From a virus, in IMG/VR virus record IMGVR_UViG_3300021438_000004, positions 1-42,228 of that record: DNA of 42,228 bases; one strand, given 5' to 3'. Numbering within the stretch: the stretch's first letter is position 1; each line of letters starts with the position of its first letter. The notes under the pieces are model-generated. The model was not told the DNA's origin. It made no database searches and saw only the letters and a list, made by a program, of their open reading frames with translations. Both the position numbers and the translations under genes were made by a program. This document shows, one piece after another, positions 1 to 42,228 of this stretch.

Positions 1-108
1 TGGGACTACACAGAGGAGCAAGTCAATGAGCAGATTAATGCAGATACACGAAGTGACGGAGATTTATCAGAAGTTGGAGACGAAGTTATCGGACAAGACT
101 TGGACTGA
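1..108 (+). CDS. 3' fragment of the sigma-factor-like gene (duplicate of 42102-42209 caused by the terminal overlap; not an independent gene)
   Basis: Frame 1 is open from base 1 to TGA at 106-108 and is identical to the end of ORF 41505-42209. Confidence 0.85.
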   Translation, partial: WDYTEEQVNEQINADTRSDGDLSEVGDEVIGQDLD

Positions 109-127
109 TACTCTTTCAGAAGACGAT
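1..127. repeat. Terminal direct repeat, copy 1 (identical to 42102-42228)
   Basis: Compared both ends base by base: tgggactacacagaggagc...ctctttcagaagacgat is present at both termini. Implies a 42101-bp unit (circular or permuted assembly, or terminal redundancy). Confidence 0.97.
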
Positions 128-388
128 ATTAAATTCTTGAACGACGTCAAGGATGGGTATCAGAATCTTGTATCACAAGTTTATATTTTCATTGGCTACT
201 TCCATCAGTACATTGACCTTATTCAGGCATCTGCTATCTTCTCACCTCAGTACGCGGAAGCAGTTGCAGAGAACGGCAATGTCAGTCCAACACAAACTTC
301 GCCAGCCCCTGCCAATCGCGCTGAAAAGCGGGCTGCGAAGAAGTCAGGGCTAATCCTACCAGAAGATAAGAAGTTGGTGACTCCATGA
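26..388 (+). CDS. Hypothetical protein, 120 aa
   Basis: ATG at 26 with GAGGAG 7 nt upstream. Overlaps the sigma gene 3' end by 83 nt. The stop overlaps the next ATG (ATGA). No recognisable motif. Confidence 0.55.
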   Translation: MSRLMQIHEVTEIYQKLETKLSDKTWTDTLSEDDIKFLNDVKDGYQNLVSQVYIFIGYFHQYIDLIQASAIFSPQYAEAVAENGNVSPTQTSPAPANRAEKRAAKKSGLILPEDKKLVTP

Positions 389-522
389 TTTGCACTAAGT
401 GTCGCGCAGCAGGTACAGCCAATTCAGTTGGTGATACTGCGATTGCAGTTATGCTACATGAGCAGTGTGAGTTCAGAGATTGTTGTTGTCAGCATAAGAC
501 AGGTAAGTTAATTAAAAAATAG
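385..522 (+). CDS. Small Cys-rich protein, 45 aa (MICTKCRAAG...CEFRDCCCQHKTGKLIKK)
   Basis: Below the ORF-track size cutoff; translated by hand. ATGA overlap with 26-388. CxxC plus CxxxCCC-x-H suggests metal binding. Ends just before the terminator hairpin. Confidence 0.45.
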   Translation: MICTKCRAAGTANSVGDTAIAVMLHEQCEFRDCCCQHKTGKLIKK

Positions 523-526
523 GCAT

Positions 527-563
527 AAAAATAGCCCCCCACCCAGTTAAGGATGAGGGGCTA
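527..563 (-). terminator. Intrinsic terminator closing the minus arm; also the convergence point for the plus-strand genes 26-522
   Basis: Minus-sense RNA has AGCCCCUCAUCC / GGGUGGGGGGCU, a 12-bp stem including G-U pairs, with loop UUAACU. It is followed by AUUUUUAUGCCUAUUUUUU. Confidence 0.7.
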
Positions 564-596
564 CGAGTCTACCGCCTTCCACGAAAGCAGACTCAG

Positions 597-613
597 TGGT
601 CGGAATCCGACCA
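597..613 (-). repeat. Early-arm palindrome GGTCGG-AAW-CCGACC, copy 1 of 8
   Basis: tGGTCGGAATCCGACCa. Starts 1 nt after the stop codon (615-617) of the last minus-arm gene, upstream of the 533-562 terminator hairpin. Confidence 0.9.
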
Positions 614-614
614 G

Positions 615-767
615 TTAGTAATCACGTACTATGTTCAGTACATGAAGAACACCTTGTGCCTCAAGGCGTGTAATAATGTAATCTATCACAGATTGTTCAT
701 CTAGTGGTGGATTACCTGCTACTTCATCTCCGACAGTAATGGAGAAAGTAAAACTATTCATCTCCAT
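615..767 (-). CDS. Hypothetical protein, about 50 aa (MEMNSFTFSITVGDEVAGNPP...)
   Basis: The track ORF 615-824 was trimmed to ATG 767 (or 761), which follows AGGA and overlaps the stop of 754-888. The longer N-terminus would overlap the upstream gene in another frame. Confidence 0.5.
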   Translation of the reverse strand: MEMNSFTFSITVGDEVAGNPPLDEQSVIDYIITRLEAQGVLHVLNIVRDY

Positions 768-888
768 ACATCCTGTCAGGTTCGTTGCTCTCACTGCAAA
801 TGCATTCATAAATGAAGCGTCCACAGTCCTCGCAATCGTCTGTCTTACCCAGTGCTATGTCATCATCTAGTGGTGGTTCATAACTCAT
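754..888 (-). CDS. Small Cys-rich protein, 44 aa (MSYEPPLDDDIALGKTDDCEDCGRFIYECICSE...)
   Basis: Hand-translated, below track cutoff. AAGGA lies 8 nt upstream of ATG 888. Overlaps the stop of 878-1030. Carries CxxC...CxC. Confidence 0.5.
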   Translation of the reverse strand: MSYEPPLDDDIALGKTDDCEDCGRFIYECICSESNEPDRMYGDE

Positions 889-1030
889 GGTTGTATTCCT
901 TCCCTACTTGATAATCATCACATACTGCTTGTACTGCTTTGTCTAAGTTGCGTCTTAGTTCTTGCTTGACTGGTTCATCTAGGTGAGCGATTAACTCATC
1001 TGTCAATGTTGCCTGCCATACTATTGCCAT
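878..1030 (-). CDS. Hypothetical protein, 50 aa (MAIVWQATLTDELIAHLDEPVKQ...)
   Basis: Track ORF 878-1078 trimmed to ATG 1030. The upstream 16 codons are the translated palindrome (VVGFRP). An AAAGG SD lies between the palindrome and the ATG. Confidence 0.6.
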   Translation of the reverse strand: MAIVWQATLTDELIAHLDEPVKQELRRNLDKAVQAVCDDYQVGKEYNHEL

Positions 1031-1044
1031 TGTCGTACCTTTCT

Positions 1045-1063
1045 GTGGTCGGAATCCGACCAC
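1045..1063 (-). repeat. Early-arm palindrome, copy 2 of 8
   Basis: gtGGTCGGAATCCGACCac. Overlaps the stop (1063-1065) of 1063-1182 and lies 14 nt upstream of ATG 1030. Confidence 0.9.
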
Positions 1064-1182
1064 TACAAAGCAATCCATAAGATTGCGCTAACTGCGGTTA
1101 ATGTGGCGACAGAAGTCCAAAGCATAAGGAGTAGTTGCTCGCTTACACTTTCTGTTAGGCGTTCATAGTCGTCATGATACAT
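1063..1182 (-). CDS. Small membrane protein, 39 aa (MYHDDYERLTESVSEQLLLMLWTSVATLTAVSAILWIAL)
   Basis: Hand-translated. AGGAG lies 5 nt upstream of ATG 1182. Overlaps the whiB 3' end by 11 nt. C-terminal hydrophobic helix. Confidence 0.5.
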   Translation of the reverse strand: MYHDDYERLTESVSEQLLLMLWTSVATLTAVSAILWIAL

Positions 1183-1519
1183 CTTCTCTCCTATCGGGTA
1201 GTCCACGATAAGCAGATGACTCATAAGTTGATAGCCAATCTATTGGTTTCATCTTGAGAGCAGTCTGCATAGCGTGTCTTTCTAGTCTGTCCATACCACC
1301 CCAAATCCCAGTGAGATTGAAGTATTGCAGTGCATAACTTCGACACTCTCGCTTGGCGGGGCAGTCTGAACAGATTGAGCGAGCAAGTTCAGCCTCAGGA
1401 GTATGACTCCAGTTACGACCTCTGCCTGCTAACTCTTGCGGATGCCACCAATCAGGGTCGTATCCTTCTTCAGAACACGAAGCATGATTGGTGAACATTG
1501 GTAAGTGATTATCAAACAT
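1172..1519 (-). CDS. whiB: WhiB-family Fe-S transcription factor, 115 aa
   Basis: Four Cys, including CSDCPAKREC (C-X2-C-X5-C), followed by the GIWGG turn. Start trimmed to ATG 1519 with GAGGAG upstream; the earlier track codons are the translated palindrome. Confidence 0.9.
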   Translation of the reverse strand: MFDNHLPMFTNHASCSEEGYDPDWWHPQELAGRGRNWSHTPEAELARSICSDCPAKRECRSYALQYFNLTGIWGGMDRLERHAMQTALKMKPIDWLSTYESSAYRGLPDRREDVS

Positions 1520-1664
1520 CTGTCTCCTCGCTGGTCGGAATCCGACCAAGTGCAAGTTTATCCCATGCACAGGATTGACAGTAGTTACGCTCTGCTAGGT
1601 CGTGTGAAGCCACAACTAAGTGGCAATCACACTTCCAGCATTTAGCGTTGATGTAGTTGGTCAT
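1512..1664 (-). CDS. Zinc-ribbon protein, 50 aa (MTNYINAKCWKCDCHL...NYCQSCAWDKLALGRIPTSEETDV)
   Basis: Hand-translated. ATGA overlap with 1661-1864. CxxC...CxxC. Reads through palindrome copy 3, and its stop overlaps the whiB start. Confidence 0.55.
   Translation of the reverse strand: MTNYINAKCWKCDCHLVVASHDLAERNYCQSCAWDKLALGRIPTSEETDV
1532..1548 (-). repeat. Early-arm palindrome, copy 3 of 8
   Basis: tGGTCGGAATCCGACCa. Lies inside the 3' end of 1512-1664 (codons GRIPT), 12 nt upstream of whiB ATG 1519. Confidence 0.9.
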
Positions 1665-1864
1665 GCGTGACCTTCCTCTAGCGGAAGTTGCCCCGCTAGT
1701 TGCGCATAGTGAGTGGCTCTCACCATGAGTCGTGCGTGTTCAGTTGTATTTCCCTGCTTGAGTGCTTCTTCTGCATCATGCAGGAATAGTTCAGCGCGTA
1801 CGCCATAGTAGTACGGTGTAGGCGGTACAGGAATGTGTCTAGGTTGATTACTCACCAGCCCCAC
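1661..1864 (-). CDS. Hypothetical protein, 64-67 aa
   Basis: GTG at 1864, or GTG at 1855 (a GTGA overlap with the GATase stop). G-rich SD-like stretch upstream. No motif recognised. Confidence 0.55.
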   Translation of the reverse strand: MGLVSNQPRHIPVPPTPYYYGVRAELFLHDAEEALKQGNTTEHARLMVRATHYAQLAGQLPLEEGHA

Positions 1865-2685
1865 CCCCCTGTAACATCAGAGTTCCACCAGTTGCCACCC
1901 TTGCTAGAGTTACTGCCTTGATAGCATAGGCAATCGGTCTTGTAGACACTGCACATCCAGCAACATCCGCAAGTAGGGCAGAAGTCTTCTGCACTAGGGT
2001 CTTTGGGTTCATCTAGTAGCACAGTCTCGCATACATGGCACTCTGCCCAAAACTCTTCATCCTCTTTGAGTCCGAAGTTAAGTGGTTGAGCACTACGCCA
2101 TGAGTTGCTATAAGTAGACAGGTAGCATGAGTCGTTAGACCACCACACACCTGATGAGTCTACCTTGCCTTTGTTCTCGTGAATGAGATAGCACTGGTGC
2201 TTAGCACTAGGGTCTACTGTAAGGATGCAGACCTTAGAGCCTGATGTGAAATCTTCCATGAGGTTGAATACTTGGTCGTTATCTAGTGCAGATACACCAC
2301 CGATAGCAGGTAGCAAATCCTCTGCAAAGATACGAGTGTCACTGCGCAAGTCACCTTGCGGTTCGACAATAGGCAGGATGCCGTTGTGTGCTAGATAGGT
2401 GCGCTCATCTCCACCTACCTTGAATGGGTGACAGTTGTCCACTGTCATTGAGCCATGAGTGGCTAGTCGTGCGTGCCACATAGCATAGCCTTCAGGATAC
2501 TTAGCACGCATCTCTAAGAAGCGATTGACTGAAGTATCAGGGTTCATAGTGCGCTCACTATGGATACGGTTCTCACTTGGGATAACGATAGCAAAACCAA
2601 ATCCGTGTGGATTGTTGAGCGCAGAGTTTTCTAACTTCTCACGAGACGGAATTACATTGGGAGGAATTACACATAACATACACAT
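1852..2685 (-). CDS. Class II (Ntn) glutamine amidotransferase-like hydrolase with a Cys/Trp-rich C-terminal extension, 277 aa
   Basis: Starts Met-Cys. Carries NPHGFGFA, WHARLATHG, NCHPF and LAHNG blocks. The C-terminal ~70 aa has CHVC, CPTCGCCWMC, CLC and ends GGNWWNSDVTGGWGW. Confidence 0.85.
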   Translation of the reverse strand: MCMLCVIPPNVIPSREKLENSALNNPHGFGFAIVIPSENRIHSERTMNPDTSVNRFLEMRAKYPEGYAMWHARLATHGSMTVDNCHPFKVGGDERTYLAHNGILPIVEPQGDLRSDTRIFAEDLLPAIGGVSALDNDQVFNLMEDFTSGSKVCILTVDPSAKHQCYLIHENKGKVDSSGVWWSNDSCYLSTYSNSWRSAQPLNFGLKEDEEFWAECHVCETVLLDEPKDPSAEDFCPTCGCCWMCSVYKTDCLCYQGSNSSKGGNWWNSDVTGGWGW

Positions 2686-2701
2686 TGGCTTACTCTTTTC
2701 T

Positions 2702-2720
2702 GTGGTCGGAAACCGACCAC
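2702..2720 (-). repeat. Early-arm palindrome, copy 4 of 8
   Basis: gtGGTCGGAAACCGACCac. Abuts the amidoligase stop (2721-2723) and lies 16 nt upstream of GATase ATG 2685. Confidence 0.9.
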
Positions 2721-4175
2721 CTAGTTTTCATAAGGGGTTGAGTCAGAAGCGAACGATTCGCTCATGATTAGTGCGAGATTAGGATAAGTCTCTAGGTTCT
2801 CTGATACATACGCGGTAAAGCGTAGCCACGACAGAGCCTGATTCTTGGACGTAACCTTAAGGTCACGTGTGTACTCAACGGAAGCAGCAACGAACTCAAG
2901 TGCAGATAGCACTCTCTCCTTGCGTAACGAACCCTTGAATACGCGTACTTCTAGCGTGGCATCATTCTCGGTGTTAATAGCCGAGTATCTGCCATTAGAT
3001 TGGTTGCCAAACTTAACCTTCTCGATAAGTTTGCCTTTGTCACCAAAGGTTGCATAGTGGTTGCCACTACGCCCAGCGATACGCTCAACCTGTCGTTGGT
3101 TATCATAGATAAGTTTCATGAATCGTAACTCATGAGCCTGTCGCTTGAGGATAAGTTGTTCTCGGTCTACCCTGCCCCATGGACTCTCACCAGTACCAAA
3201 AGCGGTACGGGATACGTGAACATGAAGTCCACAGGTATCTGTATTCCATGAACGATAACCTTCACGCTTCAACTTAGGAATGAACTCCCAGTTGAAGTTA
3301 GTCTGATACTCCTGCAAGGTATGAGGATGAGTTACTACCTCAAAGCCGTCAGAGAGTGAGCCGTCATCCTTCATGTAGGCGTGACCACCTAACTCATTCT
3401 GAACTAACTCTGCACCTTCATAGCGAGAGTTATTGCGAGCCTCTACCTCTAACTCAAAGCCGAGATAGTATTGACCTCTGCCAAAGAAGTAGGGGCTAGG
3501 TCGGTACGAGTAACTATGGATTGCACCTTCGTCCTCGTCCTCTTGACAGTCGTGCCCATCTCCGTCCCAGCACTCTGAGCCACAGTCGTTACACTCATAG
3601 TAATAATCCTCATAGCAACTGTCACAGTAGAGCGTATCTCTGTACCACGTGCCGTTATCTCTGTGAAAGATGTCATCACATTGGTTGCAGGAATTGAAGT
3701 TATGGCGTCCTCCATTGTCGTTATAGTGTTCGTTGGCACAGTATTCACAACGTAGACTCCCTTCTATCTGAGTTAAATCGGTGAAACCGACAAGGTTGAG
3801 GCTACTGCGCCAATCGGTGTAGCGAGTAGTTGCATAGACTGTATCGCAATCTACACACTGATTAGAGTTACGATAGAGAGTTGAACAAGCGCGGTGAACG
3901 GTTAATTCTGTCTCTCTATCTGATAGATAAGCAGTAACGAACTGCCAATCTTGCTGGTCGGAATCCGACCGAATGAACTCAGGACGACCACAAGCCTTGC
4001 AGTTTGGAACTTCATCCATGACAGGGATGCGGTCAGGTATCTCCTCATGACCGTAGCGTACTTGGCAAGCACGACAACGCTCAGACTGATGAGGGTCTAA
4101 CTCAGATGATACGAATAGGTGGTTAGGCATACTGCAACGCTCACAGATACCGATACCTGTATAGCCGTATGACAT
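2721..4175 (-). CDS. Zinc-ribbon array fused to a glutamine-synthetase-like amidoligase (Amidoligase_2 type), 484 aa
   Basis: ATG 4175 with GGAG upstream. The N-terminal ~250 aa carry 8 CxxC pairs. The C-terminal half has GFELEVE, DDGSLSDGFEVVTHP and CGLHVHVSR. The track ORF's extra 82 N-terminal codons cross another gene and a palindrome. Confidence 0.8.
   Translation of the reverse strand: MSYGYTGIGICERCSMPNHLFVSSELDPHQSERCRACQVRYGHEEIPDRIPVMDEVPNCKACGRPEFIRSDSDQQDWQFVTAYLSDRETELTVHRACSTLYRNSNQCVDCDTVYATTRYTDWRSSLNLVGFTDLTQIEGSLRCEYCANEHYNDNGGRHNFNSCNQCDDIFHRDNGTWYRDTLYCDSCYEDYYYECNDCGSECWDGDGHDCQEDEDEGAIHSYSYRPSPYFFGRGQYYLGFELEVEARNNSRYEGAELVQNELGGHAYMKDDGSLSDGFEVVTHPHTLQEYQTNFNWEFIPKLKREGYRSWNTDTCGLHVHVSRTAFGTGESPWGRVDREQLILKRQAHELRFMKLIYDNQRQVERIAGRSGNHYATFGDKGKLIEKVKFGNQSNGRYSAINTENDATLEVRVFKGSLRKERVLSALEFVAASVEYTRDLKVTSKNQALSWLRFTAYVSENLETYPNLALIMSESFASDSTPYEN
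3956..3970 (-). repeat. Early-arm palindrome, copy 5 of 8 (inside coding sequence)
   Basis: GGTCGGAATCCGACC within the amidoligase N-terminal region, encoding RSDSDQ. Confidence 0.9.
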
Positions 4176-4177
4176 GA

Positions 4178-4339
4178 TTACTCCTGCTCGATGAAGTGCT
4201 TGAGTTCTTGATACTGATAGCGCCAGTATCTGCGTGATTCGTCTAACTGACGATTGTGAAGTGCGGTTGTGATTACAAGTGTTACTGATACGCCTAACGC
4301 AATCATGACTGCGATTAGGTCGGTTACTTCTAGGTACAT
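4178..4339 (-). CDS. Small membrane protein, 53 aa (MYLEVTDLIAVMIALGVSVTLVITTAL...)
   Basis: Track ORF 4178-4402 trimmed to ATG 4339 with AAAGG upstream. One TM helix. Its stop is 2 nt before the amidoligase ATG. Confidence 0.6.
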   Translation of the reverse strand: MYLEVTDLIAVMIALGVSVTLVITTALHNRQLDESRRYWRYQYQELKHFIEQE

Positions 4340-4357
4340 TTGGAACCTTTCGGGTAG

Positions 4358-4374
4358 TGGTCGGAAACCGACCA
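4358..4374 (-). repeat. Early-arm palindrome, copy 6 of 8
   Basis: tGGTCGGAAACCGACCa. Lies 18 nt upstream of ATG 4339, in the predicted 5' leader of the operon. Confidence 0.9.
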
Positions 4375-4409
4375 GTTGAAGTAAGGGCATGGTTGCCCCC
4401 ACTAAGATA

Positions 4410-4438
4410 AGAGTACGGCAATCGGTAACCTATGTCAA
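4410..4438 (-). promoter_or_regulatory. Candidate sigma-70-type promoter for the 4339-to-615 operon
   Basis: On the minus strand, TTGACA (4438-4433), a 17-nt spacer, then TACTCT (4415-4410). Sits downstream of the tandem terminators and upstream of palindrome copy 6. Confidence 0.35.
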
Positions 4439-4496
4439 ACGCGTATGACTTGAGCCCGCGTCCTCAGAGTACGGCTATAGATACGCCCCGCCCCCT

Positions 4497-4537
4497 CCAA
4501 CACAAACTTCTACCGACACAAACCTTTCCGACACAAA
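4497..4537 (-). repeat. Three direct repeats CCRACACAAA (minus sense TTTGTGTYGG)
   Basis: Copies at 4497-4506, 4513-4522 and 4528-4537, spaced 15-16 nt. They lie between the terminators and the candidate promoter. Confidence 0.8.
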
Positions 4538-4543
4538 ATCCGC

Positions 4544-4599
4544 GCCCGCGTTGCGCGGGCAAGCGAAAGCCCCGCCCCCCGATTAAGGGAGACGGGGCT
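4544..4599 (-). terminator. Tandem hairpin terminators after gene 4618-5271
   Basis: Hairpin 1 pairs 4568-4580 with 4587-4599 (13 bp including G-U) and is followed by UUUCGCUU. Hairpin 2 is GCCCGCG-ttg-CGCGGGC (4544-4560), followed by GCGGAUUUUGUGU. Confidence 0.6.
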
Positions 4600-4600
4600 C

Positions 4601-4615
4601 GGTCGGAATCCGACC
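4601..4615 (-). repeat. Early-arm palindrome, copy 7 of 8
   Basis: GGTCGGAATCCGACC. Starts 2 nt after the stop (4618-4620) of 4618-5271 and abuts terminator hairpin 1. Confidence 0.9.
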
Positions 4616-4617
4616 GC

Positions 4618-5271
4618 TTAGGCGCTAGCCTTTACAGGGTGTGAAACCGACAAGGCGCGAGAGTTTGCAATCTGCGCCTTAATCAAGCGCCCTAGTTTCT
4701 CCGCATTGTCGAAGTTATGGATGACCGCCTTGTCACCTTCCAATTCTTGAAAGAGCCCAAGCGCGAGAGTGACTACCGCGTCAAAGTCCACCGCGACCGC
4801 CTTAACCTTCTCTGAAATCTCCTTCTCACTCGCCACCTTCTTGCCCGCCCCGCGTGTCTCTGCTTCTGCCTTGTCCTCTGCCAAGCCTTCTGCAATCTTA
4901 GCGAACTCCGCGAATGAGCGAGAAATCTCAACGTTCGCCTTGAAATCTGCCTTACTCATAACGCGGAGAGCGTCCTGCGTGGTGGTGATGAGTTTCTTAA
5001 CGTTCACCTTCTCGCCACCTTTAAGGCTTCCCAAATTGTACGCGGCAACTACATAAGAGCGCCAAGAGGCTTTGGCGAATGTCGAACCTTCGCAAGCCTC
5101 GACAGTGGCAGCCCATCCACGAGTCGAAAGTGTGCCCGCAATTAGCAATTCTGCGGACTTATCGAACCAAGCGCGGAACGCGTCCTCGTTCACAGTGGCG
5201 CCCAATTCTTGAACGAGAACCTTGTTAGCCAAATCTTCTGCCTTTACTTGCTTTGGTGTTGCTGTTGTCAT
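4618..5271 (-). CDS. Hypothetical helical protein, about 217 aa, in a GC-rich, terminator-insulated cassette
   Basis: Long ORF with visibly higher GC than its neighbours. Start set at ATG 5271 (MTTATPKQ..., GAAAG upstream). Alternative starts are 5292 and 5328. The track start 5415 reads through palindrome copy 8. Confidence 0.65.
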   Translation of the reverse strand: MTTATPKQVKAEDLANKVLVQELGATVNEDAFRAWFDKSAELLIAGTLSTRGWAATVEACEGSTFAKASWRSYVVAAYNLGSLKGGEKVNVKKLITTTQDALRVMSKADFKANVEISRSFAEFAKIAEGLAEDKAEAETRGAGKKVASEKEISEKVKAVAVDFDAVVTLALGLFQELEGDKAVIHNFDNAEKLGRLIKAQIANSRALSVSHPVKASA

Positions 5272-5368
5272 TGTCGTACTTTCTATCATTCGAGACGTTC
5301 GCTCGACCTGATAAGAGAATGGTCTCATGGATAGGCACCAAAAGCAAATAGGCGCGACCCCTTCCAAA

Positions 5369-5385
5369 TGGTCGGAAACCGACCA
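5369..5385 (-). repeat. Early-arm palindrome, copy 8 of 8
   Basis: tGGTCGGAAACCGACCa, 97 nt upstream of ATG 5271. Confidence 0.9.
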
Positions 5386-5422
5386 CCCAAGCCAAGCCCC
5401 AGAGATACCCGCCAAAGGTCAC

Positions 5423-5442
5423 CAGAAGCCCGCAGAAGCCCG
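5423..5442. repeat. Perfect tandem 10-mer cagaagcccg x2
   Basis: Read directly: cagaagcccgcagaagcccg in the leader region of the GC-rich cassette. Confidence 0.85.
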
Positions 5443-5471
5443 AAACCCCCCAAGCGCGGGCAGATAGTCAC

Positions 5472-5506
5472 CCAACACAAACCGCGAGCCTTATTCCCAA
5501 CACAAA
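5472..5506 (-). repeat. Two further CCAACACAAA direct repeats
   Basis: Copies at 5472-5481 and 5497-5506, same orientation as the 4497-4537 set. Copy 5497-5506 follows a GC hairpin in minus sense. Confidence 0.8.
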
Positions 5507-5519
5507 AAATCGCGCGCTC

Positions 5520-5535
5520 GCCCGCTAAAGCGGGC
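5520..5535 (-). other. GC hairpin GCCCGC-taaa-GCGGGC
   Basis: 6-bp stem. In minus sense it is followed after about 10 nt by AUUUUUUGUGUUGG, the same arrangement as hairpin 2 at 4544-4560. Confidence 0.5.
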
Positions 5536-5666
5536 TCGCGGTCTGCCGACACTTACTTAATCGCGTAAGCGAATACTAAAACTAATCATGTCGTAAACGA
5601 CAAAAGACAAAAGAAAAGAAAGGTGCTCGCTGTCGCTCGCCCTCATCAAACGCCAAAAAACTTCAA

Positions 5667-5681
5667 GGTCGCACGGCGACC
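5667..5681 (-). other. Variant palindrome GGTCGC-acg-GCGACC
   Basis: Same 6+3+6 architecture as the early-arm palindrome. In minus sense it lies just downstream of a perfect TATAAT (5696-5691) and is followed by UUGAAGUUUUUUGG. Confidence 0.5.
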
Positions 5682-6016
5682 CCAGTGCTTATTATAGCCC
5701 CTGGCTATACATATACACTATCGCCTAAAATTATTTTTCCAGTATTTAGGCTCTAGTGTCCCGTATTGTCCGTATTTGTACATATATTTTTAGTGACGTT
5801 AGTCACATTTAGCACTTCAGTGCGTTCGCTTTCGTCTTTTGAACGGGTTAGTATATATAGACGAACGACTACTGCTGAGTGAGTCTATGTGACTGTGAGT
5901 GGTTGGCTAAGGCAGACGAACGAAGTGAGGCTGGCTTTATGCCAGCCACGAACCGAGGGGTTAGCGAGGCGCTGAAAGCGCCGAGCGATAAAGGGGATTT
6001 ATAACGGAGGTTTTAT

Positions 6017-7888
6017 ATGGCTGCCAAGGGTGGTAAAGAACATCACAATGTGGTGGCATTAAAAGAGGCTAAGGCCAAAGTAATAGAATTCGTCAAGCAA
6101 GGTTTAGACTTGCAGGACGCAATCGCCAGGGCTGACAGAAAGCCCGATGTCATGAAGGACTGGCGAAAAGACGAGCAGTTCATGAGAGCCCTAGAAAAGG
6201 CCCGTGAAGAGGGTGAACGTACCCTAAGCATCGTCACAGGGGACGCTAAGTTTAAGATAGGCTTTGAGCAATTCTCAAAAGAGTTTCTAGACTCGCCCAT
6301 CTTTGACCATCACCGTTCTTGGATTGATATCCTAGAAGGACGTGAGCCAAGTTACATTCATGAGAGCATGGTTTATGAGCCTGCCTCGCCTAAGCGGTTG
6401 CTTTTGAATGTGCCGCCTGAGCATGCTAAGTCTACAGTCATTACGGTCAACTACTGCGTCTATCGCATAGCCATGGACCCTAACATTAAAATTACAATTG
6501 TCTCCAAGACTCAGGAGCGTGCCAAGGAGTATCTCTACTCCATCAAGCAACGTCTGAGCCATGAACGCTGGGCCAAGATGCAAGCCGTCTATGGTTCTAC
6601 TGGTGGATGGAAAGAGGATGCAGATACCTGGAAGGCTGATAGGATTTATCTCAGCCGCGATTCCACCGAAAAGGACCCGACTGTTCAGGCTCTGGGTGTG
6701 GGTGGTCAAATCACTGGTGCTCGTTCTAACCTTATTATTCTGGATGACGTCGTTACTACCTCAAATGCCCATGAGTGGGAGAAGCAACTCCTCTGGCTCC
6801 AGCGAGATGTAGTAACTCGTCTTGGTGATGCTGGTAAACTACTTATCGTAGGAACTCGTATCGCGGCTAACGACCTCTATCGAGAGATTCGTAATCCTGA
6901 CCACTGGACGGGTGGCAAGACACCGTTTACATACATGTCAATGCCAGCAGTATTGGAGTATAACGATGACCCAGAAAAATGGACTACCCTTTGGCCAAAG
7001 TCTAATATCCCATGGGAAGGTTCAGAAGACGACATCCTACCCGATGAAAACGGTCTTTACCCTAAATGGGACGGGCCAGCACTGTTTCGCCGACGTTCAG
7101 AAGTCTCTCCTTCTGCTTGGGCACTTGTTTATCAGCAGCAGGACGTCCAGGAAGATTCTATTTTCCCGCCTGCATGTGTCCAAGGTTCAGTCAATAGGAT
7201 GCGCAAACGCGGACCTCTAAAGCCTGGTACGCCTGGTCATCCCGACCAACAAGGTCAGTGGTACACCATCATGGGATTAGACCCTGCGATGGCGGGTAAT
7301 ACCGCTGCTGTTATTATGACGGTTGACCGTCAGACTAGAAAACGCTACATCTTGGATGTAGAGAATATGCAAGAACCAACTCCTCAGAAGATTCAGAAGT
7401 TGATTGAGGATTGGGTAACTAAGTATCGCCCACAAGAACTACGTATTGAGACTAACGCTCATCAGAAGGCTTATGCACTAGATGAGAATCTACGTAACTA
7501 TCTTGCCTCTACTGGTGTGAGGTTCTCAAGCCAGTTTACTGGTAAGAATAAATGGGATACTGGTTTTGGTGTGGCTGCTATGTCAGGTCTGTTTGGGACT
7601 ATGCGCAACAATGTACACCAAGATGATAACTTAATTGAACTTCCATCACAGGATGGTTCAGAAGGTATCAAGGCTTTAATCCAACAATTAATTACTTGGA
7701 AGCCAGATACTAAAGGTAAGACAGACTGCGTAATGGCTTTATGGTTCTGTGAACTACGAGCACGCGAAGTAATCGGAACCACAAGAATGAGTCAAAGCCA
7801 TATCCCTAATAAGTGGGCTACGGCACGACAGCAAAGTACTCGTTATGTTGTAAATCTTAACGATTACGAATTTGCTCAATACGAATAG
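6017..7888 (+). CDS. terL: Terminase large subunit, 623 aa
   Basis: GGAGG 6 nt upstream of the ATG. Walker A-like NVPPEHAKST and Walker B-like LIILDDV. First gene of the long plus arm, followed by a portal-sized ORF. Confidence 0.88.
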   Translation: MAAKGGKEHHNVVALKEAKAKVIEFVKQGLDLQDAIARADRKPDVMKDWRKDEQFMRALEKAREEGERTLSIVTGDAKFKIGFEQFSKEFLDSPIFDHHRSWIDILEGREPSYIHESMVYEPASPKRLLLNVPPEHAKSTVITVNYCVYRIAMDPNIKITIVSKTQERAKEYLYSIKQRLSHERWAKMQAVYGSTGGWKEDADTWKADRIYLSRDSTEKDPTVQALGVGGQITGARSNLIILDDVVTTSNAHEWEKQLLWLQRDVVTRLGDAGKLLIVGTRIAANDLYREIRNPDHWTGGKTPFTYMSMPAVLEYNDDPEKWTTLWPKSNIPWEGSEDDILPDENGLYPKWDGPALFRRRSEVSPSAWALVYQQQDVQEDSIFPPACVQGSVNRMRKRGPLKPGTPGHPDQQGQWYTIMGLDPAMAGNTAAVIMTVDRQTRKRYILDVENMQEPTPQKIQKLIEDWVTKYRPQELRIETNAHQKAYALDENLRNYLASTGVRFSSQFTGKNKWDTGFGVAAMSGLFGTMRNNVHQDDNLIELPSQDGSEGIKALIQQLITWKPDTKGKTDCVMALWFCELRAREVIGTTRMSQSHIPNKWATARQQSTRYVVNLNDYEFAQYE

Positions 7889-7895
7889 GATAATA

Positions 7896-9629
7896 ATGGC
7901 AGACATTAAACTCATCGCACGCCGCGTAGAGGCTATGAAGCATCGCGCCTATGAGCGCGATACCCAAATGGCTAACGTGCTTGCTGTGCGTCAAGGAAAG
8001 ATGGTCGAGATTTTTCCTGACCTATTTCCAGAGGGCATGCCTCATGCTATGGTCGCAAACTTTGTTGATGTTGCAGCACGCGACTTAGCAGAAGTATTAG
8101 CACCACTGCCATCTATCAACTGCTCTACTACTAACGTAACATCAGACCGTGCTCGTGCATTTGCTGACAAGCGCAGCATGATTGCTAACAATTATGTTTA
8201 TCATTCACGTCTGCAGACTCAGATGTATCCAGGTTCTGACCAGTACTTCTCCTATGGTTTCTTGCCAGTACACGTTGAGCCAGACTGGGACAATGACCTT
8301 CCTCGTGTACGCGTAGAAGACCCAACTGGTGTCTACTATGAGCGTGACCGTTTTGGTCGTCTAGTTGCATACGCTAAGCGTTACAACAAGACAATCGGTG
8401 AACTTGTTAATGAGTTCCCTGAGTATGAGCGTGCAATCCTTGGTCAGTTTGGTTTTGACCAGAACATGAATCAAGATATTGAAGTTATCCGCTACATGGA
8501 TAAAGATTCAATCATCTTGTATGTTCCTTCACGCAAAGATTTAGTTTTAAGTTTTGCTAAAAACCCTATGGGTAAAATGACTGTCATTATTGCAGAGCGT
8601 CCATCTATTGATGGAAAGCCTCGTGGACAGTTTGATGATGTAATCTTTGTACAACTTGCTCGTGCTCGTTTTGCTAACCTTGCCATGGAAGCGGCTGAAA
8701 AGTCAATCCAGGCTCCACTTGTAGTACCTGATGATGTTCTAGATATGCCTATGGGCCCAGATGCAATCATTCGTACTACAAATCCAAATGGTGTTGGGCG
8801 TGTTCGTTTGGACATTCCCGCGGCTACTTTCCAGGAGCAATCAGCCCTCCAATCTGAATTGCGTTTAGGTGCTCGATATCCTGAGGGTAGAACTGGAAAC
8901 ATTGACGCTAGTGTTATCACTGGTCAAGGTGTCCAGGCATTACTTGGTGCTTTCGATTCTCAGATTAAGGCTGGTCAAACAGTCCTTGCTGAGGTATTGG
9001 AAGATGTCATCAAGTTATGTTTTGAAATGGATGAACTCCTTTTCAATAAGGAAAAGAGTGTCAGAGGCGTAGCGCAAGGAACACCGTACGAGTTAAAGTA
9101 CATGCCAAGCAAGGACATTAAGGGCGATACTTCTGTAGAAGTTCGATATGGCTTGATGGCTGGATTAGACCCTTCACGCGCTCTGATTTTCTCTCTACAA
9201 GCATTAGGTGCTGATTTAGTATCTAAGGACTTCATTCGTCGTGAGTTGCCATGGAGCGTAAACGTTTCTATGGAAGAGCAGCGTATTGAAATTGAAAAGA
9301 TGCGCGAGAACCTTACTGCATCAATTACTGCGAGTGCACAAGCAATTCCAGCAATGGTAGCGCAAGGTCAAGACCCATCTAAGTTAATTCAGAATATTGC
9401 AGACGTTATTGAACGTCGCCGTAAGGGTGAGACTATAGAGTCTGCTGCGTTGGCAGTGTTTAAGGTGGAAACACCTGCACAGCCTCCACAGACAGAGATG
9501 GCTCCGCCAGGCACACAAGGCCCAGTTGAGCAAGCGCCCCCGTCCCCAGCGGCTCCTGGACAACCTTCTGGCGGGGCCCCTCAACAAGCCCCAGCAGATT
9601 TAACAACAATGTTAGCAGGACTAGGTTAG
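7896..9629 (+). CDS. Portal protein (by position and size), 577 aa
   Basis: ATG 7896 with AGGA upstream; the track start 7872 overlaps terL. Lies immediately after terL. Pro/Gln-rich C-terminus. No motif-level proof. Confidence 0.7.
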   Translation: MADIKLIARRVEAMKHRAYERDTQMANVLAVRQGKMVEIFPDLFPEGMPHAMVANFVDVAARDLAEVLAPLPSINCSTTNVTSDRARAFADKRSMIANNYVYHSRLQTQMYPGSDQYFSYGFLPVHVEPDWDNDLPRVRVEDPTGVYYERDRFGRLVAYAKRYNKTIGELVNEFPEYERAILGQFGFDQNMNQDIEVIRYMDKDSIILYVPSRKDLVLSFAKNPMGKMTVIIAERPSIDGKPRGQFDDVIFVQLARARFANLAMEAAEKSIQAPLVVPDDVLDMPMGPDAIIRTTNPNGVGRVRLDIPAATFQEQSALQSELRLGARYPEGRTGNIDASVITGQGVQALLGAFDSQIKAGQTVLAEVLEDVIKLCFEMDELLFNKEKSVRGVAQGTPYELKYMPSKDIKGDTSVEVRYGLMAGLDPSRALIFSLQALGADLVSKDFIRRELPWSVNVSMEEQRIEIEKMRENLTASITASAQAIPAMVAQGQDPSKLIQNIADVIERRRKGETIESAALAVFKVETPAQPPQTEMAPPGTQGPVEQAPPSPAAPGQPSGGAPQQAPADLTTMLAGLG

Positions 9630-9638
9630 GAGATTGAA

Positions 9639-9884
9639 ATGGCTACTCCACGTAAGAAGCCTTCCCCTAAGAAAGTTCAAGTTGTTGACACTAACGAATA
9701 TAATCGTTTAGAGATTTACTGCATCTGGCTCAATGAATATTACACAACATTGAAGCGTGCAGGTTTTAATGATGATATGGCATTTTGGTTAATCACTAAT
9801 AAAGATTCATATCCAGACTGGGTAAATTTCAAGTTACCTACAAATAATCAAATTGCAGACTACATGGATGAGGATGAAGACTAA
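9639..9884 (+). CDS. Hypothetical protein, 81 aa
   Basis: GGAG SD. Tightly packed in the virion arm. TAATG overlap with the next gene. Confidence 0.7.
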   Translation: MATPRKKPSPKKVQVVDTNEYNRLEIYCIWLNEYYTTLKRAGFNDDMAFWLITNKDSYPDWVNFKLPTNNQIADYMDEDED

Positions 9885-10312
9885 TGGCTATTAATGAAAA
9901 AGTCTCAGGTATGGGAGCAAACGCTTCTCGTACCGATAAAAACCTCAGTGAGCGTGTAGCAAAGGTTCAGCGTGAAGCAAAGATGCAGAATGCATCTGGT
10001 GGCGAATATGGTTCACGTGCAGATTTAACTTCTATTGCTGGTGGAGCACCTACAAATGTTCCAACACCTAGTGTTTCAACTAATCCAATTGCTGCAACTG
10101 TTCAGCCTACTAATGCTTTTACTCCTGGTGCAGGAGATGTTCCTCTTTCACATGGTGCTCCTGGTGGACCAGGTGCAGGAACCGAAGCACTTATGACTCC
10201 TGTTGATGCAGTTGACCAAGGTTCTATTCTTGCTCGTGCACTTCTTGCTGCAAATCCTACATCTCGTCAATTAGCAATGATGGTTGAAGCATATAACGAA
10301 TTGGATATGTAG
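9884..10312 (+). CDS. Hypothetical Ala/Gly/Pro-rich protein, 142 aa
   Basis: TAATG start overlap. Its stop overlaps the GTG of the giant ORF. Confidence 0.7.
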   Translation: MAINEKVSGMGANASRTDKNLSERVAKVQREAKMQNASGGEYGSRADLTSIAGGAPTNVPTPSVSTNPIAATVQPTNAFTPGAGDVPLSHGAPGGPGAGTEALMTPVDAVDQGSILARALLAANPTSRQLAMMVEAYNELDM

Positions 10313-13300
10313 TGGCTGATAAGAAAACTAATATCTATCAGGTTGCATATGGTAATCAAGCATCTCAGATGCAGCGCCTTGTCAACCTTGAAATCGGTGC
10401 GCTAACTCCAGATAAGATGGGAAACTTTAGCGCAATCGTTGCAAAGTATCCTACAATTAGCAAAGACCTAGTTATGGCTATGGTCAAGCAGGGTCTTACT
10501 GCAGATACTCCTGGCTTAGGTAAGATTGTCTCTCTTGATGGTATCACTCAACTTAAGAATGATACTATGAATGTAGACAAGATTAAGTCATCTGTTAAAG
10601 CAGACCGTGGAATTGTTGGTCAAATTGGTGATGCTTTTAGCAATCTTGTATATGACCCATTTAAGGGTGTTACTCGCATAGGTTTTGCTGCGCTTCGTTT
10701 GCCATACGACATGGCAACTGTTGGCATTCGTAATCTTTCTGCTGGCGGAAATGCAATTACAGATGCTAAGAATGCTATCAAAGCAACAACACTTGGTTCA
10801 TTAGTTGCTAGTGGTAATCAAGGAACTGGCGCAGGATTTTTTGTATCACCTGAATCTAAGGTTGGCAAAGACCAGGCTAAAGCAATGGCTGCTTATGGCA
10901 AGATTGCTGGCGAGTCATTTACTATTGGACGTTGGGCTGCTCAATCACTAGCAGCAAGTCCTGATAAGACTGCTTATAAGATTGCTTCTGGTTTGCTTGA
11001 TGCAACTCTCAACATTGCACTTGACCCATCTGTATGGGTAGGACCTGGTTCTGTTGGCAAGATTATTGCACAGGGTAAAAAAGCAACTGCGCTTAAAGAA
11101 GCAATTGCTCCTCTATCTAAGTCAGGTCAAGAAGCATTACAGGCTGAGAAGATTGCTGGTATTCAGCAAGAGACAAAAGCGGCAAAAGATGAAGCCGCTA
11201 AGTTGTGGGCTAAGCAATACAAGCGTATCAACAATGATTATTTGAAGACTTCTAAAGAAGTTGCAGAACTAGAAACCCAGAAGAACAAAATTATGGGTAA
11301 CACAGTCAAGAAACTTCTTAATACAGAAAAAGATTTATACGCTTGGCAGGGTGTTGACAAGAACGCAGAAAAAGTTCTTTCTCCTGACAACCTATCTCAG
11401 TGGCTTGTTACTCATCCAAAGACTCAAACTGGTGAATTAACAAAGGCAATTGATACTTTATCTGCTGATATGAAGAATACTGGCGGATTTTTTGATGGCT
11501 ATCTTATCATGGACGAAGTTCCAAAGGCTGGAAATATCTCAGTTGGAGCACATTACCTAGATGAGTACGCAGTCACAGTCAAGGGAACAGACGATTTTAA
11601 CCTTCTTGACATGGCAAAGGATTTTAAGGGCGCATCAAAAGAAGAAATTACTGTAGAAGCAGCAAATCGTGCAAAACTGCTGGATAAAATTAAGGCATTT
11701 GCAGAAGATGCTAAAGATGTACCAGCAATGCAGGTATTTCAGGAGTTCAGTACAGCGCTTCAACGTCGTGAAGCAAGCCTTGAAGGTTTCTTAGGCTCTC
11801 TTTACCGTGCTGGTGATGACCTTGTACAGGCTCAGCCTCTTGGAAAACTTATTGGCGAACTTGCTGTCTATAAGAGCCCTGCTGCTATGGAAAAAATTGC
11901 ACAGGCAGTGCAGGATATCTGGAAGGTAGATGGCTTTTCGAACATCCGTTCGATTTATGGTGCCACTGGTGGTGTAGTAATCACTAACACTAAGCGTCTT
12001 GCTGCTGTTCGTGCAGAGATTGCCAACGCTGCAGCAGAGATTGCAGACCCAACTAACCTTGGTCCTAACGTTGCTAAGTTGCTTGAGTCAATTAAGCCTA
12101 CTGAGGATTCACTTGTTGCTCGTCAGAATGAACTAGATGACATTGTTAACAAGCAATTGCAACTAGAAGACCACGAGGCATATGTCAAGTCTCTACGTGA
12201 ACTAGCAAACAAAGACCCAGAGATTCTTCGTGAAGTTGCTAGCGACCCACAGTACAAGGGTCTTAAGAAGATTATTAATCTTGAAGCAGATATTGCTGAG
12301 AAGAACGCACTTCGTGAGATGCTTGCTAGCCAAGTTGGTATCACAGATAACTTTGCTGGCAATCTAGACCCAGATGTGGCTCAAAAGGCTATGAAGTTCA
12401 TGCTTGGACGTAATTTTGAGCGTATTGCAGAAGTTGTGGCTAATGTTACAGATGAGGTAACACTTCGTCGTTTCTTTGGTCGTAAACTAGATGATGAGAT
12501 GATTGTATCTCTTACTGCTGCAAAAACAGCAGATGAAGTAACAAATGTCTTCTTAAACCATCTAGGTGCTGAGACAACTGATGTTCGTAACATCAAAAAG
12601 AGTCTATCTATGGGTCTTCGTGTGGCTGCAAGCCCACTTGCTAAGACTGTAGACCCAGTTAACCTTCGTGCTGTTCAGTATGCAATGAACATTGATAAGG
12701 CATTTAACCGTTTTTACGTACGTGGCACTATGCTCAACCTTGGAGATTTAACTTCTCTTAACAATGGTTTTGAAGACTGGGCTACATCAACAGCATTTGG
12801 CAAGGTAATTGGTAAGAAGAACCAAGAGCGTATTGTTGAAGAAACACAACGCGCTATCTTTAGAGCAACTACCAACCAAGAACGTGGTGCTGCAATTGCA
12901 AATGGCGTTGATGCCATGGTTGCAGAGGCTGCAAAGGCTCTTAATCTATCTGCAGATGATATTAAACTTCTACAGAATGCAACCAAGATTAACGGAAAAG
13001 AAGAGTCTATCCACTCTGAGTATCACCTCAGCAAGATTCTAGGCAATGATGGTGCTGGCATTGTTAATGCTAACCAGGAATTGATTCCTATGGAGAAGGC
13101 TATCCTTGAGAATCAGTTGCTTAAAGATGTAGTTAATCTACCAGATAGCCGTGCTGTGTCTCGTTCACTCATTAAGATGAACGCTAACATGATTTATGGA
13201 ACAAGAAACGCTGTACGAGTTGCTGCAGAAGAACTTGGAGACCACTGGCGTACTGCTCAGTTAGTATTCCGCTTCTCTTATATCTTCCGTAACATTGCAG

Positions 13301-16104
13301 AAATGCAGATGCGTCAGTTCTTCTCTGGTCACAACAGCCTATTTAATAGCCCTCTAGCATTTATCTCAATGGTGATGGCTAATCCAGAGGCAAAGGGTCC
13401 AATGGGACAGTTTGCAAAGCGTGTTGGAAAGTATCAATACGATATAACTGGACAGGCATTTAAGACTACAGAGGCAGAAGAAGAACTATCTGCAGGTGTA
13501 ATTGGTTTCCGCAACCAAATGTCACGTCAGAACTCAACTGCAGATATGCGTTCTGGCAAGGGTATCAATACATTTAAGTACTATGATGTTATTGGTTCTG
13601 AGCATCCAGACTTCCTCAAGGGAGTTGCTTGGACAGTAAACCAGTTCTCATCAGATAAGTTCATGCCTGATGTAATCCGATTAATGGATTCTCCAGAGGC
13701 TGCACAGCGTAAGTATGTATCAGATTTGCTTAATACATATGATGAGCCTAACAACAAATTGCGTGAATTTGCACAGGGTATCTTTAACGGTAATAATGGA
13801 ATGCGTCGCCTGCTGCTGAACAATCCAGCAGAAGATGGTCCAGGTTTCGTCAAGGATAACATCAATGCTGAGAACCTATTCATCTACCTATTTGATGCAA
13901 AGCAGACTGATACAGTTATTGGTCAACTTAACATCCTCAAGGGACAAGGTGCTAAGGGAAATATCCTTCTAGACTTAATCCGTGATGGCGAAGCAGTAGT
14001 TGAGAAGAATGGTAAACTATTCAAACTCAAGACTCCATACCGTCAAAAGGGCACAACAGAGCAGATTAAGGTTCTTGAAAAAGAGTTTGTAGACAGAGTA
14101 GGCAAGTTATTTGACCCAGCCGAACTCAATGGTTCTGCAGTTCTTTTACAGGCTGAAAAGACAATTGGTAACCCTGTTAATACTCAGGTATCTAAGTCTA
14201 TTGACTGGTTCTTTGACCTTGCTACACGCATGGAAACTAAAATTAACTTTGGTCCTGAATATCAGATGTCTTATTGGGACTTTGCTGGTGGCTATGCAAG
14301 AATGCTTAAGACAGATGACCTATATCTAGCATTTAAGAATGCCAAGAAGTCACTTGCCCCTATAACAGCAAATGGTAAGCCAATTGGTCGTCGTCACCCA
14401 GCATTACGTGAGATTCAACGTGAGATTGAGCGTCGTCGTGCTATTCCAGACTATCAACATGTTGGTGGAGTAGACCTAAAGACTCTTGATGCTATGGCTG
14501 CAGAGAATGCAACTAAGTACGTCAAGGAGTTGTTCTATGATGCTGCTCGTCAGAAGCAGTGGGCTAACTCATGGCGTTTGGTAGCACCATTCGCACAAGC
14601 GCACTACAATACACTTGCAAAGTGGAGAGAATTAACATTTGCTAATCCTGCTCCTGCAGTTAAGTTTGCTAAGGCATATGATGCGCTAACTAAGCAGGGT
14701 TCAAACGTTCTTTATGACGTTACTGGAATGACATATGATGACTCACAAGGATTCTTATATCAGGATAATCCACAGGACCCAACATCTCCACGTAACTTTA
14801 AGATTCCTTTTGCTGGTTCAGTAATCGGTGCAATGGCTGGAAAGAACATCAATATGAAGGATGCTCTCCAAATTACATCTCCAGTACAGTCACTTAACCT
14901 AGCATTTGGTCAGGTTAACCCAGGATTGCCTGGTATTGGACCTGCTGCTCAGTTGCTATACGCTGCTAGTGGTAAGACAACTGCATTTGGTCCAGTTAAT
15001 GACATTGTACGTGACATTATTACACCATTTGGACCACCTAAGACAGCAACAGATTTTATCTTCCCAGCATGGTTGAAGAAGACAATTGCTTATCGTTTAG
15101 GTGATGAAACAACTGTACAGCGTGGTGTTAAGGACTGGGCATCATACCTAGCATCTAGTGGCGAGTATGGAGATAATCCATTAGCCAATGATGCTGAGCG
15201 TACACGTCTATTCCATGATGCAGAATCACTTTCTCGTGAAGTTGGATTCTTATCAGCACTATTCCAGAGCATCTCACCATCAACTCCATCTAATGAGATT
15301 CTTGCAAAGATTAAGACTCCTGAGAATAAGTTGAATTTCATGACTTTGACTATGCTTTATAAGTCTTGGGATGATATTGCACAGAAAAATCCTGGGGATT
15401 ATGGCAAGTCTGTCTATCAGTTTGCAGAGAAGTTTGGTGCTAGCAATCTATTAGTAGCACTTGGTGGTTCTACAAGTGGTGTTCGTGGCACAGCAGATGC
15501 ATGGACTTTCTTGAATAACAACCCAGCAGCGGCAGATAAGTATGCTCGTTCTCCTGGAGATGTGATTCCATACTTTTTCCCTGGTGGAGAGTACTCACTT
15601 AAGTATTACAATTGGCAGAAGTCATCTGGCGCACGTCGTCAGTTGTCATCTACTGAACTTGCTAATGAGGCAGAGGGCATGGTTTATGCAATGCTCAAGA
15701 GCCAGATTGCAGATGAGCAGATAGCAAATGGCTACGGAAGCATGTGGTATACCGAGCAAATTGCTAAGTTAGATGCTCAATTCGGTGGTGCTAAGCCAGC
15801 AGAAACTATTACAACTGGTGCTGCAGGTGAGCGTATTGCTGCTGTTGCTAATGCTCTACAAGACCCAGTGATGACTCAATCTCCTGTTTACAAGCAGGTT
15901 GCAGAGTTCTATCCAAAGTACAAGGAATTCCAAAACCTACTTAACAAGGTCAAGGTTTCTAATTATGCAGAGTTATCATCAAAGGGTGGAATGCCTACAT
16001 TGATGCGCAATGAACTTGTTGCATTAGCAGAACAACTAATGATGGAAAATCCAGCATTTACACGTATGTATTATGGCGTGTTCGCTGGTCAATTGGAAGG
16101 TTAA
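10312..16104 (+). CDS. Giant virion-associated protein, 1930 aa (function unknown)
   Basis: Uninterrupted 5.8-kb ORF with a GTG start overlapping the previous stop. Ala/Lys-rich and helical-looking. No catalytic motif recognised by eye. Confidence 0.85.
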   Translation: MADKKTNIYQVAYGNQASQMQRLVNLEIGALTPDKMGNFSAIVAKYPTISKDLVMAMVKQGLTADTPGLGKIVSLDGITQLKNDTMNVDKIKSSVKADRGIVGQIGDAFSNLVYDPFKGVTRIGFAALRLPYDMATVGIRNLSAGGNAITDAKNAIKATTLGSLVASGNQGTGAGFFVSPESKVGKDQAKAMAAYGKIAGESFTIGRWAAQSLAASPDKTAYKIASGLLDATLNIALDPSVWVGPGSVGKIIAQGKKATALKEAIAPLSKSGQEALQAEKIAGIQQETKAAKDEAAKLWAKQYKRINNDYLKTSKEVAELETQKNKIMGNTVKKLLNTEKDLYAWQGVDKNAEKVLSPDNLSQWLVTHPKTQTGELTKAIDTLSADMKNTGGFFDGYLIMDEVPKAGNISVGAHYLDEYAVTVKGTDDFNLLDMAKDFKGASKEEITVEAANRAKLLDKIKAFAEDAKDVPAMQVFQEFSTALQRREASLEGFLGSLYRAGDDLVQAQPLGKLIGELAVYKSPAAMEKIAQAVQDIWKVDGFSNIRSIYGATGGVVITNTKRLAAVRAEIANAAAEIADPTNLGPNVAKLLESIKPTEDSLVARQNELDDIVNKQLQLEDHEAYVKSLRELANKDPEILREVASDPQYKGLKKIINLEADIAEKNALREMLASQVGITDNFAGNLDPDVAQKAMKFMLGRNFERIAEVVANVTDEVTLRRFFGRKLDDEMIVSLTAAKTADEVTNVFLNHLGAETTDVRNIKKSLSMGLRVAASPLAKTVDPVNLRAVQYAMNIDKAFNRFYVRGTMLNLGDLTSLNNGFEDWATSTAFGKVIGKKNQERIVEETQRAIFRATTNQERGAAIANGVDAMVAEAAKALNLSADDIKLLQNATKINGKEESIHSEYHLSKILGNDGAGIVNANQELIPMEKAILENQLLKDVVNLPDSRAVSRSLIKMNANMIYGTRNAVRVAAEELGDHWRTAQLVFRFSYIFRNIAEMQMRQFFSGHNSLFNSPLAFISMVMANPEAKGPMGQFAKRVGKYQYDITGQAFKTTEAEEELSAGVIGFRNQMSRQNSTADMRSGKGINTFKYYDVIGSEHPDFLKGVAWTVNQFSSDKFMPDVIRLMDSPEAAQRKYVSDLLNTYDEPNNKLREFAQGIFNGNNGMRRLLLNNPAEDGPGFVKDNINAENLFIYLFDAKQTDTVIGQLNILKGQGAKGNILLDLIRDGEAVVEKNGKLFKLKTPYRQKGTTEQIKVLEKEFVDRVGKLFDPAELNGSAVLLQAEKTIGNPVNTQVSKSIDWFFDLATRMETKINFGPEYQMSYWDFAGGYARMLKTDDLYLAFKNAKKSLAPITANGKPIGRRHPALREIQREIERRRAIPDYQHVGGVDLKTLDAMAAENATKYVKELFYDAARQKQWANSWRLVAPFAQAHYNTLAKWRELTFANPAPAVKFAKAYDALTKQGSNVLYDVTGMTYDDSQGFLYQDNPQDPTSPRNFKIPFAGSVIGAMAGKNINMKDALQITSPVQSLNLAFGQVNPGLPGIGPAAQLLYAASGKTTAFGPVNDIVRDIITPFGPPKTATDFIFPAWLKKTIAYRLGDETTVQRGVKDWASYLASSGEYGDNPLANDAERTRLFHDAESLSREVGFLSALFQSISPSTPSNEILAKIKTPENKLNFMTLTMLYKSWDDIAQKNPGDYGKSVYQFAEKFGASNLLVALGGSTSGVRGTADAWTFLNNNPAAADKYARSPGDVIPYFFPGGEYSLKYYNWQKSSGARRQLSSTELANEAEGMVYAMLKSQIADEQIANGYGSMWYTEQIAKLDAQFGGAKPAETITTGAAGERIAAVANALQDPVMTQSPVYKQVAEFYPKYKEFQNLLNKVKVSNYAELSSKGGMPTLMRNELVALAEQLMMENPAFTRMYYGVFAGQLEG

Positions 16105-16105
16105 A

Positions 16106-17461
16106 ATGGCAGAGACAAAGATACCATACGCAACTGGTTTCACTACACCATCTGTGAACAAAGCGTACTCAAGCATGACCTCAATGGTCTCTCAGGTACC
16201 TTCCAATATGTACTCATCTACAAACCCATGGATTTCATACGCATCAGCAACTGATACAACTGCTCGTGCTTTGATGCTACAAGACATTCGTCGTAGCATG
16301 AGCGTTGAAGGCAGTGGTCCTGGTGGTAAGGGTACACAGTATGAATATCTACAGGCTTTGCTTCGTGCTACAGGATTTTCAAAAGACAAGACTCCACTAG
16401 GATTTGTTGGACCAACAGAACAAGCAGCACTTGAAAAGGTAGTTGCTTTATCTGTAGCCAATAACATGGAGCCTGTTTCATACCTTGAACTACTTAGAAA
16501 GTATGGCGTTGGTGGTACTACTGTCAAACAACCAGATACTACTACTAAGTACAACAAGCAGGTAAGCACAGCACTACAACTTAAGGATGTTGGCGATGCA
16601 GTTGCTGATTTCACAGCAGCCCAATTTGCCGCTTTTGGCCAGAATCCAACAACTGATGCTATCAATGCATTCAGGAATGCTTGGAACGCAGAAGTAAAGA
16701 GCCAGACACCTACTACAACAACTAATACTGTCACATCATATGCTCCTATTTATGACAAGACAAGCAAGCCAGTTATTGACCCTAAGACTAAGAAGCAAAA
16801 GGTTGATAGTTTTGGAAACCTAGTCTACTCAAAGCAGAAGACAGATAAGTCTGGTGTCTTGCAGTACCAGACAATTAACAAGACTTCTACAACTACAACT
16901 GGTGAGGGTTTCACAGAGGCTGAGCAACAGGGATTCCTTGCAAGTTATCTAGTGAGCAACTTCCCAACATCAGACTTCAATGTCGACAATATTGGTGGTG
17001 CTGCAAAGGTTATCTATGATGACTTGGTTTCTACCTATAAGAAGAACTTTATTACACCTCCAGATTTTGCAACACTAGCACCTACTATCAAGTCTGTTTT
17101 ATCTAGCGCAGATGCTAATACACAAAGCCAGATTATTTCAAAGTACAAGGCTGATGTACGCAAGCAATCAGCGTTGAAGTACATGGGTATTGCTGACCTA
17201 GTTAATGCTGGTGAGGATGCTGACAAGTATGTCACTCCATTACGCCAAGCACTATCAAATGCTTTAGAAACAGATGTCACATTAGATGACGGCCTCATGA
17301 AGAAGGCACTTAACTTTAAGGGTGATGACGGGAAATATCGTATGCCAAATGACTGGGAGATTAGCCAGTTAGTTATGAATGACCCACGTCGCGCCTATAC
17401 ATCACAGGCAAAGAACGAAGCAGTAAACATCTTCCAATCTCTTACAAGTAAGTTGGGCTAA
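16106..17461 (+). CDS. Virion-arm protein, 451 aa
   Basis: ATG 16106 with GGAAGG 5 nt upstream. The track start 16073 overlaps the giant ORF. Confidence 0.8.
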   Translation: MAETKIPYATGFTTPSVNKAYSSMTSMVSQVPSNMYSSTNPWISYASATDTTARALMLQDIRRSMSVEGSGPGGKGTQYEYLQALLRATGFSKDKTPLGFVGPTEQAALEKVVALSVANNMEPVSYLELLRKYGVGGTTVKQPDTTTKYNKQVSTALQLKDVGDAVADFTAAQFAAFGQNPTTDAINAFRNAWNAEVKSQTPTTTTNTVTSYAPIYDKTSKPVIDPKTKKQKVDSFGNLVYSKQKTDKSGVLQYQTINKTSTTTTGEGFTEAEQQGFLASYLVSNFPTSDFNVDNIGGAAKVIYDDLVSTYKKNFITPPDFATLAPTIKSVLSSADANTQSQIISKYKADVRKQSALKYMGIADLVNAGEDADKYVTPLRQALSNALETDVTLDDGLMKKALNFKGDDGKYRMPNDWEISQLVMNDPRRAYTSQAKNEAVNIFQSLTSKLG

Positions 17462-17466
17462 GACAT

Positions 17467-19110
17467 ATGGCAAAGTATCTAGACGACGGTGGCAGTGCTC
17501 CACTACCAACAACACCTGCAAAGATTGACCCTGAAATCCAGACAATCATTGATAAGATTGCAAGCACTGCTCCTACAATTACAGATAATATTACAGTAAT
17601 TGAAGATACACCTTACTCAAGTTTAACACTTGCTGAGCGCCAAGCAATGTCACAAGAAGAAAAACTTGCTGCTATCAAGGCAGAACGTGAAGCACGTATG
17701 GCTAATGCTGCAGCAGAACGTGCTGCAAGTGACCCTAAGTATGACATCATGAATCGTCCTGATGCTCCTCCTTCTGATAGTGAGTATATCTACTACTATG
17801 GCTGGATTGGTGGCGTAGGAAGCGGTGAGTGGAAACTTTATCGTGCTCCTAATACAGAATCAAACCAAGTATCATATGGTTCTCGTTCAATTGGTGGAGT
17901 AACTCAGGCTAGTTTTTCAAGCACATCAGGTGCTAATGCACTTGTAGTACAGCCAAAACCTATTAGAGATGCTGATGGAAATATTGTTGGTTGGGACCAG
18001 ACTGGTTCTGGTAACACTCTTAATGGTGGTATTGGTGGCAATGGCAATGCTGGCGGAGTCAATGGTGGCAATGGTGGCAATGGTGGCAGCGGTGGTAATG
18101 GTGGAAACACTGGTGGAAATGGTAATGGAGTAACTGGAACAACTGGTACAACTGGAACTGGTGCTCCTTCTACTAATATCTCAATCCTTAAGGCGCTACT
18201 TGTTGGTCAGGGTTTCAACTCAAAAATTATTGATGCTTCTGTAAACTACCTAGACCAGTTGTTAAAAGATGGTCTTGACTATGATAACGCAACAGAAATC
18301 TTTCTTCATTCAAAAGAATACACTCTTAAGAATGGAACAAAACTTACATCTCCATTCTATACAGAGTATGGCTATCTTAACGAGGGGCTTGTAAATCCTA
18401 AGAAGCCAGATGAACTTTACAATGCTGTTGAGGGATACAAGGGTGTTGTAGATAAGTACTCTTTGAGTACCAAGTATTTAACACAGGATGCACTTAAGTC
18501 ATATGTCAAGAACAATGTGACAGTTGCAGACCTTGATGAGCGTGCAAATACTGCTCGTTTGAAGGCACTTAATGCTGACCCATCTCAGGTTACAGCAATG
18601 ATTAAACTAGGATTTATTGGTTCTGCTGCTGACCTTACAGACTTCTATCTTGACCCTAAGATTGGCAAGGAGCAGTTAGAACTTAATAAGAATACTGGAG
18701 CATTTGTAGCAGAGGCTATTCGCCGTGCTCAGTCTGGTATTGGTTCATCTGCTGCAGACCTAGAGCGTTATAAGAAAATAACTGCTGGTCTGACTGCTAA
18801 GGACCTTACAGAAGCACAAATTGCTCAACTTGCTGGAGAAGGATTCCAGACAATTGGTGAGCAGTTGCTTCCTACAACCACACTATCTCAGATTTATGAG
18901 AAGACTGGCGGAACAGCAGAATCTAATGCTGCTCTACAGACTCAGATTCAATCAGAACTTGAGAATGAACAGTATCTCAATCTTGCATCAGAACGCCGTA
19001 AGAAACTGGCAGCACAGAACGCTGCTGCGTTCCAAGGAAGTTCTGGACTCTATAGTCGTTATGGAGTAGCAACTTCACTCACAGGACCTGGTACATCAGG
19101 CCTCATTTAA
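17467..19110 (+). CDS. Virion-arm protein with Gly/Asn-rich linker, 547 aa
   Basis: Long ORF with a central GGIGGNGNAGGVNGGNGGNGGSGGNGGNTGGNGNG low-complexity segment. Confidence 0.8.
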   Translation: MAKYLDDGGSAPLPTTPAKIDPEIQTIIDKIASTAPTITDNITVIEDTPYSSLTLAERQAMSQEEKLAAIKAEREARMANAAAERAASDPKYDIMNRPDAPPSDSEYIYYYGWIGGVGSGEWKLYRAPNTESNQVSYGSRSIGGVTQASFSSTSGANALVVQPKPIRDADGNIVGWDQTGSGNTLNGGIGGNGNAGGVNGGNGGNGGSGGNGGNTGGNGNGVTGTTGTTGTGAPSTNISILKALLVGQGFNSKIIDASVNYLDQLLKDGLDYDNATEIFLHSKEYTLKNGTKLTSPFYTEYGYLNEGLVNPKKPDELYNAVEGYKGVVDKYSLSTKYLTQDALKSYVKNNVTVADLDERANTARLKALNADPSQVTAMIKLGFIGSAADLTDFYLDPKIGKEQLELNKNTGAFVAEAIRRAQSGIGSSAADLERYKKITAGLTAKDLTEAQIAQLAGEGFQTIGEQLLPTTTLSQIYEKTGGTAESNAALQTQIQSELENEQYLNLASERRKKLAAQNAAAFQGSSGLYSRYGVATSLTGPGTSGLI

Positions 19111-19228
19111 GAATCCCCACCTGGACCAATCGGCCCCAGGGGGCGTAATAGACCGATAGTACAAGCCAATGCAGATACCCCGTCTGAATTGAGGTGTGCG
19201 ACAACTACTAATAAGGGAGAAAAATCGC

Positions 19229-19708
19229 ATGAGCGATAACCGCGACAACTACTGGGCAGATGACGAAGACGATGAAGAAACAAGTGCACCTGCATTTGAA
19301 TCAGATTCAGACCTTGTTAAGCGACTACGTAAGCAACTAAAGGCTGAGCAGCGCAGAAATAAGGAACTTGAGACATCATATGGTGAACTCACCAAAGCCC
19401 AAAAAGAGCGGATTCTAAAGGATGTTCTTTCATCCAAGGGTGTCAATCAAAAGATTGCACAATTTATTCCATCTGATATCGAGGCATCTGAAGATGCTAT
19501 TAGTAACTGGCTAGATGCAAATGGTGATGTATTCGGATACACACCAGCACCTAAGCCAGCAGTAAATCAAAGTGATATTGCTGCTATGCAGAAGATGGAT
19601 TCAGTGCTAACTGGAGCAGAGACACCTGCTGCTTCTGATGACTTTGCAAATCGCATTGCGAATGCAGGTTCTGAGGAAGAAATCTTATCCATTCTCAGCG
19701 GTCAGTAA
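19229..19708 (+). CDS. Scaffolding protein (by position and composition), 159 aa
   Basis: ATG 19229 with AAGGGAG upstream. Acidic N-terminus (DDEDDEE) and coiled-coil-like KRLRKQLKAEQRRNKELE. Lies directly upstream of the capsid gene. Confidence 0.65.
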   Translation: MSDNRDNYWADDEDDEETSAPAFESDSDLVKRLRKQLKAEQRRNKELETSYGELTKAQKERILKDVLSSKGVNQKIAQFIPSDIEASEDAISNWLDANGDVFGYTPAPKPAVNQSDIAAMQKMDSVLTGAETPAASDDFANRIANAGSEEEILSILSGQ

Positions 19709-19743
19709 AAACCGCACACTAACCAGAAGGGAGATATCTCCAA

Positions 19744-20718
19744 ATGGCAGATGTCTTTTCAACCACAACCTCTGGTGTTGGTTCCAATCTCGTAACAATG
19801 GCGTACGACAAGTTGGTCGAACTCAACTTGCGTACAACACCTCAGTTCCGTGCAATCGCGGACAAGAAGGTCGGAAACCCAACACACGATGGTTCATCAA
19901 TCCGCTTCCAATTCTTCAATGATATTGCGGATACAACAATCGCTGGCGCAACTCTCGCAGAGACAGTTGACCCAGATGCAGTAGCAATCCCAGCAACAAC
20001 AACACTAGACGTTTCACAGTTGGAACTAGGTCGCGTTGTACTTCCAACACGTAAGTTGTCACTAATGTCACTTACAGATGTTGACCCATGGATTGCTAAC
20101 GCAGTTGCATTCAACATGGCACTAACACTAGATGCTGGTGTTGCTGCTGTTCTAGATGCAGGAACAAACGTCATTCGTGAGTCTGCTGGCTCACTATCAA
20201 CAACTGCTGCAAAGACAACTATCGCAACAACAGACCTTCTAAAGTCTCGTGATATCCGTTACGCAGTAACAAAGATGCGTGCGAACAACGTTGTGCCAAA
20301 GGCAGGCGGAATGTTCGTAGCATACGTACACCCAGAAGTATCTGCGGACCTCCGCACAGAAACTGGAAACAACGTATGGCGTACACCAACAGATTACGTA
20401 GACCCATCACGTAACTACGCTGGTGAAATCGGCACATGGGAAGGTGTTCGTTTCATTGAGACACCTAACATGACTAACTCACAGTCAGGTTCAGGCACAG
20501 GCGGAACTCAGACTCGCGTCTACAACTCATACGTAATGGGTTCACAGGCACTTGCTGAGGCTGTCTGGAAGGAGCCTAAGATTGAGTTCGGTAACGTAGT
20601 AGACAAGTTGAACCGTTTCCGTCCAGTTGGCTGGCACGGTATTCTTAACTGGGCTATCTACCGCCAGGCTGCATTGTACCGCATCGAGACATCCTCTTCA
20701 GGACGTCCACAGGCTTAA
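19744..20718 (+). CDS. Major capsid protein (HK97-fold type by size and position), 324 aa
   Basis: GGGAG SD. Follows the scaffold gene and is followed by a stable hairpin. Length and composition are typical for this class. Confidence 0.8.
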   Translation: MADVFSTTTSGVGSNLVTMAYDKLVELNLRTTPQFRAIADKKVGNPTHDGSSIRFQFFNDIADTTIAGATLAETVDPDAVAIPATTTLDVSQLELGRVVLPTRKLSLMSLTDVDPWIANAVAFNMALTLDAGVAAVLDAGTNVIRESAGSLSTTAAKTTIATTDLLKSRDIRYAVTKMRANNVVPKAGGMFVAYVHPEVSADLRTETGNNVWRTPTDYVDPSRNYAGEIGTWEGVRFIETPNMTNSQSGSGTGGTQTRVYNSYVMGSQALAEAVWKEPKIEFGNVVDKLNRFRPVGWHGILNWAIYRQAALYRIETSSSGRPQA

Positions 20719-20736
20719 TCAAGCAGTTAGACGGGT

Positions 20737-20770
20737 GGGCAGGGTATACATTCGAAAAAGTACCCTGCTC
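20737..20770 (+). terminator. Hairpin after the capsid gene (possible attenuator or partial terminator)
   Basis: GGGCAGGGTA (20737-20746) pairs with TACCCTGCTC (20761-20770) around a 14-nt loop. No clear U-tract. Confidence 0.35.
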
Positions 20771-20796
20771 ATCAGTAAAACTACTTAGGAGGCAAT

Positions 20797-21048
20797 ATGG
20801 CTTACAGATTCACGACACCCACCATCAGTGAAGGACCTGCTGGTGAAGGGCGTCTATTCGAGCGTTTCCGCCTCGTAAGAGGGGTTACAGTGCTCAAGAT
20901 AGACGGAGAGTATTACGAACTTCGATACCCTTCTAGCGAAGAGGTAGAGAGTGCTGAGCAAGCCTACATTGGGGGTTACTCCTATGAGGTAAGTGCAGCA
21001 GAAAAGGCTGACCTAGAAGCAGCAGGCTATACAGTGGAGACGGTATGA
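20797..21048 (+). CDS. Hypothetical virion-arm protein, 83 aa
   Basis: AGGAGG SD. ATGA overlap with the next gene. Confidence 0.7.
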   Translation: MAYRFTTPTISEGPAGEGRLFERFRLVRGVTVLKIDGEYYELRYPSSEEVESAEQAYIGGYSYEVSAAEKADLEAAGYTVETV

Positions 21049-21359
21049 AACATAGAGAGAACCACCCTACAGATGTTGAGGGTTGCTTTGGATGCAAGGT
21101 TTTAGGACTCCAGATGAGTCCAGGAGATGCTTCATCTCAGAAAGCAATGAGCAACAAAAGGTGGGACGGAGAGTTGGACGCCTATCGACAAGCACGTGCC
21201 GATGGGATTCAACCAGCAGGAACAAGCATGGAAAAGATACAAGAAGCAAGACGAGCATCAGAGGCTATGGGCAAGGCTTACGATTCGAATACCATGCCCA
21301 ACACAAACTTAATCCAAAACAACACAGTATCTAAACTAAAGGAAGTAGGGCTGGTCTAA
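21045..21359 (+). CDS. Hypothetical protein, 104 aa
   Basis: ATGA start overlap and TAATG stop overlap with its neighbours. Confidence 0.7.
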   Translation: MKHRENHPTDVEGCFGCKVLGLQMSPGDASSQKAMSNKRWDGELDAYRQARADGIQPAGTSMEKIQEARRASEAMGKAYDSNTMPNTNLIQNNTVSKLKEVGLV

Positions 21360-21505
21360 TGTCAGTTAAAGGCGAAAAGTACGCATCTAAGAAAGCAATG
21401 ATGAAGCACGAGAAGACAGAACCAATGTCTGCTCGCATGAAGGAATATGGCAAGAAGAAGGTCGTTAAGAAAGCCGCTATGAAGAAGATGGGTAAGAAGA
21501 AGTAA
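21359..21505 (+). CDS. Lys-rich micro-protein, 48 aa (MSVKGEKYASKKAMMKHEK...KKMGKKK)
   Basis: Hand-translated, below track cutoff. TAATG overlap with the upstream gene. Confidence 0.55.
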   Translation: MSVKGEKYASKKAMMKHEKTEPMSARMKEYGKKKVVKKAAMKKMGKKK

Positions 21506-21507
21506 TC

Positions 21508-21726
21508 ATGGCAAAGAAAGTTTCATACTTAGATAACTTAGCAAAGGAAGTTAAGCAGACAGCAACAGCATGGCAGAAGTCATGGGATTCATCTGCTGAT
21601 GTGACTCCAGGTGCTAATGAGCGTGCTCGTAAAGCACGCAAGACTTACGACAATCAAAAGGGTCAATTGCTAGGTGCGCTTGTACAAGGTCGCCGTTATG
21701 GTAAGGGTGGACGTCAGGTACCATGA
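21508..21726 (+). CDS. Basic small protein, 72 aa
   Basis: Track ORF. Starts 2 nt after the previous stop. ATGA overlap downstream. Confidence 0.65.
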   Translation: MAKKVSYLDNLAKEVKQTATAWQKSWDSSADVTPGANERARKARKTYDNQKGQLLGALVQGRRYGKGGRQVP

Positions 21727-21887
21727 AAAAGACAAAGACTCAGAAGGTTATGCACGAGTTCAAGACAGGAACACTTCACTCTGGTAAGGGTGGAAAGATT
21801 GTCAAGTCTCGTAAGCAGGCAATTGCTATTGCACTATCAGAGGCTGGAAAGTCTAAGCCAAAGAAGATGGCAAAGAAGAAGAAATGA
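21723..21887 (+). CDS. Lys-rich micro-protein, 54 aa, with conserved-looking core VMHEFKTGTLHSGKGGKIVKSRKQAIAIALSEAG
   Basis: Hand-translated, with ATGA overlaps at both ends. From memory the core resembles a widespread small bacterial/phage family (DUF6496-like); needs an HMM check. Confidence 0.6.
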   Translation: MKKTKTQKVMHEFKTGTLHSGKGGKIVKSRKQAIAIALSEAGKSKPKKMAKKKK

Positions 21888-22039
21888 AAAAGAAAGCGTT
21901 TTGGGATAAACCAAATCCTAAGAAGAAGTCAACACCCTTAACGCCAGCACAGAAGGCTAGGGCTAAGGCACGTGCTAAGTCAGCAGGTCGCCCTTATCCA
22001 AATCTAGTTGATAATGCAGCAGTAAGGAAAAAGAAATGA
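21884..22039 (+). CDS. Lys-rich micro-protein, 51 aa (MKKKAFWDKPNPKKKSTPLTPAQKARAKARAKSAGRPYPNLVDN...)
   Basis: Hand-translated, with ATGA overlaps at both ends. Confidence 0.55.
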   Translation: MKKKAFWDKPNPKKKSTPLTPAQKARAKARAKSAGRPYPNLVDNAAVRKKK

Positions 22040-22314
22040 AAGACTCACGTTTAACACGGGCTGGAGTAGCAGGCTATAACAAGCCTAAGCGTACTCCTAG
22101 CCACCCTACTAAGTCACACGTTGTTGTGGCTAAGGTAGGTAGCCAGGTTAAGACCATCCGCTTTGGACAGCAAGGCGTTTCTGGCTCACCTAAAAAAGCA
22201 GGAGAATCTGCTGCCTATGCAGCACGACGTAAGTCTTTCAAAGCAAGACATGCAAAGAATATCGCTAAAGGAAAAATGAGTGCCGCATATTGGGCAGATA
22301 AGGTGAAATGGTAA
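22036..22314 (+). CDS. Basic protein, 92 aa (..KPKRTPSHPTKSHVVVAK..IRFGQQG..RRKSFKARHAKNIAKGKMSAAYWADKVKW)
   Basis: Track ORF with an ATGA start overlap. The motif string looks like a recurrent phage or large-virus small-protein family; recalled, not verified. Confidence 0.7.
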   Translation: MKDSRLTRAGVAGYNKPKRTPSHPTKSHVVVAKVGSQVKTIRFGQQGVSGSPKKAGESAAYAARRKSFKARHAKNIAKGKMSAAYWADKVKW

Positions 22315-22892
22315 TGGCAAATTCAGAGTACAGAGGTTCAGCCTCTAACAGTGTAGCAGCAAAGAAATCTGCTACATCAAAGTCAAAGACAGTAGCAACT
22401 CCTGGAACTAAAGTTTCACAGTCTACTATCGATAAGATTAAGTCAATGGGAATGTCAGCAGCACTTAAGAGTGCAAAGTCTGCTAGCCCAGAAATGCGTG
22501 AAGGCATCCGTCGCCTTTATGGTGCATCACGTTACAATGCTGCAGTAGCAGGAACAGGACGCTCAGCAACAGCATTGTCTGCAGATGCAGCACGTGCTCG
22601 TGCAGGCATGGGACGTGCTTCAAAGGGTATGACAGAAACAGCACCAGGAACTCGCTCATCTAAGCCTAAGTTGGGTGCTAAGACAGTTATGGCTCCAAGC
22701 AACCCTAACCGTCAGAATATGCCTTACAAAACTCCTGGCGCTAAGCCAGTACAGAAGGATATGTACGGTAACAAGGTTAAGTCAAATGTAACTATCGGTG
22801 CTAAGAAGAAGGCTGCTTCAACACCTTCTAAGTCTAAGACTGGTTACAAGGCTCCAACCCAGAAAGACATGTACGGAAACAAGATTAAGTAA
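22314..22892 (+). CDS. Ser/Ala/Lys-rich protein with internal C-terminal repeat, 192 aa
   Basis: ATG 22314 (TAATG overlap, AAGGTG about 9 nt upstream) is preferred over the track start 22308. Repeat: YKTPGAKPVQKDMYGNKVK / YKAPTQKDMYGNKIK. Confidence 0.7.
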   Translation: MANSEYRGSASNSVAAKKSATSKSKTVATPGTKVSQSTIDKIKSMGMSAALKSAKSASPEMREGIRRLYGASRYNAAVAGTGRSATALSADAARARAGMGRASKGMTETAPGTRSSKPKLGAKTVMAPSNPNRQNMPYKTPGAKPVQKDMYGNKVKSNVTIGAKKKAASTPSKSKTGYKAPTQKDMYGNKIK

Positions 22893-22911
22893 TTCAAACT
22901 AAAGGAATCCA

Positions 22912-23817
22912 ATGACAACGACCTATGCCAATTTGGTAGATGAGATTACTCTCAATCTGTCAGGCTACACATTAAGGCAAGACCGTACTACTCATTTGAC
23001 TGCTGATGTGACCTCTTCTGGTCTATCACTAAGTCTTGGTAGTGTGACCAATATTGGCAAAGGTGTTGTTGAAATTGATGACGAGTTAATATGGCTAGAT
23101 ACATATGACCGTATTTCATCAACAGGCAGCATTGCTCCCTATGGTCGTGGCTACCACGGTACAACTGCTGCAGCACACACAGCAAACACTAAGGTAACAA
23201 TTGCTCCAACATTTCCACGAGCAACTATTAAGAAGGCTATCAATGATACAATTGATGCAGTATTTCCTAATCTATTTGCTGTCGGAATCCACACTTTTAC
23301 ATACAATTCAGTTAAGACAACATACTCACTTCCTGCCGAAACTCAGACAGTGTTGTACGTCTCATACAAGCCAACAGGACCAACAGAAGAATGGCTTCCT
23401 GTAAGAAACTATCGTGCTGACGTATTTGCAAATACTACATCATTTCCAACAGCACAGACTATTTCAATCTATGACCGAATTGAATCAGGTCGTACAATTC
23501 AAGTTTACTATGCTAAGAAGCCAGACACTTTAACAGCCTCTGCATCTAGCGCAACATTTGAAGGTGTTACAGGATTACCTTCATCTTGTAAGGATGTTAT
23601 TGTTTACGGTGCAGCATATCGTCTAGCATCCTTTGTTGACCCAGGTCGACTCAACTACTCATCTGCAGAAGCAGACAATGCAGACACCAAGATTCAATAT
23701 GGCTCTGGTGCATCTACTGCTCGATTCCTTCTTGCCCTCTACCAGCAACGCCTGAATGAGGAGACCAAGAAACTCCGTGACGTTTACCCAACCCGCATCC
23801 ACTACACGAGGTACTAA
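22912..23817 (+). CDS. Virion structural protein, 301 aa (adaptor- or tail-associated?)
   Basis: AAGGA SD. Its N-terminal block (VEIDDELIWL...GRGYHGTTAAAHTANTKV) resembles the N-terminal block of the following fibre (EEIVEV...DGTAAIAHSAGAKV). Confidence 0.75.
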   Translation: MTTTYANLVDEITLNLSGYTLRQDRTTHLTADVTSSGLSLSLGSVTNIGKGVVEIDDELIWLDTYDRISSTGSIAPYGRGYHGTTAAAHTANTKVTIAPTFPRATIKKAINDTIDAVFPNLFAVGIHTFTYNSVKTTYSLPAETQTVLYVSYKPTGPTEEWLPVRNYRADVFANTTSFPTAQTISIYDRIESGRTIQVYYAKKPDTLTASASSATFEGVTGLPSSCKDVIVYGAAYRLASFVDPGRLNYSSAEADNADTKIQYGSGASTARFLLALYQQRLNEETKKLRDVYPTRIHYTRY

Positions 23818-23820
23818 AAT

Positions 23821-26800
23821 ATGACAGTCCGCAAATATTCCTCCGTTTCTCAGGAAACCACACTTACCTCAGCACTGAGTTCTGGTGCAAGCACTATGGT
23901 GGTTGCTTCCTCTACTGCGCTTCTTGGTGGTATTACGCTATCTGCTGGCGAGACATTCGCAGTAGTTATTGACCCAGATACAGCGCTTGAAGAAATTGTA
24001 GAGGTCATTACCCCTAGTTCTTCTGCTAGCAATACTCTGACAATTACACGACCTGTTGATGGTACTGCTGCAATTGCTCACTCTGCTGGTGCAAAGGTAC
24101 GTCACATGGCTATTGGCCGTGACTTCCGTGAGGCTAACAATCATATTGAAGCAACAACAGGACATGGTGCAACTGGCGCTGTAGTTGGTACAACAAACAC
24201 CCAGACTCTTACAAATAAGACTTTAACTAGCCCAGTAATTACAACACCAACAATTGATGGAGTTTCATTCTCTGAGGCAGTTGAAGATGTTGTAGGTGCT
24301 ATGGTATCTGGCAATACAGAATCTGGTATTGCAGTTACTTATGATGATACTGCTGGCAAGATTAACTTTGACGTTAATGACCCAACCATCACTCTATCTG
24401 GTGATATCACTGGTTCTGCAACAATGACAAATCTTGGTAATACAACAATTACCACAACTATTCCTGCTGGCACAATTGTCAATGCTGATATCAATACTAG
24501 CGCTGCAATTGATAAGACTAAGATTGCTGGAACAGCGGTAACAGTTGCTGATACTGGTACAGTCACAAGCACAATGATTGCTGATGGCACAATTACTAAT
24601 ACAGATATTAACTCTGCTGCTGGTATTGCTTACAGCAAGTTGAGCCTGACTGGAAGCATTACTTCATCAGATATTGTTGATGGAACCATTGTCAATGCAG
24701 ATATCAGTCCTACTGCAGCAATTGCTTTGTCTAAGTTGGCAACAGACCCACTGGCTCGTGCTAACCACACTGGTACTCAGACAGCATCTACTATCTCAGA
24801 CTTTGATACACAGGTTCGTACTAACCGTCTAGACCAGATGGCTGCTCCTACTGCTGCTGTTTCACTTAACAGCCAGAAGGTAACTAACCTTGCTACTCCA
24901 ACAGTGTCTACTGATGCTTCAACTAAGGGCTATGTAGATACACAGATTACTAACTTAATTGGTGCTGCTCCTTCTACACTTGATACTCTTGCAGAAATCT
25001 CTGCTGCTATCAACTCAGACCCTAATCTTTATGCAACCCTTAATAATGGTAAGTTAAACCGTGATGGCACACAGGCTATGACTGGTGCTCTTCCAATGGG
25101 AACATTTAAGATTACAGGTCTTGGAGACCCAACTAATGCACAGGATGCTGCTACTAAGAACTATGTAGATACAGGTGCAGCCTCACAGGTTGCTGCTGCT
25201 GCAGCCAGCGCTACCGCTGCTGCTGCTTCTGCAACTGCAGCCTCTGGCTCTGCTACATCTGCATCTGGTTCTGCTACTAGTGCAACATCTTCTGCATCAA
25301 GTGCTACAGCATCTGCATCATCTGCAACTGCTAGCGCATCTGCTGCAGCCACATCAGCAACTAATGCATCTAACTCTGCAACAGCAGCATCTAACTCAGC
25401 AAGCACTGCTTCTACTCAAGCAACAAATGCTGCTAACTCAGCATCTGCTGCTAGTACTTCTGCAACTAACGCTGCATCTAGTGCTTCATCTGCGTCAACT
25501 AGCGCAACTAATGCTGCTGCTTCATACGACTCATTTGATGACCGCTACCTAGGCTCTAAGTCATCTGCTCCTACATTGGACAATGATGGCAACGCCTTGC
25601 TTACTGGTGCTCTTTACTGGAACTCAGTAGATAACACAATGTATGTATGGTCAGGTACAGCGTGGGGTTCAATCTCATCTACCGCTGCTATTTTCCGTTA
25701 TCGTTACTCTGCTACAGCAAACCAGACAACATTCTCTGGTACTGATGCTAATGGCGCAACACTATCCTACCTTGTAGGCAAGGAACAGGTATACCTCAAC
25801 GGTGTACTACAGGTTCGCGGTACTGACTACACAGCAACTGATGGTACAAGCATTGTCTTGGCATCAGGTGCTGCTGCAAGTGACGTACTAGAAATCATTA
25901 CCTTCACAGCCTTCTCTGTAATTATGTCAGCAATGACTGATGTACAGAATACATTTGTAACTGACCAGATTATCAACGGAGTTAAAGTTGGTATTGGTGC
26001 TGGTTCAATTACAAGTAATACTGCAGCGGGAAAGAATGCTCTTAACTCAAATACTACTGGTGCTTTTAATACTGCAATAGGTTCTAGTGCTTTAACGAAT
26101 AATACAATCGGCACATCCAATACTGCGGTAGGTCTTTCTGCATTATCTGCAAATACTACTGGATATGAAAATACCGCAGTTGGTGCAAACGCATTGCAAC
26201 TTAATACAACTGGAACTTTTAATAATGCGTTTGGTGAAGGTGCTTTGTATGCAAATACTACAGGAGCAACTAACACAGCAGTGGGTGCCTATGCTCTTAA
26301 CTCTAACACAGTAGGTTCTAATAATATTGCTATTGGTGGTAATGCACAACGCAGCAATATTTCTGGTGGTCAGAATGTTTCAATAGGTGTTGGTGCTGGA
26401 CAATCTAATACTGCATCAAGTGCAAATATTGCTATCGGTCACGTTGCTCTTAATAATAACACTGGTAATAATAACACCGCTATTGGTACTTATTCAATGC
26501 AACAAAATACAAGTGGAACATCAAATACAGCACTTGGATACGGTGCATTATCAGCAAATACTACTGCCAGTGAAAATACTGGACTAGGACTTAACGCTTT
26601 AACTGCTAATACAGCAGGACATAGCAACGTTGCAGTTGGTGCTTACTCTCTTGACGCTAATACAACAGGCATTTACAGTGTTGCTGTTGGATACAATGCT
26701 TTAACAAATAACACAATTGGAACTTCAAATACTGCAATTGGTTATGGTTCATTGGCTTCAAGTACAACCGCTTATGATAATACCGCTGTTGGCTACGGTT

Positions 26801-27573
26801 CTTTAAACCTTAATACAACAGGCGTTTTCAATGTGGCAATTGGTCACAGTGCATTGCTAAATAACACTACAGGTGGTAACAATGTTGCAATTGGTAACAG
26901 TGCTATGTACAACAACACAATTGGAACAACAAATACCGCTGTTGGAAAAAATGCAATGTCTGGAAATACTACAGGTTATGATAATGTTGCAATTGGATTC
27001 CTTTCATTATCTGCAACAACTACCGCTGTAAGTAATACTGCTGTTGGCGCATATTGTCTTAATTCCGTAACAAGCGGTGTTCAAAATGTTGGCATTGGCG
27101 TTGGCGCTGGAAATAGCGGTACAAACAATGTAACTACAGGCAGCAACAATATCTTAATTGGCTACAACGCTGCTGCCGCATCATCTACAGCATCAAATGT
27201 TATTACCTTAGGTAACTCATCTATTGCAACCATCCGCGCTCAAGTTACATCTATCACTGCACTCTCTGATGCACGCGACAAGAAGAACATTCAGCCACTA
27301 GGTGTAGGTCTTGACTTTGTTAAGACTCTTAACCCAGTTACCTTTGACTGGAATATGCGAGATGGCGGTAAGGTAGATGTACCTGATACTGGCTTCATTG
27401 CTCAGGAGTTAATGGCTGCAGAAGATGCAGTCGAGATGGCAGACAAACTACAACTCACATACCGTGACAACCCAGAGAAACTTGAGGCTACCCAAGGCAG
27501 ACTCATTCCTATCCTGGTCAAAGCAATCCAAGAACTAGCAGCAGAAGTAGAACTATTGAAGGGTGCTAAGTAA
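23821..27573 (+). CDS. Tail fibre 1, 1250 aa, with C-terminal intramolecular-chaperone (peptidase S74-type) domain
   Basis: Repeated xDIxxxAAIxxSKL motifs and a long SAT/SAS Ala-Ser repeat tract. FDDRYLG..DNDGNAL..GALYWN block, then about 25 NTAxG..AL..NTTG repeats. Ends with ITALSDARDKKNI...GFIAQEL. Confidence 0.9.
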   Translation: MTVRKYSSVSQETTLTSALSSGASTMVVASSTALLGGITLSAGETFAVVIDPDTALEEIVEVITPSSSASNTLTITRPVDGTAAIAHSAGAKVRHMAIGRDFREANNHIEATTGHGATGAVVGTTNTQTLTNKTLTSPVITTPTIDGVSFSEAVEDVVGAMVSGNTESGIAVTYDDTAGKINFDVNDPTITLSGDITGSATMTNLGNTTITTTIPAGTIVNADINTSAAIDKTKIAGTAVTVADTGTVTSTMIADGTITNTDINSAAGIAYSKLSLTGSITSSDIVDGTIVNADISPTAAIALSKLATDPLARANHTGTQTASTISDFDTQVRTNRLDQMAAPTAAVSLNSQKVTNLATPTVSTDASTKGYVDTQITNLIGAAPSTLDTLAEISAAINSDPNLYATLNNGKLNRDGTQAMTGALPMGTFKITGLGDPTNAQDAATKNYVDTGAASQVAAAAASATAAAASATAASGSATSASGSATSATSSASSATASASSATASASAAATSATNASNSATAASNSASTASTQATNAANSASAASTSATNAASSASSASTSATNAAASYDSFDDRYLGSKSSAPTLDNDGNALLTGALYWNSVDNTMYVWSGTAWGSISSTAAIFRYRYSATANQTTFSGTDANGATLSYLVGKEQVYLNGVLQVRGTDYTATDGTSIVLASGAAASDVLEIITFTAFSVIMSAMTDVQNTFVTDQIINGVKVGIGAGSITSNTAAGKNALNSNTTGAFNTAIGSSALTNNTIGTSNTAVGLSALSANTTGYENTAVGANALQLNTTGTFNNAFGEGALYANTTGATNTAVGAYALNSNTVGSNNIAIGGNAQRSNISGGQNVSIGVGAGQSNTASSANIAIGHVALNNNTGNNNTAIGTYSMQQNTSGTSNTALGYGALSANTTASENTGLGLNALTANTAGHSNVAVGAYSLDANTTGIYSVAVGYNALTNNTIGTSNTAIGYGSLASSTTAYDNTAVGYGSLNLNTTGVFNVAIGHSALLNNTTGGNNVAIGNSAMYNNTIGTTNTAVGKNAMSGNTTGYDNVAIGFLSLSATTTAVSNTAVGAYCLNSVTSGVQNVGIGVGAGNSGTNNVTTGSNNILIGYNAAAASSTASNVITLGNSSIATIRAQVTSITALSDARDKKNIQPLGVGLDFVKTLNPVTFDWNMRDGGKVDVPDTGFIAQELMAAEDAVEMADKLQLTYRDNPEKLEATQGRLIPILVKAIQELAAEVELLKGAK

Positions 27574-29234
27574 TGACAAAATCAAGAGACATAGCCAGTA
27601 AGTTATCTGATTCTAGTAGTAATACCATATATGGTACTAGAGCATTAGCGGCAGTTACAACAGGTAACAACAATACTGCAATTGGATTAGATGCTCTTAC
27701 TACCAATACTACTGGTGGAAACAATGTAGCAATTGGCGTAAACTCAATGAAGTTTAATACTATTGCAAATAATAATACTGCTGTTGGAACAAGTTCATTA
27801 ACAAACAATACGACTGGTGTGAGCAATACAGCAATTGGTCAAGCATCTTTGTATCAAAATACTGTTGGTGTTAACAACACTGCTGTTGGTTCAGGTGCTT
27901 TACAAAATAACACAACTGGTGCTGCTAACACTGCAATTGGCAGCCTTGCTATGTACAATACTACAACAGGTTCTGCTAATACAGTTGTTGGTCATAATGC
28001 ATTTAATATCAATACGACAGGTAGCAATAATACTGCTTTAGGTTTTCAATCCTTGGTCTATAATACAACAGGTAGCGATAACGTAGGTGTTGGATATAAC
28101 GCTGGCTTCTCTAATACTATTGGTGTAAGAAATGTTGCCGTTGGGTCTGGAGCGCTTTTTTACAATACAATTGGTGCAAATCTTGTTGCAATAGGTTCAA
28201 CAGCGCTTTCCGCAAATACAACTGGCAATAACAATGTTGCTATTGGACATCAGGCATTACTTTCTAATACTATTGGTACAGAAAATGTTGCTGTTGGTAA
28301 AGACGCTTTAGCCTCCAATACAACTGGTATTTACAATATTGCCGTAGGTTCTTATGCTTTAGATGCAGTAACAACAGGTATTGAAAATACTGCAGTAGGT
28401 CATAATGCATCTTCTTCGGTCACAACTGGTCAAGGCAATACAGCAATTGGTTTTAACACGCTAGTTGCTACAACAACGGGAACAATGAACACCGCTGTTG
28501 GGCGTTACTCAATGTATAGTAATGTCAGTGGAACTTCTAACGTTGCTGTGGGTAACAGTTCTTTGCAAAGTATTACAAATGGTTCTAATAACGTTGCTAT
28601 TGGTGAAACCGCATTGTTTAGCAATACAACTGGAACCAATAATGCTGCCGTTGGATTAAACGCTCTTTATGCTAACACTACTGGTAAAGAAAATACCGCT
28701 ATTGGTGCTGGTGCAGGCGGAGCAATAACAACTGGTATAAACAATACTATGCTTGGATATATTGCAGGAAATACTGGAACAAATAACTTAACGACTGGTT
28801 CTAATAATACAGTTATTGGTAGTGGTGCTTCTGTATCTTCATCTACTGTTTCCAGTACGGTTACTTTAGGTAATTCATCTATTGCAACATTACGTTGTCA
28901 GGTAACTTCAATTACCGCCCTATCAGATGCCCGCGATAAGACAGATGTTGAGTCAATCCCAGTTGGATTAAACTTCATCAACAAGTTACATCCAGTAACA
29001 TTTACTTGGAATATGCGTGACGGTGGCAAGGTTGGTGTCAAGGACACAGGCTTTATTGCCCAGGAACTTATGGCAGCAGAGGACGAGGCAGAACTTGCTG
29101 AGTACCTACAACTGACATACCGTGATAATCCAGAAAAACTAGAAGCAACTCAGGGTAGACTAATCCCTATATTGGTCAAGGCAGTACAAGAACTTTCAGC
29201 AAAGGTCGCTGAACTAGAAGCAAAGGTAAACTAA
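27573..29234 (+). CDS. Tail fibre 2 (paralogue of fibre 1 C-terminal half), 553 aa, S74-type chaperone domain
   Basis: TAATG overlap with fibre 1. Same NTAxG/NTTG repeat body. The C-terminus ITALSDARDKTDV...GFIAQELMAAED...LIPILVKAVQEL is closely similar to fibre 1. Confidence 0.9.
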   Translation: MTKSRDIASKLSDSSSNTIYGTRALAAVTTGNNNTAIGLDALTTNTTGGNNVAIGVNSMKFNTIANNNTAVGTSSLTNNTTGVSNTAIGQASLYQNTVGVNNTAVGSGALQNNTTGAANTAIGSLAMYNTTTGSANTVVGHNAFNINTTGSNNTALGFQSLVYNTTGSDNVGVGYNAGFSNTIGVRNVAVGSGALFYNTIGANLVAIGSTALSANTTGNNNVAIGHQALLSNTIGTENVAVGKDALASNTTGIYNIAVGSYALDAVTTGIENTAVGHNASSSVTTGQGNTAIGFNTLVATTTGTMNTAVGRYSMYSNVSGTSNVAVGNSSLQSITNGSNNVAIGETALFSNTTGTNNAAVGLNALYANTTGKENTAIGAGAGGAITTGINNTMLGYIAGNTGTNNLTTGSNNTVIGSGASVSSSTVSSTVTLGNSSIATLRCQVTSITALSDARDKTDVESIPVGLNFINKLHPVTFTWNMRDGGKVGVKDTGFIAQELMAAEDEAELAEYLQLTYRDNPEKLEATQGRLIPILVKAVQELSAKVAELEAKVN

Positions 29235-29542
29235 TGTCACATACAGATAACGCAGTAAAGACAATCACTAAGGCTACTCCTACAGTTGACCTTGATGGCA
29301 AGGTAATCAAGTGGGATGTAGAGGTTGAGTACTCACTCAATGACTATGTATCAAAGTTCAACAAGACTGTAGAGGTTGAGGCTGCTAAGGCACCTGCCGA
29401 CTTCACCAAGGCTGAACTATGGGAACTAGTCAATGAGGCTCACCTAGATGCAGTATATGAGTCACAGTACGTATCAACTCAGATTCCAGTAGAGCCTACT
29501 GAAGTCAAGGTTGATGATTTTGATATCGATTCACTAGCGTAA
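29234..29542 (+). CDS. Hypothetical protein, 102 aa
   Basis: TAATG overlap with fibre 2. Acidic. Confidence 0.7.
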   Translation: MSHTDNAVKTITKATPTVDLDGKVIKWDVEVEYSLNDYVSKFNKTVEVEAAKAPADFTKAELWELVNEAHLDAVYESQYVSTQIPVEPTEVKVDDFDIDSLA

Positions 29543-29561
29543 CAAAAGGTCGGGGGACACA

Positions 29562-30218
29562 ATGAAAACAGTACTAATCGCAACACCTTCATATGATGGG
29601 AAAGTAGATGTCTGGTACGCCAGTGCATTGCATCAGACTGCATTGCTTGGTATGCAATCGGACATCTACTTCCACCCAATCTTTATGTCTTATGATGCAC
29701 TTATCCAGCGTAGCCGTAATGACCTGCTAGCCCTAGCGGTAGAGCAAGAGTTTGATGGCATCCTATGGATTGATGCTGATATGGAATGGAATCCTCAGTG
29801 GGCTATTGATGTAGTGAACTCAGGCAAGGATGCCTTGGGCCTACCAGTTATCAAGAAGTCTATCTTTGAGGAATCATACAACGTCAAGTGCAAGCCAGAA
29901 GATTTGGTTACTGATGAGGATGGTCTTATCAAGGTTGAGTCTATTGGTACAGGTTTCTTCTATATGTCTAAGGATGCAATCAAGCATCTATGGGATAACT
30001 CAGAAGCCTATGTTCACAACGGGGCTAACCGCAGATGGGTATTTGAAGTAAAAATTCAAGACGGAGATATCATCTCCGAAGATGTATTGCTTTGCCAGAA
30101 GTTACGGGATGGTGGATACGAAGTATTCATTGACCCAAGCAAGACCTGCAACCATATTGGCACACTAAAGTTTAGTGGCAACTTTGCAGAGTTTATAAAT
30201 AAAATTAAAAATAACTAA
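29562..30218 (+). CDS. GT-A-fold glycosyltransferase, 218 aa
   Basis: IATPSYDG start, SRND, DxD-type WIDADMEW, and C-terminal ISEDVLLCQKLRDGGYEVFIDPSKTCNHIG. This block order is typical of small phage or viral GT-A glycosyltransferases. Confidence 0.7.
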   Translation: MKTVLIATPSYDGKVDVWYASALHQTALLGMQSDIYFHPIFMSYDALIQRSRNDLLALAVEQEFDGILWIDADMEWNPQWAIDVVNSGKDALGLPVIKKSIFEESYNVKCKPEDLVTDEDGLIKVESIGTGFFYMSKDAIKHLWDNSEAYVHNGANRRWVFEVKIQDGDIISEDVLLCQKLRDGGYEVFIDPSKTCNHIGTLKFSGNFAEFINKIKNN

Positions 30219-30226
30219 GGAGTACA

Positions 30227-32200
30227 ATGGCAACGCCAGATATTACGGAAGATATCCCGTTAAACGTTGGTAACCCTGGAACCTCTGGTTTTTGGACTAA
30301 CAACGCAGAAGACTATGACGTTGCTGTTGGTGGCTTGCCTTTCTTCTTAGCACCTACAGACCAGAATCCTTATCAAAGAGAGACTGCACCATACCGCAAA
30401 GACCAGTTTGATAATGGTACTGAGCCAGGTGAACAGTCATTGACTGGTTGGTGGATTCGCTCACAGTCATCTTTTCATGTTGGTGATGGCATTAATTTCT
30501 ATGACCCATCAGCAGGTGAGACAACTAAGTATCGCTTTACTGACTCTCAAGGTGTCAATGTATGGACTAAAGGACAGGTTACTCTCCTTAATGATGTAAT
30601 TGAAAACCACATTACTACAGGAACTCTATCAAGTAATGGTGACCCACAGCAACATGTGCGTTCTATTCGTTACTCAAACAAAGATGCACTTCTTCTTCAT
30701 GACGAATATGACGTTGATAAGGTAGAGGCTGATGGAACAGTTGTTCACTTTATTGACTACAATGCTGGCGTTAATGATAAAGTCTTTGCAATCTGCGATG
30801 ATGGTACATATGCCTACTGGCTAACTAATGATAGCGGTGGTGGTGCTGGTAAGTTGCGTATGTATAAGAAATTACTTACTGGTGTAGCAGGTGCTGGCGA
30901 TATTCTTATGCTTTCATCAGCAAGCATTACTATTGTAAATGCCTGTATGGAGTTTGTAAAAGACCGTATTGTTGCAGTTATCAATGGCGTTACCTATGAG
31001 ATTGCTCCTAATGCCACAACTCTTCCTACAGCAATCTACACTAACCCTAATACTAACTGGGTTGCTACTAGCATTACAGCATCTGGACCTGCAATCTATA
31101 TCTCAGGCAACTCTGGAATCTACTCATCAATCCATAAGTACACACTTAGCACATCTGGTGCTATGCCTACTTTGACTCAAGCGGTAGTTGCTGCTGAACT
31201 TCCACCAGGTGAAATGACCATGAAGGTCTATTACTACCTAGGCTATATGCTTATTGGTACAACTAAAGGTGCTCGTGTAGCAACAGTTAATGACCAAGAT
31301 GGCTCACTATCTTATGGTCCTCTAGTCTTTGAGTCGTCTCAACCAGTCTATGACTTTGCTGCTCGTGACCGTTTTATATGGTGTGCATCTGGTATCGGTG
31401 CTCTTGATGCTGGTGTTATTCGTATTGACTTAGGTCAGATAATTGAGAATGAACCACTACGTTTTGCATGGGCAAACGACTTGCAGTACACACAGTCAAC
31501 AGTACATCATACAACTGGCGTAGCCTTCTATGGCTCATCAGCACGACTTGGTTTTGCTACTGCTTACAATACAACTAATGGTCACGTATACCGCGAAGAT
31601 ACAAGTACACTACGCTCTACTGGCTATGTGACTACAGGTGCAATTCGCTATGGAACACTTGAGCCAAAGAACTTTAAGTTCATTCGTGCTCGTGGCAACT
31701 TTACCTATGGTGCTATGGATATCTATGCTATCGATGCATCTGGAAATACATATACAATTATTACTTACAACGCTGCTGTTGGCACTCCTGAGGCTGCCAC
31801 AACCAACCCAGAAGGTCCACAAGAGTATCTGTCATACAAGTTTACGCTCTCACGTAGTGCAACCAGTACCAGCCAAGGCCCTGTGTTTAAGGGTTATCAA
31901 GTAAAGGCTCTACCTGCTACAGCACGTCAACGGGTGATTCAGTTCCCTGTATGGTGCTATGACGTAGAAACCGACAGATATAACGTAAAGACTGGATACG
32001 AAGGACGTGCGTGGGAGCGTATTCAAGAACTAGAAGATGTAGAAAAACTAGGCGATATCATCAACGTACAAGACTTCACAACAGGAGAACGCGTGCAAGC
32101 AATTGTTGAAAAGATAAACTTCATTCGTAAGACTCCACCATCAGGTCAGTTTGATGGCTTCGGAGGACTTCTCCTCATCACAGTCAGGACGGTTTTATAA
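30227..32200 (+). CDS. Large virion/tail protein, 657 aa
   Basis: AAGGAG SD. Long ORF between the fibre cluster and the lysis cassette. No motif assigned. Confidence 0.8.
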   Translation: MATPDITEDIPLNVGNPGTSGFWTNNAEDYDVAVGGLPFFLAPTDQNPYQRETAPYRKDQFDNGTEPGEQSLTGWWIRSQSSFHVGDGINFYDPSAGETTKYRFTDSQGVNVWTKGQVTLLNDVIENHITTGTLSSNGDPQQHVRSIRYSNKDALLLHDEYDVDKVEADGTVVHFIDYNAGVNDKVFAICDDGTYAYWLTNDSGGGAGKLRMYKKLLTGVAGAGDILMLSSASITIVNACMEFVKDRIVAVINGVTYEIAPNATTLPTAIYTNPNTNWVATSITASGPAIYISGNSGIYSSIHKYTLSTSGAMPTLTQAVVAAELPPGEMTMKVYYYLGYMLIGTTKGARVATVNDQDGSLSYGPLVFESSQPVYDFAARDRFIWCASGIGALDAGVIRIDLGQIIENEPLRFAWANDLQYTQSTVHHTTGVAFYGSSARLGFATAYNTTNGHVYREDTSTLRSTGYVTTGAIRYGTLEPKNFKFIRARGNFTYGAMDIYAIDASGNTYTIITYNAAVGTPEAATTNPEGPQEYLSYKFTLSRSATSTSQGPVFKGYQVKALPATARQRVIQFPVWCYDVETDRYNVKTGYEGRAWERIQELEDVEKLGDIINVQDFTTGERVQAIVEKINFIRKTPPSGQFDGFGGLLLITVRTVL

Positions 32201-32397
32201 TGACAGCCGTAGACTGGGCAGCATTAGTAGTATCAATCATAACAATTACAGCAGCATTTGCTGGTGCAGTACGTTGGTTGGTAAAGCATTATTTATACGA
32301 GTTGAAACCTAACGGGGGCGGTTCCGTTAAAGACCAAGTTAATCGATTGGAAGCCCGTGTTGACGAAATTTACTTACTCCTTTGCGAGAAAAAGTAG
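32200..32397 (+). CDS. Membrane protein, 65 aa (N-terminal TM plus coiled-coil tail)
   Basis: TAATG overlap. [20 protein letters not shown] segment, then a charged helix. Confidence 0.65.
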
Positions 32398-33892
32398 AGT
32401 ACTAGCCGCATTTTTTATTGTCATTGGAACATCTTTGTTCATGCCTGCAGCAAATGCAGACCAAGCAAATGCAACAGTAGTCTGTTCTGATGGAACTAAT
32501 CAGCAGTCATTCCAGATTGGTTGGGATAACTCTAATCAGTTCTTTGCAGATAAGGGATACATCCCTAGACTATTCTGTGAAGGTGGATACGCAAGACCGT
32601 ATACAACTTACGTTAGTGATGACCTTTCCAATCAGTCTCTTGGTTTCTATAACGGAGTTCTTCCAGAGCCAGTTCAGCCCGCTCCAGTTGAGCCTTCACC
32701 CTCACCAACTCCAACTCCGAGTCCGACACCCTCACCTGACCCGACTCCAACTCCCAGCGCAAGTGCAGAACCTCAGCCTTCGCCAGAGCCAAGTCCGTCT
32801 CCAACTTCTTCGCCAACACCTGATACGACTCAACCTTCCGTGCCAGAGACTTCGACGGCAACTGCTCCTGTTGAGCCAACTCCAACTCCAAGCGCATCAC
32901 CCGAGGCATCGCAGCCAAGTAACCCAGCGCCAACCCCAACGGTAGAGCCAACACCACAACCCCAACCCACTGTGGAACCATCTACTTCTCCTTCTGTTGA
33001 TACCAGTACATCAACATCACCAGTGCAACCGCAACCGACAACCCCAGAACCATCACCTACTCCTTCTCCAACTCCTACACCGAGTCCAGAACCTGTTCGT
33101 GAACCAACTCCTACACCAACACCAGAGCCTCAACCTGCGCCTGCACCTACACCAGAACCACAGCCAACTCCAGCGCCAGAAACTATTCCTCAACCTCAAC
33201 CTGTTCCTGCGCCTGTGCCTGCTCCCGCACCCGAGCCACAACCGACTCCACCTCCAGAGCCAGCACCTTTACCTCAACCTGAGCCATTGCCAGAGCCGCC
33301 CGCGCCTCCTGCACCTGAGCCTCAACCCGAGCCTCCAACTCCTGTAGAAGAGCCTCCAGCACCTGCTGAGGAGCCTCCTGTGGCTGTTGAAGAACCTTCT
33401 GCAGTGGAGGAACCACCCGTAGATGTACCATCAGAGCCCGTGCCTCCTGCTGAACCTAGCAAGCCTGAGGTAACGCCAGAACCCAAAGCGCCTGATGCCC
33501 CAAATGTGGAACCGCAACCTGTTTCTCAACCTGAACCTCCTGTTGTAGAGCATAATCCTACACCAGAGCCAATTACTTTGACAGATGAAACAGACCTAGA
33601 ATCACTAGACCCAGAGACTCCAATCATGTTGGACAATGGTGTGGTACTTACTGCTGAGGTAGTCATCTCTTTGCAGTTGCTTGAAAACCCTGCTGAGTTA
33701 TTGCAGGAACTATTTACAAATCCTGCAGCAGCATTGGCTGCTTTAGGCAATGTCGGCGCAGACCTTTCACCCGAAGTGCGAGCGAAAGCCGAAAAAGTAG
33801 TTATCGCAGCAGTTATTGCTGGAAACATAGCCACTACAGCAGCCGTTGCATCCGCAGGTGCTGCTTCCACGTATAGAAGGAAACCACTATGA
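32357..33892 (+). CDS. Exported Pro-rich protein with signal peptide and C-terminal hydrophobic anchor, 511 aa
   Basis: GTG or TTG start at 32357/32360. Signal-like [25 protein letters not shown]. About 330 aa of PTPSP/PEPQP repeats. The C-terminus is [31 protein letters not shown]. Confidence 0.75.
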
Positions 33893-34056
33893 AAGACTTC
33901 TTTTCAGATATAGCAAATCAACTATGGACACTTCTTGGAATGTTCGTTGCTTGGGTCGTCTTAGAGGGCTCAGCAAAGACAGTCGTTGGCTATGCAATTG
34001 CATTGTCTACGGTTATCTGGGGAGTTACATTTAAGTTACGTAACCCAAAGGAATAA
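33889..34056 (+). CDS. Two-TM small protein, 55 aa (holin candidate)
   Basis: Hand-translated. ATGA overlap and AAGGA SD. Segments [14 protein letters not shown] and [15 protein letters not shown]. Confidence 0.55.
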
Positions 34057-34058
34057 CA

Positions 34059-34301
34059 ATGGCAACATTCAAGAATGTAATAATGAGAATCTTTGCTGTG
34101 ATTGCAGCAGAAGCACTAGGAGTTATTGGTGCAGGTTCTCTTGTAGGTATCGAAGTATGGCAGGCAGCAGTACTTGCAGGTGCACTAGGTGCAGCACGAG
34201 TACTTGAGGCTCTAGCACGCTTCTTCCTCAATGATGGAAGCCTATCAGCAGATGAAATCAACGCAGCCTTTGCTAAGGTTGACAAGAAAGCGAGTGAGTA
34301 A
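34059..34301 (+). CDS. Holin-like membrane protein, 80 aa
   Basis: Hydrophobic and Ala/Gly-rich segments. Immediately upstream of the endolysin with a TAATG overlap. Confidence 0.65.
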   Translation: MATFKNVIMRIFAVIAAEALGVIGAGSLVGIEVWQAAVLAGALGAARVLEALARFFLNDGSLSADEINAAFAKVDKKASE

Positions 34302-34813
34302 TGGGACAAAGAGCAGACTTCATTGCAGTAGCGAAGACTGAACTCGGTGTAATCGAGGGACCAAAAGATAACGAAACCAAGTACGGTGCATTCACAAAGG
34401 CTAACTTCCTGCCTTGGTGTGGTTCATTCGTCAACTGGTGTGCTAACGAAGTTGGCTTGAAGATTCCTTCATGCGTATCAACTGTTGCTGGTGCTAAGGC
34501 TTTTGAGAAGAAGGGTCAGTGGGAACTTGCTAGCGACACAGCAACTCCACTACCAGGCGATATCGTATTCTTCGATTTCCCTAACGACGGTGTAGACCGA
34601 ATCTCACATGTTGGGATTGTAGTTAAGGATAACGGAGATGGCACAGTAACCTGTATCGAAGGCAATACTGCCCCAGATAAGAAGGGTGACCAGCGCAATG
34701 GTGGTCAGGTGTGCCTCAAGGTCCGTGCATTCAAGAAGAAGAACGGGTCTAAATTACGCAAATCTCAAGCAGTTACTGTGGTAGGATTTGGCAAGCCTGT
34801 CTTTAAGTCATAA
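34301..34813 (+). CDS. Endolysin, CHAP/NlpC-P60-type amidase or peptidase, 170 aa
   Basis: Catalytic-type blocks PWCGSFVNWC, SHVGIVV and CIEGNT in the canonical order. Confidence 0.85.
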   Translation: MGQRADFIAVAKTELGVIEGPKDNETKYGAFTKANFLPWCGSFVNWCANEVGLKIPSCVSTVAGAKAFEKKGQWELASDTATPLPGDIVFFDFPNDGVDRISHVGIVVKDNGDGTVTCIEGNTAPDKKGDQRNGGQVCLKVRAFKKKNGSKLRKSQAVTVVGFGKPVFKS

Positions 34814-34837
34814 GGACAGATTCACAAAGGAGTACCT

Positions 34838-35029
34838 ATGTTCGATATCGATAAGTTAAAGGCGATTGGTCTATCATACTTCCGTGCAGCAGCAGCATCT
34901 GCAGTTGCACTATACACAGCGGGTCAGCACGACCCTAAGACATTGGCTACAGCATTCTTGGCAGGTCTAGTTGGACCTATCTTGAAGGCACTGGATGCAT
35001 CTGCACCAGAGTTTGGCCGTACAAAGTAA
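34838..35029 (+). CDS. Holin-like (r1t-type) small membrane protein, 63 aa
   Basis: AAGGAG SD. LSYFRAAAASAVALYTAG...ATAFLAGLVGPILKAL. Last gene before the late terminator. Confidence 0.6.
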   Translation: MFDIDKLKAIGLSYFRAAAASAVALYTAGQHDPKTLATAFLAGLVGPILKALDASAPEFGRTK

Positions 35030-35049
35030 GGCTACCAAGCCTTCAAATC

Positions 35050-35097
35050 AGCCCCTCATTTTACTAGCAATAGTAGAGTGGGGGGCTTTTTTGTTTT
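35050..35097 (+). terminator. Strong intrinsic terminator ending the virion/lysis arm
   Basis: AGCCCCUCA...(inner UACUA-GCAA-UAGUA)...GUGGGGGGCU, followed by UUUUUUGUUUU. Confidence 0.8.
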
Positions 35098-35219
35098 CCC
35101 TAGGATGCCCCAAACAGGTCGGAAAGATGGCGAGTTGCGCCACTTTCACGGCGTCTAGGTCATAATGTATAGGTCGAGGGTACTTTTAGCCTCAACTCAG
35201 ACTTGATTTACTTTTGTTA

Positions 35220-35393
35220 TCATCCACCAGTTGAGTAGAATCCAGAGCCATTAAACTTGACTGGCACTGCAGTATAGACACGCTTCATAGGTTCTCCACA
35301 GGAGCACTCCCATGGCTGGTCTCTATCCTCAACATTGACCTGCTTATCCATAGTGGTTCCACAGGCATCGCACTTGTATTCGTATGTAGGCAT
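35220..35393 (-). CDS. FmdB-family-type zinc ribbon protein, 57 aa
   Basis: MPTYEYKCDACG...WECSCGEP is the characteristic MPxYEYxCxxCG start of this family. The track ORF extends upstream to 35468. Confidence 0.7.
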   Translation of the reverse strand: MPTYEYKCDACGTTMDKQVNVEDRDQPWECSCGEPMKRVYTAVPVKFNGSGFYSTGG

Positions 35394-35437
35394 TTCTTCT
35401 TCTTCCCATGGGTAGTGCGCTTTAGTTATGAATTCTC

Positions 35438-35575
35438 TTACCATTGTCTTTCCAATGCTATAAACCAAAACCCTAAATTAATATCTAGGTTATATGAACA
35501 GAAACTGATTCCAATAGCAAAGCCATGAATCCTGCCATAAATAAACCAAAACTTTCCAAGTTTCTTCTCAGCCAT
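35438..35575 (-). CDS. Small membrane protein, 45 aa (MAEKKLGKFWFIYGRIHGFAIGISF...)
   Basis: GGAGG 5 nt upstream of ATG 35575. The track ORF starts further upstream at 35644. Confidence 0.5.
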   Translation of the reverse strand: MAEKKLGKFWFIYGRIHGFAIGISFCSYNLDINLGFWFIALERQW

Positions 35576-35725
35576 TTCAACCTCCATAGATTTTGGGATT
35601 AGTGTATCATAGAAATGCGGGTAACCGTGGGGCGGAAACTTCAAATGACGGACGACGGCAAAAGCCTATCCTGAACTGTCTCCCTGAACCACATTTTTGT
35701 AACTTAAAAAATGGGGGAGGGGGGC

Positions 35726-35763
35726 GTTTCTTAAAATCAGGATTCAGGCAGGTTTTAAGAAAC
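35726..35763. promoter_or_regulatory. Perfect 11-bp inverted repeat GTTTCTTAAAA-N16-TTTTAAGAAAC upstream of the replication arm
   Basis: Read directly. Lies 45 nt upstream of ATG 35809, in the divergent intergenic region. Confidence 0.8.
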
Positions 35764-35808
35764 CCGTTTCGTATAGCGGGGTAAAAATGGATGTGATACA
35801 GTCATCCT

Positions 35809-36567
35809 ATGAATCAATTACCTAAGCATATTTCTTACTCCAGTTTTACTACTTGGCAAGAGTGTGGCTGGAAGTACTACCTACAAAAAGTAGAAGGCGT
35901 TAAAGAAGCACACGCAGTGTGGTTTACTGGTGGCTCTGCCGTTCACAAGGCTACTGAAAACTATGACCATGCTGGCGTTATGTCAGTAGATTCTGAATAC
36001 CTTGACCTAATCTGGAATGATGCATGGTTTCAGCAGGTAAAAGAAGATGAAGAAATTAATGGTGACATGAACACATGGCAGTATGCCAAGCGTGAAGACA
36101 TGTCATGGTGGTATGGCGAAGGTCGCTGGATGCTAGAAAACTGGGCTAAGTTCCGTGCTAATGGCTGGACTATCTACGAAGATTTCATTGAAAAAGAATA
36201 TGAAATTGAAATCGATGATGCAACAGTCAAGATGGCAATTGACCGTGTAATGGTAGACTTCGAGGGGAATCGGGTGCTCCTCGATATCAAGACTGGTGCG
36301 TCATCCCAGAAGCATCCTTTGCAACTGGCTGTCTATGCGTGGGCGCTTGGCAAGCATGGGATTACTGTCGATAAGGCAGGTTTCTGGGATGCACGTACTG
36401 GTCACGTTTCGTTATGGAACCTGTCCAACTTGCATGCAGAACGCATTGAAGATATGCTCAACACCTTTGATAAGGCTCGCAAGGAAACAATTTTCCTTCC
36501 AAACTTGTCTAGTTGTGGTCGATGTGGAATCACATCCCACTGCAAGTTTGTCAATAGCCACGCTTAG
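35809..36567 (+). CDS. PD-(D/E)XK exonuclease, Cas4/RecB-like with Fe-S cysteines, 252 aa
   Basis: SYSSFTTWQECGWKYY, LLDIKTG and QLAVYAWAL blocks. C-terminal CGRCGITSHC pairs with the N-terminal Cys. Confidence 0.8.
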   Translation: MNQLPKHISYSSFTTWQECGWKYYLQKVEGVKEAHAVWFTGGSAVHKATENYDHAGVMSVDSEYLDLIWNDAWFQQVKEDEEINGDMNTWQYAKREDMSWWYGEGRWMLENWAKFRANGWTIYEDFIEKEYEIEIDDATVKMAIDRVMVDFEGNRVLLDIKTGASSQKHPLQLAVYAWALGKHGITVDKAGFWDARTGHVSLWNLSNLHAERIEDMLNTFDKARKETIFLPNLSSCGRCGITSHCKFVNSHA

Positions 36568-36602
36568 AGTTCAAACTCGAACATGAATGAGGGGATAGAC
36601 AA

Positions 36603-37031
36603 ATGACTGGTAACTTCCAAGTCAGTAGCAAACTCAACGATGGACGTATCTTCGTCGTTGCGTCAGAGACATACGCAGGATTCTGCGAGTCTCTAGAACA
36701 AGCCGTAGGCATCGAGGAGTCACAAGAACTCCTTAAGCAGATGGCACAATCACTAGCAGGAGCACCACAGAGTGCATCTCAAGCAGTTGAGAATGTACGT
36801 CAGGCGTATCCTAATGCACAAGTAGACCATACTGCGCATCCAACTCAACCTGCTGGCAATACACTTGGACCAGAAGCCAAGAAGTGCCACCATGGTGTGA
36901 TGACAAAGCGAAGTGGTTCAGGGGCTAAGGGTCCATGGAAGGGATACATGTGTCCTTCTCCAAAGGGAACACCAGACCAATGTGAACCAGTATTTATTCG
37001 CCGTAATGACCCAGAGTGGAGTACTTTCTAA
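36603..37031 (+). CDS. Hypothetical protein with C-terminal Cys/His cluster, 142 aa
   Basis: GAGGGG SD. C-terminus KKCHHGVMTKR..WKGYMCPSPKGTPDQCEP. Confidence 0.7.
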   Translation: MTGNFQVSSKLNDGRIFVVASETYAGFCESLEQAVGIEESQELLKQMAQSLAGAPQSASQAVENVRQAYPNAQVDHTAHPTQPAGNTLGPEAKKCHHGVMTKRSGSGAKGPWKGYMCPSPKGTPDQCEPVFIRRNDPEWSTF

Positions 37032-37034
37032 AAG

Positions 37035-37826
37035 ATGAGAACACTTGCCCGCGCCGTAGGTAGCAAAGACATAGGTGGCGAACCGCTACCAACTGTCTTT
37101 CGTACCTTTGAACTCAACAAGGTCGTGTTTCGGCGTGCCGAAATATCGATGATTGCTGGTACACCTGGTGCTGGCAAGTCTTCCGTCGCTCTTGCATTAG
37201 CATTGAGAGCAAAGGTTCCAACACTGTATGTCAGTGCTGATACCAATGCACACACAATGGCTATGCGCTTACTATCAATGATAACTGGCAAGACTCAAAC
37301 TGATGTTGAACATCTACTTGAGACTGAGGTTGCTACCTCTCGCAAGGTTATCAATGAACATGCACAGCACATCTTTTGGTCTTTCGATTCAGCGCCTACG
37401 CTTGATGACTTAGACCAAGAGGTTGCTGCGTTTGAAGAACTATGGGGATGCTCACCTACTCTTATCGTTATCGATAACCTTATGGATATTGCTAACGATG
37501 GCGGAGAAGAGTTTGCAAACATGCGCTCTACTCTGAAAGAACTCAAGTACCTCGCAAGAGATACTAACGCTGCTGTTGTAGTACTTCATCATACGAAGGA
37601 GTCCTACACAGGTACACCGTGTCAACCACGCTCTGCTTTGCAGGGTATGGTTGCACAGTTACCTGCCCTTATCTGTACTGTTGGCACTGATGCTCCTGGT
37701 TTCATAGCCGTAGCACCAGTTAAAAACCGTTATGGTAAGGCAGACCCATCAGGCAACACTGCCTTTTGGTTGAACTTTAACCCTGAATACATGGATGTTT
37801 CTGACATCGCTGAGAGGTTAAAATGA
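37035..37826 (+). CDS. RecA/DnaB-superfamily P-loop ATPase (helicase- or recombinase-like), 263 aa
   Basis: Walker A IAGTPGAGKSS and Walker B LIVIDNLMD. VVVLHHTKE and NRYG blocks are typical of DnaB C-terminal/KaiC-like folds. Confidence 0.78.
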   Translation: MRTLARAVGSKDIGGEPLPTVFRTFELNKVVFRRAEISMIAGTPGAGKSSVALALALRAKVPTLYVSADTNAHTMAMRLLSMITGKTQTDVEHLLETEVATSRKVINEHAQHIFWSFDSAPTLDDLDQEVAAFEELWGCSPTLIVIDNLMDIANDGGEEFANMRSTLKELKYLARDTNAAVVVLHHTKESYTGTPCQPRSALQGMVAQLPALICTVGTDAPGFIAVAPVKNRYGKADPSGNTAFWLNFNPEYMDVSDIAERLK

Positions 37827-37918
37827 GTTTCATCGACCCTATCGTACCCAATCCTGACTGGGGCAATCCGTTTCCAAACGTTGACCCTAATGAATGGGAA
37901 GATGACGATGATGACTAA
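37823..37918 (+). CDS. Possible acidic micro-protein, 31 aa (MSFIDPIVPNPDWGNPFPNVDPNEWEDDDDD)
   Basis: Hand-translated. ATGA overlap with the ATPase gene. No other support. Confidence 0.35.
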   Translation: MSFIDPIVPNPDWGNPFPNVDPNEWEDDDDD

Positions 37919-38114
37919 ACATATAAATGAACTAAAGCCAGATTACACAAGGGCGATGGATATCCGTGGTGAGCCAACCACGGTATGCATCTGTGGAAGT
38001 TTCGTCTGGAACCTTAAAGTATCGTTCTCAGAGGATGGTACTATAGGGATGTATTTTCGAGATATGGAGTGTGCTGACTGTGGAACACAGGCAACCGCGC
38101 CAATTGAGGAGTAA
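37881..38114 (+). CDS. Zinc-ribbon protein, about 68-77 aa
   Basis: CICG...CADCG. The likely true start is ATG 37908 or 37911 (GGGAAG upstream, overlapping the previous stop). Confidence 0.6.
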   Translation: MTLMNGKMTMMTKHINELKPDYTRAMDIRGEPTTVCICGSFVWNLKVSFSEDGTIGMYFRDMECADCGTQATAPIEE

Positions 38115-38116
38115 AA

Positions 38117-38545
38117 ATGAAACTAACAACATACGCTTGGATAATGGCTGCTGTAGTCTTTGTGGGAACTTTGCCTCACGCTGTGGGTGCGATGTTTTTG
38201 AAGACCCAGATAGTCATAGTAGAAAAGTGTACAAAACCAATCGTCTTGGTAACTATATCCGAGATGAAAAAAATGGCAAAGCAAATCGCTAGAGGTAAAG
38301 TGCTAGCGACATACAAGAGTAATCGTGAGTGGAAGGCATTGTTTACTCTATGGAACAAGGAGTCTCGCTGGGATTACACCGCAGACAATCCTCGTTCAAC
38401 TGCTTATGGAATACCTCAGATACTCAATATGCCAAAGGATACTCCAATGCTAGAGCAGATTGACTTAGGTCTAAGATATATCAAGCATCGTTACGGCAGT
38501 CCATCAAAGGCGTTAGCCTTTCATAACCGTCACGGCTGGTACTAA
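38117..38545 (+). CDS. Secreted lysozyme-like / lytic transglycosylase-domain protein, 142 aa
   Basis: GAGGAG SD. N-terminal hydrophobic signal-like segment. The LWNKESRWDYTADNPRSTAYGIPQ block matches the ExxW...AYGIPQ pattern of SLT/Apf-type domains (recalled). Confidence 0.6.
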   Translation: MKLTTYAWIMAAVVFVGTLPHAVGAMFLKTQIVIVEKCTKPIVLVTISEMKKMAKQIARGKVLATYKSNREWKALFTLWNKESRWDYTADNPRSTAYGIPQILNMPKDTPMLEQIDLGLRYIKHRYGSPSKALAFHNRHGWY

Positions 38546-38547
38546 TC

Positions 38548-38889
38548 ATGGGTGGTCGCGCAGCAAAGGCTAAAGGTGCAGGGGCAGAGCGAGATGTAGT
38601 AAAATACCTCAAGCAATGGTTCCCTTATGTAGACAGACGCCTTGCAGGTGCGACCCTTGATAAAGGTGACATTTCAGGTATACCTGGTGTTACTATAGAG
38701 ATAAAGAACCACGCTAAGATGGACTTAGCAGGTTGGATAGAAGAGTTAATAGTCGAGATGACTAATGACAAAGCGTGGACAGGTGTGGTTGTGCACAAGC
38801 GAAAGGGACGGGGGAATCCTGGAGATTGGTACGCAACCATGCCTGTACATGTGTGGGTCGAACTCTTAAGAAAGGCGTTAGACAAGTGA
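38548..38889 (+). CDS. Small PD-(D/E)XK nuclease, Holliday-junction-resolvase-like, 113 aa
   Basis: KGAGAERDVVKYL... then D-x11-E-x-K (DISGIPGVTIEIK). Size and order resemble Hjc-type resolvases. Confidence 0.6.
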   Translation: MGGRAAKAKGAGAERDVVKYLKQWFPYVDRRLAGATLDKGDISGIPGVTIEIKNHAKMDLAGWIEELIVEMTNDKAWTGVVVHKRKGRGNPGDWYATMPVHVWVELLRKALDK

Positions 38890-39266
38890 ATGATGAGAAC
38901 CCGAACATCACTGCAATACTAGAGCACTATGGTGCTACAGTTCCAACTCGAAGTGGTTGGGCTAAGATGAAGTGTCCGTTTCATAATGATTCACACGCAT
39001 CAGCAGCAGTTAATCTGCAAGACAATCTTTTCAAATGCCATGGCTGTCAGTACAAGGGCAGTGGCTACAAAATCATTATGGACAAAGAGGGGGTAAGTTT
39101 TCGTGAAGCAATCAGCATCGCAGAGGGAATCCTTAACCAAAGCGGCCAAGTACTACCACGCCGCTCTGGCAGAGGCGGAAGAATATCTGGCAGGTCGCGG
39201 AATAACAATGGAGCAGGCGACTCACGCACGCTTGGGCGTCGTCTTAGAGCCGCTAACGGGTCATGA
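38886..39266 (+). CDS. DnaG-type primase, zinc-finger part (frame 0); the last ~40 codons look out-of-frame
   Basis: GTG 38886 (GTGA overlap). CHC2 finger CPFHNDSHAS...FKCHGC, then VSFREAISIAEGIL. After about 39140 the product becomes Arg/Gly-rich (RRSGRGGRISGRSRNNNG). Confidence 0.75.
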   Translation: MNDENPNITAILEHYGATVPTRSGWAKMKCPFHNDSHASAAVNLQDNLFKCHGCQYKGSGYKIIMDKEGVSFREAISIAEGILNQSGQVLPRRSGRGGRISGRSRNNNGAGDSRTLGRRLRAANGS

Positions 39267-39726
39267 AGCCTATATCAATCGCTTGGCGATTCCGTATATT
39301 ACGCGTTCAGGGGTGGTTGACATTAGATTCCGTTCGATGGACTTATCCGAGCCCAAATACATGGGTATGGCGGGTGCGACAACGCATCTTTATAACGTTT
39401 CTGCGTTTTTCAGAGCGACCACATATATTTCTATCTGTGAGGGCGAAATTGACACGCTCACACTCGATACTGTTTGCGGTATACCTGCAGTGGGGGTCCC
39501 AGGAGTTAACAACTGGAAGAAGCATTACACACGACTGCTTCAAGACTTCGACAAAGTGTTTCTATTTGCTGACGGGGATAATGCTGGCGCTGATTTTGGC
39601 AAGTCTCTTTCTCGTGAATTGGGTAACCTTGTGGTAGTCAATATGCCAGAGGGAGAAGATGTGAACTCTATGTATCGTCTGCATGGTGCAGATTACTTCA
39701 AACAAAAGATTGAGAGCGTACAGTAA
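39103..39726 (+). CDS. DnaG-type primase, RNA-polymerase/TOPRIM part (frame +1)
   Basis: AAKYYHAALAEAEEYLAGRGI, PKYMGM, TOPRIM ICEGEIDTLTL and FADGDNAG. Frame opens at 39097. A GTG at 39103 has GAGGGGG 9 nt upstream. Confidence 0.8.
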   Translation: MKQSASQRESLTKAAKYYHAALAEAEEYLAGRGITMEQATHARLGVVLEPLTGHEAYINRLAIPYITRSGVVDIRFRSMDLSEPKYMGMAGATTHLYNVSAFFRATTYISICEGEIDTLTLDTVCGIPAVGVPGVNNWKKHYTRLLQDFDKVFLFADGDNAGADFGKSLSRELGNLVVVNMPEGEDVNSMYRLHGADYFKQKIESVQ

Positions 39727-40070
39727 TGTTGATTCCAGTAGACGGACACTTTGAGTGTTCAGAACCTAAGTGCGACTTCATCACTTGTGACTTGTTTGAG
39801 TTCATGGCTCACTGTGGTGTTGAGTATGAGTGGGGTGTGCGCCTGAACAAGCGATACACATTTGACTTATTCCAGTTCTTAGAGATACTCAATGAGTTGA
39901 CCAATATGGGTGACCTTGATGCTATGTATGACCACATACAGTCAGCAACTCTGTTGATGATTAACGCCAGTGGTGATGAATTAGAAGACTTTATTGAAGA
40001 AAGTATTGTACAATCAGAGATGTCAGAGGTGATGGATGGAATCGAAAGGTTACTCAAAGAGAATGAATAA
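39726..40070 (+). CDS. Acidic hypothetical protein, 114 aa
   Basis: TAATG overlap. N-terminal CxxxxC...H...C-like residues, otherwise acidic. Confidence 0.7.
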   Translation: MLIPVDGHFECSEPKCDFITCDLFEFMAHCGVEYEWGVRLNKRYTFDLFQFLEILNELTNMGDLDAMYDHIQSATLLMINASGDELEDFIEESIVQSEMSEVMDGIERLLKENE

Positions 40071-40389
40071 GGCTGAACTTAAGGAACTGGTCTGGACTGA
40101 AAAGGCTGTTGACCAGTTTGACTTAGATGTGTACGAAATCATTGATGAATTGTACATGTTGATGTTGAGTAAGCATGCAGATTATGGTCCATTAAATATC
40201 GCTAAATCTCCTGGTGGTCCTATCAATGGGCTACGTGTACGTATGTGGGACAAGATGGCACGCATCAACAATCTATTTGATAGTGGTGCAGAGGCTAAGC
40301 ATGAATCATTGGAAGACTCTTTCAAAGACCTAGCAAACTATGCAATCATCGGAATGATGGTTCTGAGAGGAAAATGGCCACAAGAATGA
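40036..40389 (+). CDS. DUF1599/MazG-like all-alpha protein (tentative), 108-117 aa
   Basis: HADYGPLNI..GLRVRMWDKMARINNL..ESLEDSFKDLANYAIIG matches my recollection of the DUF1599 pattern. Alternative start ATG 40063. Confidence 0.55.
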   Translation: MESKGYSKRMNKAELKELVWTEKAVDQFDLDVYEIIDELYMLMLSKHADYGPLNIAKSPGGPINGLRVRMWDKMARINNLFDSGAEAKHESLEDSFKDLANYAIIGMMVLRGKWPQE

Positions 40390-40469
40390 AATGGTTATTG
40401 TTAATCCCGATTGCATTGGGCACTTGGTATTGTATTACAACTTTTAACGACACTTGGAGAAGCAAATGA
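40386..40469 (+). CDS. Possible 27-aa hydrophobic micro-protein (MKWLLLIPIALGTWYCITTFNDTWRSK)
   Basis: ATGA overlaps at both ends link it to the flanking genes. No other support. Confidence 0.3.
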   Translation: MKWLLLIPIALGTWYCITTFNDTWRSK

Positions 40470-40774
40470 AAATATTTGGACCATACAAAGGCAGTAAACA
40501 AAACGGCGGACGTCCAATCTATGTGTTCAAGAGAAAGAAGAAAGATGGCACAACTGTCACTACTTCAAGTAACAAAGCACGAGTTGACTATGAGAAAGCA
40601 ACTGGCAAAACTTTACCTAAAAGTACTGATGTCGACCACAAGGATAATGGTGGACGTGCTGGTCATGATGGTAAGCGCAATCTTCAAACCATGTCTCACT
40701 CCAAGAACGTTGCCAAAGAAAACAAGCGACGTGCTGTGAAGAAGACCGTAAAGAAAGCAGCCAAGAAGAAGTGA
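40466..40774 (+). CDS. HNH endonuclease, about 102 aa
   Basis: ATG 40466 with GGAG 6 nt upstream. DVDHKDNGG...NLQTMSHSKN HNH motif. Lys-rich tail. Confidence 0.75.
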   Translation: MKIFGPYKGSKQNGGRPIYVFKRKKKDGTTVTTSSNKARVDYEKATGKTLPKSTDVDHKDNGGRAGHDGKRNLQTMSHSKNVAKENKRRAVKKTVKKAAKKK

Positions 40775-41511
40775 AAAATATAGTTTGCATCTCCGACTTG
40801 CAGGTACCGTATCACGATGTAGAAGCGACAAAGGCAGTGGCTAAGTTTATCCAGTGGTATCAACCTGAGACAGTCGTCTCATGTGGAGACGAAATGGATA
40901 TGCAGACAATTAGCAAGTGGTCTAAGGGCACTGAGTTAGAGTTTGAACGTTCTATTGGACGTGACAGAGACCTAACACGGCAAGTTCTGTACGACTTAAC
41001 AGTTGAGCACATGATTCGTAGTAATCATACTGACCGCTTGTTTAACACAGTTGCTATGCGTGCACCAGGGTTACTTGGTCTACCAGAGTTGCAACTAGAA
41101 AACTTCCTGGGTCTCGATGAACTTGAGATTCAGTATCATACAGACCCTTATGAGTTAGCACCTGGCTGGCTTCTCATGCATGGGGATGAAGGAAATGTGC
41201 AACCCACTGCTGGTGCGACTGCCTTGGGGCTAGCAAAGCGTTCAGGAATGAGCGTAGTGTGTGGTCACACGCACCGCATGGGGTTGACACATCAGACTCA
41301 AACTTATCGTGGTGGTAAGCCTAAGACTATCTGGGGTATGGAACTAGGTAATCTTATGGATTATCGTAATGCAAAGTACATCAAAGCAGGACTATTCACT
41401 TGGCAACAAGGGTTTGGTATCTTGCATGTTGATGGAAAGAATGTAACACCACAGTTAGTTCCAATTATTAACAACTCATTTACAGTGGATGGTAAGACAT
41501 TCAAGTGGTAG
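40771..41511 (+). CDS. Calcineurin-like metallophosphoesterase, 246 aa
   Basis: GTGA start overlap. DLQVPYHD, CGDEMD, MHGDEG and CGHTHR metal-ligand blocks in canonical order. Confidence 0.8.
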   Translation: MKNIVCISDLQVPYHDVEATKAVAKFIQWYQPETVVSCGDEMDMQTISKWSKGTELEFERSIGRDRDLTRQVLYDLTVEHMIRSNHTDRLFNTVAMRAPGLLGLPELQLENFLGLDELEIQYHTDPYELAPGWLLMHGDEGNVQPTAGATALGLAKRSGMSVVCGHTHRMGLTHQTQTYRGGKPKTIWGMELGNLMDYRNAKYIKAGLFTWQQGFGILHVDGKNVTPQLVPIINNSFTVDGKTFKW

Positions 41512-42209
41512 AAACTGAGAAGTATGAAAACCTTGTAGCACATATTGCTTATGAGTTCTCTCGTAAGTTTCACATGTGTGATGCTGATGACATCAGACAA
41601 GAACTATGGATTTGGTTTCTTGAGCATCCTAACAAAGTCAAACTGTGGGAAGCACTTGAAGGTAAGCAATCCACTAAACTAATTGCACGTTCACTACGCA
41701 ACGCTGCAAAGGATTACTGTCAGCGTGAGAAGGCTCGTGCTGTTGGTTACAAGGTAGACGATAACTATTACTATGACCGTGAGGTTGTAGAGTTGCTGTT
41801 ACCTGCAGTGCTACGCAAAGACTTGAATGCACCAGCCATGACTGAACTAGGGTTCACTAAGGCTAAGAAGGTTGCATCTGAGGGTGGTAACTGGTTTGCA
41901 ATGATGGCTGATATTGAGAGGTCATTGGAGCGACTAACTCAAGAACAGTTGAGTATCATCTACTTACGATTCGGAGATGGGTGCGATAACGCTAGCCTGG
42001 CAACAGAATTAGCCATCTCAGAGGATGCAGCACGTATGAGAGTTAACAGAGCAGTTAACAATCTATTAAATTTTCTTGGTGGTTCTAGACCACGCAAGGA
42101 GTGGGACTACACAGAGGAGCAAGTCAATGAGCAGATTAATGCAGATACACGAAGTGACGGAGATTTATCAGAAGTTGGAGACGAAGTTATCGGACAAGAC
42201 TTGGACTGA
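41505..42209 (+). CDS. Sigma-70-family (ECF-like) sigma factor, 234 aa
   Basis: Region-2-like DIRQELWIWFLEH. Region-4 HTH LTQEQLSIIYLRFGDGCDNASLATELAISEDAARMRVNRAVNNL. GTG start overlapping the previous stop. Confidence 0.78.
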   Translation: MVETEKYENLVAHIAYEFSRKFHMCDADDIRQELWIWFLEHPNKVKLWEALEGKQSTKLIARSLRNAAKDYCQREKARAVGYKVDDNYYYDREVVELLLPAVLRKDLNAPAMTELGFTKAKKVASEGGNWFAMMADIERSLERLTQEQLSIIYLRFGDGCDNASLATELAISEDAARMRVNRAVNNLLNFLGGSRPRKEWDYTEEQVNEQINADTRSDGDLSEVGDEVIGQDLD

Positions 42210-42228
42210 TACTCTTTCAGAAGACGAT
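42102..42228. repeat. Terminal direct repeat, copy 2 (identical to 1-127)
   Basis: See copy 1. Confidence 0.97.

Follow-up and report, generated by a model that had tools for sequence, protein, structure and literature searches.

Palindromes in the early arm of an uncultured actinobacterial phage and the protein g1 as their candidate binder

Palindromes of the early arm

The window, the whole 42,228-nt stretch of DNA analysed here, comes from an uncultured actinobacterial phage, a podovirus related to Streptomyces Beephvirinae. Its 5-kb early arm is read from the minus strand and encodes WhiB, an amidoligase-like gene, a class II GATase and small genes. The virion module contains a 1930-aa ORF of unknown function. 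We found no integrase, partition gene or prophage copy for this phage. The features of the arm are as follows:

5370..5384, minus strand: palindrome copy 1, GGTCGGTTTCCGACC in the mRNA sense; 22 nt upstream of the P1 -35, centre at ~-65
5319..5347, minus strand: predicted promoter P1 of g1, -35 TTGCTT, 17-nt spacer, TGn-extended -10 GACCAT; predicted from conservation
5283..5315, minus strand: RNA hairpin in the P1 leader, with the loop GCGAACG; used as the positive control for covariation within these genomes
4618..5271, minus strand: g1, first gene of the arm, 217 aa, all-helical, with a basic N-terminal domain; candidate palindrome binder
4601..4615, minus strand: palindrome copy 2, 2 nt past the g1 stop codon and 2 nt ahead of the first of two terminators
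4540..4600, minus strand: two predicted intrinsic terminators closing the g1 transcription unit (program match at 4561-4543 and reading of the sequence)
4410..4438, minus strand: predicted promoter P2 of the rest of the arm, TTGACA, 17-nt spacer, TACTCT; conserved in type-1 and type-2 relatives
4359..4373, minus strand: palindrome copy 3, in the P2 leader at ~+30 to +45, upstream of ATG 4339
3956..3970, minus strand: palindrome copy 4, inside the amidoligase-like ORF 4175-2721 (484 aa), encoding x-S-D-S-D-x
2704..2718, minus strand: palindrome copy 5, past the amidoligase stop codon and ahead of ATG 2685, the GATase start
1533..1547, minus strand: palindrome copy 6, overlapping the 3' end of a 50-aa Zn-ribbon ORF, upstream of the WhiB ATG 1519
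1047..1061, minus strand: palindrome copy 7, upstream of ATG 1030; a hypervariable cassette of small genes follows
598..612, minus strand: palindrome copy 8, past the last stop codon of the arm, ahead of a predicted terminator at 564-531

We found that the palindromes are not a chance set, are confined to the arm and have strand polarity. Scanning both strands for exact matches to GGTCGGNNNCCGACC gave 8 copies of GGTCGG-AAW-CCGACC, all within 598-5384, and none in the rest of the window. The mean number of matches in 100 dinucleotide-preserving shuffles was 0.00. The sequence-only reading had reported eight palindromes, all in the arm, with no full copy elsewhere and none expected by chance, and each of these points held. 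Allowing 2 mismatches, we obtained two weak extras only. One, at 19869-19883, is a half-site-like match. The other, at 5667-5681, was rejected as a palindrome copy; it is a different terminator hairpin, GGTCGCACGGCGACC.

The plus-strand centre is AAT in five copies and AAA in three, as that reading had it (8/8), and the polarity holds in relatives. The extended flanks that it had seen at 1045 and 2702 are real, GT...ACAGAAA being common to copies 1047 and 2704. The copies that it had placed at 597 and 4601 do lie after the last stop codon and before a terminator. Four window copies are followed at 2-6 nt by a Shine-Dalgarno sequence. Their gaps to the start codon, read from the sequence, are 16 nt (ATG 1030), 13 nt (ATG 1519), 18 nt (ATG 2685) and 19 nt (ATG 4339); the four starts had been assigned correctly, and the range, given as 12-18 nt, becomes 13-19 nt. 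Copy 5370 is 98 nt upstream of ATG 5271, about as stated (97 nt), but a conserved promoter intervenes. For half of the window copies, the placement is unsuited to affecting a start codon.

Palindrome types and g1

We compared the arm with 19 related loci covering window positions 1-12560 and 34448-42228. The relatives are also arm-restricted: 70/70 copies are in the arm or in arm-specific insertions. The window palindrome is type 1, and 12/12 of its arm bases are invariant across 67 non-redundant copies (~15 related contigs, 70-85% nucleotide identity); variation is limited to the central 1-3 bases. There was no G.U or compensatory change in the palindrome arms within a type among the relatives' copies. 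The P1 leader hairpin had compensatory changes at 6/11 pairs (10 relatives).

Sister phages have other perfect 15-bp dyads at homologous positions: GTCTGAT-W-ATCAGAC, GTTCGGATTCCGAAC, GTACGGATTCCGTAC, GTACGAT-W-ATCGTAC and GTTAGAA-Y-TTCTAAC. There are six types, all 15 bp and all 7-1-7 dyads; type-3 arms are GTTCGG...CCGAAC. The site homologous to copy 3 is occupied in sister phages by a type 2, 3, 5 or 6 palindrome. The intragenic copy 4 is kept in relatives in the same frame with zero synonymous change amid diverging flanks, and de novo palindromes have been gained inside conserved coding sequence. Taken from the alignments, these comparisons show that the palindromes are under base-specific selection. 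The sequence-only reading had proposed such an alignment for telling compensatory stem changes from base-specific conservation; we found the latter and 0 of the former.

The palindrome type tracks a single gene, g1, one of the ~40 proteins compared, all encoded outside the structural genes (10-34 kb). The identity of g1 is 70-90% within a type and 27-56% between types, while its neighbours stay at 85-97%. Relative to the window protein, identity is 27-32% for type 2, 38-56% for type 3, 40% for type 4, 27-35% for type 5 and 33-35% for type 6. In a type-2 phage, at least 30 other proteins, from the arm, replication module, sigma, terminase and portal, match the window as closely as in type-1 phages (e.g., 88-97%). 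The genome comparison thus shows that site sequence and g1 allele switch together.

Individual positions of the half-site pair with segments of g1 when alleles are compared. The inner triplet GGA pairs with (L/V)(I/V)TxTQ(D/A) at residues 94-100, and the inner triplet GAT with LNxTIQA or FxxxxQG. The outer GTAC pairs with K(A/S/T)SxxQY(F/L), in type 4 and type 5 alike. The change of G to T at position 2, from type 1 to type 3, pairs with SWRSY becoming TWGAY, with the loss of one Arg. Relatives with another version of g1 have another palindrome in the same places, so the palindromes look like g1 sites.

g1 is a ~210-aa helical protein of a previously undescribed family. Searches of Pfam, PHROG and PDB gave no relatives, and neither an HTH nor any other known DNA-binding fold was detected. 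Its N-terminal domain is basic (pI ~9-10) and is modelled by structure prediction as a 7-helix bundle (pLDDT 90.6).

The binder might instead be a host factor or another phage protein, with g1 diverging in step, e.g., by interacting with that factor. The lack of a recognisable DNA-binding fold in g1 would fit, as would the structural module falling outside the between-type comparison, and the mycobacteriophage Corndog has 35 copies with type-3 arms and no detectable g1 homologue. We nevertheless think another binder improbable. Among the ~40 proteins g1 alone tracks the motif type, specific g1 segments correlate with specific half-site positions, and g1 itself is flanked or preceded by sites in every type. 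A host factor cannot explain six specificities among phages otherwise 85-97% identical, and the Corndog motif is absent from host genomes (PMC4351075).

The repeats might also be recombination substrates or cassette boundaries for small early genes, with no dedicated binder, as in T4-type PeSL cassettes. A hypervariable cassette is the gene after copy 1047, and the extra gene of L007/L042 brings its own copy. L008 and L020 retain a type-1 copy at the copy 7 position amid type-2 copies, paired with a cassette otherwise seen in type-1 phages, and deletions between Corndog repeats are reported (PMC4351075). However, the variable cassettes do not have copies on both sides, and this explanation does not say why the dyads are perfectly symmetric and come in six discrete types, why they co-vary with g1 or how sites arose de novo within coding sequence that is conserved. 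We regard it as very improbable; recombination between palindromes is more likely a by-product.

DNA or RNA as the ligand

We infer that g1 binds the palindromes, that the ligand is dsDNA rather than RNA, and that the outcome of binding is repression. Put together, the palindromes are probably dsDNA operators through which a g1 dimer autoregulates or shuts off the early arm, much as stoperators do; we hold this with a little more confidence than doubt. Most likely, a symmetric g1 dimer would bind dsDNA, with one central A/T pair separating two 7-bp half-sites, G-x-x-Y-G-R-W, each read by one subunit. At first, g1 would be transcribed from P1 and the remaining arm from P2 by the host RNA polymerase. 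Accumulating g1 would then fill the eight sites, which are found upstream of its own promoter, past its stop codon, within the P2 leader, and inside or between the genes that follow. Occupancy would damp or shut off the arm, likely by a transcriptional roadblock and/or looping between sites, like stoperators. No copy overlaps a core promoter, as far as the promoters are predicted, which gives no indication of repression by the classical steric block of initiation.

The main rival has the same protein, g1 (or another factor), binding transcribed hairpins (6-bp stem, 3-nt loop) sequence-specifically. Such RNA operators could act on translation of the next gene, on mRNA stability or processing, or on termination or antitermination, as in lambda N-boxB or coat protein-operator systems. 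This rival is sustained by the unexplained strand polarity of the centre. In the mRNA sense the centre is WTT in 63/67 non-redundant type-1 copies, ATT in 19/19 type-3 copies, and TAA (n=32) rather than TTA (n=9) in types 2 and 5. In type 1, only the promoter-proximal half-site tolerates a change of A7 to T. The strong polarity weakens the dsDNA reading, since the two orientations of the central base are indistinguishable to a symmetric dimer on dsDNA.

Other observations also suit RNA operators. All copies share one transcription direction and most abut a Shine-Dalgarno sequence, including the four in the window that finish 2-6 nt ahead of it; this suits an RNA operator no less than a DNA one. 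Seven of the eight window copies are predicted to fold in context (P ~0.99), in line with the earlier view that they form hairpins as RNA. A copy is in the leader of g1 itself in type-2 phages and L228, as nutL is upstream of lambda N, and another is directly ahead of the g1 terminators in type-1 and some type-3 phages. The N-boxB hairpin co-varies with its binder as well.

Against RNA operators is the placement of copies relative to transcription. In types 1, 3, 4, 5 and 6 (5/6 types), palindrome copies are 17-29 nt upstream of the predicted P1 -35. The -35 itself is TTGACA in most relatives and TTGCTT in the window (alignment). Copy 1 keeps this placement in 12 type-1 relatives, with a spacing of 21-24 nt, and L232 has two copies upstream of the P1 -35, 34 bp apart. 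Farther upstream are three same-sense terminator-like hairpins, and no promoter-like site was found between these and the P1 copy. In L228/L229 and L236, a copy lies past the T-run of the g1 terminator. Copies upstream of the -35 or past T-runs are predicted to be untranscribed.

The palindromes themselves also fit RNA poorly. The stem is invariant and the loop variable, the opposite of most protein-hairpin recognition. Each of the 6-7 stem positions is apparently read, which is hard in an A-form helix. There are zero G.U variants, and predicted hairpin stability ranges across types from -8.2 to -3.0 kcal/mol, a 2.7-fold spread. Copies inside genes or at the operon end lack a start codon on which to act, the intragenic window copy (3956) is not predicted to fold (P = 0.03), and Corndog copies occur in both orientations. 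We therefore consider RNA operators possible but unlikely.

A hairpin that needs no protein is the least probable explanation, and we give it little credence. It could be an RNase site, a 5'/3' stabiliser or a translational insulator in RNA, or an N4-type ssDNA hairpin promoter. A stable fold is predicted, and for a hairpin promoter the template-strand loop is purine-rich in types 1 and 3, with the 1930-aa ORF at hand. That ORF, however, has no similarity to N4 vRNAP, and the arm is driven by the conserved, predicted sigma-70-type promoters P1 and P2. The palindromes show neither covariation nor wobble within a type, whereas the P1 leader hairpin covaries in the same genomes. They have no Rfam match, and in some cases are inside genes or immediately before terminators. 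The palindrome stem is just 6-8 bp, far too short for RNase III.

The sequence-only reading had preferred a structural transcribed GC hairpin, active in processing, stabilisation or translational coupling. This fits poorly with invariant arms without compensatory changes, a sequence that co-varies with one protein, stability that varies by type, copies misplaced for start codons and copies upstream of a -35. The evidence agrees better with the alternative that it named, a DNA site dependent on orientation. Of its suggested analogies, neither RNase III sites nor start-associated sequences are supported as a family for the palindromes.

Comparison with known systems

Lambda boxB is a 15-nt hairpin with a 5-bp stem and a specific pentaloop; each genome has two such sites, both always transcribed. 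Its binder, N, is short, disordered and rich in arginine. The likenesses are the 15-nt hairpin size, a binder that is the first gene of the early operon, hairpin-binder co-variation, and a site in the binder's own leader in some lineages. Here, in contrast, there are 8-10 sites with an invariant stem and a variable loop, and some copies are predicted to be untranscribed.

IncP plasmids carry roughly twelve identical 13-bp palindromes, the OB sites, whose distance from promoters varies (upstream, downstream, far). Their one binder is KorB, a dimeric ParB-family protein that acts in global and distant repression, partition and spreading. Scattered identical palindromes with one dimeric binder (for g1, proposed) resemble this system. 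However, g1 has no similarity to ParB, and partition would serve no obvious purpose in a podovirus that shows no sign of being temperate.

The SAS/ESAS repeats of Cluster K mycobacteriophages are likewise just upstream of some start codons, in one orientation, and of unknown function (PMC3203893). The 13-mer SAS, GGGATAGGAGCCC, is asymmetric and includes the ribosome-binding site; ESAS is a 17-bp inverted repeat, imperfect and with a spacer that varies from 4 to 13 bp. The window palindrome is a perfect dyad that excludes the Shine-Dalgarno sequence and, unlike SAS/ESAS, has copies past last genes, within genes and ahead of a promoter as well.

Cluster A stoperators, bound by the L5 gp71 family repressor, are many identical short sites in short intergenic spaces and near promoters; their orientation correlates with transcription, motif and binder co-vary between related phages, and they are proposed to block elongating RNA polymerase (PMC9283540, PMC6550527). 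The palindromes resemble them in these respects, with g1 as the candidate binder and a roadblock as the proposed action. Stoperators are, however, asymmetric 13-mers bound by a monomer with HTH and 'stoperator' domains, and in temperate phages they occupy the two arms of the genome; the palindromes are 15-bp dyads confined to the arm that encodes g1. No similarity was detected between g1 and the Cluster A immunity repressor.

The nearest precedent comes from Cluster O mycobacteriophages, in which Corndog and its relatives carry a 17-bp dyad repeat, 5'-TGTTCGGNNNCCGAACA, whose function was left open and for which a dimeric binding protein was suggested (PMC4351075). Corndog is a Mycobacterium siphovirus rather than a podovirus, and its 35 copies are found throughout the 70-kb genome and in both directions of transcription, compared with 8 in one arm here. 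Its centre bias is weak and opposite (AAA 21, TTT 9, mRNA sense), whereas that of the window is strongly polar. Cluster O has no alternative motif types or co-varying protein known. No g1 homologue was detectable in Corndog despite its type-3 arms, a point against g1 as the binder, and a different binder is possible in principle. The arms of Corndog are identical to those of the type-3 sister phages and differ from the window type 1 by one symmetric base pair. The two repeats also share invariant 6-7-bp arms, an A/T-rich 3-bp centre and a T...A outer flank. In both, copies are in short intergenic spaces, near gene 5' ends and inside genes, and are concentrated in a leftward early or non-structural operon, with sites gained and lost among relatives and recombination between copies.

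Palindromes of the leftward arm

We found that the palindrome was restricted to the leftward arm, the 5-kb minus-strand gene block. An exact scan of the window for GGTCGGNNNCCGACC gave eight copies, with starts at 598, 1047, 1533, 2704, 3956, 4359, 4601 and 5370, all inside 598-5384. The 15-mer did not occur at all in 100 shuffles. Relaxing the scan to two mismatches brought in just two more places: an unrelated terminator hairpin at 5667 and, at 19869, a match resembling a half-site. With its flanks the window motif reads (T)GGTCGG-WWT-CCGACC(A), and its centre on the plus strand is AAT in five copies and AAA in three. Thus, three claims of the sequence-only reading held up: that full copies are confined to the arm, that they are not due to chance, and that the plus-strand central triplet is AAT or AAA in 8/8 copies. 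Its association of the copies with start codons stood for four of them, but the other four have no start codon within 20 nt. Six of the eight are intergenic or in leaders, and the Shine-Dalgarno sequence is 2-6 nt downstream of the motif, outside the dyad.

Features of the arm
5271-4618, minus: g1, the first gene of the arm, 217 aa, no family
4339-4178, minus: membrane protein, 53 aa
4175-2721, minus: amidoligase-like protein (weak Pfam Amidoligase_2; PHROG 16683 and 22302)
2685-1852, minus: class II glutamine amidotransferase (GATase)
between GATase and WhiB, minus: small ORFs including a Zn ribbon
1519-1172, minus: WhiB
past WhiB, minus: four further small ORFs
564-531, minus: arm-end terminator

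The remaining 37 kb are transcribed rightward. Encoded there are terminase, capsid, SU10-type adaptor, tail fibres, CHAP lysin, Cas4-like nuclease, DnaB-like helicase, primase, metallophosphatase and a protein with sigma-70 region 4. An ORF of 1930 aa after the portal gene (10312-16104, plus) had no match in Pfam, PHROG or PDB sequences; its product is presumably a virion protein, either internal or ejected. By terminase, the closest cultured phages are Streptomyces podoviruses of the Beephvirinae (45% amino-acid identity), which have the same layout, with a right-end leftward arm convergent with the sigma gene. The amidoligase-like and GATase genes (1852-4175, minus) are kept as a pair beside WhiB in all relatives and look like an early host-modifying module. 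An FmdB-type Zn-ribbon gene (Pfam Zn_ribbon_8; 35220-35468, minus) is isolated between the lysis and replication modules, with no palindrome nearby.

The restriction to the arm extended to relatives. A motif scan of IMG/VR gave 107 loci, 19 of them related to the arm, with nucleotide identities of 70-85%. These 19 loci also span 12 kb of structural and 8 kb of replication genes, and 70/70 of their palindromes mapped to the arm. Every homologous copy kept 12/12 bases of the palindrome arms while the flanks diverged freely, and no copy with one or two mismatches was found among the arm relatives. Where the palindrome is intragenic, its frame is conserved (x-S-D-S-D-x), with zero synonymous changes in relatives.

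Hairpins nearby served as a control. The g1 leader RNA hairpin (5283-5315, minus; loop GCGAACG) had compensatory changes in 6/11 pairs across ten genomes, and the terminator hairpin at 5664-5684 had loop changes and one G.U substitution among relatives. The divergence is therefore ample to expose a constraint on structure only. Judged by these alignments, the palindrome does not behave as an element of that kind: its arms are invariant and without a compensatory pattern, in contrast to the leader hairpin. The structural RNA hairpin favoured by the sequence-only reading lost ground accordingly.

Further upstream, three minus-sense terminator-like hairpins (5684-5664, 5602-5589 and 5532-5515; region 5515-5900) are preceded by a stretch rich in AT (5690-5900), which adjoins the terminase gene on its upstream side. 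Region 5515-5900 may hold the genome termini or a packaging site, by analogy with Streptomyces phage Manuel, in which terminase is gene 1, about 760 nt from the left end. Manuel (L231; NC_048685.1, 33000-45177), the closest cultured relative, shares the right-end arm architecture, and no palindrome was found in that interval. What its arm has instead is a repeat of the extended Shine-Dalgarno kind, ACAAGGGAGAGAGA, with 5-6 copies immediately before start codons; near the genome end, ACAAATCGGACA is present three times.

Palindrome types and co-variation with g1

Two loci, L008 and L020, align with the arm yet carry only one exact copy each of the window palindrome (type 1). Their other homologous positions hold a different perfect 15-bp dyad (type 2), and a scan for it added L133 and L172. 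Further types came from contigs encoding more distant relatives of g1.

Palindrome types and the loci that carry them
type 1: GGTCGG-WWT-CCGACC; window and about 15 relatives
type 2: GTCTGAT-W-ATCAGAC; L008, L020, L133, L172
type 3: GTTCGGATTCCGAAC; L226-L230
type 4: GTACGGATTCCGTAC; L232
type 5: GTACGAT-W-ATCGTAC; L233, L235, L236
type 6: GTTAGAA-Y-TTCTAAC; L237

All six are 15-bp 7-1-7 dyads of the form G-x-x-Y-G-R-W / W/Y / W-Y-C-R-x-x-C. Site positions shared across types are beside P1 (the predicted g1 promoter), after g1, in the leader of P2 (the predicted promoter for the rest of the arm), before GATase, WhiB and a small gene, and after the last stop codon. Type-2 phages have a palindrome copy in place of the g1 leader hairpin. 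Sites within the amidoligase gene originated at different points in different types (for example, type 2 H-T-L-S-D-Y-Q-T corresponds to H-T-L-Q-E-Y-Q-T in the window), which indicates repeated de novo selection of sites in this region. L008 and L020 look like mosaics or intermediates: each combines six or seven type-2 sites with one type-1 site adjoining an imported cassette. In the window, the small gene directly after palindrome 1047 (878-1030, minus) is such a cassette. It is hypervariable, and close relatives have five or more unrelated versions of it; L008 and L020 have their type-1 copy beside this gene.

We found that g1 was the only protein that tracked palindrome type, of about 40 window proteins that could be compared across types.

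Identity to the window protein, by palindrome type
g1: type 1, 70-90%; type 2, 27-32%; type 3, 38-56%; type 4, 40%; type 5, 27-35%; type 6, 33-35%
GATase: type 1, 75-94%; type 2, 89-90%
DnaB-like helicase: type 1, 95-98%; type 2, 97%
metallophosphatase: type 1, 95-98%; type 2, 97%
sigma: type 1, 84-93%; type 2, 87-90%
terminase: type 1, 90-94%; type 2, 90-95%

Because neighbouring proteins are equally similar in types 1 and 2, L133 (type 2) is as near to the window as the type-1 phages are, except in g1 and the palindromes. Conversely, g1 proteins of just 34-38% mutual identity share one type (type 5; also type 3), so the site is tied to particular residues and not to overall distance. Two segments correlate with the half-site. 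Residues 64-75 correlate with the outer tetramer: K(A/S/T)SxxQY with GTAC (types 4 and 5 alike), (R/K)P(T/S)WG(A/S)YV with GTT(C/A), and SWRSY with GGTC. Residues 94-100 correlate with the inner triplet: TxTQ(D/A) with GGA, NxTIQA or xxxxxQG with GAT, and NTAISA with GAA. Type 4 looks like a natural hybrid, its outer bases and first segment being type-5-like and its inner bases and second segment like those of types 1 and 3. We regard this residue-to-base correspondence as tentative, a correlation and not proof.

The g1 family has about 110 close members in about 45 clusters at 50% identity, all roughly 200-245 aa and all metagenomic. The conserved N-terminal domain is basic (pI about 9-10), the linker after it is charged and variable, and the C-terminal domain is helical. 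The N-terminal 128 residues were modelled as seven helices (pLDDT 90.6, pTM 0.82); the full-length model was mediocre (pLDDT 68). g1 had no relative in Pfam, PHROG or PDB sequences and no tblastn match in 50,697 GenBank phage records, in which a near-identity search with the arm also gave no match. There was no relative in 185,579 bacterial and archaeal genomes, and thus no evidence of a prophage. In Foldseek searches of the PDB neither the full-length nor the N-terminal-domain model had a match (nothing with E below 1 for the domain). With no recognised fold, the structure of g1 neither supports nor excludes DNA binding.

Other repeats were also seen. GTTTGTGTYGG (7 copies versus 1.5 expected) has two clusters, one upstream of P1 and the other in the interval from the g1 terminators to P2. 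Relatives conserve it whatever their palindrome type, so it shows no co-variation with g1, and another factor may bind there. Just upstream of the first palindrome (about 5390-5460) are short direct repeats, GGGCTTCT-like in the window and GAGCGTGGGGCT or GAGCCTGAGC at the homologous place in relatives. The 15-mer of the arm also turns up, as GGTCGGATTCCGACC, at the core of 33-bp and 22-bp tandem arrays; the viral contigs that carry these arrays are unrelated to the window.

Positions of other repeats
4497-4507, 4513-4523, 4528-4538, 5472-5482, 5497-5507, 287-297, 21298-21308, minus: GTTTGTGTYGG
L013 2071-2217, L051 4078-4224, L052 3762-3798 (unrelated IMG/VR contigs): GGTCGGATTCCGACC arrays

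Nature of the site and a model for arm control

Recognition of the site as duplex DNA appears roughly twice as likely as recognition of a transcribed hairpin. The arms are invariant and the centre variable, and seven positions per half-site are apparently read. From one type to another, the stability predicted for the RNA varies between -8.2 and -3.0 kcal/mol. The location of several copies also argues against RNA. In types 1, 3 (L226, L230), 4, 5 and 6 the P1-associated copy is 17-29 nt upstream of a conserved TTGACA-type -35, and L232 has two copies upstream of the predicted P1 -35, 34 bp apart. Three same-sense terminator-like hairpins are further upstream, and no promoter-like site was found between them and the copy. 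In L228/L229 a copy is 3 nt past the T-run of the predicted g1 terminator. For half of the copies in the window there is no start codon that they could regulate, and the intragenic copy is not predicted to fold into a hairpin. A scan of 1-6600 against Rfam gave a spurious miRNA match only.

However, recognition of a hairpin would fit the polarity of the centre, which a symmetric dimer on DNA cannot explain. In the mRNA sense the centre is WTT in 63/67 type-1 copies and ATT in 19/19 type-3 copies, and in types 2 and 5 TAA outnumbers TTA (32 versus 9). In type 1, A7-to-T is tolerated solely in the promoter-proximal half-site. A Shine-Dalgarno sequence adjoins many copies, and the leader of g1 itself holds a copy in type 2 and L228. 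On duplex DNA, the polarity could come from an asymmetric complex or from contact with oncoming RNA polymerase.

P1 and P2 are predicted to be host-type promoters, and g1 a monocistronic unit ended by two predicted terminators (4540-4600). In types 1 and 3 the g1-linked sites are near -65 and behind the stop codon; in type 2 the leader holds such a site. The remaining sites begin at +30 to +45 of P2 and then occur once per 0.2-1.3 kb, and no site overlaps a predicted core promoter. Regular spacing was ruled out by a 2.7-kb gap in L226. This pattern suggests that g1 regulates itself and represses the early arm by roadblock and/or looping. Such control would set in as g1 levels rise, and the phage sigma factor would presumably take over afterwards. 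Alternatively, the sites might serve activation or antitermination in place of repression.

The palindrome set is real and functional. A bolder reading, which we think improbable, is that g1 and the palindromes form a heteroimmunity-like self/non-self control system in apparently lytic, uncultured actinobacterial podoviruses. g1 would then be a DNA-binding protein of a new fold, the polar near-symmetric sites would be oriented roadblocks over the phage's own early arm, and genomes nearly identical in other respects would have switched specificity six times or more. Competition among co-infecting relatives would be the likely driver: the g1 of a resident phage would silence an intruder of the same type at its early arm.

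If binding by g1 is confirmed, its fold would be a new one for sequence-specific binding of nucleic acids, with specificities re-programmed in nature, and stoperator-like arm-wide control would extend beyond temperate mycobacteriophages. The polarity of an otherwise symmetric site bears on directional stopping of RNA polymerase by DNA-bound proteins.

Comparison with known systems

No paper on the exact 15-mers was found in a literature search, and we compared the palindromes with known kinds of element. N4-type virion RNA polymerase recognises hairpin promoters in the template strand. Promoters of this kind were rejected: the 1930-aa ORF is dissimilar in sequence to the N4 vRNAP chains in the PDB, and predicted sigma-70-type promoters are conserved. 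In the lambda N/boxB system, the transcript forms a hairpin whose loop is specific, located after the early promoter and before terminators, and the protein that binds it has an arginine-rich motif. The copy in the P2 leader and the copy before the g1 terminators resemble this arrangement. Other copies are upstream of P1 or past a terminator (as predicted), the loop is the variable part, and g1 is a folded helical protein whose N-terminus is not arginine-rich. T7-type RNase III sites are intergenic dsRNA stems of about 20 bp with an internal loop. The sequence-only reading had offered them as an analogy, from which the palindrome departs with its stem of 6-8 bp and lack of an Rfam match in 1-6600. 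It had also pointed to the start-associated sequences of Cluster K, asymmetric 13-mers that contain the ribosome-binding site immediately before start codons (PMC3203893). That likeness fails, since the window motif is a dyad with the Shine-Dalgarno sequence outside it and half of its copies lack a nearby start. Cluster K sequences, RNase III sites and N4 promoters each fail in at least one defining feature, and N-boxB agrees with some of the copies and not with others.

Cluster A stoperators were a closer match in part. These are asymmetric 13-bp sites of temperate phages, bound by a monomer, the L5/TipsytheTRex immunity repressor with its HTH and stoperator domains; promoter and short intergenic sites are oriented with transcription, and binding blocks elongation in an orientation-dependent manner, such that reversal abolishes repression (PMC9283540). 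Motif and binder co-vary between phages (PMC9283540, PMC6550527). The earlier analogy stood insofar as the window sites are dispersed, mostly intergenic or in leaders (6/8), polar with transcription and co-varying with a candidate binder. It broke down on the site, a 15-bp 7-1-7 dyad in all six types, and on the protein: the stoperator binder is unrelated, and g1 has no match in Pfam, PHROG or the PDB.

The closest precedent is the 17-bp repeat of Cluster O, TGTTCGGNNNCCGAACA, with invariant arms, an A/T-rich centre and both intergenic and intragenic copies, for which a dimeric binder was suggested (PMC4351075). This repeat (TGTTCGG-NNN-CCGAACA) has more than 30 copies genome-wide, with no meaningful orientation (PMC4351075). 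In Corndog, 34-35 copies are known; our re-scan gave 35, genome-wide, with a weak and opposite centre bias. The architecture of inverted arms around an A/T-rich 3-bp centre matches the window motif. The Cluster O arms are those of type 3, one symmetric step from type 1; L226, L228 and L230 carry exactly GTTCGGATTCCGAAC, and the window sequence differs. In contrast to the Cluster O spread, the window has 8 copies within 598-5384, and the type-1 centre is polar. By terminase, the window is also closest, among cultured phages, to Beephvirinae and not to Corndogvirus, and the g1 HMM found nothing in Corndog.

A Cluster O homologue of g1 was sought as well. In a Foldseek search of the BFVD viral-protein models g1 had weak matches only, one being Ryadel gp132 (Corndog gp122 family; E = 0.26, from the low-confidence full-length model). 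This protein of ~240 aa is encoded at the extreme right genome end (Corndog L238/L239, Ryadel L240), and its gene diverges from the leftward operon in which most of the Cluster O repeats are found. Profile-profile comparisons of g1 with the gp122 family and with Corndog gp82, gp83 and gp121 were negative, and we therefore claim no Cluster O homologue.

For years, multi-copy palindromes of actinobacteriophages, such as those of Cluster O, have been listed with neither a binder nor a function assigned. The present data offer a candidate for the binder, six pairs of matching site and protein, and a residue-to-base correspondence that is tentative. In the bolder, improbable reading, the same self/non-self logic with another binder would explain the Cluster O repeats, unexplained since 2015. 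The comparisons of sites and proteins suggest at least six naturally switched specificities, with a candidate binder whose fold matches nothing in the PDB, and the palindromes are best described as a probable new variant of the dispersed phage operator, with its candidate binder newly identified.

Follow-up and report, generated by a model that had tools for sequence, protein, structure and literature searches.

The 42,228-nucleotide viral sequence analysed here (IMG/VR record IMGVR_UViG_3300021438_000004; hereafter the window) carries on its minus strand two adjacent genes, the first encoding a glutamine synthetase (GS)-like carboxylate-amine ligase with an N-terminal Cys-rich array and the second a class II GATase-like Ntn hydrolase with a Cys/Trp-rich tail. 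Our tentative reading, to which we assign a probability of about 0.4, is that the pair constitutes a module for making and cleaving amides of gamma-glutamyl type, in which the acidic zinc modules serve to bring in a protein target or to join the two enzymes. Both open reading frames and all the motifs quoted in a preliminary description of this DNA were found again at their positions; its observation is confirmed and its interpretation is partly supported.

The ligase gene (2721..4175, minus strand) encodes, according to its open reading frame and translation, 484 amino acids plus a stop codon, with a zinc-finger array N-terminal to the GS-like amidoligase domain. The ATG start codon at 4175 is shared by 49 homologues, and gene calling done independently on the source contig likewise yields a 484-aa product; a longer ORF that opens with TTG and extends to 4421 is not the one in use. 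Full-length homologues are colinear with the window protein in an alignment of 50 sequences (A1). As the Cys-rich regions are colinear in all full-length homologues, they are genuine and do not come from mis-joined ORFs.

The C-terminal domain (residues 234-484; 2724..3476, minus strand) is a glutamine-synthetase-like carboxylate-amine ligase fold of the Amidoligase_2 clade, as had been proposed for this half of the protein. The ligase motifs are GFELEVE (residues 239-245), DDGSLSDGFEVVTHP (270-284) and CGLHVHVSR (315-323). A Foldseek search of the PDB with the AF2 model retrieved YbdK (1r8g, E=3e-6), along with PafA (4bjr), GS (8fbp), GmaS (9qur) and Dop, and the structural neighbours in BFVD include many viral 'amidoligase' proteins. 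Among 24 diverse sequences sharing 23-46% identity (A3), residues G239, E241, E243, D271, S273, G277, E279, G316, H318, H320, R369, E409 and R411 are invariant, and the catalytic set E.E / D.S...E / H.H / R / E.R is therefore intact. Pfam family PF12224 is matched by 21 of 24 diverse relatives, the window protein itself scoring 21.2 bits, 0.8 bit short of the cut-off of 22. No HMM-level match of the ligase to any PDB sequence was found, and hhalign against E. coli YbdK gave no significant alignment; the AF2 models of the two proteins are only moderate (pLDDT 78 and 69), with TM-scores of 0.3-0.5 to their PDB matches. The predicted fold is that of YbdK/GCS2, glutamine synthetase, GmaS and PafA, with the acidic, His and Arg motifs on the expected strands, although identity to the solved GS-fold ligases is 10-14% and the window ligase differs from them all in its N-terminal zinc-finger array. 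The shared fold and motifs therefore imply an ATP-dependent acyl-phosphate mechanism. By analogy with GS, YbdK, GmaS and PafA, the ligase would phosphorylate a carboxylate at the expense of ATP, most likely the gamma-carboxyl of glutamate, and then join it to an amine. All characterised structural neighbours of the ligase, namely GS, GCS2/YbdK, GmaS and PafA, activate the glutamate gamma-carboxyl, which supports the gamma-glutamyl chemistry that we infer for the pair.

Ahead of the catalytic core, residues 216-233 (3477..3530, minus strand) comprise an EDEDEG acidic linker and a IHSYSYRPSPYFFG motif. I219, H220, Y222, Y224, P226, F230 and G232 of this region are invariant in A1, P226 being near-invariant also in A3; AF2 confidence is low across residues 212-228. 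The preceding residues 1-215 (3531..4175, minus strand) form an acidic Cys-rich array, for which about four zinc ribbons in some 250 aa had been described: the eight CxxC pairs (at residues 11, 34, 59, 107, 143, 163, 184 and 195) and the array as such are borne out, but it extends over only about 215 aa and its likely Cys4/Cys3His sites number about five. From their spacing, the likely ligand groups are C11/C14/C34/C37, C59/C62/H94/C97, C107/C110/C143/C146, C163/C166/C184/C187 and C195/C198/(H208)/C210. None of 20,000 composition-preserving shuffles of the N-terminus reached eight CxxC (mean 1.6 +/- 1.2), and relatives of the ligase carry 5 to 10. Cys content is 9% in the array and 12% in the tail of the Ntn protein; a set of 14 further large ORFs from the window has only 0.3%. 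Eighteen Cys and H94 are invariant in the 50 homologues of A1 within variable surroundings, mean column identity being 0.55 in the array versus 0.85 in the catalytic domain. AF2 models residues 1-200 with a pLDDT of about 90. A Pfam search of the array returned no domain match; a weak LIM-like similarity to CRP (E=0.1) was detected, and one of its BFVD structural neighbours is named 'LIM domain containing protein'. Throughout the family the array is strongly acidic (net charge -24, pI 4.4), and we read it as a protein-binding rather than a nucleic-acid-binding module. With its approximately five predicted zinc sites and rapid divergence, this LIM-like array would recruit a target or dock the partner enzyme; it is from charge and variability, and from nothing else, that we infer a protein target.

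Zinc modules so strongly acidic are ill suited to DNA binding, and this weighs against phage DNA hypermodification, in which the pair would add an amino-acid-derived group to a modified base or trim it from one, a reading that we consider very improbable. The pair also lies in the gene string of a WhiB-like regulator, distant from the replication genes, and a hydroxymethylase, a 5-hmdU kinase and an aGPT-Pplase had no match among the scanned ORFs, which include about half of the large structural ones. What speaks for such a role is the presence in the window of a gene (40036-40389) for DUF1599, or 'nucleotide modification associated domain 1', and the finding of uncharacterised amidoligase/amidotransferase genes alongside thymidine-hypermodification genes in viral contigs (Lee et al., PMC8989533).

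The second gene (1852..2685, minus strand; 277 aa plus a stop codon) encodes a protein that begins with Met-Cys and contains NPHGFGFA, WHARLATHG, NCHPF and LAHNG. Its earlier assignment as a class II GATase/Ntn hydrolase holds: the protein passes the Pfam GATase_4 cut-off (24.2 versus 23), and Foldseek matches its AF2 model to the GlmS glutaminase domain (E=5e-7), PurF, 1te5 and EgtC. Within the Ntn/GATase core (residues 1-190; 2116..2685, minus strand), the nucleophile C2 and residues R73, T76, N101, G102 and D116 correspond to C1, R73, T76, N98, G99 and D123 of E. coli GlmS and are invariant in an alignment that includes this enzyme (A5), the R/T/HNG block being covered by both hhalign and HMM alignments. 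Judged from these alignments, all the catalytic and glutamine-binding residues of GlmS are kept. The protein shares with EgtC, GlmS, PurF and AsnB the N-terminal Cys nucleophile, the Arg/Thr/Asp glutamyl-binding triad, the Asn-Gly oxyanion hole and the fold, at 13-21% identity to class II GATase relatives, to which it adds an acidic tail that contains 7-8 Cys along with several Trp. Removal of Met1 would make Cys2 the N-terminal nucleophile, and the enzyme would then act on gamma-glutamyl amides (gamma-Glu-X or Gln) rather than on ordinary peptide bonds, since its pocket retains the residues that hold a free alpha-carboxylate and alpha-amino group. Unlike GlmS, PurF and AsnB, it has no synthase domain attached and stands alone as EgtC does, although without EgtA, B, D or E partners; EgtC, a characterised stand-alone class II GATase-like protein, is a gamma-glutamyl amidohydrolase.

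The tail (residues 205-277; 1855..2073, minus strand) bears out the Cys/Trp-rich extension noted previously, with CHVC, CPTCGCCWMC, CLC, a C-terminal GGWxW and the last residues GGNWWNSDVTGGWGW. Across 46 homologues, C216, C219, C236, C239, C242, C245, C254 and W275 do not vary, and position 252 (Cys in the window protein) is Cys or Asp. Four CxxC were counted versus 1.0 in shuffles (P=0.006), the tail has a net charge of about -8 with a pI of 4.2, and pLDDT is about 70 at residues 211-250 and below 50 at 255-277. The CxxCxxCxxC stretch may bind Zn or an Fe-S cluster.

Ligase and Ntn genes are strictly co-conserved. The Ntn gene lies immediately downstream of the ligase gene in 78 of 80 related viral contigs, the other two being cut by the contig end, and the pair is present and adjacent in 24 of 25 relatives selected by TerL; a Met-Cys-start GlmS-like protein directly follows the ligase at 71 of 78 bacterial genome loci, mostly of Clostridia. 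The gap is usually 0-36 nt. Mycobacterium phage Marvin (gp105/gp106), OM43 phages (gp05/gp06 of MEP401 and MEP402), MW202733 and a Bifidobacterium phage have the two genes arranged likewise, and the hosts spanned are Actinobacteria, Clostridia, OM43 and Saccharimonadales. Marvin gp105, which has N-terminal CxxC pairs of its own, shares 33% identity with the catalytic half of the window ligase; for gp106 and the Ntn protein the figure is 32%, in an alignment that covers 92% of the latter and takes in the CxxC...CxxCxxCxxC...CxC tail. The array of the window ligase is longer, with eight CxxC versus four in Marvin and two in MEP401, and the Ntn proteins of MEP401 and MW202733 lack the Cys tail. 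The two proteins belong to PHROGs 16683, 22302 and 25883, and clustering at 50% identity (E<=1e-10) puts the ligase family at about 7,500 clusters; among the best 150, almost every one has the Cys array. The pair is genuine and very widely distributed among phages. With such a distribution the architecture is not new, and the claim that it was undescribed fails against GenBank phages of the Marvin cluster, PHROGs and thousands of metagenomic clusters. The ligase/GATase pairing itself was reportedly already noted by Iyer, Abhiman, Burroughs and Aravind in 2009.

Such strict adjacency at short distance is also expected of subunits of one enzyme, and the main rival to the gamma-glutamyl module is a two-component glutamine-dependent amidotransferase, possible in our view but doubtful. 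Here the Ntn glutaminase would feed ammonia to the GS-like ligase for the amidation (R-COOH to R-CONH2) of a carboxylate activated by ATP, and the zinc modules would link the subunits. The carboxylate might belong, for instance, to a peptidoglycan precursor, to the side chain of a protein or to a metabolite. The intact class II glutamine-binding and catalytic residues are just as compatible with a true glutaminase, condensation of ammonia with an acyl-phosphate is what GS itself carries out, and the need for a free N-terminal Cys could explain why the hydrolase has its own downstream gene instead of being fused to the C-terminus of the ligase. In the class II amidotransferases known to us, however, the GATase is an N-terminal fusion to the synthase, class I GATases serve the two-subunit amidotransferases, and we know of no GS-fold enzyme that takes ammonia from a GATase partner. 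According to citing papers (PMC11318856 among them), a role in modifying the cell wall was suggested by Iyer et al. (2009) for the amidoligase/GATase pair of phiEco32, which would suit an amidotransferase. Other phage and prophage amidoligases are nevertheless paired with a gamma-glutamyl cyclotransferase, instead of or besides a GATase (PMC11318856, PMC10945688); as a cyclotransferase cleaves gamma-glutamyl amides and cannot donate ammonia, this pairing supports gamma-glutamyl chemistry.

In the gamma-glutamyl module that we favour, the two enzymes would act in succession during infection, a target of host or phage origin first receiving an amide of gamma-glutamyl type that is later removed or processed. 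PuuA/PuuD and, in butirosin synthesis, BtrJ/BtrG perform ATP-dependent gamma-glutamyl ligation followed by removal through a gamma-glutamyl-specific hydrolase or cyclotransferase; the proposed cycle of making and cleaving is alike, whereas the window module lacks intervening enzymes that modify the carried amine. Against it, a ligase and a hydrolase for one bond look futile unless they form a regulatory cycle or act on different molecules.

The product could instead be a gamma-glutamyl amine or peptide in free form, such as a conjugate of a polyamine, a thiol or an amino acid. The pair would make or remodel it so as to tune the nitrogen, thiol or polyamine pools of the host, and its Cys modules would be structural only. 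We regard such an 'auxiliary metabolic gene' role as unlikely, even though the close functional analogues YbdK/GCS2, GmaS and EgtC act on small molecules, other phages join amidoligase, GATase, ATP-grasp 'glutathione synthase' and gamma-glutamyl cyclotransferase genes, and published genome papers class the pair as auxiliary metabolic genes. A big, fast-evolving multi-site zinc array and a conserved Cys/Trp tail are unusual in soluble metabolic enzymes with small-molecule substrates, and the four host groups differ in thiol and polyamine chemistry. No further pathway enzymes were found among the scanned ORFs of the window, and the extra COOH-NH2 ligase and ATP-grasp genes of LUZ24-like phages have no counterpart there.

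Downstream, a gene for a 64-67-aa protein (1661..1864, minus strand), whose start overlaps the Ntn stop codon, directly follows the Ntn gene in 62 of the 80 related contigs. The protein has a conserved VPPTPYYYG.RAELFLHDA core and a variable C-terminus, and family searches with it gave no match. The WhiB-like regulator (1172..1570, minus strand; Pfam Whib, E=1.6e-12) belongs to the same leftward gene string, as first described, and is syntenic in 65 of the 80, the order ligase-Ntn-orf67-WhiB being retained in 62-65. The host is probably an actinobacterium, given WhiB and a TerL nearest to those of Streptomyces phages. PADLOC models matched neither ligase nor Ntn protein, for which expression in an early arm and a host-takeover or anti-defence role had been put forward as candidates.

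A conserved small protein after the pair, a probable actinobacterial host and the presence of PafA and Dop among the structural neighbours of the ligase recall pupylation, with the ligase placing a small phage protein such as the 67-aa product on lysines and the hydrolase activating or removing this tag; we hold this to be the least probable of the readings. The likeness to PafA/Dop drawn earlier survives at the level of the GS-like superfamily (12-13% identity, YbdK outranking PafA among the Foldseek matches) and in the ligase-plus-amidohydrolase logic, but Dop is a PafA paralogue whereas the window hydrolase is an Ntn enzyme, and no Pup-like tag was found. The 67-aa protein lacks a conserved terminal Gln or Glu and is missing from Marvin, MEP401 and the Clostridia loci despite the pair, and, to judge from D116, the alpha-amino group of the substrate is free, which is not so in the C-terminal residue of a protein. 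Pairs of this type also occur in Clostridia and in phages of Proteobacteria, hosts in which, to our knowledge, pupylation is absent.

The 35-nt spacer between the ligase stop and the Ntn start contains a conserved stem-loop (2702..2720, minus strand) followed by a purine-rich ribosome-binding stretch and no T-run. Across 18 distinct sequences, 94% of the alignment cells are paired versus 21-46% in slid controls, and 26 cells are changed on both sides versus 9.9 +/- 2.6 in shuffles (0 of 500 reach 26). Spacer and hairpin are missing in more distant relatives, where the ligase and Ntn genes abut. The leftward gene string ends at a strong terminator-like hairpin with a 14-bp stem and a T-run (531..564, minus strand).

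The ligase gene and the Ntn hydrolase gene of the window are inherited as a unit. Both open reading frames and all of the motifs quoted in the preliminary description were confirmed: the two genes are consecutive on the minus strand, at 2721-4175 for the ligase (484 aa counted from the ATG at 4175) and at 1852-2685 for the Ntn hydrolase (277 aa), and independent gene prediction on the source contig, a Logan assembly of 42,131 nt from run SRR7107448, gave the same lengths. A TTG start extending the ligase ORF to 4421 was rejected, given that 49 full-length homologues start at the equivalent of MSYGY. In 78 of 80 IMG/VR contigs selected through the ligase, the Ntn gene lies directly downstream of the ligase gene, and the remaining two contigs end within the ligase gene. 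The pair is also present in 24 of 25 relatives chosen independently by TerL, all of them contigs that extend 5 kb or more upstream of this gene. The lone exception (IMGVR_UViG_3300032050_000315, 1-8000; 62% identity in TerL) retains a WhiB-like gene upstream of TerL and has neither ligase nor Ntn gene, indicating that the pair is core in the lineage of the window and accessory at a larger scale. Bacterial genome loci, retrieved with a 10-sequence alignment and belonging mostly to Oscillospiraceae and other Clostridia, besides Actinoplanes and Saccharimonadales, have a recognisable downstream ORF in 78 of 80 cases, and in 71 of these 78 a protein of about 310 aa with a Met-Cys start, from a single family, directly follows the ligase; the one such partner tested matches the GlmS glutaminase domain (E=2e-20). 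Co-conservation, chosen beforehand as a test capable of refuting the pairing, therefore clearly holds in the viral, TerL-selected and bacterial samples, and the effectively core status of the pair in the lineage of the window suggests a function that matters during infection. At 1991-4026 of IMGVR_UViG_3300008113_002914, the ligase is split, and its C-terminal part continues without a change of frame into an Ntn protein lacking its first 11 residues and hence the Cys nucleophile; this locus is probably degraded or mis-assembled and not a true fusion.

The AlphaFold2 model of the ligase, built from a 50-sequence alignment, is of moderate overall quality (pLDDT 77.6), with values of about 90 across the zinc array (residues 1-200). 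Foldseek searches of the PDB with this model retrieved YbdK as top match (E=3e-6), followed by PafA, glutamine synthetase (GS), GmaS (gamma-glutamylmethylamide synthetase) and Dop, all with probability 1.00, and in BFVD dozens of viral proteins named amidoligase were matched, down to E=6e-23. The window ligase itself scores 21.2 bits against the Amidoligase_2 family (PF12224), 0.8 bit short of the cut-off of 22 and over residues 267-326 only; 21 of 24 diverse relatives match this family (E<=1e-3), as does a C. difficile phage homologue (45 bits), which matches the family profile of the window ligase at E=1e-32. Across these 24 sequences (23-46% identity) G239, E241, E243, D271, S273, G277, E279, G316, H318, H320, R369, E409 and R411 are invariant, so that the metal, phosphate and substrate motifs (G.E.E; D.S...G.E; G.H.H; R; E.R.F) are all kept. 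Fold matches, invariant motifs and the PF12224 matches of the relatives together uphold the assignment as an Amidoligase_2/GS-like enzyme, and membership in the wider Amidoligase_2 family is well supported; as modelled, the protein shows a GS-type acyl-phosphate ligase fold, and its predicted active site is intact. Sequence comparison with the PDB using the ligase profile gave no GS-like match and only weak LIM/CRP matches, the hhalign comparison with E. coli YbdK was non-significant (probability 3.9%), NCBIfam holds no model for the ligase, and PADLOC holds none for either protein of the pair.

The Ntn hydrolase begins with MCMLC, and a Met-Cys start was found in all 46 homologues as well as in the distant partners. 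Its Pfam GATase_4 score of 24.2 is above the cut-off of 23, and its model (pLDDT 69) was matched by Foldseek to the GlmS glutaminase domain (E=5e-7), PurF, the YafJ-like structure 1te5 and EgtC. In an alignment that took in E. coli GlmS (MG1655 record) and the distant partners, the invariant columns C2, R73, T76, N101, G102 and D116 correspond to GlmS C1, R73, T76, N98, G99 and D123; the R/T/HNG block was aligned by HMMER and hhalign too, while the equivalence of D116 comes from the MAFFT alignment only. These observations bear out the class II GATase/Ntn assignment proposed earlier. In GlmS, PurF and EgtC, such residues provide one nucleophile, two oxyanion-hole residues and three residues that grip the free alpha-carboxylate and alpha-amino groups of glutamine or of a gamma-glutamyl group. 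Because the catalytic and pocket residues match those of GlmS, the Ntn hydrolase seems to be suited to a glutaminyl or gamma-glutamyl amide and not to a general peptide bond, and the alignments show a predicted Cys-nucleophile amidohydrolase with a glutamyl-head-group pocket and an intact active site.

The reading that we favour, with a probability of roughly 0.4, is that the pair forms a module that writes a gamma-glutamyl-type amide and then removes or processes it: the ligase would write the amide, the Ntn hydrolase would remove or process the same amide, and the acidic zinc modules of both proteins would serve to bring in a protein target or to dock the two partners. We infer a bond of this type because, to our knowledge, all characterised structural neighbours of the ligase activate the gamma-carboxyl of glutamate, because the Ntn pocket requires a free glutamyl head group, and because the amidoligase partner elsewhere is or includes a gamma-glutamyl cyclotransferase, an enzyme that cleaves the same type of bond and is unable to donate ammonia. 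This cyclotransferase (AIG2/GGCT) is the partner, or one of the partners, of amidoligases in other phages and prophages (PMC11318856, PMC10945688), and a neighbouring partner of predicted gamma-glutamyl-cleaving type is also present here, in the form of the GATase-like Ntn gene. The main rival is a two-component glutamine-dependent amidotransferase, which explains the tight coupling of the genes at least as well and which, if true, would be the first two-subunit amidotransferase made of a class II GATase and a GS-fold synthetase. The Ntn hydrolase is not fused to a synthase domain, and we know of no precedent for an amidotransferase with a stand-alone class II GATase or with a GS-fold synthetase; we regard this rival as less probable than the favoured reading. 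That the pair has a role in small-molecule metabolism is unlikely in our estimation. No demonstrated substrate for any member of the ligase family was found in the literature searched, and searches for a characterised phage amidoligase or for phage glutamylation returned nothing relevant.

Both proteins carry a cysteine-rich module, the N-terminal array of the ligase (residues 1-215) and the C-terminal tail of the Ntn hydrolase (residues 205-277). Cysteine content reaches 9% in the ligase N-terminus and 12% in the Ntn tail, against 0.3% in 14 other large ORFs of the window, and the eight CxxC motifs of the ligase N-terminus compare with 1.6 +/- 1.2 in composition-keeping shuffles, none of 20,000 shuffles reaching eight. 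In 50 ligase homologues (56-84% identity) 18 cysteines and one histidine of the array are invariant (C11, C14, C34, C37, C59, C62, H94, C97, C107, C110, C143, C146, C163, C166, C184, C187, C195, C198 and C210), as are C216, C219, C236, C239, C242, C245, C254 and W275 of the tail in 46 Ntn homologues. This enrichment and the invariance of the ligands point to about five predicted metal sites for the ligase array and two for the Ntn tail, the grouping of cysteines into individual sites being set by spacing only, and exclude the possibility that the Cys-rich regions are separate, mis-joined ORFs. The regular spacing of conserved Cys/His ligands in both modules is that of zinc ribbon or LIM-type modules; Pfam gave no significant match of either module to LIM, DZR or another curated zinc-finger family, even at E<=10. 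The ligase array has weak similarity to LIM (CRP; E=0.1), DZR is matched by one of the 24 ligase relatives, and UniProt gives the name LIM-domain protein to one structural neighbour that the ligase has in BFVD.

The array has a net charge of -24 (pI 4.4) and the tail one of about -8 (pI 4.2), and this acidity holds family-wide. Such strong acidity argues against nucleic-acid binding and agrees with binding to proteins, whether a basic target or the partner enzyme; the acidic and variable zinc modules are therefore, judging from composition and alignment, better candidates for protein binding than for nucleic-acid binding. Apart from its invariant ligands, the array is the most variable region of the ligase, with a mean column conservation of 0.55 versus 0.85 for the catalytic domain, and the number of CxxC motifs per ligase ranges from 5 to 10 among relatives, so that it has the appearance of a rapidly evolving module for recognition or docking, joined to an enzyme under constraint. 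Both extensions, the zinc array and the Cys tail, are features of the family, and no discussion of them or of an amidoligase-zinc-ribbon fusion was found in the literature searched. In the alignment of 24 diverse ligases, gp105 of Mycobacterium phage Marvin and several metagenomic ligases have an extra C-terminal CxCxxC and aromatic terminal residues. The Marvin gp106 protein (pair locus 3872-6212) ends in ...GEYL, which may resemble the (G)QYL motif at the C-terminus of mycobacterial Mpa and Bpa that serves in proteasome docking.

A more specific version of the write-and-remove reading is that the pair is a virus-encoded protein modification system, in which a GS-fold ligase targeted by its array would attach an isopeptide mark, of the gamma-glutamyl type or with an amine on glutamate, to a basic host protein of, for example, the nucleoid, the ribosome or a defence system, with the Ntn hydrolase as eraser or processor. 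This version is tentative and, in our view, rather improbable; if true, it would give phages a widespread equivalent of pupylation or glutamylation, as yet undemonstrated, that serves host takeover or counter-defence. The analogy with PafA/Dop pupylation drawn in the preliminary description stands for the ligase superfamily and the general logic, and fails for paralogy and for the tag protein. PafA resembles the window ligase at the level of fold only, with 12% identity and a rank below YbdK, and whereas the pupylation ligase and the depupylase are paralogous, the hydrolase of the window is a class II GATase-type Ntn enzyme. Pup is a small disordered tag ending in Gly-Gly-Gln/Glu; the adjacent 67-aa protein, in contrast, ends in EGHA, GNNE, HRA or others after a conserved LAGQLPLE. 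It was rejected as a Pup-like tag on account of its variable C-terminus, its patchy distribution and its absence from distant loci that keep the pair, and Pup-like tagging by the pair is very improbable.

DNA hypermodification would be another role for the pair, and the only match related to base modification among the scanned ORFs is a DUF1599 protein ('nucleotide modification associated domain 1'). No dUMP hydroxymethylase or TET/JBP enzyme, 5-hmdU DNA kinase or aGPT-Pplase was found in that scan, which covered the ORFs of the replication arm, other ORFs and part of the structural ones. Because these companion enzymes were not found and the zinc modules are acidic, we consider this role very unlikely.

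When the ligase profile was run against the complete set of 1.84 billion representative proteins, it retrieved 10,155 clusters (at 50% identity) at E<=0.001, 7,511 at E<=1e-10 and 1,475 at E<=1e-30, and among the best 150 of these matches nearly all full-length members have 12-25 cysteines ahead of the G.E.E motif. In PHROGs the ligase corresponds to phrog_16683 and phrog_22302 and the Ntn protein, including its tail, to phrog_25883, all of unknown function. Both genes occur in 19 records of the Marvin cluster of Mycobacterium phages, where each is annotated as 'glutamine amidotransferase domain protein'; Marvin gp105 has 453 aa and gp106 has 299 aa, and the tail of the latter shares the CxxC...CxxCxxCxxC...CxC pattern. 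The pair was also found in the OM43 phages MEP401/402 and in podovirus MW202733, and in Bifidobacterium phage BA720P3 a short Ntn protein is encoded two genes downstream of a diverged, Cys-rich ligase. The suggestion that the architecture was undescribed must consequently be dropped, since a zinc-array ligase with a Cys-tailed Ntn protein is already present in the Marvin cluster, in PHROGs and in thousands of metagenomic clusters. According to papers that cite it (PMC11318856 among them), Iyer et al. 2009 described the association of ligase and GATase in phages, and later reports mention the pair for Marvin, OM43 phages and archaeal viruses, never with a function. The pair of the window therefore belongs to an already known, uncharacterised kind and adds no new architecture; it is correctly identified at the domain level and is of biological interest as a family. 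The ligase family is among the larger phage enzyme families still without a substrate, it is accompanied nearly everywhere by the same Ntn hydrolase, and the pair is known from phages or bacterial genomes of Actinobacteria, Proteobacteria, Clostridia and Saccharimonadales. A model with the same architecture that is in culture and amenable to genetics is at hand in gp105/gp106 of mycobacteriophage Marvin.

With its length of about 42 kb, the window appears to be a complete phage genome; a sigma factor is among its products. Its host is likely an actinobacterium, given that it carries a WhiB gene and that its TerL is nearest to those of Streptomyces podophages (45% identity). The pair lies in a leftward gene string, presumably the early arm, which opens with the gene for an unknown protein of 223-265 aa, runs on through that for a possible membrane protein (74 aa), the ligase and Ntn genes and those for proteins of 64-67 aa and 50 aa (the latter with CxxC) to WhiB (1172-1570, minus strand) and further small ORFs, and ends at a strong terminator-like hairpin (531-564). 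The order of ligase, Ntn hydrolase, 67-aa gene and WhiB is kept in 62-65 of the 80 related contigs.

A 35-nt spacer separates the ligase stop (2721-2723) from the Ntn start (2685) and contains a stem-loop at 2702-2720 on the minus strand, directly after the stop codon. This stem-loop is conserved with many compensatory changes, as in the arm pairs GTGGTCGG/CCGACCAC, GTACGAT/ATCGTAC and GCAGGAT/ATCCTGC, and is followed on its 3' side by a purine-rich ribosome-binding stretch with no T-run; it may set the ratio of ligase to Ntn expression or stabilise the mRNA. In more distant relatives the spacer is absent and the two genes abut.

The 64-67-aa protein (1661-1864, minus strand) starts inside the last Ntn codons and is present in 62 of the 80 related contigs; it has the core VPPTPYYYG.RAELFLHDA...LAGQLPLE and no family match. 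The 50-aa protein encoded between its gene and WhiB (1512-1664, minus strand) has a CxxC...CxxC pattern (CWKCDCH...CQSC) and is the third small Cys-rich product of the leftward string. The 74-aa ORF (4178-4402, minus strand), which ends at the ligase start codon, has one hydrophobic, membrane-like segment; it was found by BLAST beside the ligase in 37 of the 80 related contigs, was left uncalled by the gene caller on the source contig, and has a GC-rich hairpin upstream (4543-4561, minus strand). Just past the portal region, a 1,930-aa ORF (10312-16104, plus strand) has no PHROGs match. At the other end of the window, genes for the DUF1599 protein, a metallophosphoesterase and a sigma-factor-like protein (40036-42209, plus strand) converge on the end of the leftward string, and this trio is syntenic in most of the related contigs.
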